Source: a virus
Lineage: Duplodnaviria > Heunggongvirae > Uroviricota > Caudoviricetes
Direction: 5' to 3' (one strand)
IMG/VR virus record: IMGVR_UViG_3300032167_000069
DNA length: 64,000 nucleotides
How positions within the stretch are numbered: position 1 is the first letter of the stretch; the number at the start of each line of letters is the position of its first letter. The notes below the pieces were generated by a model. That model did no database searches. It worked only from the letters and a program-made list of their open reading frames with translations, and was not told the DNA's origin. Positions 1-64,000 of this stretch are shown one piece after another. A program made the position numbers and the translations under genes.

Positions 1-393
1 ATAAGAAAGTCCTGAACCAAAAGCTTGGCTTGCATCAGATTGCTGACCTACCATAGCCCACGGTACGATAACTCTGTCTTCAGGTTTATCATTGTTGACC
101 CAATGCCACTCCATATCGCAATGAACAAGAATTTCATTTACTTTATCTTCATAAATCTTTCCATCCCTCGTGGACTTTGTTTTTGTGTAGCTGTATGGTT
201 CTACCTGAGTAGTACCACCAACAATATTGGGCACAAGAGAAACACCAAGCTTATCCATTAATCCTGTTATCTTTGAAAGAATGACGTCTTCGGTTACATA
301 CTTATAACCGTACCCATCTTTATTTTTCTGTAAAATTTCAACAGGCTTACGGATTTTTGCAAGTTTTTGATAAATATTAAGTTCTTCAGCCAT
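1..393 (-). CDS. Phage protein, partial: gene starts at 393 and runs leftward off the window. Possible ssDNA-binding/annealing-type protein.
   Basis: A GGAGGG ribosome-binding site sits 4 nt before the ATG at 391-393 (minus). The frame stays open to position 1: MAEELNIYQKLAKIRKPVE... The six-frame track omits it only because no stop falls inside the window. Confidence 0.4.
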   Translation of the reverse strand, partial: MAEELNIYQKLAKIRKPVEILQKNKDGYGYKYVTEDVILSKITGLMDKLGVSLVPNIVGGTTQVEPYSYTKTKSTRDGKIYEDKVNEILVHCDMEWHWVNNDKPEDRVIVPWAMVGQQSDASQAFGSGLSY

Positions 394-444
394 ATAGCCC
401 TCCATTTATTATTCTTTATAATTGCATTGAACGGAAAAAATTTT

Positions 445-699
445 TTACTTCATCAAAACAACATTGTCTAAGAAGGTATAATATGTCTTTCCATCAATTT
501 TAACTTGTATTGCATCGGAATCCGAATAATCCTTCCAAGATTCAACCTTTCCTGATACAGTTGAACCATCTGGCATTGCAATAATTGCACTGTCAAACGA
601 ATATGTAGTATCAATTATCTGCTGATTGCATCCTGATAAAAATAACACGGCAATCAATGCTATAACTGACAACAATAAACATACTGTCTTCTTGCTCAT
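445..699 (-). CDS. Small lipoprotein
   Basis: The internal start MSKKTVCLLLSVIALIAVLFLSGC gives a signal peptide plus lipobox (LSGC). The upstream part of the listed ORF overlaps the neighbouring gene. Confidence 0.45.
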   Translation of the reverse strand: MSKKTVCLLLSVIALIAVLFLSGCNQQIIDTTYSFDSAIIAMPDGSTVSGKVESWKDYSDSDAIQVKIDGKTYYTFLDNVVLMK

Positions 700-700
700 T

Positions 701-1327
701 TTACTTAACCTCATTTCCTTCTTCCGCTTCGAGAAGATATGTCGCTTCCATATCAGCCAAGTGCAGCATTGCTGCCAATGGACACATCTCATAAGCTTTA
801 CTCATAGAAAAATCTCCGCCCTTCACGGCTGCATCAAATCCACCCATATGGTGCCTTATTGCAAGCAATTCATCAACGGATAACTCTTTCAAAAACCATT
901 GAATTATAATGCAACTTTTCTCACCGTGACCAATCGGAAACCTTTCGTCAACTTCATAAACCTCTTTTTTATACCACTGACCCGTTTCTTCATCTTTAAC
1001 GTTTCTTGTACCAACTTTGTAATAATTGGCTTTGCATAAATCGTGAAACAATGAACAAATCGCTATAGTTTCTTCGCTGATATTTAATTCTGGATATTTC
1101 TTAGCCATTCGCAATAAACATTCATACACATTCAATGAGTGAAAAACCAACCCACCGGCATATGAACCGTGAAATCTTGTGCTTGCTGGAGCAATAAAGA
1201 AATCGCTTTTCTCAAGCCAATCTATAAGTTCATTAATGCCTTCTCTATTTATTTTTTCTTTGCAAATACTCAAGAATTTATCTTTTAATGCTTGTATATC
1301 CACTTTCAGCATCCTCCTTTCATTCAA
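701..1327 (-). CDS. HD-domain phosphohydrolase
   Basis: The H..HD..K and HHMGGFD motifs (FHDLCK ... HHMGGFD) are typical of the HD metal-dependent phosphohydrolase superfamily. Confidence 0.6.
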   Translation of the reverse strand: MNERRMLKVDIQALKDKFLSICKEKINREGINELIDWLEKSDFFIAPASTRFHGSYAGGLVFHSLNVYECLLRMAKKYPELNISEETIAICSLFHDLCKANYYKVGTRNVKDEETGQWYKKEVYEVDERFPIGHGEKSCIIIQWFLKELSVDELLAIRHHMGGFDAAVKGGDFSMSKAYEMCPLAAMLHLADMEATYLLEAEEGNEVK

Positions 1328-1542
1328 AGATATCTATGTAAACCCTTTCGGGATAATTGTTTTAATAACACATAATATAATTTCAACGCTAATTTTTGAT
1401 GCCATCTTAAATTTTCATAATCATTTAAGGTTGGTTGTTGTGTATATGATGTGCTATGTTCTGGTTCTGAACACTTGTGACAAACCATTCTGCCTTCAGG
1501 TATGATTTTGCCACAACAGACGCAAGTATCGACGTTTTCCAT
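1324..1542 (-). CDS. Small zinc-ribbon protein
   Basis: CVCCGK...CHKC gives a CxxC...CxxC pair. Confidence 0.4.
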   Translation of the reverse strand: MENVDTCVCCGKIIPEGRMVCHKCSEPEHSTSYTQQPTLNDYENLRWHQKLALKLYYVLLKQLSRKGLHRYL

Positions 1543-1645
1543 CTCTCAATCACCTCTAACTATGTAATGATAGATTCTTTGAAACACCGTGAAAAAGAAC
1601 GGATAAATCGCTACTTTTCCCTAATGTTCAAATCGAAAATCAAAT

Positions 1646-2425
1646 TTAATGAACCGGAGATTTCCAGTTTTCATTTCTCAAATCAAAGGCATTGCCACAT
1701 TGTATAATGTCAGGAAAGTTACTGTGTGCTATTTCGATAGCATATTTATCAATTTCATAGGCGTAATATTTTATATTCGTAAACCCCATTTTGTCCAAGC
1801 AATATCTGCCTGTACCAATGCCATCATACATAGACAAAACAATAATTTCTTCATCTTTAGGTATGCCTTTTAAAACCTCATTTAAAATATGTATAATAAT
1901 CTCAGCAGTCCAACCATTTCCTAAAGCTTTACGAGCTTGATTAATGGAAACTGCTCTGCAATAATTTGATGGTAAGGTTTGTAGTCTACAACTCTCTGCA
2001 ACGGAAAGTTTTCTTATGGAATAAAACCCGTCTGTCAAATTCAAATCAATATATTTATCTTTAATTTTTATTTGACCATTTTTAACTTCGTAATCGCAAT
2101 CTATATAACGTCCAACCTCTTCTGGCGGATGTTCTATATATTTTATTGGGATTGCATACAAACCTGTTTTCGCACCTAACCCTCCACCAGCAGCTATCTG
2201 TGTTACGCTTTTACCATATGCGGAATAAATTCTTTCCCCTTGTCCACCTTTTCCTATCTTTCCAAGCAAGAGCGGTTTATTACAATATTCATTACTTAAT
2301 AAAATATTGTTTTTATACACATCTTTTGCGAAAGGAGGAATGTGTGATGATAAAGCTATTATTGGGAGGTTCTCCCTGTACTTACTGGAGTATTGCACAG
2401 AAGAACAACCGTGAAATTGAAGCAA
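1646..2425 (-). CDS. C5 cytosine DNA methyltransferase fragment carrying motifs IX-X followed by motifs I-III. True start uncertain.
   Basis: ESCRLQTLP...GNGWTAEII matches motifs IX/X. LSMYDGIGTGRYCL matches motif I. YAYEIDKYA...NFPD matches motifs II/III. No PC or ENV motif is present in this frame. The listed start overlaps the plus-strand gene 2347..2703. Confidence 0.5.
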   Translation of the reverse strand: MLQFHGCSSVQYSSKYRENLPIIALSSHIPPFAKDVYKNNILLSNEYCNKPLLLGKIGKGGQGERIYSAYGKSVTQIAAGGGLGAKTGLYAIPIKYIEHPPEEVGRYIDCDYEVKNGQIKIKDKYIDLNLTDGFYSIRKLSVAESCRLQTLPSNYCRAVSINQARKALGNGWTAEIIIHILNEVLKGIPKDEEIIVLSMYDGIGTGRYCLDKMGFTNIKYYAYEIDKYAIEIAHSNFPDIIQCGNAFDLRNENWKSPVH

Positions 2426-2703
2426 GCGGACAAGGTTGGGAGCTATTCAAAAACTATCTTATAGCAAAAGAAAAATTCCAGCCCGATTACTTTCTTTATG
2501 AAAATAACAAGTCCGCATCGCCTCAAATTAAAGAACAAATATGCCGAGAATTAGGCACTAATCTAATGTATATAAACAGCTCGCTCGTTTCCGCCCAGAA
2601 CAGACAGAGGTTTTACTGTTTTAATTGGGAAGTTGAGCAGCCGGTTGATAGGAATTTAGTATTGAAAGATATTTTAGACGCCGATGATAAAAACAATATT
2701 TGA
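2347..2703 (+). CDS. C5 cytosine DNA methyltransferase fragment carrying catalytic motifs IV-VIII only
   Basis: AGGAGG lies 9 nt upstream of the ATG at 2347. GGSPCTYWS matches motif IV (a PC variant), YENN matches motif VI, SAQNRQRFY matches motif VIII. The ORF ends soon after motif VIII. Confidence 0.5.
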   Translation: MIKLLLGGSPCTYWSIAQKNNREIEASGQGWELFKNYLIAKEKFQPDYFLYENNKSASPQIKEQICRELGTNLMYINSSLVSAQNRQRFYCFNWEVEQPVDRNLVLKDILDADDKNNI

Positions 2704-2708
2704 GACTT

Positions 2709-3386
2709 TTACCAAAGCTTGATAACTTTGTCGTAAAGTACAGTGTGTTTCTCATCCACATCTTGGTCAACGTGGTAATGACCACAATACCAATGATTAA
2801 ATTTTACATCTTCATCAATACATCTGAAGAAGTTTGTCAATTTATCGTGACTAAAGTGCTCCGATATTCTATCCTGTGTATTATCACTTGCACAATGAGT
2901 AAAAATATATTCTACTTCATTGTCATTCTTTTTCAAGTTTGATAGAGCTTCTGCATACTCCTCTTCGGATGGCATTTCTCTATCCCACCACGTCATACCT
3001 TCAATTCGATATTCTTTGTCGTGAGACTCAGCTCCGCCCATAGTGAATATCTTATGCCCGTCAATTGTATATACTTGTCCACGCATAAGATGGATAATAG
3101 AGTCGGAAATCATATGTACCTTTCCGCCATTCCACTCTACTACCGGTAATTCATCAAGAGCTTCGTGATTCTCGTGATTACCGTCTATATATAAAGTTGT
3201 CCAGTTCTTGCTGTTAAACCATTTCTGTATATAGGCGTCGTGGGAATCCATATCCCACACAGCAGCACAGTCACCGCAGATTAAAACATAATCGTTTTTG
3301 GTTAATGCTTTACTGTCAAATCTTTTTGAAGTTAATTTGTATATGTCATAATCTCCGTGAGTATCACCACATACATATAAACTCAT
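2709..3386 (-). CDS. Calcineurin-like metallophosphoesterase (Ser/Thr phosphatase family)
   Basis: GDTHG, GDCAAVWD and GNHE motifs. Confidence 0.65.
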   Translation of the reverse strand: MSLYVCGDTHGDYDIYKLTSKRFDSKALTKNDYVLICGDCAAVWDMDSHDAYIQKWFNSKNWTTLYIDGNHENHEALDELPVVEWNGGKVHMISDSIIHLMRGQVYTIDGHKIFTMGGAESHDKEYRIEGMTWWDREMPSEEEYAEALSNLKKNDNEVEYIFTHCASDNTQDRISEHFSHDKLTNFFRCIDEDVKFNHWYCGHYHVDQDVDEKHTVLYDKVIKLW

Positions 3387-3516
3387 AATCGCTACCTCCT
3401 AAAATCAATATAAAACAAGGATTTTATTATTTCTTTTTCAACGAATTAATGATTTCAGGCAGAGCTTCACATACTATAAATACACATACAACAACTGTAA
3501 TACAAATTAATTCCAT

Positions 3517-3777
3517 TTAGATTGCCTCCTTGCCAAGCAAGCCCTCAAAATTCGATACAATCTTGGAGTTTTCATTTCTCAGTTTATCAAGGGTGTTTTG
3601 CTCGTTCTCAATAGCCTTCAGTCTTTGTACATTGGCTGCCTTTTCTTCATCAATTCTTTGGTTTGTATCCTTTAAAGAGTTGATAAGGGTATGTATAACG
3701 CCAATAGCCTGACTTGATTGCTCCTGCAATGTTTCGAGTACACTCTTCTGAGCCGTCTTTTTAAATAGCTGAACCAT
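3517..3777 (-). CDS. Hypothetical coiled-coil protein
   Basis: ORF of 86 aa with a heptad-like charged sequence. Confidence 0.35.
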   Translation of the reverse strand: MVQLFKKTAQKSVLETLQEQSSQAIGVIHTLINSLKDTNQRIDEEKAANVQRLKAIENEQNTLDKLRNENSKIVSNFEGLLGKEAI

Positions 3778-3955
3778 AGTTATATATCCTTTCTATTAAA
3801 TATTAGCAATTATTCTCTCAAACTCTTCTATGTTAACAATAGGAGGTTCTTTTTCTTTGCTACGCCTAAGAACCCACTTTGTTACATTTAAAATTTTCTT
3901 GTGAGACCAATCGCTATGTTTTGTTTTAATGCTAAAATAAATTGTCAAAAAATGA

Positions 3956-5035
3956 TTATTCATCGTGCTTTAACAAGAATAAAGGATCGACGGCTTTAAA
4001 GCTCTGCTTACCGTCTTTACTTCTAAAAACCAAACCTTCTCTCAAAGTTTCGTGAAGTTGGCTCTGACCGTGAGCATAATCAAGAACCTCATTGACTGTA
4101 TCTGGTAACACATAATCTGTTGCAATAATAGGAACAAATTTCAAACCGTGTTGATTACAAATACTCTGAGCGGTTAAAGAATTCATCCTGCCTGTTGGAT
4201 AGATTAAATTAAATATGTATAAATCAGGCTCAGTAACCTTATACTTATTGCCTTGTACATTGGATGCAATGCATTCACCTTGTAATGCAATCCAATCTCT
4301 ATCACCAATCATATTCTTTAATGCGTTTTCAATTTGATATCTATCTGAAACACGCCAATATGATGAGTTATCTTTTGCTCCCAGTCTAAGATTTCTCGAA
4401 CAAACTATGTATTCAAACTTATCTTTTATTAATGGAATCCTTGATTTGTGACGTACTAAACAGAATGTTCCGCTTTGACCATCAATCTTTTCTGTAACAA
4501 TCCATTCCCTTTTGTCGTTTAGTATAAATGGCATATTTTGAATTCGTGTTTCATCTGTCTTACTAATGAAGTCAGGAAAACCTTTCTTTTGTTTTTTAGG
4601 TAACACAAGCTTTCTAAACCATTTAAACCTCATCAGAAATTTAGGGTACTTCTTAGCTTTGGTAGATACTTCGCTTCCCTCTGTTTCCCTATCCATTGTC
4701 TTTTCATATTGTTTAATCCCGATTATTTCTGTAACATCATCTTCGAGTTTGTACTCTCCCTCTGGCAAAATCGAGAGAGGAAAACAAATACCCTGAGAAA
4801 TCACACCTGCCATTTTCATCGTTTTAATTCTGTAATTATTTTTGCTTAAAAACTCAAATTCAGGCTTCGCAGGCAAAACAGAATCGATTTCAACGTAAAC
4901 GCATTTGTCTCCAATTTTAAACTCATCCTTTTTAACAATTACGCTCCAACCATCGACCATAGCCAAAACTATCCTGTCTTTACCTTCTATCGGAATGATA
5001 TCCGAGATAGCCTTAATGCTTGCCAATTTTCTCAT
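3956..5035 (-). CDS. ATP-dependent RNA ligase family nucleotidyltransferase
   Basis: TEKIDGQSG is a KxDG motif I of covalent nucleotidyltransferases. Its size and its neighbourhood with a kinase/HD enzyme suggest an RNA-repair ligase. Confidence 0.55.
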   Translation of the reverse strand: MRKLASIKAISDIIPIEGKDRIVLAMVDGWSVIVKKDEFKIGDKCVYVEIDSVLPAKPEFEFLSKNNYRIKTMKMAGVISQGICFPLSILPEGEYKLEDDVTEIIGIKQYEKTMDRETEGSEVSTKAKKYPKFLMRFKWFRKLVLPKKQKKGFPDFISKTDETRIQNMPFILNDKREWIVTEKIDGQSGTFCLVRHKSRIPLIKDKFEYIVCSRNLRLGAKDNSSYWRVSDRYQIENALKNMIGDRDWIALQGECIASNVQGNKYKVTEPDLYIFNLIYPTGRMNSLTAQSICNQHGLKFVPIIATDYVLPDTVNEVLDYAHGQSQLHETLREGLVFRSKDGKQSFKAVDPLFLLKHDE

Positions 5036-5614
5036 TTAATCATTTCCTTCCTTTGATAGTATTTCATCGAGTGTTACAGGTTCGTAATCCCAATACATAC
5101 ATCCAACGTTATATATGCGATTTTGAAAACCTGCATCATTTAATGTTTTTGCTATTTTTCTCTCTTCTACTGCCTCAGCCGTAGTGTGAGAATGACCGTG
5201 CAAATGAACTGTGCCATAATAATGTCCGTTATACATTGGCATAAAATAATGGCTTAATATACATCTTTGCTTATTACCATTTTCAAGAGTAACCACTATG
5301 TCATCGTAGTCTTTTATCCCGGCTAAACATTTCTTTGCCTTTGCATTATGTAAAAATTTATCGTGATTACCTTTGATTAGAATTATTTGACCATTTAATT
5401 GATTTAAAATATCTGAAGCATCATTATTACGAGTTGACCAAATTAAATCGCCTAAAACATACACAAGGTCTCCCGGTGATACTTTTTTATTCCATCTACG
5501 AATTAATTCTGCATCCATCTCCTCTACTGATGTAAAGGGTCTATTATCAAATCTTAGGACATTTGAATGTCCGAAGTGTAAGTCACTTGTAAAAAACACT
5601 TTTTGCTTTTGCAT
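5036..5614 (-). CDS. Metallophosphoesterase
   Basis: DLHFGH, GDL, GNHD and HGHSH motifs. Confidence 0.6.
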   Translation of the reverse strand: MQKQKVFFTSDLHFGHSNVLRFDNRPFTSVEEMDAELIRRWNKKVSPGDLVYVLGDLIWSTRNNDASDILNQLNGQIILIKGNHDKFLHNAKAKKCLAGIKDYDDIVVTLENGNKQRCILSHYFMPMYNGHYYGTVHLHGHSHTTAEAVEERKIAKTLNDAGFQNRIYNVGCMYWDYEPVTLDEILSKEGND

Positions 5615-5625
5615 ACTTTCACCTC

Positions 5626-6528
5626 TTAATGTGCTTCTCTATCGCACTCATGCAACATCATAATGTCATCATAAAACTGCTCGCCCAACAACTTCTTATA
5701 ACGTTTCTTTGTTTTTTCGAGAACCCAAAAATACGGAGCCATATGCCACTGTATATATGCGGCTCTTGATAAAACTTCTAAAGTATTTGAAACGCCACCC
5801 TGTTCAAACAAACTCATATATGCTGAAACGTGATGATGTTCATAATAATGTGCGACTCCATCTTTAAACGATTGTGTGTAAACCTTACCAATATCGTGTA
5901 ATAATGCAGCCTCTTTTAAGCTATCTACAAAAGTTGAACCACACATTATCTTATAGCAGTCATACATATGTTCACCGAGCGAAAGGCTGTGATGTGGATT
6001 CTTTTGGTCAAAGTCATATAACAATGAAGTTTTGTTAATCAAACCTTCAATATTATTTCCTGCACAATATTCGTCTGGATAACATAATTGAATATCATTC
6101 CAACCCTCATACCAATATGGTGTATAAAAAGCTCTGACCATTTTCCATATTACTTCTTTATCAACGACCCTGCTTCTCTGCTTTTGTCTATTGATACACT
6201 CTCTTATGGGTGTAGCCATTACAACAGCTATTGCTTTAAATTCAAATTTGCTTCTTAATTGTTCGAGCAACACCTTACGTCTTTTATAGTTAATGTTTGT
6301 TGCGTCATAGATTACAGACTTTCCTTGTCCTAATGCTGTAATCGTTCTTTTATACATTTCCTCGAAAACTTTAGTATTGTCAGTTTGGTCAGAAGCATCA
6401 CCAAACAATTCTTCTCTTATTGCATCCGAGGATAAAAGTATCGCATTATGTACCTTTGCAAGTTCCTTTGCTTTTTCTGTTTTCCCCGAACCCGGAAGAC
6501 CGACCATTTGAATAAACTTTAATTCCAC
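5626..6528 (-). CDS. Bifunctional P-loop polynucleotide-kinase-like / HD phosphohydrolase protein
   Basis: N-terminal GLPGSGKT Walker A and C-terminal HD motif (LHDIGK). This architecture is found in RNA end-healing enzymes. Confidence 0.55.
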   Translation of the reverse strand: MELKFIQMVGLPGSGKTEKAKELAKVHNAILLSSDAIREELFGDASDQTDNTKVFEEMYKRTITALGQGKSVIYDATNINYKRRKVLLEQLRSKFEFKAIAVVMATPIRECINRQKQRSRVVDKEVIWKMVRAFYTPYWYEGWNDIQLCYPDEYCAGNNIEGLINKTSLLYDFDQKNPHHSLSLGEHMYDCYKIMCGSTFVDSLKEAALLHDIGKVYTQSFKDGVAHYYEHHHVSAYMSLFEQGGVSNTLEVLSRAAYIQWHMAPYFWVLEKTKKRYKKLLGEQFYDDIMMLHECDREAH

Positions 6529-6531
6529 TTC

Positions 6532-7314
6532 CTACACCTCCAGTTCCATCAAAAACGACTTTTTCAACACGTTTATAAGAACATTGTTCATCAACTCCTC
6601 GACCTCGCCGTTAATAGCCAATGGCGTTTTGTTCATATACTCATTTTTCATTTCAATTGTTTCATCAAGCTTTTCTTTGGCTATTTTTCTTGCTTCGTCT
6701 AATGAATGACAACCACGTTTCACATCAATCAAATATTCAGATATTTCTGATTTTAAACACGCTTTATAAGTTTCTCCAGAAATGTATCTGCGTGTGAATT
6801 CGTGCATTCTTAATATGTGATGAAGTTGCTTTGGATCGTAACCATACTTCTGAATTTTCTCCACCAAAGTTGGATACGGATGTTCAAGGGCTTTATACTT
6901 CTCCATACTCATTCCAGCCATACAGTTGACAAATGCATAATTGTTATATCTTGCAATCAATTCTGCGTTATCAAGCATTGGCTGATATAAGGATTTGAAA
7001 GCTTCATTTATAAGGTTGTATTTTGTAAACAAAATTTCTACAAAATTAACATTCTGCTTTTTAAAGCACTCGAACATCAATCGAATATCTTTTAAATCAA
7101 TGTGTTCGTTGGATGGAAGTATAAGTGTAGTGCTTACGGGTTTCTTGTTAAGACAGAAATCTTCAAACGAGGGTAACACAATACATTTGGTGTCTATATC
7201 GCTCCCTTCATACTCCAATCCGTAGTTTTGAGAGCCTTGTAAGAATACGCCTAACACCTTATATCCCAAACCTTCGACATATTGGAAATCTTCATTTAAA
7301 CGTTTATGTATCAT
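6532..7314 (-). CDS. Pol-beta-superfamily nucleotidyltransferase
   Basis: The GS...YGLEYEGSDIDTKC pattern (GS x9-13 DxD). Confidence 0.45.
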   Translation of the reverse strand: MIHKRLNEDFQYVEGLGYKVLGVFLQGSQNYGLEYEGSDIDTKCIVLPSFEDFCLNKKPVSTTLILPSNEHIDLKDIRLMFECFKKQNVNFVEILFTKYNLINEAFKSLYQPMLDNAELIARYNNYAFVNCMAGMSMEKYKALEHPYPTLVEKIQKYGYDPKQLHHILRMHEFTRRYISGETYKACLKSEISEYLIDVKRGCHSLDEARKIAKEKLDETIEMKNEYMNKTPLAINGEVEELMNNVLINVLKKSFLMELEV

Positions 7315-7318
7315 ACAA

Positions 7319-7639
7319 CTACTCCTCTCGTAGTTCGCCTTTCAGATAAAGCGATTGTTTGTATCGCCTACATTCTCTTGTGGCTCTTGTTCTTTCTTCT
7401 TTGCTGCGTTGGAATTCTTTCCAGTTTTCTTTTCGGTATTGTTTAGCTCTTTCTGCACTTTCTGGATTTACAATAAGCAAAACAGTTTTCTTGCTTACCT
7501 CAAATCTTTGAGCTAATTTATTCAAACTCCAATTACCTGTTTCATATTCTTCTTTAATAAGTTGTTTCTGTTCGTCAGTTAATTTTCTTCTTCTGTCCTG
7601 AAGTCCACGCAACGGTATTGTTTCAGATTTGTATGGCAA
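7319..7639 (-). CDS. Small basic HTH DNA-binding protein
   Basis: LNKLAQRFEVSKKTV is HTH-like; the C-terminus is basic. Confidence 0.4.
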   Translation of the reverse strand: MPYKSETIPLRGLQDRRRKLTDEQKQLIKEEYETGNWSLNKLAQRFEVSKKTVLLIVNPESAERAKQYRKENWKEFQRSKEERTRATRECRRYKQSLYLKGELREE

Positions 7640-7675
7640 TTTTCTCTCTCCTATTTTTATTTTGTGAAATGCTCC

Positions 7676-7930
7676 CTACAGCTTAGATACGAAATTCTTA
7701 AACTCTTTAAGCTCATCCTTGCAAATCAAGATATCAAAATAACGATACTCTTTTCCTCTGATGATAAACCAAATACGCTTTAGCTTTTCCCAGAATACGT
7801 TTGTTTGTTTTGTGTAGAAGTTATCGCTTACAAGCTGTAAGGATAGTTCGGATTCTTCATTATCAGCTTTTAATACAACTCCGTTTCCGCAACCGCATTC
7901 ACAAAATATCACGTGTTCGTTCCTTTTCAT
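7676..7930 (-). CDS. Hypothetical protein with CxxC pairs
   Basis: ORF of 84 aa: CECGCGNG... Confidence 0.35.
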   Translation of the reverse strand: MKRNEHVIFCECGCGNGVVLKADNEESELSLQLVSDNFYTKQTNVFWEKLKRIWFIIRGKEYRYFDILICKDELKEFKNFVSKL

Positions 7931-7974
7931 ACTTTACCTCCTATATATGTAAAAGCAGTATTTACTGCTGAATT

Positions 7975-8637
7975 TTAGCTTGCTTCTTCCTCTTCTTCAG
8001 GCTCGCAAATTTTTAAAAACTCATCTTCTGTAGGTAGTTTAGATAATTTGAATTCTGCCTTTAGTTTTACTGGATAATATTCATTTTCAACACCTTCGGC
8101 TCGCTCTTTTGGTTTATCTTGACAAAACCGTTCATCTTCTGATAATGGTGTTTTGTTAAATCCCTCGTAAACTTCAAATGTATTTTTATCAAAATCAATC
8201 ACATACGCCCACTCACAGAACAGACTGTCATATGCGAAATTATAATTATCTAACAATGCTATTTCTTCTTTTGTGGAATCGGCTACAAAATGCAAAATAT
8301 CCGAACCCATATTCCTACTAAACTGGGGATATGCTTTGTAAAATTTCTCACTCGTTTCACTTTTTACAAAATGTTCTACATCTATATCAATCCCAAATCC
8401 ATTGAACCACAATGCCTTATATTCTGGCTCCGTAAGGAAGAAACATTTTCCCACATTTTTCTTTAAGCTTTCAAGTTTGTTGCTTTGTAAAAATTTTAAT
8501 ACACTTACACCTTGTCCACTTGGATAACCATCCCACTGCCCATATTGAGCTATGCGTGGAATTCCGTCTTTTACGACGCCTATCATATGTCTTGTGCCCA
8601 TTTCGCACCCTCCTTTATAAAATCGGTGATTTATCAA
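7975..8637 (-). CDS. Hypothetical protein
   Basis: ORF of 220 aa, tightly packed in the leftward operon. Confidence 0.45.
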   Translation of the reverse strand: MINHRFYKGGCEMGTRHMIGVVKDGIPRIAQYGQWDGYPSGQGVSVLKFLQSNKLESLKKNVGKCFFLTEPEYKALWFNGFGIDIDVEHFVKSETSEKFYKAYPQFSRNMGSDILHFVADSTKEEIALLDNYNFAYDSLFCEWAYVIDFDKNTFEVYEGFNKTPLSEDERFCQDKPKERAEGVENEYYPVKLKAEFKLSKLPTEDEFLKICEPEEEEEAS

Positions 8638-8659
8638 TGTTTATCTTGTTTGTTTATAG

Positions 8660-8917
8660 CTATATATCGCATCCTACAAGGGTAATCATACACGCAGCAA
8701 CCTCGCCAACATAATACAGTAGATTACCTCCATCATTGCTGCATATTCCTGTGATCGCATTTTGAGAACCTGTCAGCAATTTATGTGCTACATCACTTGA
8801 GTTTTCTTCAACCCCATCATAATATCCGTAAATATGCTCACCGCTTTTTAGTATAATTTCTATTTTCCATCTTCTGTTCATAAACATCACCCTTACTTTA
8901 AATAATAATAGTAACAA
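8660..8917 (-). CDS. Hypothetical protein
   Basis: ORF of 85 aa. Confidence 0.3.
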   Translation of the reverse strand: MLLLLFKVRVMFMNRRWKIEIILKSGEHIYGYYDGVEENSSDVAHKLLTGSQNAITGICSNDGGNLLYYVGEVAACMITLVGCDI

Positions 8918-9080
8918 TGTTTATACATAGTGCTGTGATGTTTAACCCAAGCAATCCAATGCGTGTATGTTTAGATGTAAAATATGAGCTTTCATTTTTC
9001 TTATCACTAACCATTCCGTATATCCACTCTCCTACGAAGAAGAGGAAAACCAAACACAATATAATAAACAACACTTTCAT
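8898..9080 (-). CDS. Small membrane protein
   Basis: 60 aa, hydrophobic. Confidence 0.3.
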   Translation of the reverse strand: MKVLFIILCLVFLFFVGEWIYGMVSDKKNESSYFTSKHTRIGLLGLNITALCINIVTIII

Positions 9081-9096
9081 CTATATCCTCCGATTG

Positions 9097-9336
9097 TTAA
9101 ACGCAATATTTTTGGATTTTTGTATAGATATCTTCATCAGATATACAATACAGAGATTTCCATTCTACAGAAGCCATTGCTCCAAGCAAACTTTTTCCGT
9201 TAACACAGAATCCGGCATCATCAATCAACTTTACATCTCCAGAAACAGTTGATACTGTATTTACAAAATCCATAATATCTGTTGTTGTAATTAATTCGAT
9301 TTTATGTTTAAACATAATTACCCTCCTCGTATTCAA
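9097..9336 (-). CDS. Hypothetical protein
   Basis: ORF of 79 aa. Confidence 0.35.
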   Translation of the reverse strand: MNTRRVIMFKHKIELITTTDIMDFVNTVSTVSGDVKLIDDAGFCVNGKSLLGAMASVEWKSLYCISDEDIYTKIQKYCV

Positions 9337-9359
9337 TTATCTGTTATGTATAACTCAGT

Positions 9360-10025
9360 TTATTTTGAAACTGTAGCAGTTTGTAAAGCGTCGCTAAAAA
9401 GCTCTTTTAAAACACGTGGCTCATAAGCTTGTTCGCTAATTTCTTTAAAAGCATTTTCAATACCACCGTTTGCAATATCGGAATAACTCATTCCCAATAC
9501 TGAATTGGCTTTCCATAGCTCATCTTTTAAAAATCTTCTCTTTATTCTTCGTTCTCTTATCATTGCATACAATTTATATCCGTGAGCCGCATCACACTTG
9601 AAAAATTCACAAGCGTGCTCACAATCACACAACTCAGCTTCAATATGATTTAGCTGTGAAGATAGTTTTTCTTTATATGCAATAATCTCTGAAAACGATT
9701 CTGTTATATTTTGTCTCACCTTTTCCCAGTCGAACTCTTCCTCGGATATAGGAGATGAATTATAGACATCAGTTCTAAATCTCTTTTGAGGTTTCGGCTC
9801 GGTCTTTGGCTCTTCCTTAATGTTTTGTTTCGGCTCGTATGAAATAACTTTCCAACCGTCTCTCTTTTTCTTAGACATCTGCGTTGTAAGTATTCTCCAA
9901 GCTTTAGCTGCATCCGGAAATTTTGCTGCTTTTTCAGGCTTGTTTGTTACACTCATTTTTCCCCCGCCCTCATAGCAGACAAATCTGTCTTGTGCCGAAA
10001 CGCTTGCAATAATAAATTCCGCCAT
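9360..10025 (-). CDS. Hypothetical protein
   Basis: ORF of 221 aa. Confidence 0.45.
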   Translation of the reverse strand: MAEFIIASVSAQDRFVCYEGGGKMSVTNKPEKAAKFPDAAKAWRILTTQMSKKKRDGWKVISYEPKQNIKEEPKTEPKPQKRFRTDVYNSSPISEEEFDWEKVRQNITESFSEIIAYKEKLSSQLNHIEAELCDCEHACEFFKCDAAHGYKLYAMIRERRIKRRFLKDELWKANSVLGMSYSDIANGGIENAFKEISEQAYEPRVLKELFSDALQTATVSK

Positions 10026-10123
10026 CGTTCCTCCTATTACTCTTTATAATTGTTTTGATGTATTAAAAAAAGAACAAGGGTGTAAAAAAATCTCCTTGCT
10101 CTTTACAATATTTGTATGTTAAC

Positions 10124-11167
10124 CTACATAGTGAATGCACATTTCCATTTTTCATAATCTGCAAGATACTCACGTTTCATCCTGTTAGATATTGTTGTGA
10201 GCGTTCTTGTTTTAGTGGTTGTGTATTTTTTAATTTTTTCTTTTCTGTCTATCTCAAGTGCAATAATGTTTGAAAAATCCACGGGTAAACCTGCACGTTC
10301 TTGCTCATAAGCTCTATAAAATATACCAGAAAGATAGATGCGTTTATAGGAAATCCTGCTCTTTTGACGGTTTGTGTCTTGTCGATTATCCATGTCATTT
10401 TCTGAGAATTTCTTATTAATTATAGGTCTTATAGTTTTTAAATCAACCGTTGGAGACCTAAATCCACGCATAATTACATTTCCTTCAGCTCTTGGTCTGC
10501 AAGTAACATAATGTGGATGTTCATAATTGAATGCGGTTAGTTTGCAAGCTTTTTCAAAATCTTCCTTGCACTCTTTATAGATTTCATAACTATGTCCTTC
10601 AAAATTAATCTTTAGATTATCTAAATCAACATCGTCTGATGTTACCCTAACCGCATCTTTATCTTCAAGCCCCGCAAAAGCCATCCAAAGGAACACTCTA
10701 TATGTTATATCCACTGTTTCTTTCTCCAATGAATCAAAATTACTTTTTTCATCATCAAGTATAGCTTTTAGATGGAGCGGAGATGCAACCATTTGATTTT
10801 GGATTTTATCTATGGTGTTAATTCTAACATCAAATATACCTTTGCTTACCTCGTATCCATTACGAGCGCACCATTTTACATATTCCTTTAAAATAATTAT
10901 AATTAATTCAGTGCTCTTTTCTCTCACGCCAGTCAATTCATTCACTACCGGCTGTAATACATCGGTTGTCTGTTGGGATAAATCAAGCCCCCATACATTT
11001 TCATATGGTTCAAACCAATTAAACACCTGCGTAATAAATGCTGACGTACTCTTTTTATGGGTATATGATGCCAAAAACTCTCTTTTCACTTTTTCGTTGT
11101 ACATATACAAACACCTCCCCTTAGTTATGCAGCTACAATACAATTCATCTGAACAGCCTTTTCCCAT
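10124..11167 (-). CDS. Hypothetical protein
   Basis: ORF of 347 aa. Confidence 0.45.
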   Translation of the reverse strand: MGKGCSDELYCSCITKGRCLYMYNEKVKREFLASYTHKKSTSAFITQVFNWFEPYENVWGLDLSQQTTDVLQPVVNELTGVREKSTELIIIILKEYVKWCARNGYEVSKGIFDVRINTIDKIQNQMVASPLHLKAILDDEKSNFDSLEKETVDITYRVFLWMAFAGLEDKDAVRVTSDDVDLDNLKINFEGHSYEIYKECKEDFEKACKLTAFNYEHPHYVTCRPRAEGNVIMRGFRSPTVDLKTIRPIINKKFSENDMDNRQDTNRQKSRISYKRIYLSGIFYRAYEQERAGLPVDFSNIIALEIDRKEKIKKYTTTKTRTLTTISNRMKREYLADYEKWKCAFTM

Positions 11168-11562
11168 ACAAGAATTAGCGATTCTTTATCAATAAAAGAT
11201 ATTGCGGATGTTGCAATAAGATTTGCCATTGCAATCTCCTTCATATAACTTTCAGGTAGTGTTGTTATAAATTTACCCACTTTGTCTTTAGACATCTTTT
11301 CTGGATTTTCACAAATAACCATACTGTCACGTCTTAATCCTGTATCCGTAGACCTCACTAATACGTGAGTGGGCATATATAACTTCTTCAGCGATGAAGT
11401 TAAGGGTAATGCTATAATATTCGGGCTATTAACATTACCCACATTATTCTGAAATACGACACCGGGACGCCAGCCCGATTGCTCAGACCCCGTGCCATTA
11501 AAGTACATATTATAAACTTCCCCTATAAGGGGAGCTCTCTCATTATCTTGTGTTTTATACAC
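11125..11562 (-). CDS. MazF/PemK-like endoribonuclease (toxin-like)
   Basis: GSEQSGWRPGVVFQNN...NIIALPLTS matches the MazF/Kid signature (GSEQ.G.RP.vV ... vPiTs). Confidence 0.55.
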   Translation of the reverse strand: MYKTQDNERAPLIGEVYNMYFNGTGSEQSGWRPGVVFQNNVGNVNSPNIIALPLTSSLKKLYMPTHVLVRSTDTGLRRDSMVICENPEKMSKDKVGKFITTLPESYMKEIAMANLIATSAISFIDKESLILVWEKAVQMNCIVAA

Positions 11563-11677
11563 GCTCTCAAACCTCGCTTTAATCTATATAAATCATATTG
11601 ATATATGTATAATAACACAAAATTTGCGTTTTGTCAATACTATTATAAAGAATAATTCAAGATTTTTTGTAAAATTT

Positions 11678-11992
11678 TTATGAACGTGTTAATTTTATTG
11701 TAGTTTCAAGCCCTTTAAGTACTCCGCAAAGCAGTGTATAGGTACACTTCGCCCCATTCTTTTGCCTTGTTATTTTCTTAATTTGACTCAAATTGATATA
11801 ACTATCCCCACTTTTCAATACAATTCTTTCGGGAAAAGTAGTTACAACAATTATTTTATCAGTTTTATAATGCACACAAATGGGTGAGGCACCACATACT
11901 TGTAGAAGAGCGTCAATATCTACAACAAATTCCGATGCTTGAGATACATCGTTTTCAAAATCTTTAAGCGAGATTTCCTCAAATGTACACAT
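11678..11992 (-). CDS. Hypothetical protein; possible partner of the MazF-like gene
   Basis: ORF of 104 aa immediately upstream on the same strand. Confidence 0.35.
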   Translation of the reverse strand: MCTFEEISLKDFENDVSQASEFVVDIDALLQVCGASPICVHYKTDKIIVVTTFPERIVLKSGDSYINLSQIKKITRQKNGAKCTYTLLCGVLKGLETTIKLTRS

Positions 11993-12057
11993 AAAACTCC
12001 TTTCTATTTTTGGGCATAATTATGCACCCCTTAAATTAGGGGTGCATAATCTGCCTA

Positions 12058-12363
12058 TTAATCCTTCAAATTACAATAGATACCGTATGCACATATTCCT
12101 AAAAAGATAATACCGAAAATTGATACTCCTATAATCTTTCCTATATAAATGCCATTTTGATCGCCTATAATACAACCTATCAAATATCCAATACCTTGAA
12201 ATATGAAGTATGCGGCTACAAAAATTGCAATATATTTTATTGAATCTTTTATACCATCTCGAATATGTTTTTCCTCTTTTATTATTTTAAATACAATGCA
12301 CACTATATATATAATTAGAAGAATAAACCATATAGCACTCAGTCCTATCACCGCCTTTAACAC
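12058..12363 (-). CDS. Membrane protein
   Basis: 101 aa, multi-TM, hydrophobic. Confidence 0.4.
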   Translation of the reverse strand: MLKAVIGLSAIWFILLIIYIVCIVFKIIKEEKHIRDGIKDSIKYIAIFVAAYFIFQGIGYLIGCIIGDQNGIYIGKIIGVSIFGIIFLGICAYGIYCNLKD

Positions 12364-12605
12364 ACATTGTTTATACTCTCAGATGCTTGTTCAATACAAT
12401 CTATAGCTTCCTCAAGTCCATCAATTGCGTCTTCCATAGCAGTGTAGCGCTCGCTATTTTGTAAATTTTCTGGAAAATTATCAAGAGCGTCCTGTTCTTC
12501 ATCTTTAACAGCATAAATTATTTGTAATGCCCTTGCAAGTAAAGAATTCGACTCTCTTAAACGTATGCGCCGTTGTTTATTCATCCACTGCGACACCTCC
12601 AGCAA
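12357..12605 (-). CDS. Hypothetical protein
   Basis: ORF of 82 aa. Confidence 0.35.
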   Translation of the reverse strand: MLEVSQWMNKQRRIRLRESNSLLARALQIIYAVKDEEQDALDNFPENLQNSERYTAMEDAIDGLEEAIDCIEQASESINNVC

Positions 12606-12674
12606 TTAGAGGTATAATCCATAATGCCCTCACTTCCGCCGTGAATGCTTTTGCAACTGATTTATATTATTATA

Positions 12675-13439
12675 TCACAAATCTTCGCAATTTTCAAGCA
12701 TTACACGAACTGTTTTCTTAAATTTTCGTAAAACGCTATCATTGCTAACTATTACTGTCAGTTTAGATGGTGTTTTTTCAAGATTGTTTTTACGCATAAA
12801 TCTCGTTTGCAAATTATTCCACGAACAATCCATATTTTCACATACATCATTAAAAGTATCTATGTAACCATAAGAATCGTCGTTATGTTTTATTGCCAAA
12901 GGAATAATGATTTTCATCACGGTCTCTTCTGGCGTTTCTTTAACACACGCAACTTCCTCACCTCCTTCATCAATGATGTCTAATACTTCATCATCAAAGT
13001 AATCAGCCGGAAATAAAGCCATCAATAGCGAATCAAAAATTTCTCTCACTGTATCATCTGCACTAATAGCTTCAAACGCTGACGGATAACGAAGTGTATA
13101 TGTATTATATCTGAAATCTTTACGTAGTTGGTCAAGTACAACTCCGTAAACATCTCTTAATCTTATGTATATCGGTACTAATACCGAGTTGAACGTAGGA
13201 TATGTTTCCCTATCAACTTTCATTAATTCTTTAATCATTTCAGAGGCTCGTCTTCGCCACGCTTCATCAGACATTCTCTTTGGGTTGTTATTAAATTCAC
13301 CTGTTTTGACGATGTAACCTGCATACTTCTTTAAATTTACGATGGTATTTTCAAGCCCTCGAAGCTGTTTTTGAGCCTCTTCATATTGAGCATCAAGCTC
13401 TTTAAGTCGCTTGTTTATCAAGTCTATATTACTCATCAA
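12675..13439 (-). CDS. Hypothetical protein
   Basis: ORF of 254 aa. Confidence 0.45.
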   Translation of the reverse strand: MMSNIDLINKRLKELDAQYEEAQKQLRGLENTIVNLKKYAGYIVKTGEFNNNPKRMSDEAWRRRASEMIKELMKVDRETYPTFNSVLVPIYIRLRDVYGVVLDQLRKDFRYNTYTLRYPSAFEAISADDTVREIFDSLLMALFPADYFDDEVLDIIDEGGEEVACVKETPEETVMKIIIPLAIKHNDDSYGYIDTFNDVCENMDCSWNNLQTRFMRKNNLEKTPSKLTVIVSNDSVLRKFKKTVRVMLENCEDL

Positions 13440-13451
13440 ATCGCCTCCTGA

Positions 13452-14606
13452 TTAAATTTCTCTTAACACCTTTATGCAACCAACAATTATTTTTGCAGCC
13501 TTACGCATATTATCAATAGTGTCCTTTTCAGAAAATGAGATACGAATACTTTCTCTTGCACTCTCATCTGTATATCCTAAAGCTTTCAATACGTGGCTTG
13601 ATTTCATTGAATGAGATGAGCAAGCAGAGCCAGCAGAAACGCATACTCCTGCATTACTCAACATTAATACTAAGGTGTTCGCATCTATTCCCTCAAATCT
13701 AATATTCAAAATTTTAGGAGAATGTGTCGGAGATGCAGAATTTATGCGAATTTTTATATCGTTTTTATTACACAATTCATATAAACTATTCATAAATTCT
13801 GAATTTAAACTGTCTAATTTTTGAACTGCATAATTGATATTCGCATTTGCATAATATGTCGCCATTCCAAACGCAGCAATATATGCAACGTTTTCTGTTC
13901 CGGGACGCAAACCATACTCTTGTTCTCCGCCAAAAATAACATTAGATAAAAACTGCTTGTGTTTTGTGCACAAGCACCCTATGCCTTTTGGAGCATATAT
14001 TTTATGACCTGAGATGGAAACTAAATCTGCCATCTCGCTCATATTAATTGGATTAACACCAGCAGCTTGTACACAGTCAGAATGAAATAATATCTCTCTT
14101 TCTTGACAGAATTTATAAATTGACTTCACATCATTAACTGCACCTATCTCATTATTCACATACATAATTGACACTAAGCCCGTATCGTTTCTTACATTTG
14201 AAACAAAATCATCATATGAAACCATACCACTACTTACGTCCAAGTATGTAACCTCAAATCCTCTGTGCTCCATTTCCTTCATAGCATTTAATACAGAATG
14301 ATGTTCATATTTAGATGTAATAATGTGTTTCAAATTCAAATCAGATAAATGTTTAGAAAGTCCGAGTATAGCCATTGTGTTTGCTTCGGAGCCAGATGAT
14401 GTAAATATGATATTGTCAGGTTCAGTGTTTACAAAAGAAGCAACTTGTCTTCTGGCACTATCAATCGCATCTTTTGATTTTTTTCCCATAAAATGAGGAC
14501 TTCCTGCATTTCCAAAGCTTGAATAAAGATATTCGTCAATAATATCCCTAACCTTTTCAGATACTTGTGTGGTCGAAGCGTTATCAAGATATATCATTGT
14601 TATCAC
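13452..14606 (-). CDS. Class V aminotransferase / cysteine desulfurase (NifS/IscS-like)
   Basis: SGHKIYAPKG carries the PLP-binding lysine. Size and fold are typical of the class. Confidence 0.6.
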   Translation of the reverse strand: MITMIYLDNASTTQVSEKVRDIIDEYLYSSFGNAGSPHFMGKKSKDAIDSARRQVASFVNTEPDNIIFTSSGSEANTMAILGLSKHLSDLNLKHIITSKYEHHSVLNAMKEMEHRGFEVTYLDVSSGMVSYDDFVSNVRNDTGLVSIMYVNNEIGAVNDVKSIYKFCQEREILFHSDCVQAAGVNPINMSEMADLVSISGHKIYAPKGIGCLCTKHKQFLSNVIFGGEQEYGLRPGTENVAYIAAFGMATYYANANINYAVQKLDSLNSEFMNSLYELCNKNDIKIRINSASPTHSPKILNIRFEGIDANTLVLMLSNAGVCVSAGSACSSHSMKSSHVLKALGYTDESARESIRISFSEKDTIDNMRKAAKIIVGCIKVLREI

Positions 14607-14614
14607 CTCTCCAA

Positions 14615-15271
14615 TTAGATGTGGCAGTCAACGATAGATAACTCCCATTCTGGATTTGCATTTTTAATAAATCTCTCTGCAAACTTTTCTTTCCATTCTT
14701 CGTACTCATCGTCGGTTTCAGAACTCATTCCCCACCAACCCATATTTCCGGGTGCGTGCCATTGTCCGTTTGGTGTCAATACGGCATATGTACGAAAATC
14801 TTCCATCTTATCAAAATCAATATCTTTAACTTTTGCAGAATTTGCCGTATCTCCATTTTTTAATAGCAAAAGATTGCCCCATCTTCCGCCAATATCATAC
14901 CAGTCCCATTTAGAATTTGGATTATAAGATGAAAATAAAGCTCCATCTTCACGAATATTTTCAGGTTCTTCATACTTAATTGCTTCCTGATAAAATTCCT
15001 CGTCTCCCCAATCAAACCTTTTGGGAAACTCTTCTGATATATACTTTATATGTTCAGGCATTCTTGTGTTTCGTATGTATTCTGCTGGATTTTTCAAATA
15101 CAGAGCATATGTAGTATCTCTATATTGTTCAAAACGCTTACGCTCTCTGCTAATTAACTCCTTTTTTGACGTATAATGTGGAACCTCAAGTCCTTCATCA
15201 TATGGAGCTAAGAGTTCTTCTATACTTTTTCCATTTTGCTCAGTAAAAACTGCAACTGTAAAATGACTCAT
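14615..15271 (-). CDS. Hypothetical protein
   Basis: ORF of 218 aa. Confidence 0.45.
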   Translation of the reverse strand: MSHFTVAVFTEQNGKSIEELLAPYDEGLEVPHYTSKKELISRERKRFEQYRDTTYALYLKNPAEYIRNTRMPEHIKYISEEFPKRFDWGDEEFYQEAIKYEEPENIREDGALFSSYNPNSKWDWYDIGGRWGNLLLLKNGDTANSAKVKDIDFDKMEDFRTYAVLTPNGQWHAPGNMGWWGMSSETDDEYEEWKEKFAERFIKNANPEWELSIVDCHI

Positions 15272-15274
15272 TGT

Positions 15275-15997
15275 TTACACCTCTTCCTTATCTTCATCAT
15301 AAAACCCATAAACTTTTCCATCATCAAGACAATACAGGGCTATAAAATTGCTTGCAGCGGTTCCGCAATCCAAATCTAATTTGTGACCATTATTATATAG
15401 ATATAAAGCCTTTCTATTATAATTTTCACATTTTAGATAATCTCCTGCTATTCCGCAATCAAATAAATGCCGACCAGAAGTGTGACCATGCACTAATATG
15501 ATATTTTCAGGAATTTCATCATCAACATAAAAGTGTTCTCTGTCCCACAAATAATCCCTAATTGCTTCTGGAGCACTATACGAAAATCCAGCATGGCTCA
15601 TTATGTATTTAACACCATTTTGATTAGTGTATGTGGCGGTTAATGGAAGATTATCAATTTCTTTTATCAGAGCAATTGGCGGACTATCGCTTTTAAACTC
15701 CTCAAAAGTTGTATAACCACCATTTTGAAACCAACATCGCATATAACTTCCATCCTGAGTTAAAACAGTTGTCGCAAATAAATCTTCGTGATTTCCTTTT
15801 AAATATATAAATTTGTTATCGCTCAAAATTTCTTTAATTATCGTATAGCCTCTTTTTCCACGATCTGCACAATCTCCTAAAACATAGCAGATGTCTTCTG
15901 GTTTTAAAAATGTTTTTATTTGCTTAAACAAGTTATAGTTCCCGTGTATGTCTGAAAAAGCATAACACTTTCCCATTTTTATCACCTCAAAATTCAA
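15275..15997 (-). CDS. Metallophosphoesterase (protein phosphatase / ApaH-like)
   Basis: DIHGN, GDCADRG and GNHE motifs. Confidence 0.6.
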   Translation of the reverse strand: MNFEVIKMGKCYAFSDIHGNYNLFKQIKTFLKPEDICYVLGDCADRGKRGYTIIKEILSDNKFIYLKGNHEDLFATTVLTQDGSYMRCWFQNGGYTTFEEFKSDSPPIALIKEIDNLPLTATYTNQNGVKYIMSHAGFSYSAPEAIRDYLWDREHFYVDDEIPENIILVHGHTSGRHLFDCGIAGDYLKCENYNRKALYLYNNGHKLDLDCGTAASNFIALYCLDDGKVYGFYDEDKEEV

Positions 15998-16715
15998 ACA
16001 CAGGCATTAGTTCAAGTTTAAATTTGTTTTTTTCGTGAAGATAATCAATGCGTTTTCTTGTTTCATCATCTTCACATACTCCTTCACGAATATATTTATC
16101 AAGAACGTCATAGGTAAATCCGAGATTATCTTCATCCGTTTTTTGACATAATCCATCCGAAGGAACTTTATCGACAAGATTGTCTGGCAGTCCTAATTCT
16201 TTGCCTATTTGTTTAACTTCACTCACGGTTAATTTGCCTAATAGTGAGACATCCCCAACACTGTCACCGTATCTTGTAGAATATCCAACCCAATCTTCAG
16301 ATAAGTTACAAGTGTTTATAACTCTACCATTTACCGACTGAGATACAGCGTATAATACGGACATACGGATTCTTGGGGGTAGGTTAATCGTTGCCTGTTC
16401 TGAAACAGCAATACCACTATGTTCTAATTGATTGTGAATCCCTGCCACAGCCACAGAAATAGGTATGGTAAAACTTTTGATGTCAAGATGCTCAACGAGC
16501 TGATAACTATCTTCAATATCATCCTGTTTTAGATTTGGCATAAGAACGCCTATAACTCTGTCTTTTCCTAATGCTTCAACACATAATGCAGCACATATCG
16601 AACTATCTTTTCCACCTGAAATTCCGATAACCGCATTACAACCCTTTCCGTTTTCTTCAAACCATTTTCTAATCCAATTAATTAAATCGCTTTTTACTGC
16701 TTTTGCGTCAAACAT
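15987..16715 (-). CDS. nadE: NH3-dependent NAD+ synthetase
   Basis: SGGKDSS is the PP-loop ATP pyrophosphatase motif. Overall length fits NadE. Confidence 0.6.
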   Translation of the reverse strand: MFDAKAVKSDLINWIRKWFEENGKGCNAVIGISGGKDSSICAALCVEALGKDRVIGVLMPNLKQDDIEDSYQLVEHLDIKSFTIPISVAVAGIHNQLEHSGIAVSEQATINLPPRIRMSVLYAVSQSVNGRVINTCNLSEDWVGYSTRYGDSVGDVSLLGKLTVSEVKQIGKELGLPDNLVDKVPSDGLCQKTDEDNLGFTYDVLDKYIREGVCEDDETRKRIDYLHEKNKFKLELMPVFEF

Positions 16716-16725
16716 TCACTCTCTC

Positions 16726-18036
16726 CTATTCGTAATTTACTTCATTTTTGTCTGTTCTTAATGCAACAAATACTGGGAACTGCAAACTTTCTGCATTTGT
16801 CCTCTTATCTGTTGATATTTCCTTATATTTAACTTCGCACAACATTCCGATTAAGTCATCCTTTTGCTTCCAATACAGTTGTCGTTGTTCGTCTGAAAAA
16901 CCAGAGCCCACCTTTACCTCGTTTCCTTTGTAATCGAGAACAAGAGCCCCCAACGTGCCTGATAACCTGCCTCCGCCCTCTTCATATCCGATGATTGGCA
17001 AGTCCATAGTATAAAACCGTTTAACTTTTAATATGCCATTATGCCTACAGCACTTATACGGAACATCAAGATTAACCATCAACCCTTCTTTATCCTCTTC
17101 TACCATTTTGTTGAGATAATAATTAATCTTTTCCACATTGCTCCCGCTATATAATACTGGTAGCACTTTTACATCATCACCCAATCGGTGAAGGCGAGAT
17201 ATTTTCATCAAATGTGCTCTTCTAAGAGAATAATTCAACGTTCCTTTATTTGAGCAAAACTCGTCTGTTGGGATTACATCAAACATTGTAAAACAGATAT
17301 CAGATTTATCACCATCGGAGTTAATTATTCCTGTGGCAACTCTAAATGCTTCATTGTCGCTTAATTCTCCCTTGTTTTTTAATGTAAGTTCTCCATCATA
17401 AACCATATCGCCATCAAGACTTTTTAATACCCTGATGATATGATCGAGTCCCTCAAATGGCATTCCGCTTCTTGCAATAAGTTCACCGTTATAGTATGTT
17501 GCTCTCACACCATTTAGTTTCTGAGTAAGAGTAAACCAAGCACCGTCTTTAATCGGATATTTTTCTATTGGGTATGCTTGTTGAACTTCCCATTCCGGAA
17601 TTAAATCAGGAATTACCTTATTAACAGTTTTCGCAGTAATCCCAAGTTTCAAAGACTTGGAGAGAATTTTTATATAAAACACTCTTTCATCTTCTGTGCA
17701 TTTCTTAAATAAGAAAGAATGGATTAACTCTATGAGTGCACTATTCACACTTTTAAGTTTTGATAAATGATCACATAATTCAAAAATATCATCAAACGCA
17801 TCAACCTTACGTTCTACGACTGGACTTACAACTAATTTTTTGGCTATTTCTTTTGAAATGTTATATGTAAGCAGTGGATTTAATGTATAAAAGAGTAGTT
17901 TTATAAACATTTCATTATCTTTGTTGTTTGCGATAATTTCTTGTTTTTTAAGCATTCCTCTTGTGTCTTTCAGCTTATTGATTTGCTCAATAGCCTCTAA
18001 CATCTTTTGCATCAAATCACCCCTTATCGCATTCAT
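16726..18036 (-). CDS. ATP-dependent DNA ligase
   Basis: KLNGVRA is motif I (KxDG/NGxR); the 436-aa ORF is nucleotidyltransferase plus OB sized. Confidence 0.6.
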   Translation of the reverse strand: MNAIRGDLMQKMLEAIEQINKLKDTRGMLKKQEIIANNKDNEMFIKLLFYTLNPLLTYNISKEIAKKLVVSPVVERKVDAFDDIFELCDHLSKLKSVNSALIELIHSFLFKKCTEDERVFYIKILSKSLKLGITAKTVNKVIPDLIPEWEVQQAYPIEKYPIKDGAWFTLTQKLNGVRATYYNGELIARSGMPFEGLDHIIRVLKSLDGDMVYDGELTLKNKGELSDNEAFRVATGIINSDGDKSDICFTMFDVIPTDEFCSNKGTLNYSLRRAHLMKISRLHRLGDDVKVLPVLYSGSNVEKINYYLNKMVEEDKEGLMVNLDVPYKCCRHNGILKVKRFYTMDLPIIGYEEGGGRLSGTLGALVLDYKGNEVKVGSGFSDEQRQLYWKQKDDLIGMLCEVKYKEISTDKRTNAESLQFPVFVALRTDKNEVNYE

Positions 18037-18466
18037 ATATTGTTACATCACAATCAGTTAAAGTTTCCTCAATCATTTTAGAAACAACAGCCCAATCTCC
18101 GCCACCTCTGCAACAACCCATACGATATGGAATCGCAATACTTCTTCCATAGCATTCTTTGTTGATAGTTGCCAAACATTGACGCAGGGCTTCGTAGTCT
18201 GTGTATTGGGCACCGTCATACCCATAGTCTTTTTGCGAAAAAATATTTACGACACTTCTTCTCTCATCAATAAATACACGAAGTATTCTTCCGAAGAGAT
18301 ATTCGCCACCACGTTTGTTATATATGTTTTTGTATGCACCATACACCCAAGGATACTTTTCTCTTACTTGCTTTGCAACACCAGAGTTCATTTTTCCACG
18401 ACAATTTACTTGATGTAAGATTACATCTTCTTCGCTTTCAAAAATATCACCTTTGATATGCTTCAT
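18017..18466 (-). CDS. Macro domain protein (ADP-ribose binding/processing)
   Basis: GDIFESEEDVILHQVNCRGKMNSGVA follows the macro-domain N-terminal pattern. Confidence 0.55.
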   Translation of the reverse strand: MKHIKGDIFESEEDVILHQVNCRGKMNSGVAKQVREKYPWVYGAYKNIYNKRGGEYLFGRILRVFIDERRSVVNIFSQKDYGYDGAQYTDYEALRQCLATINKECYGRSIAIPYRMGCCRGGGDWAVVSKMIEETLTDCDVTIYECDKG

Positions 18467-18475
18467 ATTCTTACC

Positions 18476-19348
18476 TCACTCAAAATTTATTAGTGTTTCA
18501 ATATAATCTCTTTCCTCGCCCTTAAAAATAGGTATATCATTGTCGATAACCCAATGAGCTCTCTCTCCATTTTCTCCAATAGTATTCTCTGGCTTTCTTA
18601 TACAACAACTACCCCTTTTCTTATGAACAGGTAAATCGTTCCAATTTATACCCTTTTGTTCCATAAGCATATCCTGTATGTTACTACAGGTTTTATTATG
18701 TAATTCATTGTGCGAAAAATATGCTTGTCCTAACATTTGAATGCTATTTCGTGAAGCGTCGAGTTGTCTCCAGTAAATAAGATTTGTCACTTCTTCTTTT
18801 GGTATATTGAAGCAACGTGCATCGAACATAGCACCTTTGAGTATTGCTCCTCGTAAAACACTCATATAATCATTGTGACGTTGTTGCATCTCAACACTTT
18901 GAGGAGTTAAGCCGTTTTTCCAGTTCAAATCATATTCTCTTACATTATCTACAAAGAACTTATTAAATGCCATAGTTGCCATGCTTGCGGAGATACTGCA
19001 CATTTTCTGAACCTCATAATCAAACCAAGCATTTGTAGTTAATTTTTTATAATCGACCAATATTAAAGTTATCTCATCGGATTGAGTATAACCCAAAACA
19101 CAACCCTGTATATGCTCACACAGATATTGCATTGTTTCCTGCATCGACTTAATCAAAATATCATCAAATGGCTTAGCAAAGCCTCTTGTAAATGTGTGAA
19201 ACGCTTTGCCGTCAATTCTTATTGCAACTGGTGTGCGTCTCATTAATTTTGTTTTTGGAATTGTCTCATAAAATTCTTTCATTCGACATCCAAGTTCGTC
19301 GTGTACTGGCATATGTATCCTCCTTTTACGGAATAATATAATCAACAA
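18476..19348 (-). CDS. Thg1-like protein (tRNA-His guanylyltransferase family, 3'-5' polymerase)
   Basis: VAIRIDGKAFHTFTRGF matches the Thg1 signature (RIDGRxFH.F). Confidence 0.55.
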   Translation of the reverse strand: MLIILFRKRRIHMPVHDELGCRMKEFYETIPKTKLMRRTPVAIRIDGKAFHTFTRGFAKPFDDILIKSMQETMQYLCEHIQGCVLGYTQSDEITLILVDYKKLTTNAWFDYEVQKMCSISASMATMAFNKFFVDNVREYDLNWKNGLTPQSVEMQQRHNDYMSVLRGAILKGAMFDARCFNIPKEEVTNLIYWRQLDASRNSIQMLGQAYFSHNELHNKTCSNIQDMLMEQKGINWNDLPVHKKRGSCCIRKPENTIGENGERAHWVIDNDIPIFKGEERDYIETLINFE

Positions 19349-19526
19349 CTGAATTATCGGCTACAGGACAGATAATCTCTTCGCTATAATCTTCGTAAAC
19401 AGATCGTTCAGCAAGCTGCCTTGCTTGTGAGGGGGTGGTTTGACTCAACCAATCTTGCACAGCTTCTTCAGACTTACCTTCAACAAATAATTCAACTGTG
19501 TATGATAATTTTACTTTATACTTCAT
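19326..19526 (-). CDS. Hypothetical protein
   Basis: ORF of 66 aa. Confidence 0.3.
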   Translation of the reverse strand: MKYKVKLSYTVELFVEGKSEEAVQDWLSQTTPSQARQLAERSVYEDYSEEIICPVADNSVVDYIIP

Positions 19527-19547
19527 AACTTTTACCTCGTCCTTATA

Positions 19548-28912: not shown

Positions 28913-29290
28913 TTATGATATAATTTTCAAAAAGATGTCTTCCTCAACATCTTCTATATCTTCTTCGTAATCATATTCCTCTTCATATTCTTCCTCGTCA
29001 AAATCGCCGAACTCATCGGCTGCGTCATTTTTATATTCTTCAAAATCGTTATCATTTAGATTGACAAGCTCTCCATTAGAATATAGGAAATACTCTTCAT
29101 CAAAATCGTCAATATCTCTCAGAAGATAATACACATATTTGATACCATCTGCTCTCAATGTCTCATACACCAAATCATCAATTTGGTCATAGTAATAGAT
29201 ATCATCACAAGTGTCTAATCCATTGTCAGAACAGAAGTCAATCAATTCTCCCCAAGTAGTTATTTGCTCATCATATTCAGCTCTTGTCAT
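28913..29290 (-). CDS. Highly acidic hypothetical protein
   Basis: 125 aa, rich in D/E/Y. Confidence 0.4.
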   Translation of the reverse strand: MTRAEYDEQITTWGELIDFCSDNGLDTCDDIYYYDQIDDLVYETLRADGIKYVYYLLRDIDDFDEEYFLYSNGELVNLNDNDFEEYKNDAADEFGDFDEEEYEEEYDYEEDIEDVEEDIFLKIIS

Positions 29291-29304
29291 TAGAACACCT
29301 CCTA

Positions 29305-29865
29305 TTACTCAGCATTTCCCCAATGAAATGCGTATATGGTATCGCCTAAGTTAATCACCTTGAACCCCATTTGGAAATAATATCTCCACACAGTATTCCA
29401 ATCTATAACGTCAACTAAGTTTTCACTAATGCTTTCAAGATAATCGGTGGTTATATTTTTGGCAAAAGGTATAAGCATTTCAGTTGCAAGATAGCACGCA
29501 CACTTTTCTTCTTCGGAACTCATTAACCATTTTTCAGTCCCTACTAATTCCTCCAGCATAAAGTCACTATCGCATATCTTTTCTAAAAATCTTTTATCAT
29601 TCAACGAAGAACTATTTGATGCTTCAAGTATAATTTCAAGTAACTCCAATGTCATACAAGGGTTCTCAGAATTTATATCCTCAATTGCCTCGTTAAGCTC
29701 AACAACATCATCAAAACCAATGCAGAAGTTTCCTTCCCAATCAATTATCTGTAGTTCGTGTGAAACATCAATGCTATTTTTCACCTCGCAAGGAAGTGTC
29801 AACTGAGTTGTTTCACCAGTATCCCAGTCGTCAACTTCGACCTTTAGTTTAATCAATACAAACAC
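29305..29865 (-). CDS. Hypothetical protein
   Basis: ORF of 186 aa. Confidence 0.45.
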   Translation of the reverse strand: MFVLIKLKVEVDDWDTGETTQLTLPCEVKNSIDVSHELQIIDWEGNFCIGFDDVVELNEAIEDINSENPCMTLELLEIILEASNSSSLNDKRFLEKICDSDFMLEELVGTEKWLMSSEEEKCACYLATEMLIPFAKNITTDYLESISENLVDVIDWNTVWRYYFQMGFKVINLGDTIYAFHWGNAE

Positions 29866-29989
29866 CTCTTTTCTTGAATAACTCTACAATCTAAAATAAT
29901 AAATAATCCTGAAGAAGACCGGGCGGAGATGAGTTACCAGTATATTAACGGGTTGTTCTGGGTAAGTTTAAGTTCAGAAAGATTGAGTT

Positions 29990-30200
29990 ATGTTAACTAA
30001 TGGTGTCTGTTATGTGGATAACTGCTTGGTTTCTTCTGACTTATCCCACTCACCTTTCTTCCCCTCGCCGAGTTCATCGAGCTTCTTTACGTGCCCAGTG
30101 TGAACCGTGCAGTCACCTGCGGGTGCAGGGGAATTCTTTTCCGCCAGCAAAGTGTTACTTCGGCTGACAACACAAAGCGCCTGTAAAAACAAGACAATAC
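29990..30200 (-). ncRNA. Structured GC-rich ncRNA locus A. A paralog of the RT-adjacent ncRNA, sharing a conserved module of about 45 nt.
   Basis: On the plus strand at 30138-30185 it reads ttcttttccgccagcaaagtgttacttcggctgacaacacaaagc. Near-identical modules occur at 34216-34262 and 35150-35192. A GC-rich hairpin-rich unique segment follows. The region is ORF-poor, and the ORF 30010..30285 is just a translation of the repeat. Confidence 0.45.
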
Positions 30201-30211
30201 ATTGTAAAGTT

Positions 30212-30301
30212 TGGCGGAGAGTAGAGGACTCGAACCTCTGCCCCGGATAAACGGGGAACGGTTTAGCAAACCGTGGCAGTACCAACTATGCTTAACTCTC
30301 C
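30212..30301 (-). tRNA. tRNA-Ser (GCU)
   Basis: Acceptor ggagagt/actctcc, anticodon arm acggt-ttGCTaa-accgt, long variable arm, T-arm, CCA. Confidence 0.7.
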
Positions 30302-30463
30302 ATATTGGCTCTTAGGTCAGCCAGCCGCACATCTTAACCCGAAAAATACTGGGGTTGGAATTTGCTCCCAAACAGCAGACTATTGCGAACTTGTGGTCTG
30401 CCAGCACGACTCATTTAATTTCTCCTCTATAGGATGCGGCACAGTGACATAACTGTGCAGTAC

Positions 30464-30551
30464 TGGCGGAGGGTCAGAGACTCGAACTCTGAAGCCCTTG
30501 CGGACTCGGCAGTTTTCAAGACTGCTGCCTTACCAATTAGGCTAACCCTCC
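30464..30551 (-). tRNA. tRNA-Ser (UGA)
   Basis: Acceptor ggagggt/accctcc, anticodon loop ctTGAaa, long variable arm, CCA. Confidence 0.65.
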
Positions 30552-30716
30552 ATATGGAAGCTTCCCCCGTAGGGAGGTATTACCAACCCACTTGCAAGTT
30601 TGCTGCTTTTTTAATTTAACCCATCCTAAAGCACCTGAAACACTGGGCATCCCGTGAAACCTTTTTTGAGGTGTCACCCTCGGAGTGGAGTACGGGCAAC
30701 GACAATCTCTCCCGAC

Positions 30717-30792
30717 TGGTCTGAGTAGCAGGTCTCGAACCTGCGACCTCGTGTTCCCAAAACACGTGCTCTACCAACTGAGCTATACCCAG
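30717..30792 (-). tRNA. tRNA-Pro (UGG)
   Basis: Canonical D-arm gctcagttggtagagc, anticodon arm cgtgt-ttTGGga-acacg, T-arm gcagg-ttcgaga-cctgc, CCA. Confidence 0.75.
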
Positions 30793-30800
30793 ATATATAA

Positions 30801-30874
30801 GTGTAGACTGACGACTTGAACGTCACCCCTCGACTAACACGAGACTCAGTACTCCCAATTATACGAAGCCTACA
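30801..30874 (-). tRNA. tRNA-like element (degenerate; D and anticodon arms not resolved)
   Basis: T-arm tgacg-ttcaagt-cgtca. Acceptor tgtaggc/gtctaca with a G-U pair. Confidence 0.3.
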
Positions 30875-30877
30875 CTT

Positions 30878-30964
30878 TGGTGCCGCTGACCGGACTTGAA
30901 CCGGTACGGTATTACTACCGAGGGATTTTAAGTCCCTTGTGTCTGCCAATTCCACCACAACGGC
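30878..30964 (-). tRNA. tRNA-Leu (UAA)
   Basis: D-loop gtggaattggcagacac, anticodon arm aggga-cuUAAaa-ucccu, long variable arm, T-arm, CCA. Confidence 0.7.
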
Positions 30965-30967
30965 ATA

Positions 30968-31044
30968 TGGTTGCGGGGGTGGGACTCGAACCCACGACCT
31001 CCAGCTTATGAGGCTGGCAAGCTGACCATCTGCTCTACCCCGCA
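30968..31044 (-). tRNA. tRNA-Met/fMet (CAU)
   Basis: Acceptor tgcgggg/ccccgca, anticodon loop ctCATaa, T-arm gtggg-ttcgagt-cccac, CCA. Confidence 0.7.
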
Positions 31045-31049
31045 ATATA

Positions 31050-31132
31050 TGGTGCCCGTAGCAGGACTCGAACCTGCACTCTCACGAACTGGTTCCTAAG
31101 ACCAGCGTGTCTGCCAATTCCACCATACGGGC
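31050..31132 (-). tRNA. tRNA-Leu (UAG)
   Basis: Acceptor gcccgta/tacgggc, anticodon arm ctggt-ctTAGga-accag, long variable arm, T-arm gcagg-ttcgagt-cctgc. Confidence 0.7.
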
Positions 31133-31166
31133 ATATTTCAACGCCCCGAAAGGCGTTGAAGTTTAA

Positions 31167-32795
31167 TTATTCGTCGTCTTCAACAACGTCAGTTTCTTCA
31201 ACTGCAATACCATAAGGCACGTCGCTTTCTTCGCACTCATAGTATCCTTCGTTAACTACTGCCTCATTATACTCTCCGCTTTCGGTTGCATCTAATGATG
31301 TATCATCTTTTGAACCACCAAAAATTCCCTTGAGAGGCTCAGCAAAACCCTTAACTAATTCCTGAATTTCGCCACTAAAAGACTGACCATTTAACGCCTT
31401 GTTCTCAACATCAAGCTTCTTCATCATACTGGGAATGCTGGAAAGTGTGTCAATTAAAACGTTTCCAGTTGCACCCTGAGCACTGCTACCACCGATATTT
31501 ACGAATTCTGCATTCTTACCGATGTCAGCCATAATCTGGGCTGTCTTTGTTGCAATTTCAATACGAGCATTAGCTTCAATCTTTAAACGCTCAATCTCAA
31601 AGTTAACCTTGTCATTTCCGGCACGAGCTTCAGCAAGAGCTTTTTCACCTTCGGCTTTTGCAAACAACATAGCCTTTTCTGCTTCAGCTTCCGCAGCACC
31701 CTTTTTGGCAATAATCTCAGCTTCAGTTTCACCCTCAACTTTAATTCTGTTAGCATTTGCCCTCGCTTCCTCTTCGATAGCTTTTGCCTTACCTTTTGCC
31801 ACCTGCTCCATAACCTTAGCTTCCGCCTCTGCGTTGATTGTGGCAACTCGTGCTTCCTCTTCAGCCTTGATTTCTGCCCTTACTCTCTCAGCCTCAGCCT
31901 TTGTTTTGATAACTTCTTTCTCTTTTACAGCCGCAAGATTAGCCTGTTCCTGTCTTACAACAGCCACACGACCTTCCTGTTCTGCAATTTCCTGCAACCT
32001 TACAGTTCTCTGGAGTTCACCAGCGATTTCAGCATCCGCATTTGCCTTGTCTGTTTCAGCCTTAAACTCTGCCTTTTTCAAACTGTTATCTCTGTTCTTT
32101 TCAGCAATCTGAAGCTCAGTATCGAGTTCGCTTTGTTTTGCAGCCTTTTCAGATTCAGCATTCTGCTGTCTAATCTGCTGATTTGCAGTAGCTTTTACTT
32201 TTTCGGCTTCTTTTCTCTTTTCTTCACGGTCAATCGCTGCGATATCATCATAATATCCATACTTATCCGTAATATCCTGAATGTTAAGCGATACAAGCTC
32301 AAGACCCATATCTGTCAATTCATCACTTACAGATTCAACAATTGCTTCCTTAAATGTTTCTTTGTCGTTCTGTACCTGTTCAGGTGTCATACTTGCAACA
32401 ACACTTCTTACAGAACCCATAAGCGTGAGCTTAACATCCTCAATAATACCTCTCTGTCCTCTTTCCTTAAACGAAACAATCGCTTTCTTTAATACATCGA
32501 GGTCTTTTGTGTTAGGTCTAATCTGAGCTGTCCAGTCAACGATAATCGGCACAGATGTTTTTGTCTTAATCTCATCTCCGTCAGTTGGAACTGTTAACAT
32601 ACACAAATCAAAGTATGATGCTTTTCTGAAAATCGGGATAACGAAGCTACCGCCAGAAACCTTGATTTTAGGCTCTTTTCCGCCTGTGATAATTAACGCT
32701 TTGTCAACATCTGCAACTTTGTAGATGCAACAAAGAAAAATAATAAGTGCCGCAAGAATACCAAGTGAAATTCCACCGTAAATTAAAAACTGCAT
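31167..32795 (-). CDS. SPFH/band-7 (flotillin-like) membrane protein with a long Ala/Glu-rich coiled coil
   Basis: An N-terminal TM helix, then an SPFH-like core, then an EA-rich coiled-coil repeat region and an acidic tail. It lies directly downstream of the RT on the same strand. Confidence 0.55.
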   Translation of the reverse strand: MQFLIYGGISLGILAALIIFLCCIYKVADVDKALIITGGKEPKIKVSGGSFVIPIFRKASYFDLCMLTVPTDGDEIKTKTSVPIIVDWTAQIRPNTKDLDVLKKAIVSFKERGQRGIIEDVKLTLMGSVRSVVASMTPEQVQNDKETFKEAIVESVSDELTDMGLELVSLNIQDITDKYGYYDDIAAIDREEKRKEAEKVKATANQQIRQQNAESEKAAKQSELDTELQIAEKNRDNSLKKAEFKAETDKANADAEIAGELQRTVRLQEIAEQEGRVAVVRQEQANLAAVKEKEVIKTKAEAERVRAEIKAEEEARVATINAEAEAKVMEQVAKGKAKAIEEEARANANRIKVEGETEAEIIAKKGAAEAEAEKAMLFAKAEGEKALAEARAGNDKVNFEIERLKIEANARIEIATKTAQIMADIGKNAEFVNIGGSSAQGATGNVLIDTLSSIPSMMKKLDVENKALNGQSFSGEIQELVKGFAEPLKGIFGGSKDDTSLDATESGEYNEAVVNEGYYECEESDVPYGIAVEETDVVEDDE

Positions 32796-32864
32796 AATAA
32801 AAGTCTCCTTAGAAAAATATTTGTTGTTTGTTTACTGTGATTTTGTTTTGCTAAAACTGTTTCT

Positions 32865-34019
32865 TCACGATAAATCCCCCTTTATTAGCTTTTCTATGTC
32901 TGCGCCAAACTTCTGGTTATTATGAGAAATAACATAGTTTATATAATCTGGCTCAATCATTCTATAATAGGAAATAAGCCCAGCAAATACTTGTACGTCG
33001 TGCCTATCCCAATTAACGTTTTTCTTTTTGTCGCAAATATAATTGCAACACATAGCTTTGAATGCTTTTTTCTTTTGATGACCAATGGTTATCTCGTTAT
33101 CTTTGTTAAGCATAACACCCAAATTCCAGTTCCGACCAGCGGATGAACCGTATCTCGTTTTTTCTTTTTTGATTGCAAATGGAGCATCAAATCTTTTCAG
33201 AACATCGAGAACATATTCCTGCACCGCTTTGTAATCAAAATTCACTTTTGATGAAATCAAAATATCATCAGCATATCGTGTGTAAACAAAATGCTCGTCC
33301 ATCTTCCTTAAATCATTACAAAGTTGATGGTCGATTGGAATCATCATAATATTGGTGATTGTCGGCGATATAGGTGTTCCCTGTGGCAAACCGCCGTTTA
33401 AAAAACAAAGACTCAAAGCTCTTTTTAAGGCTTCGAGTCCATTTCTTCTTTTCACTATTTCACTAAACGGGAATATTTTTGAAAACATTGATAACACAAA
33501 CTCCTCTGTTGTGCTACCAAAAAAGTCCGAGAAATCAAGTTTTGCGAACCATTTACTTTCGTTCTGCTGATGTCTCTTAATTGAGTCAATTGTGCATCTA
33601 CCTTTTACATATGCAAAAGCAGATGTATGATACAATGCAAACATATTCTTTTCAAAAATAGTTTTCAAATTACGCAATGCATTCATCAATTCAGGTACAG
33701 GTGCATTAATTTCTCTCAAACCGCCACTTTTCTTTGGTATATGGAACGTTTCATACAGCGACTTCCTATCTACCTCAAATAAATTTGCATATTGAGAATT
33801 AAACTGTTCAAGAGCATAAATCATTGCGTTAAAATTGAATTTATCAAGAAATTTTTCGTTTAACTGCTCTCTGTAATGTGTTCTTGTGTTTGTTACATTG
33901 GGCACAATCATTCTTGATACATCAACCGCACCCGCCAGAATATCATCTAATGATAACTGATAATATATTGGCGATTGTTGAATTGTTACATAAGGCATAC
34001 TAATTCTCCTTTCGTACAT
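32865..34019 (-). CDS. Reverse transcriptase, retron/Abi-like type (not DGR type)
   Basis: IPKKSGGLREINAP (RT motifs 1/2), AKLDFSDFFGS (motif 3), GLPQGTPISP (motif 4), YTRYADDILISS (motif 5, YADD). KTRYGSS...NLGVMLN...IGHQKKKAF follows the pattern of the retron region after YADD. AYVKGRCTIDSIKRH sits at the NAxxH position. At 384 aa it has no maturase or endonuclease domain. Confidence 0.75.
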   Translation of the reverse strand: MYERRISMPYVTIQQSPIYYQLSLDDILAGAVDVSRMIVPNVTNTRTHYREQLNEKFLDKFNFNAMIYALEQFNSQYANLFEVDRKSLYETFHIPKKSGGLREINAPVPELMNALRNLKTIFEKNMFALYHTSAFAYVKGRCTIDSIKRHQQNESKWFAKLDFSDFFGSTTEEFVLSMFSKIFPFSEIVKRRNGLEALKRALSLCFLNGGLPQGTPISPTITNIMMIPIDHQLCNDLRKMDEHFVYTRYADDILISSKVNFDYKAVQEYVLDVLKRFDAPFAIKKEKTRYGSSAGRNWNLGVMLNKDNEITIGHQKKKAFKAMCCNYICDKKKNVNWDRHDVQVFAGLISYYRMIEPDYINYVISHNNQKFGADIEKLIKGDLS

Positions 34020-34059
34020 ACTGTAATCTACAAGATATATAAGCGTCTATGCAGCACGA

Positions 34060-34290
34060 GATGCTAAGCTTTTGCTGGTAACTTGGTCATCAGTGAGATG
34101 AGAGTTCATCTGATGAAAACCCAGTATTTATGCGGTATTTCTCTATTGATGGATTTGGGCAGACCTGTCGGGAAGCGTAAGCCACGGCTGTGGGTGATTG
34201 CCATCCTGAGCTGTCTCCCTGTGTTTTTCTCCAGCAAAGTGTTACTTTGGCTTATAACACAAAGCATCTGAAAACTCAGATTATTCATTA
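34060..34290 (-). ncRNA. Structured GC-rich ncRNA locus B, immediately upstream of the RT start (retron msr/msd-like position)
   Basis: Conserved module at 34216-34262. Inverted repeats cttttgctgg (34069-34078) and ccagcaaag (34221-34229) bracket about 160 nt. Several GC hairpins are present. The ORF 34106..34288 is a translation of the repeat. Confidence 0.5.
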
Positions 34291-34305
34291 CAAGTATGTT
34301 AATAT

Positions 34306-34545
34306 TTATTCATAACATTCATCTAAATCCTCATTGTCTATATTCACCTCTGAGTTGTCTTGTTCTACGTGAATATAGCAATAGGAATCTCCGCATATTG
34401 CAATTTTTGCTTCTGGCGGATAATTATTTAATTGTTCGATTAACTGTTTTACAGTTGTGTTTGGCAAGAAAACTTTTCTGTTTGCATCATACATATCATC
34501 TCTCCTAAATTTCATCAATATCGCAAGTCCATTGACGCCATTCAA
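34306..34545 (-). CDS. Hypothetical small protein
   Basis: 79 aa, between ncRNA loci C and B. Confidence 0.35.
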   Translation of the reverse strand: MNGVNGLAILMKFRRDDMYDANRKVFLPNTTVKQLIEQLNNYPPEAKIAICGDSYCYIHVEQDNSEVNIDNEDLDECYE

Positions 34546-34873
34546 ATCTCAAAAACTTCTGAATAGCTTCTTCGAGCGAATCAGCCTCGATAACTTTAGT
34601 CCACATATGGCTACCTATCAAAACTTCATCGTATCTTTTAGGTTCATCGCATACTACAATATCGCCGATGCGTTTCTCTGGAGTGTAACAACCTTTAGTT
34701 TCAGCGGTATAATATGCAATTAGGCGAGTGTTTAAGTAAAATTCACTTCCATAATATCCACAGAAACTTCCACGTCCATCAGTTTTGCACTGTTCAAACA
34801 GCCCAATTAAACTGTTTTCATATGCAACCTTTTTAACAGAGTCGTCATAAAACTTATTTACATAAAACTTCAT
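34505..34873 (-). CDS. Hypothetical protein
   Basis: 122 aa. Confidence 0.4.
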   Translation of the reverse strand: MKFYVNKFYDDSVKKVAYENSLIGLFEQCKTDGRGSFCGYYGSEFYLNTRLIAYYTAETKGCYTPEKRIGDIVVCDEPKRYDEVLIGSHMWTKVIEADSLEEAIQKFLRFEWRQWTCDIDEI

Positions 34874-35039
34874 TGAAAATACGCTCCTTTACATATAAAA
34901 TCAGTCTTTTATAAACACCTACGATCAAACATTATAAAATACAATCTTGAGGAAATCCGGATACCTTCGTCGGAACCACTTCAGATATATAAATTATAAA
35001 TTAAAGTAGGGATTTGTCTATGAAAAGTGTTGATAAATT

Positions 35040-35222
35040 GAGAATTTATCGACATAAGGACTTGACAAAGCACGCAATGACCTGTAGTGGAGGTGGTAGC
35101 ACCCGGCATCGGGCTCTGGAGGCGTCATCGCCGTCCCCTTCTTTTCGCCTATCAAAATATCACTTCGGCTGACAACACAAAGCATTTGAAATTAATCAAA
35201 TAATGCATCGTAGGTGTTTATG
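35040..35222 (-). ncRNA. Structured GC-rich ncRNA locus C, immediately 3' of the CLec-like gene stop. Shares the conserved module.
   Basis: cttttcgcctatcaaaatatcacttcggctgacaacacaaagc at 35150-35192, then a unique GC-rich hairpin segment. It shares an 11-nt identity (cccgatgccgg) with the VR-like region of the upstream gene. Confidence 0.45.
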
Positions 35223-35224
35223 GT

Positions 35225-36106
35225 TTATATTGTTAATATTGAAAAAAGTTCTTCTTCAGACACATCTTCGTACACGATTTCAGTTTGGATTACATCATAA
35301 TAACCCATATCGTCTGGTTCGTCACTTATAAGGATTTCAGGATTGATTTTCAAAGCGGGACGGACACCCAAAATGCCATCATACGCACTGCAATAGTAGT
35401 AATCACCGCCACGACTGACGTACCTGACGCCGCAACCACCGCCGGCATCGGGAGAACGGAGCAAATAATACCAGTTCTCGTCATATTCCACTTCTTCATC
35501 AACATTAGAATATTCTACGGCGTAATCAGTGGGCATAGCGGCTCTATCTGCATTTATTTCATTTTTAAAATATTCCCAGTAATCACCTTCGGACACGTTT
35601 CTTATTGTTCCACCGTACAAATTGGTGTATGAAGGCAGAAATACCTTTCTGGTTATTACGTCAAGTCGCTCATCTTCACGGGTCACTTCGCAATCAGGAA
35701 GTGCCGTCATTACCGTAGAATCATCTATTGCATCAATTTCCCAGCCCTCAAAAAATCTCAAGAAGCCGTGATGATTTGCATATCCTGTGTTTCCTGAAAC
35801 CAAATTTCCTGTGGGTGGCTCATCGTATTCGTGGCGTTTAATAAAGCATTCATCATCGCTACTGTTTAAAAACTGGTCGATATTTGATACCGAGTAGCGA
35901 TTATTACCATAACGCTGACGATAAGCATCGGGGTTTTCCACTTCTCTCGCATCGAATGCACGGAAATCCTCAATCCTTTCTGACATAAAGGTATTATCTC
36001 CGTTTACCTTTATCCAAGTAATCTTATGAGTACCCTCATCGCCAATACTATACGCACCAAAACGCACCTTTTCGCCAACATTGAGTTCGCTTATTCTTCG
36101 TGCCAT
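35225..36106 (-). CDS. CLec/FGE-fold protein with a DGR-variable-region-like C-terminus (putative receptor-binding/adhesin-type protein)
   Basis: The C-terminus NWYYLLRSPDAGGGCGVRYVSRGGDYYYCSAYDGILGVRPAL resembles FGE/CLec-type DGR target ends (LRS...RGG...GxRP/C.). It is Y/S/G-rich. Confidence 0.5.
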   Translation of the reverse strand: MARRISELNVGEKVRFGAYSIGDEGTHKITWIKVNGDNTFMSERIEDFRAFDAREVENPDAYRQRYGNNRYSVSNIDQFLNSSDDECFIKRHEYDEPPTGNLVSGNTGYANHHGFLRFFEGWEIDAIDDSTVMTALPDCEVTREDERLDVITRKVFLPSYTNLYGGTIRNVSEGDYWEYFKNEINADRAAMPTDYAVEYSNVDEEVEYDENWYYLLRSPDAGGGCGVRYVSRGGDYYYCSAYDGILGVRPALKINPEILISDEPDDMGYYDVIQTEIVYEDVSEEELFSILTI

Positions 36107-36128
36107 ACATTACCACCCTTTCTATATA

Positions 36129-36800
36129 TTAAAAAGCATCGACAGTATGACCAAAAGCATCAATTAAAATCAACTTACTGATACTGCCACCTTTTGCAAA
36201 ATTTATAAAATTAGATACACCGTGGGCAACAATCATTCTAACCGTCGGAACAACAGAAAGAGTCATATTACAAGCTGACACAGGTGTTTCGGCTTTTGCT
36301 TCTTCGTGAGTAAAAGCCATAGATTTAAGGAAATCTTCAACCATCTTCTTATTCTTCCAGTCCGCAGCATAATGCTGAGCGTCTGTAAGTCTCATACGGA
36401 AATCGAACATAGCTTTTACATAAGGATTGTCCTTGCAACTTTCCGCAATTTCACGTCTCAAATCAATGTTATCAACACAGAGGAAAACATAGCCAGACAA
36501 CTTCTGCCCTACATATCCTTTGTCAACAAGCTTGATTTCCTTTTTTACTTCAGGGTTGATTTCGTAAAGCATATCTGCCAATGCCTCAACCTTTGTTTTT
36601 CCGATATCAACCTGTCTGAACATCTGATTCGCAATGTTGTGTGGTTCTACGTGGTCAAAATCATAAAGAGTTATATTTGTGAGACCAAATCTGACAAGAT
36701 TTTCTGCGACCGTAGAGCCGATTGCACCACAGCCTATAATGTGTAATCTTTCTTTGCACATTTCAGGCTGAAAAAATTCATATGATTTTGCTAAATCCAT
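36129..36800 (-). CDS. ThiF/MoeB-family E1-like adenylyltransferase
   Basis: IIGCGAIGS is a Rossmann nucleotide loop. LYDFDHVEPHNIANQ fits E1. At 223 aa it is a minimal E1. Confidence 0.6.
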   Translation of the reverse strand: MDLAKSYEFFQPEMCKERLHIIGCGAIGSTVAENLVRFGLTNITLYDFDHVEPHNIANQMFRQVDIGKTKVEALADMLYEINPEVKKEIKLVDKGYVGQKLSGYVFLCVDNIDLRREIAESCKDNPYVKAMFDFRMRLTDAQHYAADWKNKKMVEDFLKSMAFTHEEAKAETPVSACNMTLSVVPTVRMIVAHGVSNFINFAKGGSISKLILIDAFGHTVDAF

Positions 36801-36812
36801 ACCCTCAACTCC

Positions 36813-37703
36813 TTATGTATCAAATCTGTCCTGACGATAGATATCATAAGCCTCATCTTCCATATCCTCAGAACCTCTGTTTTTCCAACCACTACCAACA
36901 TTAGATTTACCCTGCTGGTGTTGGTTTACTTTAGGCTTTTCCTTATCTTTTCCGGTGCTCGGTGTGTTATTTGCAGGCTTTGTACTACCGTTATACCCAC
37001 CATATCCACCGTTATAACCGCCATAGCTTTTTCCACCATAACTATACCCAGTTACAACCGTTGTCTTCTTTTTAACCTGCTCTTTTGCTTCCTCAACAAA
37101 AGCATCAAGGTCGTATCCGTCACCAAGAATGCCATACGAAATATCCTTGTTTTCATACAAAGTGTTGTTCTGGAGATCGTAAATCTTTGTGTTATTCTCC
37201 AGTTTCTTGTTCCAAATCATAAAAATATAATACATATCATCTGTAAGCTGAGCGAGAATGCTCTCCTGATGATTTGTATCAACCGCAGACGGTGTGGTGC
37301 CGAAATTTACGTGGCTATGACCCTGCATAATGATGTGATTAAAACGTTCATCTTCAATGTTGTCCATAATCCATTTAGCATACGCTTCTGTGTCCATTTC
37401 AACCGTAGAGCCCGTTACCGTCTGAGGATACACAACAAGGTCTGAAATAAGGAAGTTTGCACCCTCAATGCGCTCACCGACACCGTGCCAAGCAACCTCT
37501 GAATCAAAAGACATAAGTAATGCAATCATTTTTGAATAAGCTTCCGGTGTAAAGAAGATTGTTGCTTTTTCATCTTCTTTATATGTAAAATTCTTATTGT
37601 AGCTGATTTTTCCATCAGCCATTTTTGTTCCAGCAAGTGTTTTTGCAAACTCTTCAAGTGCCTGTTTCTTTAACTCTTCTGTGAGTTTAATAGGTTTTGC
37701 CAT
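36813..37703 (-). CDS. JAMM/JAB (MPN+) metallopeptidase with a Gly/Tyr-rich C-terminal tail
   Basis: HSHVNFGTTPSAVD carries the HxH...S..D JAMM motif; an upstream E is present. The tail is GYSYGGKSYGGYNGGYGGYNG. Confidence 0.6.
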   Translation of the reverse strand: MAKPIKLTEELKKQALEEFAKTLAGTKMADGKISYNKNFTYKEDEKATIFFTPEAYSKMIALLMSFDSEVAWHGVGERIEGANFLISDLVVYPQTVTGSTVEMDTEAYAKWIMDNIEDERFNHIIMQGHSHVNFGTTPSAVDTNHQESILAQLTDDMYYIFMIWNKKLENNTKIYDLQNNTLYENKDISYGILGDGYDLDAFVEEAKEQVKKKTTVVTGYSYGGKSYGGYNGGYGGYNGSTKPANNTPSTGKDKEKPKVNQHQQGKSNVGSGWKNRGSEDMEDEAYDIYRQDRFDT

Positions 37704-39166
37704 TATTTTTCGACCTCCTGTGCTTCATTTTCCTGTTCCTGACTTAAAAGCCAGTTATATGCTTCTGTAGGCGTGCAAGATGTTCCATCGGGAAGCTGAA
37801 TTACAGCCTTACAACTTGATGTGAACAATCTACCCATAAATGGTGCAACCGTCTGTGAGCCCTCTGACAAATTGAGGTTTTTCGCAGATGATACACACTG
37901 TTCTATAGCAGCGATATAATCGCCTTTTGCTAAAAGCTGGTCTATGAGCGGTCTGTTATTTCCGATACAAGCATGGAAATCAAAATGAGGATTTGTTAAA
38001 TAGTCATTATATTCCATCGGATAATCATATCTCTGTATCGTATCAACTCTACCACGCATATCTAAATCGTAGTACGCACGTACTTTAATCTTTAATAATG
38101 GTTCATCGCCAAAAACAGCATCGAGCAATTTCTTTCGAGCTGCTTCTTCGTAAAAAGCTTCCGCAGAAACATTATAACCAGTAAACAAATAGCTTCTCGA
38201 ATTTTTCGTCATACGCTCGTACATCTCAGGATCATAATTTTCAATAGTTGTACCAACAATGATTTTTATGTGCTGATTGTCAACATATATTGGGTTAATA
38301 TGTCTGTTACAAACAAAGTAATCAACAATTTCCGAATCATTGCCAGCTTCTTTTATCTGATAAGCCAAGCCACTCTCTTTAATACGAAGATTATCCATAT
38401 TTTCAATCATATTCTGATAATCTGCCATTAAACGTTCCATTCTTGACTGCTGATTTGCAATTTCATTCTTTACAACATCCAACTGTCTCTGTTTTGCTCT
38501 GGCTTCAAACCCGCCGAGCAATTTCTGTATCTGTGCAGTTCTGAAGTCATATTTTGATGCAAACTCCTCAATAATTCTCTCATATTCAGGAGCATAACGG
38601 TTGGTGAGTGCTTTTACGAGAGCCTTTTCTTCTTCATTGATAGGATTCTCTGCGAAATACCACGGCACCAACCTTGAGATAAGCGACTGTATAAAGTGCC
38701 AAATTCTTGTATTAAGACACGCAACAAATATTGCGACGCTTTTCTCTTCCTCATTTATATAAAAACGAACATTTGCCTGCTTTGCAACGAATACGTGAAG
38801 GTCTTCCAATTCTGTAAATTTAGGATAGACCTGTGTAAAATGACTTTCAATCTTATTGAAAGATGTAGTAATACTGCTTTCTGTACCATTGAAACCGCAA
38901 ACAAAGATCGTGTTATTGCCTATGCCATCTGACAGAATTCTTACTATATCCTCATCAGAATAATCTCTCAATGAGGAATCTCTGTCATTTCTAACCTTAA
39001 CATTTAATGAAATGTGTTCCTTTTTCTTCATTCTTGGAGCTAACAAAGCTCTGAGTGTCGCAAGAAACGAATTATCACCGTTAAAAGTTGCGCCCACAAT
39101 GTTAGGAAACATTTCGTTTGCAATTTCGTTTGTCAGAGTCAGTCCATATAATTCTTTATTAAACAT
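37703..39166 (-). CDS. Hypothetical 487-aa protein in the Ubl-E1-JAB operon (possible E2-like or accessory; unassigned)
   Basis: ORF translationally coupled to the JAB gene; no motif recognised. Confidence 0.45.
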   Translation of the reverse strand: MFNKELYGLTLTNEIANEMFPNIVGATFNGDNSFLATLRALLAPRMKKKEHISLNVKVRNDRDSSLRDYSDEDIVRILSDGIGNNTIFVCGFNGTESSITTSFNKIESHFTQVYPKFTELEDLHVFVAKQANVRFYINEEEKSVAIFVACLNTRIWHFIQSLISRLVPWYFAENPINEEEKALVKALTNRYAPEYERIIEEFASKYDFRTAQIQKLLGGFEARAKQRQLDVVKNEIANQQSRMERLMADYQNMIENMDNLRIKESGLAYQIKEAGNDSEIVDYFVCNRHINPIYVDNQHIKIIVGTTIENYDPEMYERMTKNSRSYLFTGYNVSAEAFYEEAARKKLLDAVFGDEPLLKIKVRAYYDLDMRGRVDTIQRYDYPMEYNDYLTNPHFDFHACIGNNRPLIDQLLAKGDYIAAIEQCVSSAKNLNLSEGSQTVAPFMGRLFTSSCKAVIQLPDGTSCTPTEAYNWLLSQEQENEAQEVEK

Positions 39167-39280
39167 CGTACTGCCTCCTGCTTATATTTTTTGTCAACCC
39201 CAGATTTTCGGGGTAATAAAAAGCGGATGCCTCTGAGTGAAGCATCCGCCATACCACGAATTATTTATATGTATTGCGAC

Positions 39281-39511
39281 TTACGCAGCGTTGTCAGCCT
39301 TAACAACGTTAAGGAGATAACACTTCTCAGTAATTCCGTGCTGAGCAAAAGTCTTATCGAGATCGCCGGGGTTAAGTGAAGAACCGTCAAGATGCATTAC
39401 ACCACTTGTGTAATCAATGCCGTTATCCTCAAGCACCGCTCTTAAAGTTGTGTTTTCGTCAACAATAACTGCTTCTCTTCTTGTGTTATTACCAATAGTT
39501 ACCTTAATCAT
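39281..39511 (-). CDS. Ubiquitin-like beta-grasp protein (ThiS/MoaD/Ubl-like), 76 aa, with no terminal GG
   Basis: MIKVTIGNNTRREAVIVDENTTLRAVLEDNGI...LDGSSL... has a ThiS/Ubl-like pattern. Its size and its position at the head of the E1/JAB operon agree. Confidence 0.45.
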   Translation of the reverse strand: MIKVTIGNNTRREAVIVDENTTLRAVLEDNGIDYTSGVMHLDGSSLNPGDLDKTFAQHGITEKCYLLNVVKADNAA

Positions 39512-39589
39512 AATAAATCTCCTTTAATTCTTAAAAATTTCTGATTTTACTTTTTCGGCGGGCTCTAAGCCCGCCGATGCCGACCGCAA

Positions 39590-39982
39590 TTACATTACAG
39601 TAATGTTCTCACGTACTTCTGCCTTTTCAGCTTCAACACCTTCAAGTGCATCTTCAAACTGCGCTTCAACCTTATTAAGCTTGATAATCGCATTGCCGAT
39701 TACATCTTCAGCGTATGCTGCTGCGTCTGCTGTGTCTGCGGGAATTCTCATTGTGATAATAGCTTTCTTCTCACCGTTCTTAGAAACGCTTCCGAAGCTT
39801 GCGCCATATCCGTTGATGTTACCCTCGCCTGCTGTTGTGCCAACCTTAAAAACAACTTCTTTGCCGTCTTCGCTGTAAAGGCAAAGTGCCTTCGGGCGAT
39901 GCTTTTCAAGTGTCTTCAAAGTTTCAAGTGTGTGTGCCGATTCGATGACCATAGCGTCACCAGCGATTAAAATTTTTGCCAT
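39590..39982 (-). CDS. Hypothetical protein
   Basis: 130 aa. Confidence 0.4.
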   Translation of the reverse strand: MAKILIAGDAMVIESAHTLETLKTLEKHRPKALCLYSEDGKEVVFKVGTTAGEGNINGYGASFGSVSKNGEKKAIITMRIPADTADAAAYAEDVIGNAIIKLNKVEAQFEDALEGVEAEKAEVRENITVM

Positions 39983-40117
39983 AATAGGCTCCTCCTTTAT
40001 TGAGCTTTCGCTCGTTCATTTATGTATTCCATTAGCTATTCCTTGCGGAATATTGCCCACCCCAAACCACGTGGCGGTTGGAACCATATGGGGCTACCCA
40101 GCTAAATGCTGGGCATA

Positions 40118-40396
40118 TTACATAAAGCAGTTTATGATAGCAGCAATGCCAAACATAATGGTCATTGTAACTGCTGCCGCAAGAGCATAACTGCACATAT
40201 CCTCGCCGTTTTTAATCTTTTTAGTTGAGCCGGAACTAATCATCATACCGCACACCATCGCAATTCCCATTGCGTGTGCAACTGAAATGCTTGGCAATCC
40301 GAGAGGAACCATAAACCACATCCACATCTTAGATGCGTAAAATCCCTGTAAAATACTACCAAGAATTGCTAAAATGAATCCAAGTACATACCACAT
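40118..40396 (-). CDS. Small multi-TM membrane protein
   Basis: 92 aa with three predicted hydrophobic helices. Confidence 0.4.
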   Translation of the reverse strand: MWYVLGFILAILGSILQGFYASKMWMWFMVPLGLPSISVAHAMGIAMVCGMMISSGSTKKIKNGEDMCSYALAAAVTMTIMFGIAAIINCFM

Positions 40397-40401
40397 ATAA
40401 T

Positions 40402-41964
40402 TTACCCCCTCAAAACATCTTCGATTGGCTGGTATCTTTCCGAGTTGATTGTTTCAAGTAAACATTCATACGGGTCTGTCTTTCCGCTCATAACCATTTT
40501 ACAAATATTTACCGAAAATCCACTCACGAGAGCAACGCCCAGCTTGTTACTTCTCACCGGAATTGTTCCCGTTCTTGAATTAACATTCCAGAAAACAAGC
40601 CTTGGCAATTCATAGCCAACCTGCTTATATCTTGCACCAATTACATCGAACAACTTATCGTTTTTAATTGCATAGTCGCAATTATATCTTCCGCCGTGTC
40701 CAACAGTTGCACAACCATCAAATTCCATATCAGAAATAATCAGGATGTTCTTCGGCATATCTTCCTGTGCCATATTGTTATTAACCGCAGTTTTCAAAAT
40801 TAAGTCAAATACTGCTTCGATATTTGTATTGGCAACTTCGTTATGCTGAGCCGCAATAGCCAATTTATCTCTCAGGCTATTAGCGTGTCCAAAGTCAACC
40901 AATTGTGGACGTTCAGAGAAAGTAATATATTTATCTTTTAGGCACCCCGAAGACCTTTCTGCGAAATATACAGCCAAGCTGTTAGCAACTTCAAGAGCCG
41001 TTACATTTGTGCCACCTACTGTTGTTCTCATAGAACCAGAACCATCAGCTACAACAATTGTGTTTCCGCAACCCTCAACCATATCAGGAAGATTGTTCCA
41101 GAGAGCTTCAACAGAAGCATCATAATCCTTTAACTGATTTCCATAGTATCCGTAACTACCAGCATAATACTTGTGAACAATGTCGTGCGGATAAAGTGTT
41201 GCCGCATTGATTTTTGCTTCGCCATTTTCAATTTTGCCGAGAAACTCTCTTCTTCTTTCCTCGTCGTTTCTTAAAAAGGCATTATTATAAATAAGGTTTG
41301 CACGTGACGGAACCGTTTCATAGTTGATTTCGCCCCACTGCTTTGCAGACATCTTAATTTCGACAACATCAATGTGTTTGCGAAGCTTACTCAAAAGCTT
41401 ACGATAGTCAGCCTCTTTGATATCTAAGTGCTTACGAATTATTTTTGAAAGTTTTTTACTTTCCTCTGAAGACGCATTTGCTGACGGAAGCCATTTTGCT
41501 AACAATGAGATTGGCTTGCCATTTTCGCACCCCTCGACGTCAGCTTTAAGCTGTTTCTTTATGTATTCAATAACCGCACCGCAAAGTTTTTCGTTTTCAA
41601 GGAAAACCCACAAATCATCGAATCTTCCGTATTCTGCAACAAGCGGAATAAGCTTTTCGGCAAAATCGGATTCGTATTCAGCAACAAATTTCATCGCCGT
41701 TCTGAACAATCTACGCTCACCCAAACCACCACGGACATCTCTTGCAAAGAAAAGCCATTTCATAGCAAGGATTTTATCCTCAAGAAATGCTGCCGCAAAC
41801 TTCTTTGCAATACCCTCTTCGCTTGCTGAACGCAACGATGCAACCGCAAAATTGATGTCAAGCAAATTCTTGCCGGTTGTTTTATAACCAAGTGCACCGT
41901 TTTCTGTTGTGGATGTGTTGAAATCTTCAAGTGCAGTTTCTTTTAACTTCTCAATAAATGACAT
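40402..41964 (-). CDS. Helical N-domain + C-terminal vWA (MIDAS) protein; Ro60/Rsr-like (TROVE-like + vWA) architecture
   Basis: A C-terminal vWA domain with a MIDAS motif (TIVVADGSGSMRTT ... ILIISDMEFD). An N-terminal helical domain of about 330 aa. Total of 520 aa, matching Ro60/Rsr domain order and size. TROVE identity was not verified. Confidence 0.45.
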   Translation of the reverse strand: MSFIEKLKETALEDFNTSTTENGALGYKTTGKNLLDINFAVASLRSASEEGIAKKFAAAFLEDKILAMKWLFFARDVRGGLGERRLFRTAMKFVAEYESDFAEKLIPLVAEYGRFDDLWVFLENEKLCGAVIEYIKKQLKADVEGCENGKPISLLAKWLPSANASSEESKKLSKIIRKHLDIKEADYRKLLSKLRKHIDVVEIKMSAKQWGEINYETVPSRANLIYNNAFLRNDEERRREFLGKIENGEAKINAATLYPHDIVHKYYAGSYGYYGNQLKDYDASVEALWNNLPDMVEGCGNTIVVADGSGSMRTTVGGTNVTALEVANSLAVYFAERSSGCLKDKYITFSERPQLVDFGHANSLRDKLAIAAQHNEVANTNIEAVFDLILKTAVNNNMAQEDMPKNILIISDMEFDGCATVGHGGRYNCDYAIKNDKLFDVIGARYKQVGYELPRLVFWNVNSRTGTIPVRSNKLGVALVSGFSVNICKMVMSGKTDPYECLLETINSERYQPIEDVLRG

Positions 41965-42076
41965 AAAAAATCCTCCTTTTGATTTATATAAAATCCCAAG
42001 ACGGATTTCTGAATAATAGATTAAAAGTCTACTCCAAAAATGATTGCTGTTACCGTCTTTAGGATTTTTTATTATA

Positions 42077-42224
42077 GGTGGGGATGGTAGGATTTGAACC
42101 TACGAAATCTTCTTGATTTACTGTTTTATGAAAAAGATTGCTGTTGGTGTCAAACTAAACACCTTTCATTAGACAATTTCCTTCAGCCACTTGGATACAT
42201 CCCCAAATATTTAATTATCATCCT
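42077..42224 (-). ncRNA. Oversized tRNA-like ncRNA (about 148 nt) with class-II D-arm, T-arm and acceptor, plus an internal insert carrying the AACAGCAAT motif
   Basis: Acceptor ggggatg/catcccc, D-arm tcc-aagtggctgaa-gga, variable hairpin aaatc-aagaa-gattt, T-arm gtagg-ttcaaat-cctac. The insert contains the ggtgtttagtttgacacc hairpin followed by aacagcaat. Confidence 0.5.
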
Positions 42225-42420
42225 CACAACAAATATGAACCACAAGCTCATTGCCTTGATTTATATCAAACCTGCTGTAATCGAAGATGACTTTCCGGAC
42301 TTTATAACGTTTATTCTCAAAGATTACTGTATCACCAACACTTGGCACTGGATAACTTGACGATGAACTTTTATATCCGCCAATTGCATTTCCTTTGTTA
42401 TAAATCATAATACTAAACAT
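42211..42420 (-). CDS. Small hypothetical protein
   Basis: Starts at the internal Met MFSIMIYNKG... The listed N-terminal extension reads through the tRNA-like gene. Confidence 0.35.
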   Translation of the reverse strand: MFSIMIYNKGNAIGGYKSSSSSYPVPSVGDTVIFENKRYKVRKVIFDYSRFDINQGNELVVHICCEDDN

Positions 42421-42449
42421 CTTCTTGCCTCCTTGAGTTATGATAATTA

Positions 42450-42571
42450 TGGTGAGGGTGGCAGGACTCGAACCTACGACACACGGCTCCCAAAGCATTA
42501 AGAATATTGCTGTAAGCGTTTATCACTAAACACATTCTTATACGTTGCTCTGCCAACTGAGCTACACCCTC
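42450..42571 (-). ncRNA. Oversized tRNA-like ncRNA (122 nt) with the GTGATAAAC...ACAGCAAT insert
   Basis: Acceptor gagggtg/caccctc, canonical D-arm gctcagttggcagagc, T-arm, encoded CCA. A 45-nt structured insert (helix taagaat/attctta; hairpin gttta-gtga-taaac; acagcaat) replaces a normal anticodon arm. Confidence 0.5.
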
Positions 42572-42588
42572 ATATAAAGATGGCATTG

Positions 42589-42701
42589 TGGAAGATTGAG
42601 GAGTTGAACCTCAAAGCTAAAGTTTTTTCAGAACTCTTCTTGTAAAGTTGCTGTATGCGATTGCCATCCATTTCGCTTATGTTGCTGTAACCGACTCTTC
42701 C
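42589..42701 (-). ncRNA. Oversized tRNA-like ncRNA (113 nt) with two ACAGCAAC motifs
   Basis: Acceptor ggaagag/atcttcc, T-arm tgagg-ttcaact-cctca, no encoded CCA. The internal sequence ggttACAGCAACataagcg...catACAGCAAC carries the motif twice. Confidence 0.4.
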
Positions 42702-42793
42702 ATATTTCAAGGCACCCTAAGACTTATGCTTGTCTTAAAAAATTTTTAAAATCTGTAGCATTATATATCTTGCTGTGAGTGCCTTTTCAATGT

Positions 42794-43180
42794 TTACTCA
42801 ATAATTTCCAACTTCATAAAAATATCGCTTGGAACATTACCTTTCCAAACGAACTCATTTTTCAGAATGAAATTGTTATATGCCGAAGCTGTTTTGTTAG
42901 CTCTCATTTTTGCCTGCTCAGCCCACGATTGTTTTTCTTCGCTCTCGGAATTTTTATACTGCTCATATGTAAGTTTATCCGACTCGTATGAAGTAATCAT
43001 TGACCTGCAAGTATCTTCAACCTGCTTAATTGTTTCGTAATTTGTTGCATCATCTGCTTTCTGAACCTGAAAGAAGTATGTGTTAATAACACCTCTACCA
43101 GCAGGTGTTATTGCGAACACTCCAAAACAAATCAGAAGCACACAAAGTATAGCAACAACTATTGTTGATACCTTTCCCAC
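42794..43180 (-). CDS. Membrane-anchored hypothetical protein
   Basis: 128 aa with an N-terminal TM helix. Confidence 0.4.
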   Translation of the reverse strand: MGKVSTIVVAILCVLLICFGVFAITPAGRGVINTYFFQVQKADDATNYETIKQVEDTCRSMITSYESDKLTYEQYKNSESEEKQSWAEQAKMRANKTASAYNNFILKNEFVWKGNVPSDIFMKLEIIE

Positions 43181-43182
43181 TC

Positions 43183-43776
43183 TTATTCACCAACTTTCAA
43201 AATTGGATTGTCTATTTCAAACGGAATGTCGGAATATAAGTATGTCCCCGTCCATTCAACATACTTACCATCGGGCGTAAAGAAGAAAATTCCTGCATCA
43301 TTTTCGCCATAAGAACCGTCAACATCTGCCAACCATTCACTGTAACTTGCTGCATATTCCTCGCTATCAGGTGTAAGATAGCTATTCAAACTACTTACCT
43401 TGCCGTCAACAATAAACTTTTCTACAACAGCACCGCTTGTTGTGAATAATGCAATATAACCCAACGGCTTTTCAATTTCGCACACAAGTGCATTTGCTTT
43501 TTCTCTCTGACCGTTAACCCAATACGCTCTGCGAATTAAGTTGTATCTTTCCAACGAATAGTTGATATCCGTAGGTGTAGGCTGATTAGCCTGCAAATTA
43601 TTTGACACCTGTTTAGTGTTTGCCTGATCGCTGTAGCTTCCGCTCATTTCGCACCCGGCACAAACTCCAACCACTAAAACAAGCGCCAGTACAATTCCTA
43701 AAATCTTTTTCATACTCCAACTTACCGCCTTTCTACATAAAACCCTTATTTTATAAATGGAATTCCTACAAGACAC
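43183..43776 (-). CDS. Lipoprotein / secreted hypothetical protein
   Basis: Signal peptide and Cys-rich lipobox region (LVVGVCAGC). Confidence 0.45.
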   Translation of the reverse strand: MSCRNSIYKIRVLCRKAVSWSMKKILGIVLALVLVVGVCAGCEMSGSYSDQANTKQVSNNLQANQPTPTDINYSLERYNLIRRAYWVNGQREKANALVCEIEKPLGYIALFTTSGAVVEKFIVDGKVSSLNSYLTPDSEEYAASYSEWLADVDGSYGENDAGIFFFTPDGKYVEWTGTYLYSDIPFEIDNPILKVGE

Positions 43777-44167
43777 AAAAAGCTTTTATAATCCCAAATT
43801 ATATGCATTAAATATTGCTGCGTGTGTCTTTAAAAGGTATATATCAATCCGCAAATGCGGTTATTGTTGAATGTTGGGTAAGTTTTTGCTTACCCGACGG
43901 AATTTCACCGTCCCATTACTCTAAAACCCGACCACCCATTACATAATCTACGAAAAGTTATGTAAAATGCCTTTGAGTAAATTGAACTTCACAAAAATTA
44001 GAAACGAGAGGCTAAAAAGTTTCAGAAAGGAGATGCTACTTCTTAGACCAAAAGAAGTATTTGCGCTGTGTTATGCCAAAAACTGACAGCAAAGCAAAAT
44101 CAAAAAATTTGTAAATTTGATAATATGTTTTATTATGTATTTGCTGTAAGCCTCTCTTATATGTTGA

Positions 44168-44286
44168 GCGGCGGGTGAGAATCGAACTCACGACACATAG
44201 TTTGGATTCTTGAAAAAATCGCTGTTAGTGAAGTTTATCACTCCACATTTTTTCGACTATTATTCTACCATCTGAACTACCGCCGC
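44168..44286 (-). ncRNA. Oversized tRNA-like ncRNA (119 nt) with the GTGATAAAC...ACAGCGAT insert
   Basis: Acceptor gcggcgg/ccgccgc, D-arm gttcagatggtagaat, T-arm gtgag-ttcgatt-ctcac. The insert has an 8-bp helix gaaaaaat/attttttc, then hairpin gtggag-tgataaa-cttcac, then aacagcgat. Confidence 0.5.
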
Positions 44287-44290
44287 ATAA

Positions 44291-44409
44291 GGTGCCCAGA
44301 GTTGGACTCGAACCAACGACCACGGAGTTACCAGCTCAATATAAAGTTGCAGTTTAAGGCTTTTTCAAACCTCAATTATTACGTGCTCTACCGACTGAGC
44401 TATCTGGGC
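44291..44409 (-). ncRNA. Oversized tRNA-like ncRNA (119 nt) with the GAAA-tetraloop hairpin plus AACTGCAAC insert
   Basis: Acceptor gcccaga/tctgggc, canonical D-arm gctcagtcggtagagc, T-arm gttgg-ttcgagt-ccaac. The insert is aggttt-gaaa-aagcct followed by aaactgcaac. Confidence 0.5.
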
Positions 44410-44428
44410 AAATTTAATGGTGGCTTTT

Positions 44429-44573
44429 GTGGGACGCCTGAGAGTTGAACTCAGGAGCAATATGTAGCTAATGCCACACATTCTTCATATCTATCTTTAA
44501 ATAAGTTATACTTGTAAGTTTGCTGTTAGTGTTCGCCACCCTATACACCATAAAGCTGTACCCTACCGTCCCA
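44429..44573 (-). ncRNA. Oversized tRNA-like ncRNA (about 145 nt) with the AACAGCAAAC motif
   Basis: Perfect 7-bp terminal stem tgggacg/cgtccca and T-arm cctgag-ttcaact-ctcagg. The D-arm is not canonical. The internal segment contains aacagcaaac. Confidence 0.35.
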
Positions 44574-45096
44574 TATTGATAATTGCAAAGAAGTCGTTTT
44601 CGTCAATCGGAGCGGTATTGAAATCGTCCCACGAATCACCTGACAATGCAGGCAAAGAAAACAAATACCGTATCACATCATCTGGCACCTCTTCTTTTAA
44701 CCAAGAACTTCCGAATTTATAACCGTTATCATATAACAAATCGGCACTTTCAAGAATTTCACAAACTCTTTTGTAGTCGTTTGCGTAATTGGCTATGTTG
44801 TTTTCCCTGAGAAACTCCATTTGTTTAGGTGTGCCAGCCCTTAAATCGTTTAAATGCCATCGTTTCCAAATTTCTTGGATTTTCTTTAAATCCTCACACT
44901 CGAATCCGTCAGATGGAATCAAACTTTCATCCGTTAAATCATCATAAATTTGACCTTGCGAATGCCAATTACCGTGTATTTTTAAAACGCCATTTCTTTG
45001 AAAGACTATCTGAACACGAAACCTACGGCACCCACCCCAACCAATTTGATAGGCTGGACAAATCAAACGCTTCATATCTCTATTTACTTCAAGCAT
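44563..45096 (-). CDS. Hypothetical protein
   Basis: 177 aa. Confidence 0.45.
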   Translation of the reverse strand: MLEVNRDMKRLICPAYQIGWGGCRRFRVQIVFQRNGVLKIHGNWHSQGQIYDDLTDESLIPSDGFECEDLKKIQEIWKRWHLNDLRAGTPKQMEFLRENNIANYANDYKRVCEILESADLLYDNGYKFGSSWLKEEVPDDVIRYLFSLPALSGDSWDDFNTAPIDENDFFAIINMGR

Positions 45097-45213
45097 CAGT
45101 AAACTTTACCATAAGACAATAGAGTTAATTTTTTCGAGTGTTCCACTTTACGAATGAATTTTTCTGCAATGTAATACGAGTAGATAACTTTTTCGACTAT
45201 TGCGCCGGTTGCA

Positions 45214-45759
45214 TTAACCATAAACCTCACCCTCATAGTCTCCGTCCTCCTCGACAATCGTTTCACCACGATCAACAACCAACCCGAAATCGTTATACAA
45301 AACTTCTTCAAAGCTTTCCAGAATCATAGCCACTAATTCTTCATCGTCAAATGCATCTACCGGAATATCAAGAATCACAGTCAAAAACTCTGCTAAAGCT
45401 TCGAGAATTTCATCTTCTCTTTCGTAGTTGATAAGCTCTTCGTTTTCTTCCTCAACCTCAAAGCTTTCGTTCAATCTTTCCGCAGTGCTTTCAAATGTTG
45501 TGTAGAGTTTCCGTGATACAATATCACAATCAGACTTTGATATTGCACACTCTTTCTCAAGCACATCATCCTCAAGCTCTAACGTGAGCTTCGGATATCC
45601 ACTATCCTCTGTTATGCAAACCTGTAACTTGGTTTTATCGTCAAGCTCAACCTCTGCAATAACCTCAACGACTTCTTCGAGGTGCTTCTTGTTTTTCTGA
45701 AAGTAATCCCAAATTTCATCAGGTTTAACATAAATGTTCACTTTATACACCTCACGCAA
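45214..45759 (-). CDS. Highly acidic hypothetical protein
   Basis: 181 aa, E/D-rich. Confidence 0.4.
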   Translation of the reverse strand: MREVYKVNIYVKPDEIWDYFQKNKKHLEEVVEVIAEVELDDKTKLQVCITEDSGYPKLTLELEDDVLEKECAISKSDCDIVSRKLYTTFESTAERLNESFEVEEENEELINYEREDEILEALAEFLTVILDIPVDAFDDEELVAMILESFEEVLYNDFGLVVDRGETIVEEDGDYEGEVYG

Positions 45760-45982
45760 TCGTTAACAAAACCGCAGCCTTTACTGCTTTTAAAGTCCAC
45801 GCAACACTATAAAAAGCGTTTGCACAAATCTTTCCTACAAGGCACTGTCCGTCAACAAACTCTTCTTTCATTTTCTTTGCGGTCATCGCATAAGCTGTAA
45901 CGAAATTAACAATTAACCAAGCGGCAATAACCACAATTTGCAAAACTTTAATCATCATACCATTCTCTCCTTTACTTTCCAT
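45752..45982 (-). CDS. Small membrane protein
   Basis: 76 aa with two hydrophobic helices. Confidence 0.35.
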   Translation of the reverse strand: MESKGENGMMIKVLQIVVIAAWLIVNFVTAYAMTAKKMKEEFVDGQCLVGKICANAFYSVAWTLKAVKAAVLLTIA

Positions 45983-46053
45983 AGGTATTAAATTTTAAGC
46001 ATACAAAAAACACTACCGAAAAGCTCGATAGTGTTTATCATTAAAGTATTAAG

Positions 46054-46440
46054 TTATTTGTTTACCGGAACGAAAACTTCCGGCACAGTTACCGAAATAC
46101 AAATTCCGTCCTCAGTTCCGTCAATCGTGATGGCTGAAGTGTATCTCATAACATCACAATATTTTTGAATATCATCGCCAATAATATCGAACACGATAAA
46201 TGTTGCGGTTACTCCGCCGTGTTCTTCTTTAGGCGTAAGTTTAACAGGTTCAACCTTACCATTACTCTTTCTTGCAGCATCAAGGAAAAAGTTTAATACC
46301 TCAATAAGCTTATCCATCTGAGGCTGATTTACAACGTAATCATCATCCTTGCGCATACTCAAAATTTTATCATAAAGTTGAGTAATTCTTCTTACATATT
46401 CCTCGTTAGTCAAGTCCTCACCTCCAAAAAACGATTTCAC
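46054..46440 (-). CDS. Hypothetical protein
   Basis: 128 aa. Confidence 0.4.
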   Translation of the reverse strand: MKSFFGGEDLTNEEYVRRITQLYDKILSMRKDDDYVVNQPQMDKLIEVLNFFLDAARKSNGKVEPVKLTPKEEHGGVTATFIVFDIIGDDIQKYCDVMRYTSAITIDGTEDGICISVTVPEVFVPVNK

Positions 46441-46485
46441 CTTAAATATTTCTATTCACCAATTAGGGTTTGGCATACCCGTATG

Positions 46486-46809
46486 CTAACAGTCTTGCAA
46501 GTATTTTTCATAATCAGACTTCCAAGCATTCTCATCATTAAACAGAACTTTTGAAAATCTTCTGACTGCCTTGCTCAAACGAAGAGCCACTGAAGACCTT
46601 TCGTTACTCTTTAGCTTTGGGAAATAAAGAGATTTTACAATATTATAAATGTCATTATCTTCTATCCCTTTACCCTCATCAATAACGGCTTTAGCCGCAG
46701 ACAAAAAGCCCTCAACCGAGAGCAAAAAATCTAAATCGCTTTTTGGTAAAGATGATTTCTTAAACAAAAACCCGAAATTATCCACTTCTGTTGACCTCCG
46801 CATTTGCAT
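46486..46809 (-). CDS. Hypothetical protein
   Basis: 107 aa. Confidence 0.4.
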   Translation of the reverse strand: MQMRRSTEVDNFGFLFKKSSLPKSDLDFLLSVEGFLSAAKAVIDEGKGIEDNDIYNIVKSLYFPKLKSNERSSVALRLSKAVRRFSKVLFNDENAWKSDYEKYLQDC

Positions 46810-46886
46810 ATACGGATTATATTATATCACAAAACTTCTGTTTTGTCAATCGGTGGTAGCCACTTATTCAAAAAATCTGAAACCCT

Positions 46887-47084
46887 TTATCGTTTTGTCG
46901 ATTTGCTGTCCTCGAAATAAGCGACTACCTCATTGTGGGTGTGTGCAATGGCACATCTATCGCAATTCAAATGTATGCCTTTATGACAGCACACATTACA
47001 CGAATGCTTAAAACTCTGGAGTGCTTCATATTTATTGGTGCTTTCGAGTTGACGTTCAACGCCAATTTGCTCAAACTTTAACAT
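46887..47084 (-). CDS. Small Cys/His-rich zinc-binding protein
   Basis: CHKGIHLNCDRCAIAHTH. Confidence 0.35.
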   Translation of the reverse strand: MLKFEQIGVERQLESTNKYEALQSFKHSCNVCCHKGIHLNCDRCAIAHTHNEVVAYFEDSKSTKR

Positions 47085-47142
47085 TTTTATAACACCTCCG
47101 ACTTACCCACATTTCCGATTTTAATAGGCAGAGAAAAGCCTT

Positions 47143-48015
47143 TTAGTTGGCTTTCTCTACCACAACAGTTTCAACCTTTTCAGCGCTTTCCTGTTCTTTG
47201 CCTTTTGCCTCAGACTTAGCCTTAGCTGCCGCTTTAGCTTCAACAACCTTTGTATCAGAAATCATACGATATTCAAGGTCGTAAACCTTGCCGGTAACTA
47301 CACGATGCATAATATCAAACACGAGTCTGTGCATATAGGTGTTCTTTGCAACCGATACAGAAAGAACCTTTTTTCCACGTTTTGTATAACACATCAGCAA
47401 ATATGCCACGTCATGTGTGTTCGCACGATAAACGTTCTTACCCTTGCCATTGTCCTCATACAGAACTCTGTCAATAATCATCTGGAGCTGCTTACAGATA
47501 GCGGTATTGCTATCAGGTGTTCCGCCCATTTCGACTTCACGAGCCAATTTGCTCATATAGAAGCTATCGCAGATTTTCTTAATCTGAGCCTTAGTCATTT
47601 TCAGCTCATTTGCCGCCCTCAGAGCGAGCAACTGATTAAACTTTTCGACATTATGCTGCCAATCCGTATCCTTGTGGCAATATTTGCAGAATTTCACAAG
47701 GTCAATCTGTCTTACCTTATCTTCGATAAGTTCAAAACCTTCGTTCACTCCGCCCTCACCTTTGCGCATTTTGTGCGCAATTACAAAATAGGAATGTTCA
47801 GCAATAGCAGCCTTAACCGGATTCTCTTCCTTTGCGAGTCTTTCAAAAAGTTCCTCACACTTGGCTTCCGCATAGGCAGCCTCATTTTCCTTGAGTTCCT
47901 GCTCAAGTCTGACCATTTTGGCATTATCGTTTTCTTTCAGTGCCGCATTGTACTCGTCAATTTTAGCGATACAATCATTGCGTCTTTCGCTGATTACTTC
48001 TTTGATAGTAGCCAT
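47143..48015 (-). CDS. Hypothetical protein
   Basis: 290 aa with a Lys/Ala/Glu-rich C-terminal tail. Confidence 0.45.
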   Translation of the reverse strand: MATIKEVISERRNDCIAKIDEYNAALKENDNAKMVRLEQELKENEAAYAEAKCEELFERLAKEENPVKAAIAEHSYFVIAHKMRKGEGGVNEGFELIEDKVRQIDLVKFCKYCHKDTDWQHNVEKFNQLLALRAANELKMTKAQIKKICDSFYMSKLAREVEMGGTPDSNTAICKQLQMIIDRVLYEDNGKGKNVYRANTHDVAYLLMCYTKRGKKVLSVSVAKNTYMHRLVFDIMHRVVTGKVYDLEYRMISDTKVVEAKAAAKAKSEAKGKEQESAEKVETVVVEKAN

Positions 48016-48039
48016 TTTTCCAACCTCACTTTATAGTAG

Positions 48040-48595
48040 ATTTATAAGCCTACGCATAAGCCTATATGAAAACACACCTATCCGCATCTCATAACTACGA
48101 ACAGGTGTGCTTGATATATAGGTTTATACAAAAGGGCAGACCTCAAGCAAGTCAAAGCCTACCCTGTTATTTTTATGTTTCTCAAATCACACTCCATTAG
48201 ACCTTGCTAAACCAAACCTCAGTAACAAGTTTCCTTTCCCGTTGGGAACACCCACCTCAACTCATATAGCCTACCTTACACATTCCTGATGTGGCTCAGT
48301 ATTACTGACTATTGAGAAATAACATCACTTTGGAGAAGTTCGGAAAAACTTCGTGCTTATCAGCAGTTGCACAAGCCGAGTTTAGGTTGAGCTGAATACC
48401 TGTTGCCATTTTCACTATCTGACACGCTACGGGCTTAATTCCTCATAGCTTAACCGACGCCTTATGATTTGGGATAAGGTTCCCTTATGCCTGCGCATAT
48501 GCCCTCAACCACTATACTCTGGTTAGGAAAGAGTTTGCACGTATTCAGTTAGCCTTACGGCTATCCACCCTCACGAACTTGGACGACCGTGCATT
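48040..48595. ncRNA. Candidate large structured noncoding RNA region (about 550 nt with no ORF of 60 aa or more on either strand)
   Basis: No listed ORF lies between 48095 and 48593 in an otherwise tightly packed genome. GC content is higher than the surroundings. Local helices are numerous (cacacct/aggtgtg, ggtgcc-atca-ggcacc, cccacttcgg...). Confidence 0.3.
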
Positions 48596-48651
48596 AAGGG
48601 CAAGGTGCCATCAGGCACCCACTTCGGAGAAAAAAATGAAAAGAAAATTTT

Positions 48652-48768
48652 TTCGGTTTGCGGTGTTGCCGCTCCGTCCGCTTGTATAGTAGCGGTGTTC
48701 GGTTTGCGGTGTTGCCGCTCCGTCCGCTTGTATAGTAGCGGTGTTCGGTTTGCGGACGTATGCGGCGC
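48652..48768. repeat. 2.5 tandem copies of a 47-bp unit, each with an internal dyad (iteron-like)
   Basis: The unit is cggtttgcggtgttgccgctccgtccgcttgtatagtagcggtgtt, repeated head to tail. Related degenerate copies occur at about 50033-50067, 50100-50140 and 50283-50310. Confidence 0.7.
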
Positions 48769-48825
48769 AAAGTTACCAAAACAAAGAAAAGCGGCGGAAT
48801 ATATCCGCCGCCCCTTTGTGTTTGT

Positions 48826-49083
48826 TTATGCTCTTATATATTCAACTGTTATTGGATGCCCCAATTCTTGCGCCCTTGTAAATGCTTTTTGTATCTGCTT
48901 TTTGTTTTCGCTCTTGTGTTCGTTGCTTAATTGCTCTATCAATTCACAATATTTTATTGATAAATTGTACTTGATTTTTTCAAGTTGCGCCGCCCTTGTT
49001 TTCGTTGGCTTGTCTGCTTGTTTCTTTTCAAGTCTTTTTATAAGTCTTTCAGCCGCCGCCGCTCTTTCTGATAATGTCATCAT
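48826..49083 (-). CDS. Hypothetical small protein in the GC-rich cassette
   Basis: 85 aa. Confidence 0.4.
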   Translation of the reverse strand: MMTLSERAAAAERLIKRLEKKQADKPTKTRAAQLEKIKYNLSIKYCELIEQLSNEHKSENKKQIQKAFTRAQELGHPITVEYIRA

Positions 49084-50075
49084 ATAGCCGCACCCCCTTT
49101 GTTGTTTTCTGCTTTCTTTCTTGCCCTGTACTCTCTGTAATATTCGGCGGTGTTGTTGCGCCTTTTCTTGCTTTCGTTTGTACCCTTTGCGGCGTTTACC
49201 TCTGCTGATTTGATTATATGCAGAAATTCCGGCGCATTTTCTGTAAAATAGTCAAGATATTTCTTTCTTATGTGTGTTATGTGTTCATTTACTGTTGATA
49301 CTGATTTTATATTGAGTCTATCAGCCGCCGCCCTTTGTGATAAGCCGCCGCCTATAAGTGCGGCAATCTGTTTCTGTCGTGGTGTAATTGTAGCCGCCGC
49401 CGCTCTGAGTGCCGCCCCTAATCTGTTCGCTGTTTCTTCGTCCATTTCGTCCCATTCGTCCGTATATGGTGTATATCTTTCGCCGCCTTTTATAAGCCTT
49501 GCAATGTATGTATTTACTGCTACCAATGCGCCGCCGCTTTCTTGTATAAATTCGTTGCTTAATTCGTATTCAGTAGCCGCCCTTTGTTTCATTATGTAGT
49601 TGTTTATTTCTATGTATGCTCTATGATACTGTTCGGCTATTGTTTCGCCTTCTGCTATTCCGTCAAGTATGCCGCTATAAGCTTGTGCAAAAAATTCTTG
49701 ACTGTCTGCGCTTGTTCGTGCGATTAAGTCAAACACATAAGCCGCCCCCAATGGTTCAGCCGCCGCTTGTTCTGCTTTCATCTTTGCGCCCGTCAATTCG
49801 TTTAGTATGCGGTATTGAGTATCAGTGCCGCCGCTCCTTTCGCAAGATTTGGCGGCGCTCTTTCTTGCTACCATAAGCGCCCCCCTTGCTATTCCTATGT
49901 CAATAGGTGCGCCGCTTTCGTCCGTTGTTGTCGGGTAGACTCTTATTTGCTCCGCTTTCGCCGCCGCTTTCTTGTCTGCCCTTGCTTGTTCGTGTGCCGC
50001 TTTTGTTGTTGGTGCGTCAACTGTTTTTGTTGTTGCCGCTCCGTCCTTGTGTAAATAGATAATTGAATGTAGCAT
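49080..50075 (-). CDS. Ala-rich protein with a C-terminal sigma-70 region-4-like HTH (sigma/anti-terminator-like regulator)
   Basis: TPRQKQIAALIGGGLSQRAAADRLNIKSVSTVNEHITHIRKKY resembles sigma region 4.2. The composition is strongly GC/Ala-biased (many gccgccgcc runs), unlike the rest of the window. Confidence 0.5.
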   Translation of the reverse strand: MLHSIIYLHKDGAATTKTVDAPTTKAAHEQARADKKAAAKAEQIRVYPTTTDESGAPIDIGIARGALMVARKSAAKSCERSGGTDTQYRILNELTGAKMKAEQAAAEPLGAAYVFDLIARTSADSQEFFAQAYSGILDGIAEGETIAEQYHRAYIEINNYIMKQRAATEYELSNEFIQESGGALVAVNTYIARLIKGGERYTPYTDEWDEMDEETANRLGAALRAAAATITPRQKQIAALIGGGLSQRAAADRLNIKSVSTVNEHITHIRKKYLDYFTENAPEFLHIIKSAEVNAAKGTNESKKRRNNTAEYYREYRARKKAENNKGGAAI

Positions 50076-50666
50076 TTTCTGCTCCTTTCTTATCGGCTAA
50101 AGTGTGCCGACTCCGCTTGTGTTTGGTGCGGAATACCAATATTATATAGTACCCTTTGCGGCGGTGTTCACTCTTGCAAGTGTGCCGCCGTTGTCAAGAT
50201 ACTATATATATAATAGCACACTTTTTCCGACTTGTCAATACAATTTTTTTGATTTTTTGAAAAAAGTTGTTTTTGCTCTCTATTAGTAGCGGTGTTCGGT
50301 TTGCAAATATACCGAAACAACAAATATATTATATAATTGTTTTATATGGTAGTTTTGCCGCCTTTCGTCCGTCCATTGTTTTTCCGTCCGTTTCTATGTT
50401 ACAATTTAACACTATGTAACAAAGGGGGGCTATTTTCCATATTTTCGTCCCCTTGAAATTCCACAGAATTGACAAGTTGCTTCATCACACCAGCACTTTT
50501 CCCTCTTTTCTCCTGAGCTCACCTTTTCTTCCATAAATAATAGGAAATATCGTACTTATTTAATGGTGTTTTTAAAGAACCGATGTCTCGTGATTCCTTG
50601 AAAATACCCAGAACGAGGGTTTAAACAAGAAATATCGAAAATTTATCAAAACAATTATAAAAAATA

Positions 50667-50695
50667 CTTGACAAACGCCTCTAAATATGCTATAA
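50667..50695 (+). promoter_or_regulatory. Consensus sigma70 promoter (TTGACA-17 nt-TATAAT) driving the rightward arm
   Basis: ttgaca aacgcctctaaatatgc tataat, about 55 nt before the ATG at 50748. It is flanked by two copies of the 16-bp motif tcaaaacaattataaa. Confidence 0.65.
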
Positions 50696-50747
50696 TGATT
50701 ATAGTCAAAACAATTATAAAGAATATAAGAAAGGAAACGATAAGACG

Positions 50748-51578
50748 ATGGGAACCATTATTTCAATTGACTTTACATCAAAGGTGAATAAGAAGAATGA
50801 CGGTATCATAAATGCAAAGGTTGTATCCGACTCCCGAAGATACCTTAAAAGAGATGCTCTTCTTCCGGCTCAAGAAGAAGTTCATATCGAACTTGCAAAC
50901 GAGCATACATCAGAACCAATTAAAAGCCTTGAAGATATAGAACGTTTTTCAAGCTATCTCATAAACAATGGTAGATACAGAGACAATATGCTCTTTATAG
51001 TTGGTATTAACTTTGGACTTCGTGTAAGTGATTTATTACAGTTAAGATTTACTCAGCTCATTAATGATGACCTATCTTTCAAAACCACATTCCCTATTCT
51101 GGAAAAAAAGACTAAGAACACCAGAAAGGTAAGACGTAACAGATACTTAACCATTAATGATGCAGTAATGGATGCAATTACACTGTACCTTGAACATACG
51201 CAGTGCAGGCTTGACGATTATATGTTCCGCAGTGAAAGCAACAGAGGCTCTAATCTTAACAAACCAATGAGCAGAATGTCAGTTGACCGCATTCTCAAAG
51301 AGGTTGCTAACACACTCAATTTGGATGTCAAGATTGCTACTCACACTATGAGAAAGACATTTGCTTATCATCAGATGTTAATGTCCAACAACGATCCTCG
51401 TAAACTTTTATTATTACAAAAGATGTTTGGACACTCATCAGCAGCACAGACACTCGACTACATCGGTATTACTGGTGAAGAGATTGAAGAAGCTTATATA
51501 AAGCTCAACTTGGGAAGCAGAGACCATTATCTTGTTGATAGCGTTATACAGGAGACTACATATTATCCTGCAAGCTAA
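50748..51578 (+). CDS. Tyrosine recombinase/integrase (small)
   Basis: ATHTMRKTFAYH gives HxxR. C-terminal LDYIGIT carries the catalytic Tyr. An arginine-containing box I region is present. Confidence 0.6.
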   Translation: MGTIISIDFTSKVNKKNDGIINAKVVSDSRRYLKRDALLPAQEEVHIELANEHTSEPIKSLEDIERFSSYLINNGRYRDNMLFIVGINFGLRVSDLLQLRFTQLINDDLSFKTTFPILEKKTKNTRKVRRNRYLTINDAVMDAITLYLEHTQCRLDDYMFRSESNRGSNLNKPMSRMSVDRILKEVANTLNLDVKIATHTMRKTFAYHQMLMSNNDPRKLLLLQKMFGHSSAAQTLDYIGITGEEIEEAYIKLNLGSRDHYLVDSVIQETTYYPAS

Positions 51579-51853
51579 TTAACAAACATTGTACCTTGAC
51601 AACTGAATACTGAAATCATAGAAGAACATTATCTCGCTCGAACTAAAGCTGTAAGTAAGATACGTTACATTGTCTTGCCGTATCTTACTCAACGAAATCA
51701 ACAGACCTAAAGAATGTCTACGTCACTATTAGACCCCGATTTTTAAAACCGCATATTTACGGGCTTTTCGGGCATCAAAAATTCAATTTTACAACCCAAA
51801 AGTTTTAAATGCGAGTTTTCGGGACGACAAAAACAACTTAAAAAAGGAGGAAT

Positions 51854-53131
51854 TTGATGGCGATAAAAGTATGTGATGCCATTATGGGCTCTGGTAAGTC
51901 CAGTGCGGCTATCAACTATATGAATGCACATCCTACACAAAAGTTTATATATATAACACCCTACTTAGAAGAAGCGGCAAGGATACGCAACTCTTGCCCC
52001 GACCTTCATTTCAAAGAACCCAGTAACAAGATACCTGAGTTCGACTTTCGTAAGTTTAAACACACAATTGAGTTAATCAACGCTGGCGAGAATATAACCA
52101 GTACACACAATATGTTCTTGAGATACTCGGACGATATGATAGATATGATTCGCAAACAGGGTTATACGCTGATTGTTGATGAAGCGGTTGAAGTATTGAG
52201 ACCTTCCTCTATCACCAAATCGGATATGATGCTTCTGGAAAGTGCCGGTTGGGTATCTAAAGAGGGCGACGTTATAAAGCTACTACCATCTTTTAACTAT
52301 GAGTATGGATTAGCCAGTGAGATTGTGGCTCTATCCAAGGGCAATCGTCTTGTAGATATGCCCGATGTAAAACAAGGTAATGTTTATTATTACTGGCTAT
52401 TTTCAAAAGACATACTTATGGCGTTTAAAGATGTGTTTGTTCTTACCTACTTGTTTGAAGCACAGACAATGAAGTATTATTTTGACATTGCTGATATTCC
52501 TTACAGATATATCGGTATTGTAAAGGATAAAAAGGGATTTCATTTTAGCGAAACACCTCAATATATCCCCGAATATACAAAAGAGCTCTCAAGTAAGATA
52601 CATATTTTCGATAATGACAAAATCAATTCTGTTGGCGACGATAAACACGCATTATCATTTACGTGGTTTAAGAAGAGCACGGAAGCTGTAAAGAATAACA
52701 AAGAAGCTTTGAAGAAAAATGTATATAACTTTTTCATCAACTACCACAGAGATAAACCGTCGAACACCCGGTTGTGGGCAACTTATAAGACCGGTCAATC
52801 ATTATTGAGGGGAAAAGGTTATTTTTACAGCGATATTGCTTTTAATACAAAGGCAACAAATGACTATCGTGATAAGCAGGTTCTTGCATATTGCGTTAAC
52901 ATATTTATGCAACCAAATGAGAAGCAGTATCTTTTAAATAGCGGAGTTGATATACAAGAAGACAGATATGCACTATCTGTAATGATACAATGGATATGGC
53001 GTTCTGCTATTCGTGATGGTAAAGAAATATGGATTTATATTCCAAGCAAAAGAATGCGCACACTTCTTCAAGATTGGATTGAGGAAACCGAGCGTAAATA
53101 CTATATACATATTAAAGGAGAAACAGCATGA
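51854..53131 (+). CDS. P-loop NTPase (Zot-like / replication or assembly ATPase)
   Basis: GGAGG RBS. Walker A AIMGSGKSS near the N-terminus; Walker B LIVDEA. Confidence 0.45.
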   Translation: MMAIKVCDAIMGSGKSSAAINYMNAHPTQKFIYITPYLEEAARIRNSCPDLHFKEPSNKIPEFDFRKFKHTIELINAGENITSTHNMFLRYSDDMIDMIRKQGYTLIVDEAVEVLRPSSITKSDMMLLESAGWVSKEGDVIKLLPSFNYEYGLASEIVALSKGNRLVDMPDVKQGNVYYYWLFSKDILMAFKDVFVLTYLFEAQTMKYYFDIADIPYRYIGIVKDKKGFHFSETPQYIPEYTKELSSKIHIFDNDKINSVGDDKHALSFTWFKKSTEAVKNNKEALKKNVYNFFINYHRDKPSNTRLWATYKTGQSLLRGKGYFYSDIAFNTKATNDYRDKQVLAYCVNIFMQPNEKQYLLNSGVDIQEDRYALSVMIQWIWRSAIRDGKEIWIYIPSKRMRTLLQDWIEETERKYYIHIKGETA

Positions 53132-53661
53132 GCAAAACATTAAATGACACACAGAGGAAACTCGTAGAAGATAATCATAATCTTATATATTCATACATAC
53201 ATAGTCACAAACTTAACCTTGATGCAGTCGAAGATTGGTACGGAGCTGCGGCAGTTGGGTTGTGCAAAGCAGCTCTTATTTATGACGAGAGCAGAGGTTG
53301 CAAATTTTCCACTCTGGCTTATTTGTGCATAGATAACGAAGTTAAGATGGAAATGCGACGAAACCGCAAGCTTGTATCACCCACTTTGAGTTTGCACGCA
53401 CCGATTAATCAGGCAGATGGTTGTTGTATGGCTGATATTATACCAGATAACCAAGATTTTATGTTTTCAATATATCTGAATGATGCGGTAGCGATTACAA
53501 CCAAAGGATTAAGTAAAAGAGATAGCGAGTTTATACATCTGATTTTTGAACAAGGATATACTCAAAAAGAAGTTGCAGATAAGTTTGGAGTATCAAGAAC
53601 ACTCGTACAAAGGGTATATAGCTCATTTAAGAAAAAAATCAGAGATTATTTTGCTGAATAA
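53128..53661 (+). CDS. Sigma-70 family RNA polymerase sigma factor (phage-encoded)
   Basis: Region-2-like AAAVGLCKAALIYDESRG...LAYLCIDNEV. Region-4 HTH GYTQKEVADKFGVSRTLVQRV. Confidence 0.6.
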   Translation: MSKTLNDTQRKLVEDNHNLIYSYIHSHKLNLDAVEDWYGAAAVGLCKAALIYDESRGCKFSTLAYLCIDNEVKMEMRRNRKLVSPTLSLHAPINQADGCCMADIIPDNQDFMFSIYLNDAVAITTKGLSKRDSEFIHLIFEQGYTQKEVADKFGVSRTLVQRVYSSFKKKIRDYFAE

Positions 53662-53771
53662 GCATTATTTTTTAAATCTATCAAAACAATTATAAAGAGT
53701 AAAAGGAGTGATGCGTTATTTCTAAGCAACAGACATCTCAAAAATACATATTTAAGATACATAGCGCCCGT

Positions 53772-56459
53772 TTGAGAAAAGCAAAGTGGAATTTAACCCT
53801 TCCGCTCTCTGAGGCTCGCAAAAATGACGAGGTAATTTCCTTGAGTGATAGCCAGATATTACGCTGGATTGATGAATTAAACCACATAGAAAATGCCGAT
53901 TTTGAGGCAAAAAAGCTGAAAAAAAGCATAAAAATGCTCAAAAAACAGCCAAATTCGCTCCAAAATAGGCGAGAAATCAAGAAATTGTATGAAAAACTCG
54001 ATAAAGTGCAGCATAAACCGGACTATATGTGCTTGGTAATAGATAAAGAGAAAGATTACCGTCGTGCTTGCAAAGGGTTTATAATTAACGGTATAAAGTA
54101 TGTACGATTGCTCGGAACTAATGGTGGCGTTAAAAATGAGACTATAGTTTTCGTCAGTGAGCGTTTATCTGGTGAACTAAGAAAGCGAATCAGCAATGGT
54201 CGTGATGAAAGTGTTAAACTTATTCCTGCAAAATTTGAAGCATATAGAGCATTAACTTGCAGTGGTTCAATTCCAGTTTCGATGCCTAAAGGAATTTTAG
54301 TAGTAAATGATTGCGAAACGGAGTTTTGTGAAGATATTATCAGTTTAAATGATGAAAATAGTGATGAGCCAAAGATGGAGCATATCACTAACGAAAAGAT
54401 TTTGCTTGATGAGTCTGATGGATATGGTCTTATGCTCCCCTCTCTTGCTGAACGCTGGTCAAAGGAATTGGGGCTCGACTATATAGTAAGTGGTGTAAAC
54501 ACCCGATTTTCGTGGGAAAAAGGTATGGTATTCTGCTTTGATTTCCTTGAATTTGCAGATACGGTTGCACACACGAGGATTGTGACGGATGCTTGGGGTA
54601 ATCAGGTAGATATTTCAAATGTAGAACTTATTCTTACAACGTCAATGCTTAAATTGTGGAGCTGCTACGACAGTATCGAACATTATTTACAATGTTGTGA
54701 AGAAAATCACTATACTTTCGGAATTGCTAAGACTTGTCCAAAAGAATTAGAAACAGAACGTGACTTGAACTATCAATTTATACAGAGCTACAATTTAGAT
54801 GATGACCAGATAAACGAGCTAATACAACCAACGATTGATGATATAAAGGATATTTTAAGCGGAGATTATAAAAAGGCAATACTTTTTCTCAAGGGTATGT
54901 ACTTGAATGAAAATAATATTGATTACATTGAAAGCGACTTTACAAAAGCTTTAATGATTGATAAAAGGATATATGATGATCCATTTGTTAAGAAGAAGAT
55001 TTACCAAATGATAAGAAAACGAATTACCGATGCTAAGATTGGTGTAATTCGAGTTCACGGAAACTACTCTATTGTTTCTGGAGACCCTTATTCTCTCTGT
55101 CAGAGCATATTTGGTTTACCGGTAACTGGTTTACTACGCAAGGGTGAAGCTTATAATCAGTTCTGGGCTGACCTTAATACAGATAAGGTTGCTTGTTTTA
55201 GGGCACCTATGACTTGCCATAACAATATTCGTTTAATGAAGATTGCTAATGGCGACGAAGTGAGACATTGGTATAGATATATGACCACCTGTACGGTATT
55301 CAACTCTTGGGACACTGCTGCTCACGCATTAAACGGTATGGACAAAGACGGAGATTTAGTTCTGTTGACGGATAACAAGGTTCTTGTAAACAATTACAGA
55401 CCGCTTCAAACTATAATGTGCGCTCAGCGAAATGCCACAAAGGTGGAAGTCACCGAGGAACATCTTATACAATCCAATATTGATAGTTTTGGTGATGATA
55501 TTGGTAAGACTACCAACTGGATTACAACTATGTTTGATGTTCAAGCCAGTTTCCCGCCTGAAAGCAAAGAGTATCAAACTCTTGAATATCGAATTATGTG
55601 CGGTCAGCTCTATCAACAAAATGCTATTGATAAGGCAAAGGGTATAATTGCAAAACCAATGCCGAAAGAATGGTATGATAGAGCAGCAAACCGTATAACC
55701 GAGGGGTTGTCTGAAGAAGAAATCGCTCGCAGAGAATTTAACCTCAGCATACTGGCTGATAAGAAACCTTATTTTATGAGATACATTTATCCTAATTTAA
55801 TGAGCCAGTATAATACATACATAAAAAACACAGACAAAAAGTGTATCAGAGAGTTTAGACAAAGTATTGATGAACTGTTGTCAAAAAATAAATCAGAGTT
55901 AACTGAAGCCGAAGCTGAGTTTGTTAGCTATTATTATCAAAGAATGCCCGTTGGAATACACGATTGCGTAATGAATAAGATATGTCGAAGATTTGAAGAT
56001 GAGTTTGACGGGTATTTTCTGAAAAATATATCTGATACAGAGTTTGATTATAGCATTATGAAAAGTGGTCAAGATTATACGACCACACAGTATAATACAA
56101 TTTCCAGATTATATGAACAATATACAAAACGTTTACAAGAGTATATGCAGTACAGTAAACGTGAACGTATTGACGAAGATGAATCTGCAAGCAAGCGTAG
56201 TTTAATGGTTCAAGATTTTAAAGTTGAATGTCAAAGAGCTTGCTCAAACGCTGCACAATTATGTGATATTATCTTAGATTTATGTTATAGCCGGAATGGT
56301 TCTAAGCAATTTTGCTGGGATATATGTAGCGAAGAGATAATATATAATTTGCTTATACATAACAACAATACTATATACTTCCCCACCAAGAACGATGATG
56401 GCGATATAGAATTTTGCGGAAAGAGATTTTCGCTTGAATCTAAAGGGGGAATACAATGA
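53772..56459 (+). CDS. Large hypothetical protein (895 aa)
   Basis: Long ORF directly after the sigma factor; no motif recognised. Confidence 0.5.
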   Translation: MRKAKWNLTLPLSEARKNDEVISLSDSQILRWIDELNHIENADFEAKKLKKSIKMLKKQPNSLQNRREIKKLYEKLDKVQHKPDYMCLVIDKEKDYRRACKGFIINGIKYVRLLGTNGGVKNETIVFVSERLSGELRKRISNGRDESVKLIPAKFEAYRALTCSGSIPVSMPKGILVVNDCETEFCEDIISLNDENSDEPKMEHITNEKILLDESDGYGLMLPSLAERWSKELGLDYIVSGVNTRFSWEKGMVFCFDFLEFADTVAHTRIVTDAWGNQVDISNVELILTTSMLKLWSCYDSIEHYLQCCEENHYTFGIAKTCPKELETERDLNYQFIQSYNLDDDQINELIQPTIDDIKDILSGDYKKAILFLKGMYLNENNIDYIESDFTKALMIDKRIYDDPFVKKKIYQMIRKRITDAKIGVIRVHGNYSIVSGDPYSLCQSIFGLPVTGLLRKGEAYNQFWADLNTDKVACFRAPMTCHNNIRLMKIANGDEVRHWYRYMTTCTVFNSWDTAAHALNGMDKDGDLVLLTDNKVLVNNYRPLQTIMCAQRNATKVEVTEEHLIQSNIDSFGDDIGKTTNWITTMFDVQASFPPESKEYQTLEYRIMCGQLYQQNAIDKAKGIIAKPMPKEWYDRAANRITEGLSEEEIARREFNLSILADKKPYFMRYIYPNLMSQYNTYIKNTDKKCIREFRQSIDELLSKNKSELTEAEAEFVSYYYQRMPVGIHDCVMNKICRRFEDEFDGYFLKNISDTEFDYSIMKSGQDYTTTQYNTISRLYEQYTKRLQEYMQYSKRERIDEDESASKRSLMVQDFKVECQRACSNAAQLCDIILDLCYSRNGSKQFCWDICSEEIIYNLLIHNNNTIYFPTKNDDGDIEFCGKRFSLESKGGIQ

Positions 56460-57208
56460 CAAATATTGTTTTAAACGAAAAGGCTTGTGCGGAATACGCA
56501 CTTGAGAACTTAACGCTTGGCTCAAAGCCAGTAGAGACACTTGGAAGAGTTGCACGATATTATTATAGTGAGGGTTATAAAAAGCGAGAAATCGGTAATT
56601 TGTTAGAGGATTTTATGTTAAAGTGTGACCCAACAATTAATATTGTTAAATGGCAAGCGGCAATTGATAGACAAGTCAACTCCGCTGATAAATACGAACT
56701 CATTGACATTTCTGGCATTGCCATAACAAAGGCTGAGATTGAGGCAATCCAAAAGATTGACGGCAAATTGCTTCAAAGACTGATGTTTACGATGTTATGC
56801 CTTGCTAAATATGGTAATGCAATAAATCCCAATAATAACAATTGGGTTAACCGTAAAGACAAGGAGATATTCAGTCTTTCAAATATTGCAATTACCACAA
56901 AAAAACAATCTTTGATGGTCAATGATCTGTGGTCTCTGGGATACATAGGCTATAGCCGTGTTGTCGATAACGTTAATATAAATGTGAAGATAATCAACGA
57001 TAATAGCCCCACCGAAATATTTATAACCGATTTTAGGAATTTGGGAAACCAATATATGCGTTATTGTGGCGAGAAATATATTGAGTGTCAAAGTTGTGGA
57101 AAAATCGTTAAACAAAATAAGAACGTCCAGAAATATTGTAGAGAATGTGCTATAGAAATTGACCGCCAGAAAGCTATCGAAAGATACCATAAACGGCTTA
57201 TTTCTTAA
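56456..57208 (+). CDS. Hypothetical protein with a C-terminal zinc ribbon
   Basis: CQSCGK...CRECA. Confidence 0.45.
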   Translation: MTNIVLNEKACAEYALENLTLGSKPVETLGRVARYYYSEGYKKREIGNLLEDFMLKCDPTINIVKWQAAIDRQVNSADKYELIDISGIAITKAEIEAIQKIDGKLLQRLMFTMLCLAKYGNAINPNNNNWVNRKDKEIFSLSNIAITTKKQSLMVNDLWSLGYIGYSRVVDNVNINVKIINDNSPTEIFITDFRNLGNQYMRYCGEKYIECQSCGKIVKQNKNVQKYCRECAIEIDRQKAIERYHKRLIS

Positions 57209-57348
57209 TTTATCAATACAATTATAAACAATATTTTCGATTTGAGCATTTCCAGAAAGGTGCGAGAAATCGCATCTTTTTGGGGTTGGTTCAATCTGTC
57301 TATAATGATAGAAAATAAACATTTTTCGGAACGAAAGGATATTTTTAA

Positions 57349-57495
57349 TGATTAAAATTACTCAACAAGAAGCAAAACTTATCAGAAAATATTATCCGTA
57401 TGTCAATATTACACGAACTGTACACAAGTACTATATGGATGAAAATGATAAGGCGATTAAGTTTCTAAAAAACTATAACACGAATAAGGAGTGAG
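57349..57495 (+). CDS. Small hypothetical protein (48 aa, below the ORF-track threshold)
   Basis: gaaagga RBS-like sequence about 10 nt before the ATG. MIKITQQEAKLIRKYY... Confidence 0.25.
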
Positions 57496-57498
57496 GGC

Positions 57499-58725
57499 GT
57501 GAGCGTTTATGTTAATTTTCAAAAAAGCCCCGACGAATCTGAGCTCCAATATATTTGGAGATTATGCTCAGCAAAAGACTCTGGAGTTATTGAATTAACA
57601 TGGCAAGAGCTCGCTGAGATGCTCAACAAACAATTGATTGACGATGAAGAAGATTATCTTGGAGAGTCTGCCTACAGAAAGAAATATCAGCAGGCAAAGG
57701 CTTTTTATGATGAAGTCTTTTCCAAAATGATTTCAGATGAATATCATAGTCAAATATCATCTATGCGTCGGGAACTCCAAAAAGAGCGTTATAAGCTACA
57801 GACTGAAAAGTTGGAGTATAATAGATGGCTTCGTGAAGATGCCAGAGATGAGTTATTTGAAGAAAAGGTTATTGAGGCAATAACTAAAAACACAAAAGTT
57901 TCTGAGCCTCCTAAAACAATCGAAGTGGTTCACGGCAAACGTGTGGGCGTACTATGCCTCGCTGATTGCCACTTTGGTAAGGAGTATAAGATTTATGGAT
58001 TATTTAATGAGATAATCAATGAATACAGTCCTGAAATTTTTTATTCTCGTATGGAGCAGATATACAATGAAACGATTGAGCAGATTGAAAAAGAAAATCT
58101 ATCTGTTATACATATATACAATCTTGGTGATAGCGTTGAGGGCTTCATTAGAAATTCTCAACTGTGGAGTTTGCGTTACGGCGTAATCGACTCCGCAACA
58201 ATATTCGGCAACTATATGGGTGACTGGCTGAGAAAATTATCTGAAAAAGTTTCTATCATATATTTCCAAACAGACGGTAATCACGATGAGTTAAGACTGT
58301 TAGATGGAAAGAAAGGTCAGCATTTATGTGAATCTGCTGGAAAAATAATTAAGAATTGCATTGTTTTAAAAAATGAAGGGAATCCGAATTTTCAGTACGT
58401 TGAAAACAAAACAGGTTTAATCTTTGATAACGTTTGTGGTTATAACATTCTCGGAATACACGGCGAGGTTAAAGATTTATCAAAAGCTATACAAGAATAT
58501 GACAATTTGTATGATACAAAAATTTCATATCTAATCGGTGGTCATAAGCATCACGGTGAGTTTAAAAACTGTGGTGTAAGAAAAGGTTGCATTGGTGTTG
58601 GTTCAATTATCGGTAGCGACGAATTTTCAATGACTATACGACAATGTGCTGATGCAACTGCTTCCTTCCTTGTGTTTGAAGAAGGTAAAGGAAAAGTTGA
58701 TGAACATACATACGTTTTAAATTAA
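57499..58725 (+). CDS. Calcineurin-like metallophosphoesterase (SbcD/Mre11-like nuclease family)
   Basis: LADCHFG, GDSVEG, GNHDE, GIHGE and GGHKHHGE motifs. Confidence 0.55.
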   Translation: MSVYVNFQKSPDESELQYIWRLCSAKDSGVIELTWQELAEMLNKQLIDDEEDYLGESAYRKKYQQAKAFYDEVFSKMISDEYHSQISSMRRELQKERYKLQTEKLEYNRWLREDARDELFEEKVIEAITKNTKVSEPPKTIEVVHGKRVGVLCLADCHFGKEYKIYGLFNEIINEYSPEIFYSRMEQIYNETIEQIEKENLSVIHIYNLGDSVEGFIRNSQLWSLRYGVIDSATIFGNYMGDWLRKLSEKVSIIYFQTDGNHDELRLLDGKKGQHLCESAGKIIKNCIVLKNEGNPNFQYVENKTGLIFDNVCGYNILGIHGEVKDLSKAIQEYDNLYDTKISYLIGGHKHHGEFKNCGVRKGCIGVGSIIGSDEFSMTIRQCADATASFLVFEEGKGKVDEHTYVLN

Positions 58726-58733
58726 CGATTATT

Positions 58734-59780
58734 TTGAAAGGAGTGACTTGCGTGGCGAGGAAAACGAAGATGAATTTATTGACAAGCGAAGAGTTAATTA
58801 AGCAGGTCAATCCAGAAAACTTACGATTAAAAAAGGACTTCTTGGCTTACCTACAATCTTTGCAAAGAAGTCCTAAAACTATATATTGTTACGAAAATGA
58901 CCTTGATATATTTTTTGTTTGGAATGCTCAAAATAATGGGAATAAATTCTTCCCCCAGATAACCAAAAGAGATTTGGTAGCATATCAACACTGGTTATTA
59001 AATGAAAATGGCAACTCCCCCGCTCGTGTTCGTAGATTAAAATCTACAATATCTTCTCTAAGCAATTATATTGAAAGTATTTGTGATGACGAACCAGAGT
59101 TTCAAGGATTTCGTTCTATAATTAAGAAAGTTGAAAATCCTGTTAATCAACCAGTCAGAGAGAAGACTGTTTTGAAGGATGAGCAATTGGATGATTTGCT
59201 AAATTATTTAGTAGAAAAGAAAAAATATGAAAAAGCCTGTATGCTTGCTTTAGCAATGTGTTCGGGAAGACGTAAAGCTGAGCTTGTTAGATTTAAAGTT
59301 TCTTACTTTGATGATGAAAATATTATATATGGTTCACTTTATAAAACACCGGAGAAAGTTAAAACAAAAGGTCACGGTAACGGGAAATACATAAATTGCT
59401 ATACGCTATACCATAAATTTAAGCCTTATCTTGATTTATGGCTTAAAGAGCGTAAGATTCTTGGAATAGAAAGTGAATGGCTCTTCCCAAACAAATCAAA
59501 TCACGAGGAGCATTTGAAACCCGAAACATTAAATAGCTGGGCTAATACATTTACCAGAATATTGGGTGTAGATTTTTATTGGCACTGTTTAAGACATTAC
59601 TTTACCACTCATTTAGTTCGTATGGGGCTTCCTGATGGTGTAATTCAAGATATTATAGGTTGGTCATCGGCTGATATGTTGAGGTTATATACAGATATTC
59701 CTGTAGATGAACAATTAGGTAAGTATTTTGATGAAAACGGTATTAAGTCGGTAGAAAAGAAATCTATATCTGATTTATAA
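58734..59780 (+). CDS. Tyrosine recombinase (XerD/integrase-like)
   Basis: WHCLRHYFTTH gives HxLRH. C-terminal LRLYTDI carries the catalytic Tyr. An N-terminal SAM-like core-binding domain is present. Confidence 0.6.
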   Translation: MKGVTCVARKTKMNLLTSEELIKQVNPENLRLKKDFLAYLQSLQRSPKTIYCYENDLDIFFVWNAQNNGNKFFPQITKRDLVAYQHWLLNENGNSPARVRRLKSTISSLSNYIESICDDEPEFQGFRSIIKKVENPVNQPVREKTVLKDEQLDDLLNYLVEKKKYEKACMLALAMCSGRRKAELVRFKVSYFDDENIIYGSLYKTPEKVKTKGHGNGKYINCYTLYHKFKPYLDLWLKERKILGIESEWLFPNKSNHEEHLKPETLNSWANTFTRILGVDFYWHCLRHYFTTHLVRMGLPDGVIQDIIGWSSADMLRLYTDIPVDEQLGKYFDENGIKSVEKKSISDL

Positions 59781-59783
59781 CGA

Positions 59784-60092
59784 ATGAAAGGATTTATAAA
59801 TATGTTAAAAAGAAATGATATTATTGAGCGACTTGCTCAAAAAGGATATACAAAAAAGGATGCGGGAATTATTCTTGATGACATCATTAAGATGATCACG
59901 GAGGCTCTTGTTGACGGCGAGAGTGTACAAATTCACGGCTTTGGTACATTTGATGTTAAAGAATGTGCTCCGAGAGAAACTGTGGATTTACAGACAAAAC
60001 AGAGAATAGTTATACCTGCATACAAAGCTCCAAAGTTTACTGCCGGAAAACTATTAAAACGTGCGGTTAAAGAGGGCTTTTTAAGAGAATAG
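59784..60092 (+). CDS. HU/IHF-family DNA-binding protein
   Basis: LAQKGYTKKDAGIILDDIIKMITEAL...GFGTF...R...P matches the HU fold signature. Confidence 0.6.
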   Translation: MKGFINMLKRNDIIERLAQKGYTKKDAGIILDDIIKMITEALVDGESVQIHGFGTFDVKECAPRETVDLQTKQRIVIPAYKAPKFTAGKLLKRAVKEGFLRE

Positions 60093-60106
60093 GTCGGTGA
60101 TGTGCT

Positions 60107-61150
60107 ATGCCTAAAACAAGTAAAGTTCAAACAATGAGTACAAAGCCGAAGCAAGCTTCTCCAGTTGAAGATATGCCTACTTCATTTTATTGCAGTAGAT
60201 GTCATCGGACGCATAAGAAGCAAAAAGGTAATTATCCCGCTTCTCAATCTCCGCTCTACAAGGGTAATGGCGGTTATCTAAACCATTGCAACCATTGTAT
60301 TGACGAGATGTTTGAACATTACAAGGCAGCCCTTGGCGATGAGCCTGAAGCTATCAGAAGAATTTGCTTAAAATTTGATATATATTGGAATATGGAAATA
60401 TATTCAATGTTAAATAAAGCAAGCACAAGCCAATCTCGTGTAAGAGCATATATAAGCAAAACAAATTTGTATAAGTATATCGGCAAAACATTCGACGATA
60501 CGCTTGATGAAGAATATGCTGCAAGTTTAGAGGCGGAACAATTAAAAGATATTGTAATTACCGATACAGAAAATATTCCCGAAGTCGAGGGTGTCGAAAT
60601 TTCTCCAGACATAGTTGAATTTTGGGGAACTGGCTTTGAACCCAATTTTTATCTCGAACTTGACAGAAAATACAAATACTGGACTGAGGGATTACCACAG
60701 AAACCTGAAAAGGGCGAAGAAGCAATATACAAGCAGGTTTGTATTTTAGAGGCTACAATCAACAGAGACAGTGCTGCTGGCAAATCTATTGAAAAGAATG
60801 TTAATGCATTAAACACGCTTCTTGGTAGTGCAAATTTAAAGCCAAGCCAGAAGAAACAAGACGAAGCTATTGATACAGCTTTTGACAGTAAACCATTTGG
60901 TGTTGGCATTAGATTATATGAAAATTCAAAGCCTATTCCTGAGCCTGATCCTGAATTACAGGACGTTGATGGAATAGTTAAATATATTTCAATTTGGTTC
61001 TTAGGGCATTTGTGTAAAATGCTTGGTATTAAAAATACATATTGCAAACTTTACGAGCAAGAGCTTGAAAAAATGCGTATTGATAATCCAGAGTTAGAAG
61101 AGGAAGACGACGAAACGTTGTTTAACGATATATTTGGTAGTGAAACTTAA
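60107..61150 (+). CDS. Hypothetical protein with an N-terminal zinc ribbon; possible terminase small subunit by position
   Basis: CSRCHRTHKK...CNHC. It lies immediately upstream of the large terminase. Confidence 0.4.
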   Translation: MPKTSKVQTMSTKPKQASPVEDMPTSFYCSRCHRTHKKQKGNYPASQSPLYKGNGGYLNHCNHCIDEMFEHYKAALGDEPEAIRRICLKFDIYWNMEIYSMLNKASTSQSRVRAYISKTNLYKYIGKTFDDTLDEEYAASLEAEQLKDIVITDTENIPEVEGVEISPDIVEFWGTGFEPNFYLELDRKYKYWTEGLPQKPEKGEEAIYKQVCILEATINRDSAAGKSIEKNVNALNTLLGSANLKPSQKKQDEAIDTAFDSKPFGVGIRLYENSKPIPEPDPELQDVDGIVKYISIWFLGHLCKMLGIKNTYCKLYEQELEKMRIDNPELEEEDDETLFNDIFGSET

Positions 61151-62913
61151 TGGATACACAAGCAACGTCTCGCCTAAAAGCTGAAAGACAACAGCGTATT
61201 CTCGATGGTGTTGCAGCTTGGGCTGGATATTATCGTAGTAATCCACATCGTTTTGCTAAAGACTTCCTCCATCTTGATTTACATCTATTTCAAAAAATCT
61301 TGTTAGTAATTATGAACATATCTAACTCATTTGTTTTTATTGCCAGTCGTGGTATAGGTAAAACATTCTTGAGTGCTATATATTGCTGCATACGCTGTAT
61401 TCTTTATCCCGGAACAAAGATATGCATTGCGTCTGGTACGAGAGGACAGAGTATAAATGTTCTTGAAAAAATCATGACAGAATTAAAGCCTAACTCTCCT
61501 GAGTTAGCGTATGAGATTGATGATAAAGAAACTCATATGAATGGTAATAATGCGCAAATTATGTTTAAAAATGGTTCATTCATAAAGGTAGTAACCGCTG
61601 GCGATAGTAGCCGTGGTAACAGAGCTCATATACTCTTAATTGATGAGTTCAGAATGGTTAAAAAAGATATTATTGATACTATTCTCAAAAAGTTCTTATC
61701 AAATCCAAGACATCCTAAATATATGGACAAACCAGAATATAAACATAGAAAAGATTTAAAAGAACCAAATAAAACATTATACCTGTCATCCGCTTACTAC
61801 AAAGATCATTGGTCATACGTTAAGACTAAGGACAATTGTAAGTTTATGTTGGATGAACGAAGAAAAGATTTTGTTTGCGGTTTCCCATATCAGCTCGCTC
61901 TTAAAGAGGGATTGCTTATGGAGGAAACTGTTATTGAACAAATGACAGAATCGGATTTTAGTGAAATCAAATGGGGTATGGAAATGTGTGCCGAATTTTG
62001 GGGAGACTCAGACGGCACCTTTTTTAATTTTGAATCAATTGCAAAAAACAGAAAAATTCAATTTCCAATGTTACCAGATTCACTATCATCTAAACTATCA
62101 AATAATACCAAAGTTCGCATTCAGCCAAAACAAAATGGTGAAAAAAGAATATTGTCAGCCGATATAGCTCTTATGTCGAGTAGCAAACACAAGAACGACG
62201 CATCGGCAATATTCATAAATCAACTCTTCCCCACTAAGGCTGGGCGATATTCAAATAATATTATATACACAGAAACATCAGAAGGAGCTCACACAGAAGA
62301 CCAAGCTCTTCGCATAAGAAAATTATTCGAGGAGTACGAGTGCGATTACATCGTTCTTGACGTAAAAGGTGTTGGTTTAGGTGTATATGATGCTCTTGCA
62401 AGAGTTATTACCGACTCAGAAACAGGAGAAATTTATCCTGCTTTATCGTGTTGTAACAATCCTGAAATGGCTGCAAGATGTACAGATCGTGGAGCTGAAA
62501 AGGCTATATGGGCTATAAATGGCTCTGCTCGTTTTAACTCTGATTGTGCGATTTTGTTGCGAGAAGGATTTAAGACAGGAAAAATACGTTTATTAGCAAC
62601 TGAATATGACGGCGAAGAAGCTCTTGGAGGTATAAAAGGATATAACTCCCTATCTTCTTCAGATAAAATGATATTTACATTGCCGTATGTACATACAACT
62701 TTGTTAATTAGCGAACTTATTAACCTAAAACACGAAGAGTCGGGCGGACTGGTAAAAATCATCGAAAAAAGCGGTATGAGAAAAGATAGATATTCAAGCT
62801 TGAGCTACAATTATTATGTTGCGTGCCAACTTGAAAAGAATATTAAGAAACGTTCAAGTTCTGATGATATTAACAGTCTGTTTATGTTTAGAGCTCCAAA
62901 AATTAAACGATAA
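61150..62913 (+). CDS. terL: Terminase large subunit
   Basis: Walker A IASRGIGKT, Walker B ILLIDEF. 587 aa with a C-terminal nuclease-sized domain. Confidence 0.65.
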   Translation: MDTQATSRLKAERQQRILDGVAAWAGYYRSNPHRFAKDFLHLDLHLFQKILLVIMNISNSFVFIASRGIGKTFLSAIYCCIRCILYPGTKICIASGTRGQSINVLEKIMTELKPNSPELAYEIDDKETHMNGNNAQIMFKNGSFIKVVTAGDSSRGNRAHILLIDEFRMVKKDIIDTILKKFLSNPRHPKYMDKPEYKHRKDLKEPNKTLYLSSAYYKDHWSYVKTKDNCKFMLDERRKDFVCGFPYQLALKEGLLMEETVIEQMTESDFSEIKWGMEMCAEFWGDSDGTFFNFESIAKNRKIQFPMLPDSLSSKLSNNTKVRIQPKQNGEKRILSADIALMSSSKHKNDASAIFINQLFPTKAGRYSNNIIYTETSEGAHTEDQALRIRKLFEEYECDYIVLDVKGVGLGVYDALARVITDSETGEIYPALSCCNNPEMAARCTDRGAEKAIWAINGSARFNSDCAILLREGFKTGKIRLLATEYDGEEALGGIKGYNSLSSSDKMIFTLPYVHTTLLISELINLKHEESGGLVKIIEKSGMRKDRYSSLSYNYYVACQLEKNIKKRSSSDDINSLFMFRAPKIKR

Positions 62914-62936
62914 ATGAAAGGCGGTGATTGCCCGAA

Positions 62937-64000
62937 ATGAGTAACACAAAAAACAAGGAAATTGTTGTGTCAGACGGTGCAATTCCAAACAGTAATTCGG
63001 TTCATAATAAAAATATGAGCTTGGATAGTATGTTTCATATGCCGCAACGATTTTCTGCAATGAACAAACTCATATTAAGAGATTTGAACGGTGCCGCATC
63101 GTCGCCTACTTTCTATTTATATAGCAAAGATAAAATCACTGAGTTTTTGCAAAATCCATATACTAACGAGAAAAATATTAGAAATGCTGTAATTTATATT
63201 TATAGTGCGAGCTCGCATTTCAGACGACTTATTCAGTATTTTTCAAGTTTATCGGATTTGGCTTACGTTGTTTCTCCGCATAAAATCGACACTTCGACTG
63301 CCAAGCCGCAGTCAATCAGGCGAAACTATACAAAGGTTTTAAATTTATTATCATCTATGGATATAAAAAATCAGTTTGCAAAAGTGTTAACTGTATGTTT
63401 GCGTGAAGATGTGTTTTATGGAACCATGTGGGTAAATACAGATAGTGTAATTATTCAACAATTACCATCAGATTATTGTACCGTCGCAATCATAGAAGAT
63501 AATGTTTTAAATGTGTCGTTTGATTTCTCCTATTTTGACAGTAATGCAAAATATCTTGAAACATATCCACCTGAGTTTAAGGTGAAATATGCTGCATATC
63601 AAAAAGACAGAACCAATATGAAGTGGCAGGAGTTAGACTCCCCCACTTCTTTTGCTATAAAATGCAATAACGATATTTTGAATTATGCCGTACCTCCTTT
63701 TGTCGGCTTACTTAGAGAAATATACGATATTGAAGATTATAAACAATTAAAATTAACAAAAACCGAACTTGAAAACTATGCAATGCTCGTTATGACACTT
63801 GGTATTAATGACGAGGGTGAATGGGAAATGGATTTCGACAAAGCCAAAGAGTTCTGGAGGAACTTAGATAGTGTTTTGCCGGAAGAAATTGGTTCAATTT
63901 TAACACCGATGCCCATTAACAAAATAAGCTTTGAAAAGAATAATGTTGGTGATACCGACACGATATCTAAAGCCGAACAAAACCTATTTACCGCTGCCGG
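62937..64000 (+). CDS. Probable portal protein (partial; runs off the window end)
   Basis: ATG at 62937 preceded by aaaggcgg. The frame stays open to the end of the window. Position directly after terL. Confidence 0.4.
   Translation, partial: MSNTKNKEIVVSDGAIPNSNSVHNKNMSLDSMFHMPQRFSAMNKLILRDLNGAASSPTFYLYSKDKITEFLQNPYTNEKNIRNAVIYIYSASSHFRRLIQYFSSLSDLAYVVSPHKIDTSTAKPQSIRRNYTKVLNLLSSMDIKNQFAKVLTVCLREDVFYGTMWVNTDSVIIQQLPSDYCTVAIIEDNVLNVSFDFSYFDSNAKYLETYPPEFKVKYAAYQKDRTNMKWQELDSPTSFAIKCNNDILNYAVPPFVGLLREIYDIEDYKQLKLTKTELENYAMLVMTLGINDEGEWEMDFDKAKEFWRNLDSVLPEEIGSILTPMPINKISFEKNNVGDTDTISKAEQNLFTAA

What the first reader, a model, noticed from the sequence alone, without database searches (positions are those of the whole stretch)
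36129..39511. Phage-encoded ubiquitin-like conjugation-type operon next to the putative adhesin and the RT
Co-directional and tightly coupled genes encode a 76-aa beta-grasp Ubl, a 487-aa unknown protein that could be an E2-like partner, a JAMM peptidase and a ThiF-like E1. Bacterial Ubl/E1/E2/JAB systems are known to target phage tail proteins. A phage-borne version placed directly upstream of a receptor-binding-like CLec protein suggests the phage modifies its own adhesin. A sulfur-carrier (ThiS/MoaD-like) role is also possible. The Ubl lacks a C-terminal GG, so JAB processing or a non-canonical terminus would be needed. The association with an RT and ncRNAs is not something I know from described systems.
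Basis: inference. Interest (0 to 1): 0.75.

Follow-up and report, generated by a model that had tools for sequence, protein, structure and literature searches.

The report
Phage ubiquitin-like conjugation module with RT
A large gut/rumen phage carries its own ubiquitin-like tagging kit (tag, activating enzyme, E2-like carrier, trimming protease, a fixed partner protein), always next to a reverse transcriptase. Such kits were so far described only as bacterial anti-phage weapons.

Summary
On the minus strand lie p130 (39982..39590), a 76-aa protein (39511..39281), a 487-aa protein, a JAMM/JAB peptidase and a 223-aa E1.

- **Peptidase and E1:** the JAB has a complete JAMM motif (nearest solved relative Rpn11). 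The E1 has a conserved Cys (nearest UBA1).
- **p130:** relatives encode Ubl-p130 and Ubl-Ubl fusions joined exactly after Asn-Ala. This implies JAB processing and makes p130 an obligate partner.
- **Census:** the order p130-Ubl-E2like-JAB-E1-(DUF6273)-RT recurs in about 75 phage contigs. A new structured RNA hairpin flanks the RT.
- **Not supported:** the adhesin-target and DGR ideas.

Most likely this is a phage-encoded, Bil-like Ubl conjugation pathway. Its target is unknown. It is a new variant of a known kind.

The parts
39590..39982 (-). p130: a 130-aa protein of unknown fold, the obligate partner of the Ubl and a candidate substrate or cofactor
   Evidence: It lies directly upstream of the Ubl in all loci. 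In 35 of the best 150 Ubl representatives it is fused behind the Ubl, with the junction ...K-A-D-N-A|A-K.... It has no Pfam or PDB match. The family occurs only standalone or fused to the Ubl.
39281..39511 (-). Ubl: a 76-aa ubiquitin-like beta-grasp protein whose C-terminus is ...K-A-D-N-A plus one extra Ala
39222..39250 (-). Terminator-like hairpin between the Ubl stop and the start of the 487-aa gene
   Evidence: 12-bp stem with 7 G-C pairs, followed by TTTTTATT. tRNA genes occupy this position in L005 and L016.
37703..39166 (-). E2L: a 487-aa protein with two alpha/beta domains joined by a long helix (220-273); predicted E2-like carrier with Cys400
36813..37703 (-). JAB/JAMM metallopeptidase (296 aa) with a Gly/Tyr-rich C-terminal tail; predicted Ubl-processing and deconjugating enzyme
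   Evidence: E69, H129-S-H131, S139 and D142 are conserved in 26 homologues. Rpn11 1.4e-5. PADLOC JAB 7e-5. Its start overlaps the E2L stop by 1 nt.
36129..36800 (-). Minimal E1-like adenylating enzyme (223 aa) with conserved Cys177
   Evidence: Pfam ThiF 1.3e-24. It is below all NCBIfam cut-offs for ThiF, MoeB and PRTRC. GCGxxGS, DxD and TPVSAC are conserved in 23 homologues. Best PDB hits: UBA1 1.7e-12, MoeB 4e-10.
35225..36106 (-). DUF6273 protein (293 aa), an optional accessory gene of the array
   Evidence: Pfam DUF6273 6.7e-19. phrog_10993 'Hoc-like' 7e-43. Resembles the N-terminal domain of an IgA protease, 9qa6, 4e-6. Absent from many complete cassettes. No DGR repeat.
35057..35191 (-). 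Structured RNA motif, copy 2 (conserved hairpin plus AAGUAACAAnUUG)
   Evidence: nhmmer 1.5e-23. The hairpin has compensatory changes in 6 of 9 pairs across 41 sequences.
34153..34274 (-). Structured RNA motif, copy 1, about 130 nt upstream of the RT start
   Evidence: nhmmer 4.1e-20. Same hairpin. A copy lies upstream of the RT in most related loci.
32865..34019 (-). Retron-type reverse transcriptase (384 aa), a conserved last gene of the array
   Evidence: NCBIfam retron St85 2.2e-53 (181 bits, cut-off 235). PADLOC RT_II-A 3e-50. Present after the E1 in every viral locus long enough and in MT835544.1. 44-84% identical across loci.

Best explanation
This is a phage-encoded ubiquitin-like protein conjugation pathway that works like the bacterial Bil system but is built from different parts.

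Proposed steps:
1. The 76-aa Ubl is made in excess together with p130, in a separate upstream unit closed by a terminator-like hairpin.
2. The JAMM peptidase trims whatever follows the conserved C-terminal Asn-Ala. In this phage that is one Ala. In relatives it is a whole p130 or a second Ubl.
3. The minimal E1 adenylates the exposed carboxylate and probably takes it onto Cys177.
4. The Ubl is passed to Cys400 of the dimeric, two-domain 487-aa E2-like protein. Its fast-evolving non-catalytic parts would choose the target.
5. The JAB can also reverse the modification.

The target is not established. p130 is the best candidate; its N-terminus is what the natural fusions join to the Ubl. A host protein is the alternative, because the module sits in the phage's counter-defence/host-takeover arm.

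Shown: the folds, motifs, fusions, gene order and conservation. Inferred: adenylation, thioester transfer, the cleavage site, the target, and any functional link to the neighbouring retron-type RT and its RNA motif.
For: - Ubiquitin-like conservation pattern: Ubl 55-87% identical where E2L is 25-50%.
- Conserved C-terminal x-N-A, tolerating only small residues (N/G/S/A then A/G), followed by 0-4 variable residues.
- Natural Ubl-p130 fusions and head-to-tail Ubl-Ubl fusions joined exactly after N-A. The fusion cassettes (seen in L037, L084-L086, L088-L090) still carry E1, JAB and E2L. Cleavage is therefore needed to free the C-terminus.
- Complete and conserved JAMM motif, with Rpn11 as nearest solved relative.
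- E1 with conserved nucleotide-binding motifs and Cys177. It is closest to UBA1 and below the ThiF/MoeB family cut-offs.
- Fixed gene order in about 75 loci.
Against: - No sequence method recognises the 487-aa protein as an E2. Foldseek against the PDB finds nothing (best E 0.38).
- The Ubl ends in Asn-Ala, not Gly. No E1 is known to me that activates such a terminus.
- The E1 is a bare 223-aa adenylation domain. It lacks the inactive adenylation domain, the mobile Cys domain and the zinc site of Bil and eukaryotic E1s. Architecturally it looks more like ThiF/MoeB.
- No target, no conjugate and no expression data exist.
- All loci come from one phage lineage, so conserved order may partly reflect shared ancestry.
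Confidence: 0.6

Rival explanations
1. Sulfur-carrier system. The E1 adenylates the Ubl, which is then converted to a C-terminal thiocarboxylate. This donates sulfur in a reaction catalysed with p130, in the manner of MoaD-MoaE or ThiS-ThiG. The JAB only matures the carrier, as in the QbsE/QbsD or CysO/Mec systems.
For: - The E1 is a minimal ThiF/MoeB-sized adenylation domain, and its best NCBIfam hit is ThiF (5e-23).
- A small beta-grasp protein fused or paired 1:1 with a roughly 130-aa partner recalls MoaD-MoaE.
- JAB plus E1 plus Ubl sets without an E2 are known in sulfur pathways (Iyer et al. 2006).
Against: - The terminus is Asn-Ala rather than the Gly-Gly of known carriers.
- The module has no rhodanese, cysteine desulfurase or PP-loop partner.
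- The E1 is far below the ThiF/MoeB cut-offs and scores better against UBA1.
- p130 has no similarity to MoaE, ThiG or any family.
- It does not explain the always-present 487-aa protein with an invariant Cys and a UBC/RWD-like fold, nor the poly-Ubl fusions.
Confidence: 0.12
2. The activated Ubl C-terminus is joined to something other than a protein. One option is a nucleotide or small molecule by MccB/PaaA-type E1 chemistry. Another is the RNA/cDNA product of the neighbouring RT, which would make the Ubl module and the RT one machine.
For: - The RT and a covarying RNA hairpin accompany the cassette in nearly all loci.
- The E1 also matches MccB (7e-7) and PaaA (2e-5).
- The penultimate residue is usually Asn, which is the residue MccB acts on (own knowledge).
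Against: - Position 74 tolerates Gly, Ser and Ala, and the last residue is Ala or Gly. This fits a 'small flexible tail', not Asn-specific chemistry.
- MccB's peptide-clamp domain is absent (223 aa).
- RT adjacency may be lineage synteny, since MT835544.1 shares other genes with the window.
- L019, L035 and L036 have the cassette without an RT within reach.
Confidence: 0.08
3. One reading: the pathway conjugates the Ubl to the phage's own DUF6273 'adhesin' encoded just downstream, to modify the virion surface.
For: - The DUF6273 gene is translationally close to the E1 (22-nt gap).
- It matches a PHROG annotated as Hoc-like head decoration and the N-terminal domain of an IgA protease.
- Bil systems do target virion proteins (abstract of 10.1101/2023.09.04.556158, listed).
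Against: - The gene is missing from many complete cassettes, for example L005, L023-L026, L029-L033 and L076-L083.
- The module lies in the early/accessory arm with NAD-salvage and tRNA-repair genes, on the opposite strand from the arm that carries the terminase.
- No fusion or other link ties the DUF6273 protein to the Ubl, whereas p130 has one.
Confidence: 0.07
4. There is no conjugation. The Ubl and p130 form a non-covalent assembly or chaperone pair that needs only JAB cleavage, as proposed for lambda tail assembly proteins I and K. The E1 and the 487-aa protein would have unrelated roles.
For: - Ubl plus JAB pairs without conjugation are proposed for lambdoid tail assembly.
- The p130-Ubl pair is a separate, probably highly expressed unit and is duplicated in some phages.
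Against: - The E1 and E2L are co-conserved with the Ubl in every locus, with intact catalytic motifs.
- There is no NlpC/P60 domain and no tail-module context.
Confidence: 0.05

Closest known systems
BilABCD (bacterial ISG15-like) anti-phage ubiquitination systems, types I and II
   Same: - Four-part logic: a beta-grasp Ubl, an E1, an E2 with a catalytic Cys, and a JAB peptidase that pre-processes the Ubl C-terminus.
- BilA is a top-3 structural match of the Ubl, with 23% identity.
- BilB is among the structural matches of the 487-aa protein.
- One-residue or longer C-terminal caps that must be removed also occur in BilA.
   Different: - It is encoded by a phage, not by the host.
- The Ubl ends in Asn-Ala, not in a conserved Gly.
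- The E1 is a single 223-aa domain without an inactive adenylation domain, Cys domain or zinc site.
- The E2-like fold is embedded in a 487-aa two-domain, coiled-coil protein.
- Extra obligatory partners: p130 and, nearly always, an RT.
- No HMM-level relationship was found.
Type II CBASS Cap2 (E1-E2 fusion) and Cap3 (JAB)
   Same: The E1 Rossmann region matches Cap2-type models (PADLOC E1-E2 5e-19; Cap2 PDB 1e-6). The JAB matches CBASS-type JAB models.
   Different: There is no CD-NTase substrate. The E1 and the E2-like protein are separate. A dedicated beta-grasp Ubl is present. The matches cover only residues 11-90 of the E1.
ThiF/MoeB-ThiS/MoaD sulfur-carrier systems, including JAB-assisted ones (CysO/Mec, QbsE/QbsD)
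   Same: A minimal E1 of similar size, a small beta-grasp carrier, a JAB that trims the carrier, and carrier-partner fusions.
   Different: There is no Gly-Gly and no sulfur-transfer enzyme. The E1 is below the family cut-offs. An additional Cys-bearing UBC/RWD-like protein is present.
ThiF-like plus metalloprotease gene pairs annotated in crAss-like and Flavobacterium phages
   Same: They are phage-encoded E1-like genes (27-32% identical to this E1) lying next to a JAMM-motif protein.
   Different: They sit in the replication module. I detected no homologue of the Ubl, p130, E2L or RT there. Their function is also unknown.
Retrons (RT plus ncRNA plus effector)
   Same: The RT is retron-type by HMM. 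A structured RNA lies just upstream of it.
   Different: The RT scores below the curated cut-off. No msr/msd-like RNA with flanking inverted repeats was identified. The RNA motif occurs in 2-3 copies on both sides of the RT. I know of no retron type with Ubl/E1/JAB effectors, and the literature searches were negative.

Membership tests
BilABCD ubiquitination system | Beta-grasp Ubl | tested here: met
BilABCD ubiquitination system | Universally conserved reactive C-terminal glycine in the Ubl | tested here: not met
   The family consensus terminus is x-N-A, with Gly only in rare variants.
BilABCD ubiquitination system | E1 with an inactive adenylation domain, an active adenylation domain and a mobile Cys domain, and a Zn site | tested here: not met
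   The E1 is 223 aa with a single ThiF-type domain and no CxxC pairs.
BilABCD ubiquitination system | UBC-fold E2 with a catalytic cysteine | tested here: inconclusive
BilABCD ubiquitination system | JAB/JAMM peptidase that processes the Ubl | tested here: met
   The motif is complete and conserved and Rpn11 is the nearest solved relative. Processing is inferred from the fusions, not shown.
CBASS type II (Cap2/Cap3) | CD-NTase gene and an E1-E2 fusion protein | tested here: not met
   No CD-NTase hit in the module. The E1 is separate and matches Cap2 models only over residues 11-90.
PRTRC (ParB-related, ThiF-related cassette) | Proteins reaching the TIGR03736 (ThiF) cut-off, plus PRTRC proteins A, B and C | tested here: not met
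   TIGR03736 scores 35.5 bits against a cut-off of 144.75. The other cassette proteins have no PRTRC hits.
ThiF/MoeB sulfur-carrier pathway | E1 reaching the ThiF/MoeB equivalog cut-offs; carrier of the ThiS/MoaD family ending in Gly-Gly | tested here: not met
   PRK08644 scores 81.9 against 159, TIGR02356 66.3 against 275, and TIGR02355 52 against 377. The Ubl has no ThiS/MoaD Pfam hit. Its terminus is N-A.
Diversity-generating retroelement | DGR-type RT plus a template/variable repeat pair in a target gene | tested here: not met
   No repeat of the DUF6273 gene anywhere in the window. The RT matches retron and group II models and carries QGTPISP and YADD.
Retron | Retron-clade RT with an adjacent msr/msd ncRNA | tested here: inconclusive
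   The RT scores 181 bits against retron St85, below the 235 cut-off. A covarying hairpin lies upstream. No msr/msd architecture was shown, with fold z-scores of -1.0 and -1.4.
Lambda-type tail assembly Ubl (TAPI) with TAPK | Ubl next to a JAB plus NlpC/P60 protein inside the tail gene module | tested here: not met
   There is no NlpC/P60 domain. The module lies among NAD-salvage, tRNA and RNA-repair genes on the opposite strand from the arm that carries the terminase.

The most novel reading that the evidence does not exclude
A lineage of large gut and rumen phages runs its own complete ubiquitin-like conjugation pathway with a non-Gly (Asn-Ala) Ubl. It makes 'linear' N-terminal conjugates: Ubl-p130 and Ubl-Ubl, the same products that relatives encode as gene fusions. 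The pathway is functionally coupled to a retron-type RT and a new structured RNA. Together they form one seven-part counter-defence or host-takeover machine with no described equivalent.
Probability: 0.2. Interest if true: 0.92.

Novelty: new variant of a known kind. Interest (0 to 1): 0.8.

Why it matters
Ubiquitin-like conjugation in prokaryotes has so far been described as a host weapon against phages (Bil, CBASS Cap2/Cap3, Bub). A conserved, complete-looking pathway encoded by the phages themselves would show that the virus side uses the same chemistry.

Three features stand out:
- **Conservation:** the Ubl is the most conserved gene of the module, as ubiquitin is in eukaryotes.
- **Fusions:** it occurs as poly-Ubl and Ubl-partner fusions, as ubiquitin genes do.
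- **Terminus:** it ends in Asn-Ala. This would widen what E1 enzymes and JAMM peptidases are known to accept.

The constant company of a retron-type RT and a new RNA motif offers a testable link between two system types that have not been connected. The system is small (five or six genes) and could be reconstituted in E. coli.

Tried and rejected
- **DNA search:** blastn of the region against 50,697 phage records found nothing.
- **Family searches:** Pfam, NCBIfam, PHROGs and PADLOC gave nothing for the Ubl, the 487-aa protein or p130.
- **PDB sequence searches:** nothing for the Ubl, the 487-aa family or p130.
- **Foldseek against PDB:** nothing for the 487-aa model, best E 0.38. The afdb50 library was unavailable.
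- **hhalign, p130:** against the Ubl profile it was not significant, so the idea that p130 is a second beta-grasp is untested.
- **crAss-like phage neighbours of ThiF:** not detectably related to E2L or the JAB beyond the JAMM motif.
- **The search for related loci:** The single Ubl was used instead.
- **DGR reading:** rejected. No TR/VR repeat and a retron-type RT.
- **MccB-like Asn chemistry:** considered and down-weighted, because position 74 tolerates Gly, Ser and Ala.
- **RNA upstream of the RT:** single-sequence folds were not better than shuffles. A global alignment of these regions was uninformative. Only the iterated nhmmer search found the short conserved hairpin.
- **Independence of MT835544.1:** rejected as an independent element, because it shares NAMPT and other genes with the window.


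Full report
**What is there.** Between 36129 and 39511 the minus strand carries four real genes:
- a 76-aa protein at 39511..39281
- a 487-aa protein at 39166..37703
- a 296-aa protein at 37703..36813, whose ATG overlaps the preceding stop by one base
- a 223-aa protein at 36800..36129, after a 12-nt gap

The 293-aa DUF6273 gene follows after 22 nt. The window belongs to a phage. It encodes a terminase large subunit, NAMPT, NAD synthase, a PRPP-synthetase-like protein, DNA and RNA ligases, Thg1 and more than eight tRNAs. Strand composition flips near 50 kb. The module therefore lies in the accessory/early arm, on the opposite strand from the arm that carries the terminase. The identical proteins are on record from a sheep-rectum Ruminococcus MAG.

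**The four components.**

*E1.* It matches Pfam ThiF at 1.3e-24. It reaches no curated NCBIfam cut-off: ThiF 81.9 against 159 bits, MoeB 52 against 377, PRTRC ThiF 35.5 against 145. Its best solved relatives are eukaryotic UBA1 (1.7e-12), ahead of MoeB, MccB, Cap2 and ThiF. GCGxxGS, DxD and a TPVSAC motif with Cys177 are conserved in 23 homologues.

*JAB.* The 296-aa protein gives only weak HMM hits. It nevertheless carries a complete JAMM signature, E69...H129-S-H131-x7-S139-x2-D142, conserved in 26 homologues. Its nearest solved relative is the proteasomal deubiquitinase Rpn11.

- Spc24/25
- Ubc12, UBE2F, Pex4, FANCL

The C-terminal domain has the order a-b-b-(helical insert)-b-b-loop-Cys-a-a-a. 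In 71 distinct family members down to 23% identity, H394, C400 and N432 are invariant and N392 is 70/71. The motif N-P-H-x5-C has the same Asn-to-Cys spacing as the HPN...C of canonical E2s. That local alignment is not significant by itself, and Foldseek finds nothing. I therefore call the protein E2-like with moderate confidence only.

**The module is larger than reported.** An exhaustive search with the Ubl found 517 cluster representatives. Of the best 150, 35 are proteins of about 200-245 aa in which the Ubl is followed by a homologue of the 130-aa protein encoded just upstream in the window (39982..39590). Two are head-to-tail Ubl-Ubl proteins.

The junction is always right after the conserved terminus. 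An example is ...K-A-D-N-A|A-K-V-M-V-V-G. Standalone p130 proteins begin M-A-K-(I/V)-x-I-A-G. The fusion therefore equals Ubl(1-75) plus p130 from its second residue.

Standalone Ubls mostly stop exactly at Asn-Ala (98 of 120 close homologues). The rest add 1-4 variable residues, and the window's copy adds one Ala. Position 74 accepts N, G, S or A. Position 75 accepts A or G. This is a small, flexible dipeptide in the place of Gly-Gly.

The fusion-type cassettes inspected still encode E2L, JAB, E1 and the RT. The C-terminus must therefore be freed by cleavage, for which the JAB is the obvious enzyme. p130 itself matches no Pfam family and no solved structure. It is found only alone or behind the Ubl.

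In the window a 12-bp terminator-like hairpin separates the p130-Ubl pair from the enzyme genes. In relatives tRNA genes sit at that place. This suggests that the pair is made in excess of the enzymes (inference).

**Census.** I searched public genomes and IMG/VR with the Ubl and then scored all ORFs with the window proteins. This gave 26 MAG contigs (mostly Clostridia bins from gut, rumen and termite gut) and 52 viral contigs of up to 137 kb.

Wherever the contig is long enough, the order is p130-Ubl (or the fusion)-E2L-JAB-E1-(DUF6273, optional)-RT. Some phages carry two or three p130/Ubl copies (L002-L004, L035, L036, L089).

Identity to the window copy, by component:

| Component | Identity to window (%) |
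|---|---|
| Ubl | 55-87 |
| E1 | 51-87 |
| RT | 44-84 |
| JAB | 36-68 |
| p130 | 33-74 |
| E2L | 25-50 |

The modifier is the most constrained gene and the putative target-choosing enzyme the least. This is the pattern expected of a ubiquitin-like system.

**The RT and RNAs.** The RT is retron-type: NCBIfam retron St85 2e-53 (below cut-off), PADLOC RT_II-A 3e-50, with QGTPISP and YADD motifs. It is not a DGR. The DUF6273 gene has no repeat anywhere in the window.

The RT follows the E1 in every viral locus long enough, and in the most distant relative found, MT835544.1 (E2L 23% identical). That record shares NAMPT and other genes with the window. It is therefore a distant member of the same phage lineage, not an independent element. 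Conserved order is suggestive of functional coupling but is not proof. Three loci lack an RT within reach.

An iterated nhmmer search starting from a 58-nt repeat found 138 copies of an RNA motif in 59 loci. There are usually two or three per locus, on the coding strand, before and after the RT. Its core is a hairpin followed by AAGUAACAAnUUG. Of 9 predicted pairs, 6 show compensatory changes in 41 distinct sequences. Rfam has no match.

**Mechanism.** The best-supported reading is a phage-encoded Ubl conjugation pathway of the Bil type:
1. The JAB exposes Ala75.
2. The E1 adenylates it and probably holds it on Cys177.
3. The Ubl moves to Cys400 of the dimeric E2-like protein.
4. It is then transferred to a target.

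The natural Ubl-p130 and Ubl-Ubl fusions mimic linear (N-terminal) conjugates, much as polyubiquitin genes mimic Met1-linked chains. The p130 N-terminus is therefore my first candidate acceptor (speculative). A host protein is the alternative, given the neighbourhood of NAD-salvage, tRNA-repair and Ro/TROVE genes.

Rivals:
- A sulfur-carrier pathway. It is favoured by the minimal E1 and the MoaD/MoaE-like pairing. Against it are the terminus, the absence of any sulfur-transfer enzyme and the conserved Cys-bearing E2-like protein.
- Ligation to a non-protein acceptor, possibly the RT product.
It is weakened because DUF6273 is dispensable in many cassettes.
- A non-covalent chaperone role.

**Comparison and novelty.** It works like BilABCD, but three Bil features are tested and not met, so I do not file it there:
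- no conserved Gly
- no multidomain E1
- it is phage-encoded, and there is no HMM relationship

It is also not CBASS Cap2/Cap3, PRTRC, a ThiF/MoeB pathway, a lambda TAPI/TAPK pair or a DGR.

E1-like plus JAMM pairs are annotated in crAss-like and Flavobacterium phages. These lack detectable Ubl, E2L, p130 and RT homologues.

Full-text searches for phage-encoded Ubl, E1 or JAB systems, or for RT plus Ubl systems, found nothing relevant. The library is incomplete, so prior description cannot be excluded.

I rate it a new variant of a known kind, of high interest.

**Limits.** There is no biochemical evidence. The E2 assignment rests on weak fold matches plus an invariant motif. All loci come from one phage lineage.

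Noticed in passing
window 35057-35191, 34153-34274 and 30112-30188 (all minus strand); 138 copies in 59 related loci: An undescribed structured RNA motif: a hairpin GCUUNN-GCC-AAA-GGC-N'N'AAGU followed by AACAAnUUG and a variable GC-rich 3' part. There are usually 2-3 copies per phage, flanking the RT gene on the coding strand. Six of 9 pairs show compensatory changes. Rfam has no match.
   Followed up: partly
window 40023-40096 (minus); L005 8935-9004: A candidate HDV-like self-cleaving ribozyme directly upstream of the p130 start codon. It matches Rfam HDV-F-prausnitzii (34.8 bits, E 0.004) and HDV_ribozyme (41.4 bits), both below the gathering scores. The same position upstream of p130 gives a hit in L005.
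   Followed up: partly
window 40402-41964 (minus), with 42076-42204, 42453-42571, 44167-44286 and 44293-44409 (minus): A TROVE/Ro-like protein with a vWA domain (DUF2828 plus DUF7788; phrog_850 'RNA-binding protein'). Upstream lie unusually long tRNA-like RNAs (117-120 nt, missed by ARAGORN) and a tmRNA-like fragment. A weak YrlA (Y RNA-like) hit sits at the equivalent place in L017. This may be a phage Ro/Y-RNA module.
   Followed up: no
L005, L012, L016 and L017 (related phages): These phages are dense in tRNAs and ribozyme-associated RNAs. Above the gathering score: RAGATH-36, RAGATH-16 and skipping-rope. Below it: twister-P1. In L005 and L016, tRNA genes are inserted between the Ubl and E2L genes, so operons seem punctuated by RNA-processing sites.
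   Followed up: no
window 36813-37703, residues about 218-296 of the JAB protein: The JAMM peptidase ends in a Gly/Tyr/Asn-rich low-complexity stretch (GYSYGGKSYGGYNGGYGGYNGS) followed by a charged tail. This part is not conserved in sequence among homologues.
   Followed up: no
window 34306-34873 (minus): Two small overlapping ORFs (122 aa and 79 aa) lie between the DUF6273 gene and the RT. They have no homologue in any related locus and no family match. A copy of the RNA motif precedes them.
   Followed up: no
window 31167-32795 (minus) and 30212-31132 (minus): Immediately downstream of the RT lie a 542-aa SPFH/Band-7 (flotillin-like) membrane protein with a long Ala/Glu/Lys-rich coiled coil, then a cluster of six tRNA genes.
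   Followed up: no
window 15987-27438 (minus): An NAD-salvage and RNA-repair set that looks like a counter-defence arm: NAMPT (20355-21842), NAD synthase (15987-16715), a PRPP-synthetase-like protein (26650-27438), Thg1 (18476-19348), an ATP-dependent DNA ligase (16726-18036) and an AAA/STAND-like ATPase (22862-23986). An RNA ligase lies outside this range at 3956-5035.
   Followed up: no
L002-L004, L035, L036, L089: Some relatives carry extra p130/Ubl copies. L002-L004 (recorded as Acutalibacter muris) have a second p130+Ubl pair about 2 kb downstream of the RT. L035 and L036 have two tandem pairs. L089 has one p130, two Ubl-p130 fusions and one Ubl in a row.
   Followed up: partly
L009 (crAss-like phage cr111_1) 3433-6663; L010 (Flavobacterium phage FpV4) 3554-6624: crAss-like and Flavobacterium phages have a trio in their replication module: an unknown protein of about 420 aa, a JAMM-motif protein of about 415 aa, and a ThiF-like E1. 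It may be a distant analogue, with no detectable Ubl or E2L homologue.
   Followed up: partly

What the first reader, a model, noticed from the sequence alone, without database searches (positions are those of the whole stretch)
40402..41964. Ro60/Rsr-like (helical + vWA MIDAS) protein encoded immediately next to the tRNA-like ncRNA family
The domain order (about 330 aa of helical repeats, then a vWA domain with DGSGSM MIDAS motif) and the total of 520 aa match Ro60/Rsr. In bacteria, and in some mycobacteriophages, Rsr is encoded beside tRNA-mimicking Y RNAs and RNA-repair genes (rtcB/rtcA). This phage has both an RNA-repair gene set and tRNA-like RNAs that start within about 110 bp of this gene. 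Identification of the N-terminal domain as TROVE is by architecture only.
Basis: inference. Interest (0 to 1): 0.7.

Follow-up and report, generated by a model that had tools for sequence, protein, structure and literature searches.

The report
Ro60-like phage protein beside tRNA-like RNAs
This phage gene encodes a distant structural relative of the Ro60 RNA-binding ring protein, from a very common but unstudied phage family, and it sits directly after a cluster of odd tRNA-like RNAs that all carry the same short sequence tag and may be its RNA partners.

Summary
The ORF is real: 40402-41964, minus strand, 520 aa, a helical N-terminal part followed by a vWA domain with DGSGSM.

The neighbouring RNAs are not YrlA-type Y RNAs and lack the known Ro-binding motifs. 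They are tRNA-shaped RNAs with a 45-57 nt insert on the 5' side of the anticodon arm. The insert is a covarying hairpin followed by an invariant ACAGCAA. Plain hairpins around the gene carry the same motif.

Two scans that started from the RNA alone found a co-oriented DUF2828 gene in 66/119 and 59/120 stretches, usually within about 1.4 kb or less. In eight more distant phage lineages the gene lies within 4 kb of ordinary tRNA genes.

Best reading: a divergent Ro60-like protein genetically coupled to a new RNA family, probably forming an RNA-protein complex that acts on tRNA. Binding is untested.

The parts
40402..41964 (-). CDS, 520 aa: Ro60-like fold protein of the DUF2828 + DUF7788 family (PHROG 850)
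41080..41877 (-). Alpha-helical repeat domain (residues about 30-295), structurally equivalent to the Ro60 HEAT-like ring
40480..41064 (-). vWA domain (residues about 301-495) with a complete MIDAS site; DGSGSM at nt 41029-41046
   Evidence: DUF7788 covers residues 301-495. D307, S309, S311, M312, T380 and D412 are invariant. A family profile search of the PDB gives four Ro60/TROVE sequences as the top hits, two at E about 0.01-0.02 and two at about 0.9, plus one unrelated capsid protein at E about 1. hhalign against TROVE+vWA_Ro60 gives probability 92%, E 6e-7.
41985..42078 (-). Long hairpin in the 5' leader of the gene, with ACAGCAA (42044-42050) just 3' of the closing-stem strand AAGACGG
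   Evidence: MFE -24.8 kcal/mol, z -4.6. The motif is located. 53 of 63 distinct leaders in relatives carry the same kind of hairpin.
42079..42204 (-). tRNA-like RNA tl4 with a class-II-type D arm and an insert of hairpin + CAACAGCAAUC
   Evidence: Rfam tRNA 44.6 bits. Sequence and fold. Module anatomy.
42453..42571 (-). tRNA-like RNA tl3 with a 48-57 nt insert (hairpin + UUACAGCAAU); CCA is encoded
   Evidence: Rfam tRNA 45.8 bits with a 57-nt insertion. ARAGORN misses it without the intron option. CCA end.
42586..42703 (-). Degenerate element with two ACAGCAA copies (42648-42654, 42682-42688) and a T-arm-like hairpin GAGGUUCAACUCCUC
   Evidence: z -2.2.
42704..42790 (-). Stand-alone hairpin module AAGGCAC-UC-ACAGCAA...GUGCCUU
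   Evidence: Motif at 42770-42776. Fold z -3.3. This architecture recurs next to DUF2828 genes in 59 of 120 scanned stretches.
44167..44286 (-). tRNA-like RNA tl2 with an insert of hairpin GUGGAGU-GAUAA-ACUUCAC + UAACAGCGAU
   Evidence: Rfam tRNA 48.5 bits with a 53-nt insertion. Fold z -4.2.
44293..44409 (-). tRNA-like RNA tl1 with a GNRA-capped hairpin + AAACUGCAAC inserted between positions 28 and 29; the anticodon loop CUGGUAA is intact
   Evidence: Rfam tRNA 49.3 bits with a 57-nt insertion. Fold z -4.1. Orthologue alignment and covariation.
44414..44535 (-). Upstream element with ACAGCAA (44520-44526) and a T-arm-like hairpin CUGAGUUCAACUCUCAG
   Evidence: weak fold, z -1.8.

Best explanation
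The gene encodes a divergent Ro60-like protein. About 270 residues of alpha-helical repeats are capped by a vWA domain with a complete MIDAS site, in the same order and spatial arrangement as in Ro60/Rsr. It belongs to the large phage family DUF2828 + DUF7788 (PHROG 850), not to Pfam TROVE.

In this phage clade the gene is the last member of a co-oriented cluster of small structured RNAs. These use tRNA scaffolds, degenerate tRNA pieces or plain hairpins. All of them display the same unit: a helix end followed by a single-stranded NNA-CAGCAA.

The most likely mechanism is inferred, not shown. The protein would bind these RNAs through the hairpin-ACAGCAA unit, forming a complex that works like Ro60 with Y RNA. 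The tRNA-shaped body would act as the adaptor, engaging tRNA-handling enzymes or nucleases. The complex would serve quality control, processing or protection of tRNAs during infection. The copy in the gene's own leader could give feedback control.

Shown here: the fold, the family, the structure and conservation of the RNA module, and the genetic linkage.
Inferred: RNA binding, which RNAs are bound, and the tRNA-related role.
For: Fold.
- Foldseek's top four hits are all Ro60, full length, E 1e-5 to 3e-5.

Sequence.
- A family profile search of the PDB returns four Ro60/TROVE sequences as the top hits; the only other hit is an unrelated capsid protein at E about 1.
- 15 of 73 members weakly match vWA_Ro60.
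- hhalign against TROVE+vWA_Ro60 gives probability 92%, E 6e-7.
- The motif D-x-S-G-S-M is shared with Ro60.

Literature.
- A Listeria phage homologue has Rsr as its top HHpred hit and lies within 2 kb downstream of three abundant RNAs (PMC12282133).
- A TROVE-type phage Ro60 binds RNAs encoded upstream of its gene (PMC12135203).

RNA module.
- 110 of 165 unique long tRNA-like RNAs contain CAGCAA.
- The hairpin 5' of the motif has a median stem of 7 bp against 4 bp in shuffles, with 80 distinct arm sequences.
- In the RNAalifold consensus, 6 of the 7 hairpin pairs show compensatory changes.

Linkage.
- Starting from the protein, 69 of 76 loci have a same-strand tRNA-like RNA within 1 kb upstream. 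63 of those are the long kind, and the median gap is 236 nt.
- Starting from the RNA, 66/119 stretches and 59/120 stretches contain a DUF2828 gene, always on the same strand.
- Within the window, 8 of the 13 ACAGCAA copies lie on the minus strand in 42044-44526. None lies at the standard tRNA arrays at 25 and 30-31 kb.
- The gene lies within 4 kb of tRNA genes in 8 of 8 distant phage lineages sampled.
Against: - There is no TROVE match, and the N-domain alone has no detectable profile similarity to TROVE. Common descent of the helical part therefore rests on predicted structure only (pLDDT 75 and 82).
- Helical repeats match each other easily.
- The RNAs lack the known Ro-binding motifs and the YrlA topology.
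- The module is confined to one broad phage clade. Distant DUF2828 phages have only ordinary tRNAs nearby. The linkage could therefore be inherited gene order rather than function.
- About a third of the module RNAs keep a canonical anticodon arm, and some encode CCA. They may be working tRNAs, not protein partners.
- Roughly half of the RNA-first stretches showed no DUF2828 gene in the sequence fetched.
- No binding data exist for any DUF2828 protein.
Confidence: 0.5

Rival explanations
1. The protein is Ro60-like, but the neighbouring RNAs are real decoding tRNAs. They either carry an extra arm or have an insert that is spliced out. The gene would sit there only because this family is generally placed in or beside phage tRNA arrays, with no specific complex with these RNAs. 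The protein would act on tRNAs or other RNAs in general.
For: - All four RNAs score above the Rfam tRNA threshold, with complete acceptor, D and T arms.
- 39 of 118 keep a canonical 7-nt anticodon loop with U33 and A37.
- tl3 and many relatives encode CCA.
- Distant DUF2828 genes lie next to ordinary tRNA arrays.
- The phage encodes an RNA ligase, a kinase/phosphatase and a Thg1-like enzyme that could join or repair tRNA halves.
Against: - The same ACAGCAA unit also occurs on non-tRNA hairpins and degenerate scaffolds around the gene. Splicing of tRNAs would not need that.
- Two thirds of the module RNAs lack a canonical anticodon arm.
- ARAGORN's intron placements and anticodons are inconsistent between orthologues.
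- No bulge-helix-bulge or group I features were seen.
- tl3 and tl4 duplicate anticodons already supplied by standard tRNAs.
- Within this genome the modules sit at the DUF2828 locus and not at the standard tRNA arrays.
Confidence: 0.25
2. The hairpin-ACAGCAA units are cis-acting signals: processing sites, attenuators or operators that control expression of this gene cluster. Alternatively they are a small repeated selfish element that has spread into tRNA genes. In either case they are not trans-acting partner RNAs.
For: - Several copies lie in the leader directly before the start codon, and others lie just after the gene.
- Copies occur in different scaffolds and at slightly different insertion points (26/27, 28/29, 31/32), as expected for an inserted element.
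Against: - The motif and hairpin are conserved with compensatory changes across proteins only 51-69% identical, which argues for selection on the RNA.
- The tRNA bodies carrying the insert are themselves well conserved.
- No transposase or homing endonuclease is consistently adjacent. This was only inspected, not tested systematically.
- A cis-operator role is compatible with the main explanation and does not exclude it.
Confidence: 0.15
3. The Ro60 resemblance is convergent or generic (helical repeats plus vWA). The protein would not bind RNA and would instead act as a vWA/MIDAS-based protein-protein adaptor, for example a co-chaperone or an anti-defence factor.
For: - No sequence similarity in the N-domain.
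- vWA domains usually mediate protein contacts.
- The mycobacteriophage homologue LeBron gp53 is moderately toxic when overexpressed, which does not point to a specific activity (PMC13148394).
Against: - The vWA domain is specifically closest to the Ro60 vWA by sequence.
- The consistent placement beside tRNA or tRNA-like genes in unrelated phages points to RNA biology.
Confidence: 0.1

Closest known systems
Ro60/Rsr with Y RNAs (bacterial YrlA; Deinococcus Yrn1)
   Same: - Helical-repeat ring plus a C-terminal vWA/MIDAS domain of about 500 aa.
- DxSGSM motif.
- The gene is flanked by small RNAs that contain a tRNA-like domain.
- The genome also encodes RNA-repair enzymes.
   Different: - No TROVE sequence signature.
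- The RNAs have normal tRNA topology with an insert in the anticodon arm, rather than a permuted tRNA-like domain on a Ro-binding stem.
- The conserved motif is ACAGCAA, not GNCGAAN0-1G.
- No rtcB or rtcA lies next to the gene.
Thermus phage phiLo Ro60 with Yrl1/Yrl2 (PDB 9KOP, 9L5Y)
   Same: - A phage-encoded Ro60-type ring protein with its RNAs encoded just upstream of the gene.
   Different: - phiLo Ro60 is deposited in the PDB as a TROVE domain-containing protein.
- Its RNAs were picked by a CGAA motif.
- Sequence similarity to this protein is at noise level (E about 0.9 with the family profile).
DUF2828 'Ro-like RNA-binding proteins' of other phages (cluster L mycobacteriophages such as LeBron gp53; Listeria phage CKA15_055; Felixounaviruses; KVP40)
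   Same: - The same Pfam pair and the same PHROG, at 30-41% identity over the full length.
- The gene lies next to tRNA genes.
- The Ro-like label has already been proposed from HHpred.
   Different: - Those phages have only standard tRNAs nearby. The ACAGCAA module RNAs were seen only in the clade of this window.
- No member of the family has been studied biochemically.
tmRNA
   Same: A tRNA-like acceptor/T-arm body with a large insertion where the anticodon arm would be. tl4 gives a weak sub-threshold tmRNA hit (23.7 bits against 47).
   Different: - The inserts are only 45-57 nt.
- They have no tag reading frame with a stop codon and no pseudoknots.
- A full D arm is present.

Membership tests
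Ro60/TROVE (Pfam PF05731 + PF25045) | Match to the TROVE domain model | tested here: not met
   No TROVE hit for the protein at E up to 1, nor for any of 73 diverse relatives at E up to 10. Genuine phage Ro60 proteins score E 1e-38 to 1e-49.
Ro60/TROVE (Pfam PF05731 + PF25045) | Profile-profile similarity of the N-terminal helical domain to TROVE | tested here: not met
   hhalign of residues 1-300 or 1-210 against the TROVE N part gives probability 0.1-0.2%. The full-length hit (probability 92%, query 206-487) is carried by the vWA domain.
Ro60/TROVE (Pfam PF05731 + PF25045) | Ro60-type vWA domain with a MIDAS site | tested here: inconclusive
   The MIDAS residues are invariant. In a family profile search of the PDB, four of the five hits are Ro60/TROVE proteins, but they are weak (E 0.009-0.9). 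vWA_Ro60 is matched weakly by 15 of 73 members, below its cut-off.
Ro60/TROVE (Pfam PF05731 + PF25045) | Helical-repeat ring closed by the vWA domain (overall fold) | tested here: met
Ro60/TROVE (Pfam PF05731 + PF25045) | Binds Y RNA through a conserved helix or motif (GGUCCGA; GNCGAAN0-1G) | tested here: not met
   Neither motif occurs on the minus strand of 41965-44620. Binding itself cannot be tested with these tools.
Ro60/TROVE (Pfam PF05731 + PF25045) | Gene next to small RNAs that carry a tRNA-like domain | tested here: met
   Four tRNA-like RNAs lie within 2.5 kb upstream, the nearest 114 nt away. The arrangement is conserved in relatives and is recovered in scans that start from the RNA.
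Ro60/TROVE (Pfam PF05731 + PF25045) | Operon with rtcB/rtcA (many bacteria) | tested here: not met
   The neighbours are a small membrane protein, unknowns, a ThiF-like protein, DUF6273 and a reverse transcriptase. RNA-repair genes are 22-37 kb away. Listeria phage List-36 does have an RtcB-type ligase 1.3 kb downstream of its homologue.
DUF2828 + DUF7788 (PHROG 850) | Both Pfam models above their gathering scores, and full-length PHROG match | tested here: met
   DUF2828 120.2 bits (cut-off 29), DUF7788 151.6 bits (cut-off 27.1). PHROG 850 462 bits over residues 10-512. 710 phage records match by tblastn and 6832 clusters at 50% identity match.
YrlA / Y RNA (for the neighbouring RNAs) | Rfam YrlA or Y_RNA match; permuted order T arm - acceptor-like loop - D arm on a Ro-binding stem | tested here: not met
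   The only YrlA hit is 17.9 bits against a cut-off of 69. It spans the tl1/tl2 junction, which is the dimeric-tRNA artefact described in PMC4201824. The RNAs have the normal tRNA order of arms.
tRNA (Rfam RF00005) (for the neighbouring RNAs) | Cloverleaf with a canonical anticodon arm | tested here: inconclusive
   Scores are 44.6-49.3 bits against a cut-off of 29, but with 53-57 nt insertions. ARAGORN finds them only with the intron option. Only 39 of 118 relatives keep a canonical anticodon arm.

The most novel reading that the evidence does not exclude
DUF2828 proteins are a second, sequence-unrecognisable branch of Ro60-like ring proteins that phages use together with their own class of adaptor RNAs. 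In this clade the adaptors would be tRNA bodies and hairpins displaying a helix-ACAGCAA tag. The complex would work on tRNAs during infection, for example as a decoy, shield or repair platform against host anticodon nucleases. The hypervariable NNU anticodons of one RNA class (GUU, UUU, UGU, GCU, UCU, GGU) hint at an arms race.
Probability: 0.3. Interest if true: 0.8.

Novelty: new variant of a known kind. Interest (0 to 1): 0.6.

Why it matters
DUF2828 proteins occur in hundreds of sequenced phages, including Felix O1-like, KVP40-like, Listeria P100-like, Bacillus, Enterococcus, Campylobacter and cluster L mycobacteriophages. They form thousands of metagenomic clusters. Nothing is known about what they do.

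Three results here turn a database label into a testable hypothesis:
- the fold is Ro60-like;
- the gene almost always sits beside tRNA genes;
- in one clade it is coupled to a well-defined RNA module.

The hypothesis comes with concrete RNA ligands and point mutations to try. The RNAs themselves are a family that Rfam does not hold: tRNAs with an extra arm carrying an invariant heptamer. They are also routinely missed or mis-called by tRNA finders.

Tried and rejected
- **Direct sequence routes to Ro60.** phmmer and a shallow family profile against the PDB found nothing. Only a diverse profile gave weak Ro60 hits.
- **TROVE homology of the N-domain.** Local hhalign on trimmed alignments gave no signal.
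- **Reading the RNAs as YrlA.** Rejected on topology, Rfam score and motif.
- **Reading them as mini-tmRNAs.** Frames starting at GCA in ACAGCAA run into the T arm without a stop codon, and there are no pseudoknots. This was done by inspecting the sequence.
- **Reading them as intron-containing tRNAs with ARAGORN -i.** The calls are forced. Anticodons such as AAU, AAA, AGG and 'stop' appear, and intron positions shift between orthologues. Hand analysis places the insert in the 5' strand of the anticodon arm and leaves the loop intact in one class only.
- **ACAGCAA as window-wide over-representation.** There is none: 13 copies against 11 expected. The signal is the local strand-specific cluster and the conservation across loci.
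- **tl RNAs as recent copies of the phage's standard tRNAs.** The bodies are only 76-85% alike, so there is no evidence for this.
- **Literature searches** for DUF2828 function or for tRNAs with anticodon-stem inserts in phages found nothing relevant.
Full report
**1. Observation**

The ORF at 40402-41964 on the minus strand is real. It starts with ATG, encodes 520 aa and has an AAGGAGG ribosome-binding site upstream. An identical protein and thousands of relatives exist in metagenomes.

Two AlphaFold2 models were built. The first used 45 sequences (pLDDT 75, pTM 0.67). The second used 87 more diverse sequences (pLDDT 82, pTM 0.75). Both show the same layout:
- a poorly defined first 30 residues;
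- helices from about residue 33 to 290;
- a vWA alpha/beta domain at about 301-495;
- three C-terminal helices.

DGSGSM lies at residues 307-312. The full MIDAS set (D307, S309, S311, T380, D412) is invariant in 73 relatives that are 40-62% identical to the query.

**2. What family is it?**

Pfam assigns DUF2828 (E 1.3e-34) and DUF7788 (E 2.5e-44). The generic VWA_2 match is weak and there is no TROVE match. PHROGs assigns phrog_850, 'RNA-binding protein' (E 4.5e-138).

tblastn finds full-length relatives in 710 phage records, all below 42% identity. They include Escherichia/Salmonella Felixounaviruses, cluster L mycobacteriophages, Vibrio KVP40-like phages, and Listeria, Staphylococcus, Campylobacter, Enterococcus and Bacillus phages. 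Their annotations vary: hypothetical, DUF2828, vWFA protein, RNA-binding protein, 'Ro-like RNA binding protein', and once 'putative Ro sixty-related protein'. An exhaustive HMMER search finds 6832 clusters at 50% identity.

Genuine TROVE-type phage Ro60 proteins are a separate set of 358 records, mostly actinophages. They carry TROVE + vWA_Ro60 at E 1e-38 to 1e-56. Actinobacteriophage annotators use the same label for both sets.

**3. Is it Ro60-like?**

*Sequence evidence is weak and limited to the C-terminal half.*
- phmmer and a shallow profile find nothing in the PDB.
- A diverse family profile returns five PDB sequences. Four are Ro60 proteins: human E 0.009, Xenopus E 0.019, and Thermus phage phiLo E 0.9 (two entries). 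All four align around the MIDAS site. The fifth is an unrelated capsid protein at E about 1.
- 15 of 73 relatives give weak hits to vWA_Ro60. None hits TROVE.
- Profile-profile comparison with a 50-sequence TROVE+vWA_Ro60 alignment gives probability 92%, E 6e-7 over 249 columns (query residues 206-487).
- When the N-domains are compared alone, nothing remains (probability 0.1-0.2%).

*Structure evidence is clearer.*
- Foldseek against the PDB returns four significant hits. All are Ro60 and all align over the full length.
- About 200 residues of the helical domain therefore superpose on the Ro60 ring in the correct position relative to the vWA domain. The score rose as the model improved.

This agrees with a published HHpred observation for a Listeria phage homologue (PMC12282133).

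My conclusion is that the fold and architecture are Ro60-like with good confidence. Homology of the vWA half is likely. Homology of the helical half is plausible but not shown by sequence. The protein is not a member of Pfam TROVE.

**4. The neighbouring RNAs**

Rfam's tRNA model finds four RNAs of 117-126 nt upstream on the same strand:
- tl1, 44293-44409
- tl2, 44167-44286
- tl3, 42453-42571
- tl4, 42079-42204

Each has intact acceptor, D and T arms and 53-57 extra nucleotides where the anticodon arm should be. ARAGORN misses them unless introns are allowed.

They are not YrlA-type Y RNAs, for four reasons:
- YrlA has a permuted order of arms on a Ro-binding stem (PMC4201824), and these RNAs have the normal order.
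- The one sub-threshold YrlA hit spans the tl1/tl2 junction, which is the known dimeric-tRNA artefact.
- The bacterial and vertebrate Ro-binding motifs are absent from the region.
- No other Rfam family matches.

*Comparative analysis defines the insert.* I collected 80 loci with proteins 51-69% identical to the query, plus six closer ones.
- ARAGORN with the intron option gives 165 unique long tRNA-like RNAs, and 110 of them contain CAGCAA.
- Aligned on the motif, the insert reads: spacer, a hairpin of variable sequence, NNA-CAGCAA, a short U-rich spacer, then the rest of the anticodon arm.
- The hairpin has a median stem of 7 bp against 4 bp in shuffles, with 80 distinct arm sequences in 127 RNAs.
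- In a 25-sequence alignment, RNAalifold recovers the acceptor, D and T stems plus this hairpin. Six of its seven pairs show compensatory double changes.
- The insert sits on the 5' side of the anticodon arm, between positions 26/27, 28/29 or 31/32 depending on the class.

*The anticodon region varies between classes.*
- One class (39 of 118) keeps a canonical loop YU-NNN-AA. Its anticodons differ between near-orthologues: GUU, UGU, UUU, GCU, GGU and UCU. In 37 of the 39 the anticodon ends in U.
- The other classes have non-canonical sequences there.
- Some of the RNAs encode CCA.

*The same unit appears on other scaffolds.* In the window it occurs in the long hairpin in the gene's leader (41985-42078, z -4.6), in a hairpin at 42704-42790 (z -3.3), and in two degenerate elements with T-arm-like hairpins. 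In relatives, 53 of 63 distinct leaders carry such hairpins, with closing stems of the form AAGRCNN...NNGYCUUG. The constant feature is a helix end followed by single-stranded NNACAGCAA, while the scaffold varies.

**5. Linkage of the RNAs to the gene**

- *Starting from the protein.* 69 of 76 loci have a same-strand tRNA-like RNA within 1 kb upstream, and 63 of these are the long kind. The median gap is 236 nt, and all 560 tRNA calls are co-oriented with the gene.
- *Starting from the RNA, tRNA-embedded module.* A pattern for this form retrieved 119 viral stretches. 66 contain a DUF2828 homologue, always on the same strand and mostly 10-1350 nt downstream.
- *Starting from the RNA, stand-alone hairpin.* A tRNA-independent pattern retrieved 120 stretches. 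59 contain the gene, always on the same strand, with the hairpin mostly within 500 nt upstream or just downstream of the gene.
- *Missing cases.* Many stretches without the gene were simply too short.
- *Within the window.* 8 of the 13 ACAGCAA copies lie on the minus strand in 42044-44526. None lies at the standard tRNA arrays at 25 and 30-31 kb.
- *Gene context.* The genes on either side differ among these loci. Downstream there are tRNA arrays in some and a ThiF-containing cluster in others.
- *Limitation.* All these phages belong to one broad clade, so inherited gene order cannot be excluded.

*A more general pattern.* In eight distant lineages sampled from GenBank, the gene lies beside ordinary tRNA genes on the same strand:

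| Phage | tRNA genes near the DUF2828 gene |
|---|---|
| Lumos | 1.2 kb upstream |
| List-36 | 0.6 kb upstream, with an RtcB-type ligase 1.3 kb downstream |
| SEP9 | 2.3 kb downstream |
| KVP40 | 3.4 kb upstream |
| CPX | 240 bp upstream |
| Tsamsa | 610 bp upstream |
| VRE9_3 | both sides, within 40-400 bp |
| HY02 | 22 unannotated tRNAs starting 170 bp downstream |

These come, and no long insert RNAs occur in these loci. The one TROVE-type phage Ro60 locus that showed tRNAs (Streptomyces phage Karp) is likewise embedded among tRNA genes.

**6. Mechanism**

Shown here: a Ro60-like fold with a complete MIDAS site, a conserved structured RNA module, and tight co-oriented linkage between the two.

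Inferred: by analogy with Ro60 and Y RNA, and with phiLo Ro60 and its upstream Yrl RNAs (PMC12135203), the protein probably binds the hairpin-ACAGCAA unit. The tRNA-shaped body would serve as the adaptor to tRNA-handling enzymes or nucleases, and the leader copy could provide feedback control. I put this at about 0.5.

The rivals are as follows:
- The RNAs are working tRNAs with an extra or spliced arm, and the adjacency is generic (0.25).
- The modules are cis-acting signals or a spreading repeat (0.15).
- The Ro resemblance is generic and the protein is a vWA-based protein adaptor (0.1).

The only experimental datum on the family is that LeBron gp53 is moderately toxic when overexpressed in M. 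smegmatis (PMC13148394).

**7. Comparison and novelty**

The idea that DUF2828 proteins are Ro-like is already present in phage annotation and in one paper's HHpred remark. The protein on its own is therefore a new member of a known, uncharacterised family. Three things appear to be new:
- the explicit structural test, together with the negative TROVE test;
- the consistent placement next to tRNA genes in all eight distant lineages sampled;
- the ACAGCAA module RNAs and their linkage to the gene.

I found no Rfam family and no paper describing these RNAs. I therefore rate the finding a new variant of a known kind, with interest 0.6.

Noticed in passing
window 36129-39982 (minus strand); also L001 8169-12028 and L004 7695-11510: Directly downstream of the gene lies a conserved cluster: a 130-aa protein, a 76-aa protein that looks like a small beta-grasp/ubiquitin-like protein, 487-aa and 296-aa proteins with no family match, and a 223-aa ThiF/E1-like protein. 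This could be a phage ubiquitin-like conjugation module. The same order is kept in relatives.
   Followed up: partly
window 32865-36106 (minus strand): A reverse transcriptase (RVT_1, PHROG 2825) lies near a DUF6273 / Hoc-like head-decoration protein. The pair could be a diversity-generating retroelement with its target gene, and it recurs in relatives.
   Followed up: no
window 31167-32795 (minus strand); L090 1753-2685: A 542-aa SPFH/Band 7 protein lies directly after the standard tRNA array. In mycobacteriophage Lumos a 'Band 7-like' lipoprotein also lies just before the tRNA and the DUF2828 gene.
   Followed up: no
window 15987-27984 (minus strand): A large NAD-related gene set: NAD synthase, NAMPT-like phosphoribosyltransferase, NADAR, a PRPP-synthetase-like protein and an isochorismatase/nicotinamidase-like protein. 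It is interleaved with a Thg1-like protein, a DNA ligase and an AAA ATPase.
   Followed up: no
window 25176-25283 and 25071-25166 (minus strand): Two further odd tRNAs. One is a 108-nt RNA with an anticodon loop CUUGAAA and a variable region of about 35 nt (Rfam tRNA 34 bits). The other is a 96-nt tRNA-Gln(UUG) with an unusually long variable region. Neither carries ACAGCAA.
   Followed up: partly
L033 4371-4500, L034 4546-4673, L038 4466-4590, L041 4492-4618, L055 4271-4397, L057 4223-4352: Near-orthologous module RNAs with almost the same body and insert differ in the anticodon triplet (UUU, UGU, GUU, UCU, UAU, GCU). All end in U and are followed by AA. This looks like rapid anticodon switching or diversifying selection.
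   Followed up: partly
L094 5540-9357 (Escherichia phage HY02, NC_028872.1): ARAGORN finds 22 tRNA genes in this stretch, and Rfam's tRNA model confirms most of them. The RefSeq record annotates no tRNA there, and several small hypothetical CDSs overlap them.
   Followed up: yes
window 42211-42498 (minus strand): The mechanical 95-aa ORF overlaps the 3' end of tl3 by 46 nt. A shorter version starts at the ATG at 42419, which is preceded by AAGGAGG. It is the more likely gene, if the ORF is a gene at all.
   Followed up: partly
window 44520-44505, 42654-42639; L004 about 5385-5400: In several stand-alone copies ACAGCAA is followed after 2-3 nt by TTACAAG or TTTACAAAG. This could be a second conserved element or a promoter-like -35 box. 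It was not analysed.
   Followed up: no

What the first reader, a model, noticed from the sequence alone, without database searches (positions are those of the whole stretch)
42077..44573. Family of six oversized tRNA-shaped ncRNAs with a conserved internal ACAGCAA motif
Six elements of 113-148 nt, all on the minus strand, each have a 7-bp terminal acceptor-type stem and a canonical T-arm; most also have a canonical D-arm. Each carries 40-75 extra nucleotides where the anticodon and variable region should be. The inserts are structured and share motifs: GTGATAAAC, hairpins closed by GAAA or UGAUAAA loops, and always A(A)CAGC(A/G)A(T/C) or ACTGCAAC. This motif occurs twice in the 42589-42701 element. 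The nearby cluster at 30212-31132 encodes ordinary tRNAs of 76-90 nt, so this is a distinct family, not a general feature of the genome. Several explanations fit. They could be intron-bearing tRNAs processed by the phage's own RNA ligase and kinase enzymes. They could be tRNA-mimic (Y-RNA-like) partners of the adjacent Ro60-like protein. They could be decoys for host anticodon nucleases; the motif even contains ACA, the MazF-type cleavage triplet.
Basis: seen in the sequence. Interest (0 to 1): 0.8.

Follow-up and report, generated by a model that had tools for sequence, protein, structure and literature searches.

The report
tRNA-shaped partner RNAs of phage Ro60-like protein
The six oversized "tRNAs" are real, and their inserts carry a short helix plus ACAGCAA that flanks a Ro60-like RNA-binding protein gene in phages of very different bacteria, so they are most likely Y-RNA-type partner RNAs of that protein and not tRNAs with introns.

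Summary
Six minus-strand elements (113-148 nt) have tRNA bodies. Each carries a 40-55 nt insert in or near the anticodon arm.

It is a covarying 7-bp helix (GYGUCUW/WAGACRC), a 2-nt spacer, then single-stranded ACAGCAA. The same unit occurs in three or four non-tRNA hairpins in the same 2.5 kb, in circularly permuted form.

The adjacent gene (40402-41964, DUF2828+DUF7788) has a Ro60 fold by structure prediction. In 80 loci chosen by protein homology alone, 69 carry the unit on the gene strand, mostly within 1 kb upstream. It also flanks homologues in Enterococcus, Listeria, Staphylococcus, E. coli, Campylobacter, Mycobacterium and Lak phages.

In Enterococcus phage PEF1 the unit sits on RNAs that match Rfam YrlA (E=4e-9). 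Element 42571-42453 is a circular permutation of one of them.

Best reading (about 0.6): Y-RNA-like partner RNAs in an unpermuted tRNA topology, with the Ro-binding site as an internal hairpin. Excised introns remain possible (about 0.2), because precise deletion restores perfect tRNA-Thr and tRNA-Pro. New variant of a known kind.

The parts
44426..44573 (-). Element E1: degenerate tRNA-like RNA (6-bp acceptor stem with one mismatch, canonical T-arm, no D-arm) carrying the helix+ACAGCAA unit. Motif at 44526-44520.
   Evidence: Sequence read. Motif located. Covariance model R1 hit 44517-44550, 17.2 bits, E=0.07; this element was not in the training set. Not called by the Rfam tRNA model.
44293..44409 (-). 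Element E2: full tRNA body with a 44-nt insert (44381-44338) between anticodon-stem positions 28 and 29. Insert = linker, hairpin GAGGTTT-GAAA-AAGCCTT, AA, ACTGCAA (44353-44347), linker. The anticodon loop CTGGTAA (Thr GGT) is intact.
   Evidence: Rfam tRNA 49.3 bits. Deletion scan gives a unique optimum of 128.3, tRNA-Thr(GGT). R1 hit 36.5 bits (this element was in the training set). Conserved in orthologues from loci L006, L001, L002, L054.
44167..44286 (-). Element E3: tRNA body with about 48 nt inserted after position 32 of the anticodon loop. Hairpin GTGGAGT-GATAA-ACTTCAC, TA, ACAGCGA (44225-44219). No deletion gives a clean 7-nt anticodon loop.
   Evidence: Rfam tRNA 48.5 bits. R1 hit 24.6 bits. 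ARAGORN intron mode calls Trp CCA with an imperfect arm. The deletion scan is ambiguous.
42589..42701 (-). Element E4: acceptor stem plus T-arm plus an anticodon-like hairpin (loop CTGAAAA, Phe GAA), no D-arm. Two ACAGCAA copies (42688-42682 and 42654-42648); the second follows hairpin GCGA...TCGC.
   Evidence: R1 hit 42645-42678, 16.1 bits; not in the training set. Not called by the Rfam tRNA model.
42453..42571 (-). Element E5: full tRNA body with encoded CCA and a 46-nt insert (42542-42497) between positions 29 and 30. Hairpin GTGTTTA-GTGA-TAAACGC, TT, ACAGCAA (42513-42507). Intact loop TTTGGGA (Pro TGG). It is a circular permutation of a YrlA-class RNA of Enterococcus phage PEF1.
   Evidence: Rfam tRNA 45.8 bits. 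Deletion scan unique optimum 121.2, tRNA-Pro(TGG). R1 hit 27.9 bits. Permuted E5 aligns with L211 2626-2766 at 96 identical columns, and that PEF1 RNA matches Rfam YrlA at E=4e-9.
42077..42204 (-). Element E6: class-II-type tRNA body (long variable arm) with about 42 nt inserted in the anticodon loop. Hairpin GGTGTT-TAGTTT-GACACC, A, ACAGCAA (42144-42138).
   Evidence: Rfam tRNA 44.6 bits. R1 hit 22.2 bits. The deletion scan is ambiguous: Met, Tyr or Leu depending on the boundaries.
41992..42066 (-). Standalone unit in the 5' leader of the Ro60-like gene: AAGACGG-TA-ACAGCAA (42050-42044), about 40 nt, then CCGTCTTG. Inside is an anticodon-stem-loop mimic, GTAGA-CTTTTAA-TCTAT (42032-42016, loop of tRNA-Lys UUU).
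   Evidence: The same leader element, with AGACTTTTAATCT, lies directly upstream of the gene in L003, L004, L005, L006, L009 and L054.
42708..42785 (-). Standalone unit: AAGGCAC-TC-ACAGCAA (42776-42770) ... GGTGCCTTG.
   Evidence: Near-identical stems AAGGCACTC / GTGCCTTG occur in L006, L131 and L132.
43769..43831 (-). Standalone unit with a variant motif: AAGACAC-AC-GCAGCAA (43821-43815) ... GTGTCTTG. It contains the hairpin ATAA-TTTGGGA-TTAT, whose loop is identical to the anticodon loop of E5 (Pro UGG).
   Evidence: Sequence read. The same TATAA-TTTGGGA-TTATA hairpin appears in the L005 5619 element.
44060..44158 (-). Possible fourth standalone unit: ACAGCAA at 44147-44141, with an inverted copy TTTGCTGT downstream. 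The closing helix is weak, so this one is uncertain.
   Evidence: only about 5 bp pair. R1 gives 10.8 bits.
40402..41964 (-). Gene for the Ro60-like protein (DUF2828 + DUF7788; helical-repeat ring plus von Willebrand A (vWA) domain with metal-binding motif DGSGSM). Presumed protein partner of the RNAs.
   Evidence: Pfam PF11443 and PF25043. PHROG 850, 'RNA-binding protein'. AlphaFold2 with an alignment: mean pLDDT 79.9. Foldseek against PDB: the top 11 hits are all Ro60/TROVE, full length, E=7e-8 to 2e-5, TM about 0.5, including phage phiLo Ro60 (9KOP). Homologues in mycobacteriophages are annotated 'Ro-like RNA binding protein'.
3956..7314 (-). Context only, 35 kb away: an RNA repair cassette. 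RNA ligase 3956-5035, metallophosphoesterase 5036-5614, P-loop kinase plus HD domain 5626-6528, RlaP nucleotidyltransferase 6532-7314.
   Evidence: Pfam hits. Homologues of the ligase or kinase lie next to the Ro60-like gene in some related loci (L093, L109, L111, L125; L004, L009). RtcB lies near it in Listeria phage LP-048.

Best explanation
The six elements are non-coding partner RNAs (Y-RNA-like, YrlA class) of the phage's Ro60-like protein. They are not primarily intron-containing tRNAs.

**The shared unit.** It is a 7-bp helix (5'-GYGUCUW paired with 5'-WAGACRC), a 2-nt spacer and single-stranded ACAGCAA. I infer that this is the docking site for the ring-shaped Ro60-like protein encoded at 40402-41964.

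**Two topologies of the unit.**
- Closed by a small loop and grafted into the anticodon arm of an otherwise normal tRNA (E1-E6).
- Formed by the 5' and 3' ends of a short RNA (the standalone hairpins). This is the classical Y RNA layout.

**The second module.** The rest of each RNA is a tRNA body, or only an anticodon-stem-loop mimic. By analogy with Y RNAs, this module would tether the protein to factors that recognise tRNAs or anticodon loops, or gate access to the protein. Candidate factors include host anticodon nucleases and RNA repair enzymes.

**Shown:** the unit, its covariation, its two topologies, the Ro60 fold of the protein, the gene-RNA linkage across phages, and the homology to YrlA-class RNAs.

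**Inferred:** physical binding, that the insert stays in the mature RNA, and the tether or decoy role.
For: 1. **The helix is real.** 86% of cells are paired against 59% in shuffles, with 140 double-change cells against 46. RNAalifold predicts the helix independently in 14 tRNA-embedded copies, together with the acceptor and T stems.
2. **The hairpin and standalone forms share the same helix consensus and the same fixed spacing to ACAGCAA**.
3. **The neighbouring protein has a Ro60 fold**.
4. **Linkage tested both ways.**
   - Of 120 loci fetched by the RNA pattern, 36 encode the protein. It is always on the same strand, often with the unit 23-70 nt upstream of the start or 27-95 nt after the stop, though some lie up to several kb away.
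   - Of 80 genome loci fetched by the protein alone (41-67% identity), 69 carry the unit on the gene strand. There are 203 units on the gene strand against 30 on the opposite strand, and 153 lie within 1 kb upstream.
5. **The unit flanks homologues at 25-40% identity** in Enterococcus, Listeria, Staphylococcus, E. coli, Campylobacter, Mycobacterium and Prevotella (Lak) phages.
6. **In Enterococcus phage PEF1 and a mycobacteriophage the unit opens RNAs that match Rfam YrlA** (E=4e-9, 4e-6 and 1e-5). Permuted E5 aligns to the PEF1 RNA at 96 identical columns, including the anticodon-loop region. That PEF1 RNA has a closed acceptor stem and cannot decode.
7. **Only 10 of 106 hairpin-form units next to the gene can be converted into a good tRNA by any deletion, and 47 of 106 have a T-loop**. 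E1 and E4 lack D-arms. The two RNAs in Lachnospiraceae COE1 have no canonical anticodon loop.
8. **Standalone units are enriched for anticodon-loop mimics**: 74 of 276 against 17.5 +/- 3.9 in shuffles.
9. **No nuclease gene is consistently linked**.
10. **The window already encodes insert-free tRNA-Pro(TGG) and tRNA-Leu(TAA)**.
Against: - There is no binding or expression data.
- The motif differs from the known Ro60-binding motifs (GGUCCGA; GNCGAAN0-1G; PMC4201824).
- The window elements score only 17.9 bits on Rfam YrlA, against a gathering score of 69.
- For E2, E5 and more than 15 relatives, one precise deletion restores a tRNA scoring 118-128 with a 5-bp stem, a 7-nt loop, U33 and a purine at 37. 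That is what selection for a spliced, decoding tRNA would also produce.
- These RNAs have open acceptor ends, and E5 has an encoded CCA.
- The phage carries a complete heal-and-seal ligation kit.
- All characterised Y RNAs carry the Ro60 site in the terminal stem (10.1101/312249). E1-E6 do not.
Confidence: 0.6

Rival explanations
1. The inserts are true tRNA introns. An endonuclease (host-encoded or an unrecognised phage one) cuts at both ends of the insert. The phage kinase/phosphatase and RNA ligase then join the halves to give decoding tRNAs (Thr GGT, Pro TGG, Leu, and others). The helix+ACAGCAA unit, possibly bound by the Ro60-like protein, marks or chaperones the splice substrate. This could coexist with a Y-RNA-like role.
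For: - The deletion scan gives a unique optimum with scores typical of real tRNAs: E2 128.3, E5 121.2, and 16 non-redundant relatives at 118 or above.
- The anticodon stem covaries across the insertion point.
- The 5' junction is strongly conserved as CG^UA.
- RNA ligase, kinase-HD, phosphoesterase, RlaP and a Thg1-like enzyme are encoded in the window. RtcB or RNA ligase genes sit beside the Ro60-like gene in other phages.
- 'Enigmatic' tRNA introns have been reported in Lak phages (PMC6784885).
Against: - No splicing-endonuclease family turned up among about 64 window ORFs scanned against Pfam.
- No protein other than the Ro60-like one is linked to the unit.
- There is no conserved helix or bulge-helix-bulge at the junctions: the flanks are A/U-rich linkers with no predicted pairing.
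- E1, E3 and E4 cannot be turned into canonical tRNAs.
- Only 10 of 106 units near the gene in other genomes can be.
- The identical unit with an anticodon loop occurs in permuted YrlA-type RNAs and in 70-nt hairpins, where splicing cannot yield a tRNA.
- Anticodons drift between orthologues (GGT, GTT, ATT), including an A34 that is odd for a decoder.
Confidence: 0.2
2. The RNAs act on their own as decoys or sponges for host tRNA-directed nucleases, such as anticodon nucleases or MazF-type toxins. The ACAGCAA or the displayed anticodon loop is the bait, and the neighbouring protein plays no part.
For: - Displayed loops are dominated by Asn GUU, Thr GGU/UGU and Lys UUU.
- Lys UUU, Thr UGU and Asn GUU are the targets of the PARIS nuclease AriB, which phage T5 counters with its own tRNAs (PMC12409363).
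- Several copies per genome sit beside tRNA clusters.
Against: - The tight, strand-specific linkage to the Ro60-like gene across phyla is not explained.
- The invariant part is the helix+ACAGCAA, not the anticodon loop. Only about a quarter of standalone units have a loop mimic.
- There is no evidence that ACAGCAA is a nuclease site.
- The dominance of Asn, Thr and Lys may simply reflect common descent of one paralogous tRNA family.
Confidence: 0.08
3. The unit is a DNA-level or transcription-level signal (promoter, terminator or processing site, or a small mobile element) that happens to have landed in tRNA genes. On this reading the oversized tRNAs are pseudogenes.
For: - A/T-rich TATAAT-like sequences follow many copies.
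- Copies occur in tandem arrays with a period of about 70 nt.
- A TnpB-like ORF sits inside one array in L004.
- The phage encodes its own sigma factor.
Against: - The spacing from ACAGCAA to any -10-like hexamer or to the 3' stem strand is variable (20-85 nt).
- Promoter-like sites are not enriched in the region.
- Stems differ in sequence but keep pairing. That points to selection on folded RNA, not on conserved terminal repeats.
- tRNA bodies around the insert keep compensatory changes in the acceptor, T and anticodon stems across phages with 35-70% protein identity.
Confidence: 0.05

Closest known systems
YrlA-class bacterial and phage Y RNAs bound by Ro60/Rsr (Rfam RF02553; Chen et al. 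2014, PMC4201824; structure preprint 10.1101/312249)
   Same: - Encoded beside a Ro60-fold protein gene, on the same strand.
- Modular: a presumed protein-binding helix with a conserved single-stranded or 5'-strand motif, plus a tRNA-like module with conserved D and T arms.
- Several copies per locus.
- Relatives of the window RNAs in Enterococcus phage PEF1 and a mycobacteriophage match the YrlA model.
   Different: - YrlA is a circularly permuted tRNA: closed acceptor stem, no anticodon loop, Ro60 site in the terminal stem, motif GNCGAAN0-1G.
- The window RNAs have normal tRNA topology: open acceptor ends (E5 has an encoded CCA), a retained anticodon loop in several, the candidate binding unit as an internal hairpin in the anticodon arm, and the motif ACAGCAA.
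- The partner protein is typed by Pfam as DUF2828/DUF7788, not TROVE.
Thermus phage phiLo Ro60 with Yrl1/Yrl2 (PMC12135203; PDB 9KOP)
   Same: A phage-encoded Ro60-fold protein with small RNAs encoded just upstream of its gene. 9KOP is the best structural match to the window protein.
   Different: The phiLo RNAs are classical terminal-stem Y RNAs identified by a CGAA motif. No tRNA-embedded form is described. Sequence identity to the window protein is only 17%.
'Enigmatic' tRNA introns of Lak megaphages (Devoto et al. 2019, PMC6784885)
   Same: Oversized phage tRNA genes that standard bacterial tRNA finders miss, interpreted as intron-bearing. Lak-A1 also encodes a distant DUF2828 homologue with one standalone helix+ACAGCAA unit 180 nt upstream.
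   Different: The Lak intron table held as text contains no ACAGCAA or ACTGCAA (the file was truncated when stored). At least one listed intron is longer (93 nt), so they are probably something else.
Archaeal/eukaryal protein-spliced tRNA introns, including non-canonical positions (PMC4090602)
   Same: Short inserts (tens of nt) at varied positions in and around the anticodon arm. Precise removal restores a tRNA in some cases. A ligase pathway is available.
   Different: No bulge-helix-bulge motif, no EndA/Sen-type endonuclease found, a bacterial-virus setting, and the same insert unit also exists outside tRNAs.
Phage T5 tRNA variants that neutralise the PARIS nuclease AriB (PMC11464382, PMC12409363)
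   Same: Phage-encoded tRNAs (Lys UUU, Thr UGU, Asn GUU) acting in a conflict over anticodon-loop cleavage. The same anticodons dominate the module-bearing RNAs here.
   Different: The T5 tRNAs are normal-sized decoders with point changes. No insert and no protein partner are involved. A link to the present RNAs is only a lead.

Membership tests
tRNA (Rfam RF00005) | Cloverleaf scoring above the family gathering score | tested here: met
   E2 49.3, E3 48.5, E5 45.8 and E6 44.6 bits against a gathering score of 29. E1 and E4 are not detected even at E<=5, so the feature is met for four of six.
tRNA (Rfam RF00005) | Contiguous anticodon arm: 5-bp stem and 7-nt loop | tested here: not met
   Rfam places 53-57 unaligned nt inside the anticodon arm. 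ARAGORN without intron mode misses all six.
Y RNA / YrlA (Rfam RF02553) | Encoded within about 4 kb of a Ro60 orthologue, on the same strand (PMC4201824) | tested here: met
   All six elements and the standalone units lie 30-2600 nt upstream of 40402-41964 on the same strand. The same holds in 69 of 80 loci chosen by protein alone.
Y RNA / YrlA (Rfam RF02553) | Partner protein is a Ro60/TROVE ring plus a vWA domain | tested here: met
   Met at the fold level: the top 11 PDB matches are all Ro60, full length, and the metal-binding motif DGSGSM is invariant. Pfam types the protein as DUF2828/DUF7788, not TROVE. A profile search of PDB sequences finds no Ro60.
Y RNA / YrlA (Rfam RF02553) | Ro60-binding motif GGUCCGA or GNCGAAN0-1G in the 5' strand of the terminal stem | tested here: not met
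   The conserved element is WAGACRC-NN-ACAGCAA. In E1-E6 it is an internal hairpin, not the terminal stem. In the standalone units it is in the 5' strand of the terminal stem.
Y RNA / YrlA (Rfam RF02553) | tRNA-like module with conserved D and T arms | tested here: met
   Full tRNA bodies in E2, E3, E5 and E6. The acceptor and T stems covary.
Y RNA / YrlA (Rfam RF02553) | Score on the Rfam YrlA covariance model | tested here: not met
   The best window hit is 17.9 bits against a gathering score of 69, as expected if the topology is permuted. Relatives in PEF1 (45.9-47.8 and 35.7 bits) and a mycobacteriophage (39.8 bits) give significant E-values but stay below gathering.
Y RNA / YrlA (Rfam RF02553) | Physical association with the Ro60-type protein | not testable with these tools
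   Needs RIP/CLIP or gel-shift assays.
Protein-spliced tRNA intron (archaeal/eukaryal type) | Bulge-helix-bulge or other conserved structure at the exon-intron junctions | tested here: not met
   The flanks of the hairpin are A/U-rich linkers. RNAalifold predicts no helix there in 14 orthologues, and single-sequence folds are inconsistent.
Protein-spliced tRNA intron (archaeal/eukaryal type) | Precise removal restores a canonical tRNA | tested here: inconclusive
   Clear for E2 and E5 and for 16 relatives. Ambiguous for E3 and E6, and failing for E1 and E4. Only 10 of 106 units succeed in loci chosen by protein alone.
Protein-spliced tRNA intron (archaeal/eukaryal type) | A splicing endonuclease is available | tested here: not met
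   No EndA/Sen-type or other candidate nuclease family among about 64 window ORFs scanned. No linked gene apart from DUF2828. A host enzyme cannot be excluded.
Group I self-splicing tRNA intron | Match to the group I intron model; size above about 200 nt | tested here: not met
   No Rfam hit in 41900-44700 at E<=5. The inserts are 40-55 nt.

The most novel reading that the evidence does not exclude
These are complete tRNAs that can be processed and perhaps charged, and that permanently carry a docking hairpin for a Ro60-like ring. The resulting complex physically couples the ring and its vWA domain to whatever reads the displayed anticodon loop (Asn, Thr, Lys, Pro). That could trap or redirect host anticodon nucleases of the PARIS/PrrC kind. 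Alternatively, the complex could itself define the cut sites for a phage version of enzymatic tRNA splicing, completed by the phage ligase. Either outcome would be a new mode of phage counter-defence, or the first protein-catalysed tRNA splicing in a bacterial system. It would also assign a ligand and a role to the large DUF2828 family.
Probability: 0.2. Interest if true: 0.85.

Novelty: new variant of a known kind. Interest (0 to 1): 0.66.

Why it matters
1. **A candidate RNA ligand for a large protein family.** DUF2828 'Ro-like' proteins occur in at least 710 deposited phage genomes. These include Felix O1-like, Listeria P100-like, Enterococcus, Staphylococcus, Campylobacter, mycobacterial and Lak phages. 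The helix+ACAGCAA unit gives this family a concrete, testable RNA ligand.
2. **Y RNAs need not be permuted tRNAs with the Ro60 site in the terminal stem.** The same parts can be wired as an ordinary tRNA with the protein-binding unit as an internal arm. That leaves the acceptor end and the anticodon loop free.
3. **An annotation trap.** Such genes look like intron-bearing tRNAs or pseudo-tRNAs, and standard tRNA finders miss or mislabel them.
4. **A possible link to conflicts over tRNA cleavage.** The displayed loops include the anticodons targeted by known anticodon nucleases (Lys UUU, Asn GUU, Thr UGU). This makes a role for Ro60-type complexes in that phage-host conflict directly testable.

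Tried and rejected
- **Promoter reading of ACAGCAA.** The distance to -10-like hexamers and to the 3' stem strand is variable, and promoter-like sites are not enriched.
- **A conserved outer helix (P1) formed by the insert ends.** It appears in E3, E5 and the 42050 element but is not conserved.
- **Bulge-helix-bulge, group I intron or a small self-cleaving ribozyme.** No Rfam hit at E<=5 and no junction structure.
- **Codon mimicry by ACAGCAA pairing with the anticodon in cis.** It is inconsistent across anticodons (inspection only).
- **Solitary CRISPR-repeat mimic and type III antitoxin repeats.** The stems differ between neighbouring copies and pair within each unit, not between units.
- **Retron ncRNA.** The reverse transcriptase at 32865-34019 is retron-type, but the unit tracks the DUF2828 gene and not the reverse transcriptase.
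- **Lak phage tRNA introns as the same thing.** The motif is absent from the stored intron table.
- **Structure prediction from the single sequence.** It failed, with mean pLDDT 42. Prediction from an alignment was needed.
- **Sequence-profile search of the PDB.** It found no Ro60. Only fold comparison did.
- **First viral pattern scan.** By my own estimate, 100-200 chance matches were expected. Hits were therefore filtered by stem extension, and the linkage was re-tested on loci chosen by protein.
- **Minimum-free-energy folds of single elements.** They were uninformative.
- **TAG recoding.** TAG ends 6 of 59 long stop-to-stop ORFs, so there is no sign of recoding.
- **Literature.** Searches found nothing on DUF2828 RNAs or on this motif. 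Two Y RNA reviews and Burroughs & Aravind 2016 were not available.

Full report
**Setting**

The window is part of a large phage genome with 37% G+C. It encodes a terminase, integrases, a sigma factor, an RNA repair cassette and NAD salvage genes. Its only, weak, DNA similarity to a deposited phage is to phAss-1. Protein relatives come mostly from gut Clostridia assemblies, such as Lachnospiraceae and Oscillospiraceae.

**Checking the observation**

ARAGORN in standard mode finds eight ordinary tRNAs, at 25071-25495 and 30212-31132, and none in 42077-44573.

Rfam's tRNA model does find four elements there above its gathering score. Each has 53-57 unaligned nucleotides inside the anticodon arm:
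- 44409-44293
- 44286-44167
- 42571-42453
- 42204-42079

The other two, 44573-44426 and 42701-42589, have a canonical T-arm and a 6-bp acceptor stem with one mismatch. They have no D-arm and are not called as tRNA.

ACAGCAA, or a one-base variant, is in each element, and twice in 42701-42589. The total count in the window is unremarkable, 13 against 11.1 expected. However, eight of the ten minus-strand copies fall within 2.5 kb.

**What the conserved unit really is**

Reading the copies side by side, with copies from related phages, shows that ACAGCAA is only the 3' part of a larger unit. The unit is:
- a 7-bp helix, with strands of consensus GYGUCUW and WAGACRC;
- a 2-nt spacer;
- single-stranded ACAGCAA, usually followed by U-rich sequence.

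On 58 non-identical copies the helix is 86% paired, against 59% in column shuffles. It has 140 double-change cells against 46, and every one of the nine tested positions shows compensatory changes. The register was chosen by pairing, which inflates the paired fraction but not the diversity of pair types.

RNAalifold, run without guidance on 14 tRNA-embedded copies, predicts exactly this helix plus the acceptor and T stems. It predicts no helix between the two ends of the insert.

A covariance model of the unit ranks the six window elements first to sixth, including the two that were not used to build it. It finds no further copy elsewhere in the window.

**Two topologies**

In the six elements the helix is closed by a 4-7 nt loop, and the whole unit sits in the anticodon arm.

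The same 2.5 kb also holds three clear non-tRNA copies and one doubtful one:
- 42066-41992
- 42785-42708
- 43831-43769
- about 44158-44060 (doubtful)

In these the WAGACRC strand and ACAGCAA come first, about 40 nt follow, and the GYGUCUW strand comes last, usually followed by G. Related phages carry tandem arrays of such units with a period of about 70 nt. Each unit has its own stem sequence. The two forms are circular permutations of one another.

A quarter of the standalone units contain a hairpin with a 7-nt loop of the form YU-NNN-R-N. This occurs in 74 of 276 units, against 17.5 +/- 3.9 in shuffles. The commonest loop is CUUUUAA, the anticodon loop of tRNA-Lys(UUU). The copy in the leader of the downstream gene (42032-42016) is one of these. 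The 43831-43769 copy displays UUUGGGA, identical to the loop of element 42571-42453.

**The neighbouring protein**

The gene at 40402-41964 matches DUF2828 and DUF7788 and PHROG 850, 'RNA-binding protein'.
- A single-sequence structure model was useless.
- With 39 homologues the model reached a mean pLDDT of 79.9.
- Against the PDB its eleven best matches are all full-length Ro60/TROVE structures. They come from phage phiLo, Xenopus, human and Deinococcus, with E from 7e-8 to 2e-5 and TM about 0.5.
- A metal-binding DGSGSM motif is invariant.
- Homologues in mycobacteriophages are annotated 'Ro-like RNA binding protein'.

**Linkage of RNA unit and gene**

The linkage was tested in both directions.

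*From the RNA.* A pattern for the standalone form retrieved 120 viral loci. By my own estimate many of these must be chance matches. Even so, 36 encode the protein, always on the same strand. The unit often lies 23-70 nt before the start codon or 27-95 nt after the stop, although in some loci it is up to several kb away.

*From the protein.* Eighty genome loci were chosen only by protein similarity (41-67% identity).
- 69 carry the unit on the gene strand.
- There are 203 units on the gene strand against 30 on the opposite strand.
- 153 lie within 1 kb upstream, with a second peak just after the stop codon.

No other window protein travels with the unit. RNA ligase, kinase and Thg1-like genes are nearby only in some loci.

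*At greater distance.* The protein family is present in 710 deposited phage genomes. I fetched nine loci from different phage groups. Seven have one to four helix+ACAGCAA units directly beside the gene on its strand: Enterococcus PEF1, Listeria LP-048, E. coli SUSP1, a mycobacteriophage, Staphylococcus, Campylobacter and Prevotella Lak-A1. A Vibrio phage has a possible unit, and an Erwinia jumbo phage has none within 2.5 kb.

**Connection to known Y RNAs**

In Enterococcus phage PEF1 the unit opens RNAs in which the T-arm and 3' acceptor strand come before the 5' acceptor strand and D-arm. The RNA closes with the complementary helix strand. This is the permuted-tRNA architecture of YrlA.

These RNAs match the Rfam YrlA model at 45.9-47.8 bits (E=4e-9) and at 35.7 bits. 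A mycobacteriophage RNA matches at 39.8 bits. All are below the curated gathering score but highly significant.

I then permuted window element 42571-42453 in silico, opening the hairpin loop and closing the acceptor stem. It aligns to the PEF1 RNA at 96 identical columns, including the linker 'CG-UAUAA' and the anticodon-loop region. The window elements are therefore the unpermuted-topology counterparts of YrlA-class RNAs.

Published work states the following:
- All characterised Y RNAs carry the Ro60 site in a stem formed by the 5' and 3' ends (10.1101/312249).
- Ro60 mainly reads the 5' strand motif, GGUCCGA or GNCGAAN0-1G (PMC4201824).

The RNAs here differ on each of these points.

**Intron or permanent module?**

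*In favour of introns.*
- Enumerating all deletions gives a single best solution with scores typical of genuine tRNAs. These are 128.3 (Thr GGT) for 44409-44293 and 121.2 (Pro TGG) for 42571-42453, and 118-128 for 16 non-redundant relatives. The relatives are mostly Asn GUU, Thr and Lys.
- The 5' junction is conserved as CG^UA, and the anticodon stem covaries.
- The phage encodes RNA ligase, kinase-HD, phosphoesterase, RlaP and a Thg1-like enzyme.

*Against introns.*
- No endonuclease candidate and no junction structure were found.
- Elements 44573-44426, 44286-44167 and 42701-42589 cannot be made canonical.
- Next to the gene in other genomes, only 10 of 106 hairpin-form units can be turned into a good tRNA, although 47 have a T-loop.
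- An isolate genome, Lachnospiraceae COE1, has two tRNA-like RNAs with the unit and no anticodon loop.
- The PEF1 RNA keeps an anticodon-type loop although it can never decode.
- Anticodon-loop mimics occur in 70-nt hairpins.
- Insert-free tRNA-Pro(UGG) and tRNA-Leu(UAA) already exist in the window, and 42571-42453 is not a recent copy of the former.

I conclude that the anticodon loop is conserved as part of the RNA's function as a mimic. Excision is possible but not required by the data.

**Likely mechanism**

By analogy with Ro60 and Y RNA, the helix+ACAGCAA unit docks the ring protein. The tRNA body or anticodon-loop mimic then recruits or occupies a tRNA-reading factor.

The displayed loops are Asn GUU, Thr GGU/UGU, Lys UUU and Pro UGG. 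They include the three tRNAs cleaved by the PARIS nuclease AriB: Lys UUU, Thr UGU and Asn GUU (PMC12409363). In several phages the locus sits with RNA ligase or RtcB genes. Both facts point to the conflict over tRNA cleavage and repair. This step is inference only.

**Novelty**

Phage Ro60 homologues and phage Y RNAs are known (PMC4201824, PMC12135203). The following appear to be undescribed in Rfam 15 and in the literature I could search:
- the DUF2828-type signature unit;
- its presence across many phage groups;
- the unpermuted, tRNA-embedded form.

I rate this a new variant of a known kind.

Noticed in passing
window 32865-34019 (-), with the upstream non-coding stretch 34020-34504: The reverse transcriptase here is retron-type (PADLOC RT_II-A, E=3e-50), not the diversity-generating retroelement I first assumed. 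About 485 nt of non-coding sequence with several inverted repeats lies upstream, where a retron ncRNA would be. A DUF6273 gene is at 35225-36106. A retron inside a phage genome may deserve its own look.
   Followed up: partly
window 25074-25166 (-) and 25176-25283 (-): Two unusual tRNAs. One is a tRNA-Gln(UUG) with a 22-nt extra variable arm. The other is a tRNA with loop CUUGAAA (anticodon UGA, Ser) and a variable region of about 40 nt; ARAGORN misses it and Rfam scores it only 34 bits. Neither carries ACAGCAA.
   Followed up: partly
L212 1460-2011 (Listeria phage LP-048, NC_024359.1): A 552-nt match to the large ROOL RNA (90 bits, just under the gathering score of 99.1; E=4e-17). It lies between tRNA genes about 1 kb upstream of the Ro60-like gene, and an RtcB 'tRNA splicing ligase' lies 1.3 kb downstream. 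ROOL, tRNAs, Y-like RNAs, the Ro-like protein and RtcB thus form one neighbourhood.
   Followed up: no
L004 about 4050-5160: A TnpB-like ORF (IS200/IS605 OrfB type, judged from the translated sequence by eye) is inserted in the middle of the array of standalone units and module-bearing tRNAs. It is followed by a stretch that would correspond to its guide RNA.
   Followed up: no
window 44020-44040 (-); L004 about 5305-5325 and 5630-5650: A short conserved string, CTCCTTTCT(N)TGGAAA / CTCCTTTCTGAAAC, recurs in the non-coding gaps between the RNA units in the window and in L004. Seen by eye only.
   Followed up: no
window 3956-7314, 18476-19348, 15987-16715, 20355-21842, 26650-27984 (all -): The phage carries a full RNA heal-and-seal set (ligase, phosphoesterase, kinase-HD, RlaP) and a Thg1-like tRNA 5'-end repair enzyme. 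It also has an NAD+ salvage and synthesis set (NAPRTase, PRPP-synthetase-like, isochorismatase/nicotinamidase, NAD synthase). This profile is typical of phages that face tRNA- and NAD-directed host defences.
   Followed up: partly
window 44563-44573 (-): The stop codon (TAG, 44565-44563) of ORF 44563-45096 lies inside the 5' acceptor strand of element E1, so the gene and the RNA overlap by about 10 nt. Stop-codon usage in the window gives no sign of TAG recoding: TAA 39, TGA 14, TAG 6.
   Followed up: partly
window 42098-42071 (-): A good sigma-70-like site (TTCAAA, 16 nt, TATAAT) overlaps the T-arm and 3' end of element E6. It would start transcription just upstream of the leader unit and the Ro60-like gene. 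In Listeria LP-048 and Enterococcus PEF1, near-consensus TTGACA-17-TATAAT/TATCAT sites precede the first unit.
   Followed up: no
L007 and L008, 12345-12624: A group I intron (Rfam 77-82 bits) lies about 5 kb downstream of the Ro60-like gene in two related viral contigs. These two contigs have no ACAGCAA in the non-coding flanks of the gene.
   Followed up: no
L004 3825-3950 and L009 4928-5052: A module-bearing tRNA whose displayed loop is CUCUAAA (anticodon CUA, amber suppressor type). This is notable because relatives of this phage group (phAss-1) recode TAG.
   Followed up: no

Follow-up and report, generated by a model that had tools for sequence, protein, structure and literature searches.

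The window, which is the whole 64-kb stretch of DNA that was analysed, belongs to a gut phage related to Bacillus SPbeta, with homologues of YonV, YonO, YonJ and MrpR_N_CB. A perfect tandem array is located on its minus strand at positions 48652 to 48755 and contains 2.3 copies of a 46-bp unit (TRF, 100% match, score 208) that reads CCGCAAACCGAACACCGCTACTATACAAGCGGACGGAGCGGCAACA on that strand. A sequence-only reading of this DNA had recognized the array as a perfect repeat, which it is, but had given it a 47-bp unit, 2.5 copies and an end at 48768. Both full units contain the core GAAC-N16-CGGACGG (48720 to 48746 in unit 1, 48674 to 48700 in the second copy), which is kept in type-A relatives, and each core includes the internal dyad that had been described, CCGCT-N8-AGCGG (48678 to 48695 and 48724 to 48741). 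A 28-nt A+T run, not conserved among relatives, follows the array.

The 5' part of the unit (TAGTAGCGGTGTTCGGTTTGC) is present once more on the minus strand, at 50284 to 50304, where it matches at 21 of 21 nt and is positioned 45 nt 5' of the -35 hexamer of an HTH gene promoter. Three copies of this 21-nt piece are found in the 64 kb, and none is expected (100 shuffles). The recurrent copies that had been claimed for 50033 to 50310 correspond to this exact match, to a looser copy of the unit near 50108 to 50132, and to a piece of 15 nt from the 3' half of the unit (GGACGGAGCGGCAAC in minus-strand reading) at 50033 to 50047 on the minus strand. This last piece lies inside codons 10 to 14 of the HTH gene, is lineage-specific (it is absent at the equivalent place in L005) and may be a chance match. 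No other occurrence of the repeat motif was found in the 64 kb outside the 48.65 to 50.3 kb interval.

Two minus-strand genes lie between the repeats, as had been noted. The HTH gene (49080 to 50075) encodes a 331-aa product, and a consensus scan places a sigmaA-type promoter, TTGACA-17-TATTAT with TG, at 50210 to 50238 and a second, weaker match at 50141 to 50170, both on the minus strand. An 85-aa ORF (48826 to 49083) overlaps the stop codon of the HTH gene (ATGA) and is preceded by a separate Shine-Dalgarno sequence. It lacks homologues and is missing from L005, L014, L016, L018 and L024, and we therefore consider it lineage-specific and rejected it as a conserved partner or anti-sigma factor. 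An intrinsic terminator of the HTH operon (48787 to 48815, minus strand), with a positional equivalent in relatives, lies 32 nt ahead of the array. Beyond the array on the same strand is a conserved structured ncRNA of ~470 nt (48115 to 48585), ended by a second terminator (48133 to 48165). An nhmmer profile of the ncRNA matches all type-A and several type-B relatives, and compensatory changes are found at 9 of 33 predicted pairs in the alignment. Rfam contains no family that matches the repeats or the ncRNA, the sole hit being a weak, sub-threshold match to RAGATH-16 at 48400 to 48479. The ncRNA represents a new large structured RNA. A promoter scan found no sigma70-type promoter between the array and the ncRNA region.

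On the other side, the coding strand changes between 50075 and 50748, and the plus strand encodes the small tyrosine recombinase that had been predicted to begin at 50748 (276 aa, 50748 to 51578; PF00589, 58.7 bits). Its R/HxxR/H/Y residues are intact and it is preceded by a perfect sigmaA-type promoter (50668 to 50696, plus strand). A conserved inverted-repeat element, TGTTACATAG-N8-TGTAACATAG (50394 to 50421, minus strand), forms the left boundary of the variable cassette.

Conserved layout and variable repeats among related phages

Every close relative that could be read across this region shares a common layout: divergent recombinase gene, inverted repeat, site, HTH gene, terminator, array and ncRNA. 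The layout is present in L004, L005, L014, L016, L018, L023 to L027, L032 and dozens of IMG/VR contigs, with one site copy 30 to 50 nt 5' of a sigmaA-type promoter, an HTH gene encoding 230 to 460 aa, and a perfect tandem array with a period of 32 to 92 bp and from 1 to more than 6 copies. Single upstream copies equivalent to that of the window were identified in L004, L005, L018, L020, L051, L059 and L065; in the type-B members of this set (L051, L059 and L065), a 20- to 25-nt copy of the array unit, 92 to 100% identical, lies 30 to 45 nt upstream of TTGACA. The upstream copies retain only the 5' 20 to 25 nt of the unit, without its "-10" part, and are oriented like the array and the gene in 9 of the 9 cases compared. 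Copy number ranges from 1 to at least 3 alongside an identical protein. L024 and L026 have a single unit, and L013 carries an array identical to that of the window, with at least 2.8 copies, at a contig end. INPHARED nucleotide and protein searches gave no match to the 6-kb region or to the slot proteins of either type, a metagenome contig scan found no relatives, and a search of genome contigs with the repeat core identified one Ruminococcus MAG contig.

The sequence of the repeat varies with the HTH protein (30 to 60% identity) and not with the flanking genes (62 to 87%). In L020 and L021, for example, YonV is 87% and the recombinase 79% identical to those of the window, and the HTH protein is only 30% identical; these genomes carry a different 39-bp unit, the 5' part of which likewise has a single copy ahead of the promoter. 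Nucleotide homology between the window and L020 starts at the conserved inverted-repeat element, with a sharp break at 50393. Proteins in this slot fall into at least 3 types and about 70 clusters at E<=1e-30, and all those tested carry a C-terminal sigma4/GerE HTH. Because repeat and protein sequences covary from one relative to the next, the repeats look like cognate sites of the predicted binder. The locus appears to be the most variable regulatory element of gut SPbeta-like phages. The suggestion that the divergent control region holds a regulatory cassette is also supported. The recombinase is unlikely to be the protein that binds the repeats, because it keeps 62 to 79% identity while the repeats change completely. 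A role for it as an MrpR-like repressor was rejected since there is no covariation, the motif is not dispersed, and the true MrpR homologue is encoded elsewhere, at 10124 to 11167, apart from the cassette.

Alternatively, the region could be a mobile or excisable cassette, either because the 21-nt direct repeats serve as att-like sites of the 276-aa recombinase or because of a recent horizontal insertion, as the sequence-only reading had proposed. Exact 21-nt direct repeats do flank the gene, a recombinase with intact catalytic residues adjoins it, homology to L020 ends sharply at 50393, and the composition is unlike that of the flanks (GC 0.46 compared with ~0.35; the product is 17% Ala, 57 of 331 codons, rather than the ~30% that had been estimated). 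However, the flanking repeats are unrelated between alleles that share a 62 to 79% conserved recombinase, so that the two do not covary as att sites and their enzyme would. The comparison of synteny that had been suggested finds the slot occupied in all close relatives examined, with the compositional offset conserved in phages of 35 to 50% GC; this conserved offset indicates constraint, not recent import, and the claim of horizontal acquisition by the window phage does not hold. No closely syntenic relative with an empty site was detected, and only the distant L098 and L104 (YonV 37%) lack the cassette. We consider mobility highly improbable, and the comparison with relatives indicates that the cassette is instead a standing hypervariable locus.

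Contigs frequently stop at this locus: ends fall within 5 kb of the recombinase gene in 48 of 80 related contigs, several of which are 100 to 121 kb long. Such ends could reflect a pac site or genome end, with the array or the conserved element as the signal and the HTH protein as a small-terminase-like recognition factor. The SPbeta genome opening point and pac site have been mapped to the yonP-yonR intergenic region, beside yonO and yonV (bioRxiv 10.1101/2021.11.22.469490), and a purine-rich stretch and a ATACCCCC...TTGTAA element at 50394 to 50620 resemble that region by eye. However, assemblies can be expected to stop at any perfect repeat that exceeds the assembler k-mer. Twenty-one of the ends lie inside periodic sequence, Logan contigs (k=31) stop within the first unit, and the 104-bp array is read through without a break in the window and in L001. 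A packaging site should, moreover, track the conserved terminase, which the hypervariable repeats do not, and the TerL gene is 12 kb distant. We regard a packaging function as very improbable. In practical terms, the locus explains the breakage at one place in assemblies of these 100- to 120-kb phages.

The HTH protein and the predicted function of its sites

The 331-aa protein is composed of an N-terminal beta/alpha domain (residues 1 to 48), a helical bundle (59 to 172), an HTH of the sigma-region-4/LuxR type (229 to 272, or about 213 to 280) and a basic C-terminal helix. It had been described as ending in a sigma region-4 HTH; the HTH is there, but ~60 residues extend beyond it, and by sequence the domain is equally LuxR/GerE-like. 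The window protein scores 22.6 bits against Pfam GerE (PF00196), just under the cut-off of 23.5, and PF00196 matches 28 of 35 family members (best 1.9e-8), with GerE or Sigma70_r4_2 matched in 28 to 30 of the 35. A family profile searched against PDB matches the HTHs of NarL, VpsT and sigma-H (NarL DNA-binding domain, 9.8e-6), hhalign gives a match to region 4 of a 177-aa sigma factor encoded by the phage itself a probability of 97%, and Foldseek aligns whole ECF sigma factors over 160 to 250 columns (probability 0.7 to 0.97, E 0.004 to 0.5). The family therefore has the features of both a sigma region 4 HTH and a GerE-type four-helix HTH domain. The N-terminal 200 residues belong to no detectable family, and the protein has no match in PHROGs.

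The module is genuine and widespread but has not been characterised before. Rather than a chance repeat or a recent insertion, it looks like a regulatory switch of an undescribed kind. A fast-evolving DNA-binding protein is paired here with perfect tandem copies of its probable binding site, its function being judged from anatomy and covariation. We propose, at roughly even confidence, that the GC-rich gene belongs with the array and the upstream copy in a single module consisting of a predicted phage-specific transcription factor and its own sites. The predicted recognition sequence, ~20 to 30 bp, would be found in two places, upstream of the protein's own promoter and in the array behind the terminator, where it stands before the ncRNA at the head of the leftward, non-structural gene arm. 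Host RNA polymerase would produce a basal level of the 331-aa protein, which would bind the upstream site and regulate its own gene, and which would load onto the array and control transcription into the ncRNA and the leftward arm. The number of copies in the array would set the avidity or strength of this control. Protein and sites would diversify together between related phages, and this joint diversification would therefore give each lineage a specificity of its own, much like that of heteroimmune repressor/operator pairs.

In the window allele only, the protein may act as a dedicated sigma-like factor, because the units read GAAC-N16-CGGACGG, a geometry resembling that of ECF promoters. 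An xAAC-N16-CGGA pattern is retained across type-A alleles. GAAC-N16-CGG occurs in 9 of 25 units overall (shuffle mean 4.3, maximum 9) and is absent from type B and C arrays, and we rejected an ECF-promoter pattern as a general rule. A sigma-factor/promoter arrangement is possible for the window allele, and a protein confirmed as a sigma factor would found a new, very divergent sigma family with tandem promoters. A LuxR/GerE-type dimer would instead bind an inverted repeat of ~18 to 20 bp. The dyad of the window unit is partly kept in relatives and absent from the L020 unit, and clear dyads are found in the L057 and L065 sites.

Counting against a transcription factor, the covariation of protein and sites could also have come from block exchange of the whole cassette. 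In addition, transcription factors seldom have perfect tandem arrays of operators or promoters, which are a more typical feature of iterons and centromeres.

Rival readings as a replication origin or partition site

The main rival explanation, raised together with partition in the sequence-only reading, is an iteron-type replication origin or copy-control locus in which the HTH protein would bind the array as initiator. Autoregulation would then fall to the upstream copy, as in P1 repA (incC/incA) and F repE (incB/incC), and the ncRNA would act as a primer or an activating transcript. As in these replicons, the protein gene is bracketed by its own sites with the array downstream, perfect direct repeats adjoin the gene of a DNA-binding protein whose specificity covaries with them, one copy lies near the promoter, copy number matters, and incompatibility is expected to drive Rep/iteron pairs apart. 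The locus is also at a strand switch, with a cumulative GC-skew minimum at 51 to 52 kb, 2.5 to 3 kb from the array, and an A+T run lies behind the window array; the skew switch is not independent evidence, however, because gene orientation changes at the same point, and the A+T run is not conserved. Iteron origins have phased repeats of 17 to 22 bp (~19 to 22 bp in P1 and F), an A+T unwinding element, DnaA boxes and a winged-helix Rep initiator. In contrast, the repeats described here have an allele-dependent period of 32 to 92 bp that is no multiple of the helical repeat, the protein has a sigma4/LuxR-type fold and a fold search returned no winged-helix Rep match, no DnaA box was found within 48 to 51 kb, nor was an unwinding element, L024 and L026 have a single unit, and the one upstream site does not overlap the promoter. 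We therefore judge an origin improbable, while noting that if the protein is an initiator, the origin of this group of SPbeta-like gut phages would have been located.

A partition centromere, with the HTH protein as the centromere binder of a plasmid-like prophage, would also account for the geometry. In F, sopC follows immediately after sopB and consists of 12 repeats of 43 bp that each include a dyad, and the cassette similarly has a gene of ~330 aa followed by tandem repeats of ~40 to 90 bp with short dyads and variable copy number. However, no NTPase of the ParA, ParM or TubZ type was found by Pfam/PHROGs scans of 27 window ORFs (including all those in 48 to 63 kb and eight in 40 to 48 kb; ~26 further ORFs of at least 150 aa lie in 0.7 to 30 kb), no NTPase is nearby among the called genes listed for L001 and L005, and no ParB-like domain or fold was detected in the protein. 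The phage encodes further tyrosine integrases, including one of 348 aa next to HU and an MrpR-like protein, which suggests integration rather than plasmid maintenance, and the element looks like an integrating SPbeta-like phage. We consider a partition function very unlikely, if slightly less so than packaging or mobility.

Relation to known phage control systems

Lysis-lysogeny decisions have a model in the SPbeta-like phages, whose gut relatives, although abundant, are to our knowledge unstudied. The circuitry of SPbeta includes AimR-aimX and MrpR (YopR) with its SPBRE sites (PMC10516654). As in aimR-aimP-aimX, the module described here has a regulator gene followed by a binding site and a non-coding RNA; unlike that system, it has no TPR domain and no conserved peptide gene, and DNA specificity varies instead of a peptide. 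SPBRE sites are dispersed at many promoters and are bound by an integrase-fold repressor, whereas the window motif is local (48.65 to 50.3 kb). The ncRNA profile does not match the yonN-yonK non-coding region of SPbeta, and homology to an ncRNA of the SPbeta late operon is therefore unsupported. Promoters of the YonO-type polymerase, suggested by a T7-like ACTATA box, seem a less likely explanation of the repeats; the leftward arm is non-structural and the late genes are on the other arm.

LuxR/GerE/NarL transcription factors and ECF sigma factors, the latter typically autoregulated, resemble the HTH protein in the fold and sequence of their C-terminal HTH and in having a site upstream of their own promoter, and the unit of the window allele has a short dyad and an AAC-N16-CG geometry resembling that of ECF promoters. 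The module differs from both groups in its N-terminal 200 residues, which have no detectable family and at most a putative sigma region 2, in the amplification of sites behind the gene, and in the hypervariability of the protein/site pair. The RinA/ArpU/Ltr superfamily comprises late regulators of Gram-positive phages that are related to sigma region 4 and switch one operon from an upstream site; these proteins are ~140 aa long, exert their effect at the late operon of terS and are not known to have sites in tandem arrays.

More tentatively, and with a probability that we consider low, the predicted transcription factor and its sites may constitute a private channel for the phage, in which its own protein and a tunable, homogenised array gate one structured RNA in the lysis/lysogeny region. 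Related phages in one cell could then neither trigger nor silence each other, and heteroimmunity would be based on a sigma4-type factor, a titrating array of sites and an ncRNA in place of a repressor and operators. The relatives would offer a family of ready-made orthogonal protein/DNA-site pairs.

The strand composition of the cassette has no explanation in the transcription factor model. Its AT skew is -0.44, and the coding strand of the HTH gene is T-poor (T at 15% of third codon positions). A DGR might be suspected of causing this A/T asymmetry; its reverse transcriptase is encoded at a distance of 15 kb, and the cassette showed no template/variable-region relation. Relatives share the T-poor coding strand, and 20 of the 24 GGCGGC occurrences on the minus strand of the window fall within 48.8 to 50.36 kb.

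Perfect repeats around a T-poor HTH gene

The single strong tandem repeat detected by TRF in the 64-kb window is a perfect array at 48652-48755 (period 46, 2.3 copies, 100% identity, score 208). The sequence-only reading had described it nearly so, its 47-bp unit, 2.5 copies and end at 48768 being slightly off, and had correctly noted an internal dyad, which is a 5-bp CCGCT-N8-AGCGG present once per unit (48678-48695 and 48724-48741). The window's array is probably complete, since its 104 bp are shorter than the k of 141 suggested by the names of sister contigs. A stretch of 21 nt from the unit, TAGTAGCGGTGTTCGGTTTGC, is found again at 50284-50304 and has just three matches in the window at up to 3 mismatches, while shuffled sequences yield zero. 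The copies at 50033-50310 that had been called degenerate thus include one that is exact over 21 nt, together with a 15-nt piece within the 5' end of the HTH ORF (50033-50047) and a looser copy in the leader of that gene.

The HTH gene (49080-50075, minus strand) encodes 331 aa, in which sequence searches detect only a C-terminal HTH. Its GerE score (22.6 bits) is slightly below the cut-off; 28-30 of 35 family members match GerE or Sigma70_r4_2, and the PDB matches of the family profile are the HTHs of NarL, VpsT and sigma-H. When profiles were compared, the sigma family of the phage itself matched at 94.9% overall, 97% for the C-terminal part and 3% for the N-terminal part. These matches establish a sigma4/LuxR-type DNA-binding domain, where the sequence-only reading had seen a sigma region-4 HTH; a complete sigma architecture is no more than a possibility, and Pfam sigma region 2 was never matched in searches with the family. 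At E<=1e-30 the family falls into about 70 clusters of 50% identity, with all members metagenomic and none named. A second ORF (48826-49083, minus strand, 85 aa) is translationally coupled to the HTH gene via an ATGA overlap and has its own Shine-Dalgarno sequence; among 5.8 billion proteins, no homologues were found beyond its own 90% cluster.

The composition of the cassette (gene, array and upstream repeat copy) is as odd as had been claimed, with a GC content of 0.46 versus ~0.35, an AT skew of -0.44 and 20 of the window's 24 minus-strand GGCGGC hexamers (within 48.8-50.36 kb), although Ala makes up 17% of the HTH protein and not 30%. Third-position T in the HTH gene is 15% versus 32-41% in 19 other ORFs, and codon preference has moved toward ATA, GAC, GGC and GCG/GCA. 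Avoidance of T on the sense strand spans gene, leader and array and, being synonymous, therefore acts at the nucleic-acid level. Speculatively, it would rid both strands of sigmaA-like hexamers, U-tract terminators and A/T-containing palindromes.

Co-variation of HTH protein and repeats in related phages

Relatives were found via the HTH protein, via YonV and via the recombinase (80 IMG/VR loci), and they share a common order. A divergent recombinase gene is followed by a purine-rich stretch and the conserved element TGTTACATAG-N8-TGTAACATAG (window 50394-50421), a T-poor spacer and a single repeat-core copy, which lies 30-50 nt ahead of a TTGACA...TATAAT promoter. Next come the HTH gene with a terminator, then a perfect tandem array, and finally a conserved non-coding region with a homologue of the 290-aa gene after it. 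The arrays have periods of 46 (window and L013), 55 (L005), 58 (L024-L027), about 71 (L014), 39 (L020) and 57-92 (L032, L051, L057, L059 and L065), and copy number differs even between genomes with an identical protein, L024 and L026 having a single unit and L025 and L027 three or more. It is a genuine feature, conserved and widespread, and lacks annotation.

Contigs end at most 5 kb upstream of the recombinase gene at 48 of the 80 loci, 21 of these 48 inside perfectly periodic sequence; Logan contigs (about 2.55 kb) end within the first unit, and several contigs of 100-121 kb terminate at the array locus. Because perfect repeats longer than the k-mer give such breaks, contig ends here do not count as evidence of a physical end of the genome.

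In every neighborhood the HTH protein has diverged most, its identity being 30-60%, compared with 62-79% (recombinase) and 46-87% (YonV). The clearest case is a pair of loci, L020/L021, in which YonV is 87%, the recombinase 79% and the HTH protein only 30% identical. Their nucleotide homology with the window begins exactly at 50393, and their array consists of an unrelated 39-bp unit, the 5' part of which occurs once upstream of the promoter. Many loci encode proteins in the same slot that the family HMM barely detects, which we designated type B (320-380 aa) and type C (260 aa), alleles like the window's being type A. All type B and C proteins examined have a C-terminal sigma4/GerE HTH, two exceeding Pfam cut-offs (Sigma70_r4_2, 35.2 bits; Sigma70_ECF, 26.2 bits), and each locus has its own array and an upstream 20-25-nt copy of its unit, 92-100% identical. 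Avoidance of T is likewise kept across protein types and in phages of 35-50% GC, the T content of arrays being 0-18%.

Since site and protein change together and the recombinase does not, these comparisons argue that, of the two candidate binders named in the sequence-only reading, it is the HTH protein that reads the repeats and not the recombinase. Reading the locus as a recombinase cassette fails the same test, the recombinase remaining steady while the repeats change. The co-variation also indicates a standing hypervariable locus, and not a cassette horizontally acquired by this phage: synteny shows an architecture common to relatives with its compositional bias retained, and the cassette is missing only in the distant L098 and L104 (YonV 37%). 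About 15 other recombinase homologues lie in unrelated contexts.

A conserved RNA behind the array and candidate functions

On the minus strand, a terminator (48787-48815) is followed by the array, a structured and conserved non-coding RNA (about 470 nt, 48115-48585) and a second terminator (48133-48165); no sigma70-like promoter was found from the first terminator up to the non-coding region. With nhmmer, the RNA was matched behind the arrays of every type-A relative and of several type-B ones; its alignment contains visible compensatory changes, with 9 of 33 predicted core pairs co-varying. Its sole Rfam relation is a sub-threshold match to RAGATH-16 at 48400-48479 (33.7 bits versus a gathering score of 65.6). 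The variable protein/site pair is thus positioned directly ahead of a conserved structured RNA, and it is the combination of a hypervariable specificity with perfect tandem arrays of sites and a linked, conserved RNA that makes the anatomy unusual.

As judged from sequence, the feature is best filed as cognate sites paired with an HTH regulator or a sigma-like factor. A phage-specific transcription factor is the best-supported reading, with about an even chance of being correct; the protein would regulate its own gene via the upstream site and would control transcription into the non-coding RNA and the leftward arm via the array. In the window allele and type-A relatives, each unit contains xAAC-N16-CGGACGG, which has ECF-promoter geometry and, with the sigma-like fold, would allow a private sigma factor with tandem promoters. 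We rank this version below the general regulator model because type B and C arrays lack the xAAC-N16-CGG-type pattern, which overall is only modestly above shuffles, and because upstream copies retain just the 5' 20-25 nt of the unit.

The main rival, an iteron-type replication origin, is less likely. In its favor, the layout mimics P1 repA with incC and incA; it is weakened by the fold of the HTH protein, by the long, unphased periods, by genomes that have only one unit and by the lack of DnaA boxes near the locus. In the GC-skew check proposed for an origin, the minimum at 51-52 kb coincides with the gene-orientation switch and so is not independent evidence. A partition centromere is highly improbable, no NTPase partner having been found among the ORFs scanned. 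A pac site is highly improbable as well; this would agree with the map of SPbeta, whose pac site and genome opening point lie in the yonP-yonR intergenic region (bioRxiv 10.1101/2021.11.22.469490), but the repeats are hypervariable.

The phage and neighboring genes

The window is part of a phage of about 106 kb, kin of Bacillus SPbeta, with homologues of YonV (38% identity to SPbeta yonV), YonO-type RNA polymerase, YonJ exonuclease, HU, a 177-aa sigma factor and TerL (61150-62913). The rightward arm contains the polymerase and late genes, and the leftward arm is non-structural (RNA-binding protein, tRNAs, reverse transcriptase, NAMPT and ligase). The INPHARED phage collection yielded no similar sequences. 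A nearly identical contig belongs to the bin of a Ruminococcus MAG from sheep rectum, which weakly hints at Ruminococcus as host.

The tyrosine recombinase gene noted from sequence (50748-51578, plus strand; 276 aa, PF00589 58.7 bits, phrog_216) is the best-conserved of its neighborhood. As read from its sequence, the product retains the catalytic Arg, His-x-x-Arg, His and Tyr and so, unlike MrpR, may be active. A 347-aa protein (10124-11167, minus strand) with an MrpR N-terminal core-binding domain (MrpR_N_CB, PF22822, 47.9 bits) probably corresponds to the integrase-fold master repressor of SPbeta. At 50394-50620, ATAGCCCCCC and purine-rich GGAAAAG-type repeats precede the TGTTACATAG element; compared by eye, this stretch looks like the SPbeta yonP-yonR intergenic region (L022, 6100-6370), and some related contigs (L042, L044 and L049) end in its counterpart.

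A reverse transcriptase gene (RVT_1, 32865-34019) adjoins a DUF6273/Hoc-like gene (35225-36106), and an imperfect 58-nt repeat pair (34216-34273 and 35134-35191, 74% identity) lies nearby; the region (32865-36106, minus strand) may be a diversity-generating retroelement. Five minus-strand Rfam tRNA matches of 108-126 nt without an ARAGORN call (25176-25283, 42079-42204, 42453-42571, 44167-44286 and 44293-44409) are possibly tRNA genes enlarged by long insertions or introns; next to them are eight ordinary phage tRNAs, the majority reading NNA codons. The YonO-type polymerase gene is split by group I introns (RF00028, 76-88 bits) and called as two ORFs in L005 (4157-4484) and L014 (20-323); the window copy (53772-56459) is unbroken.
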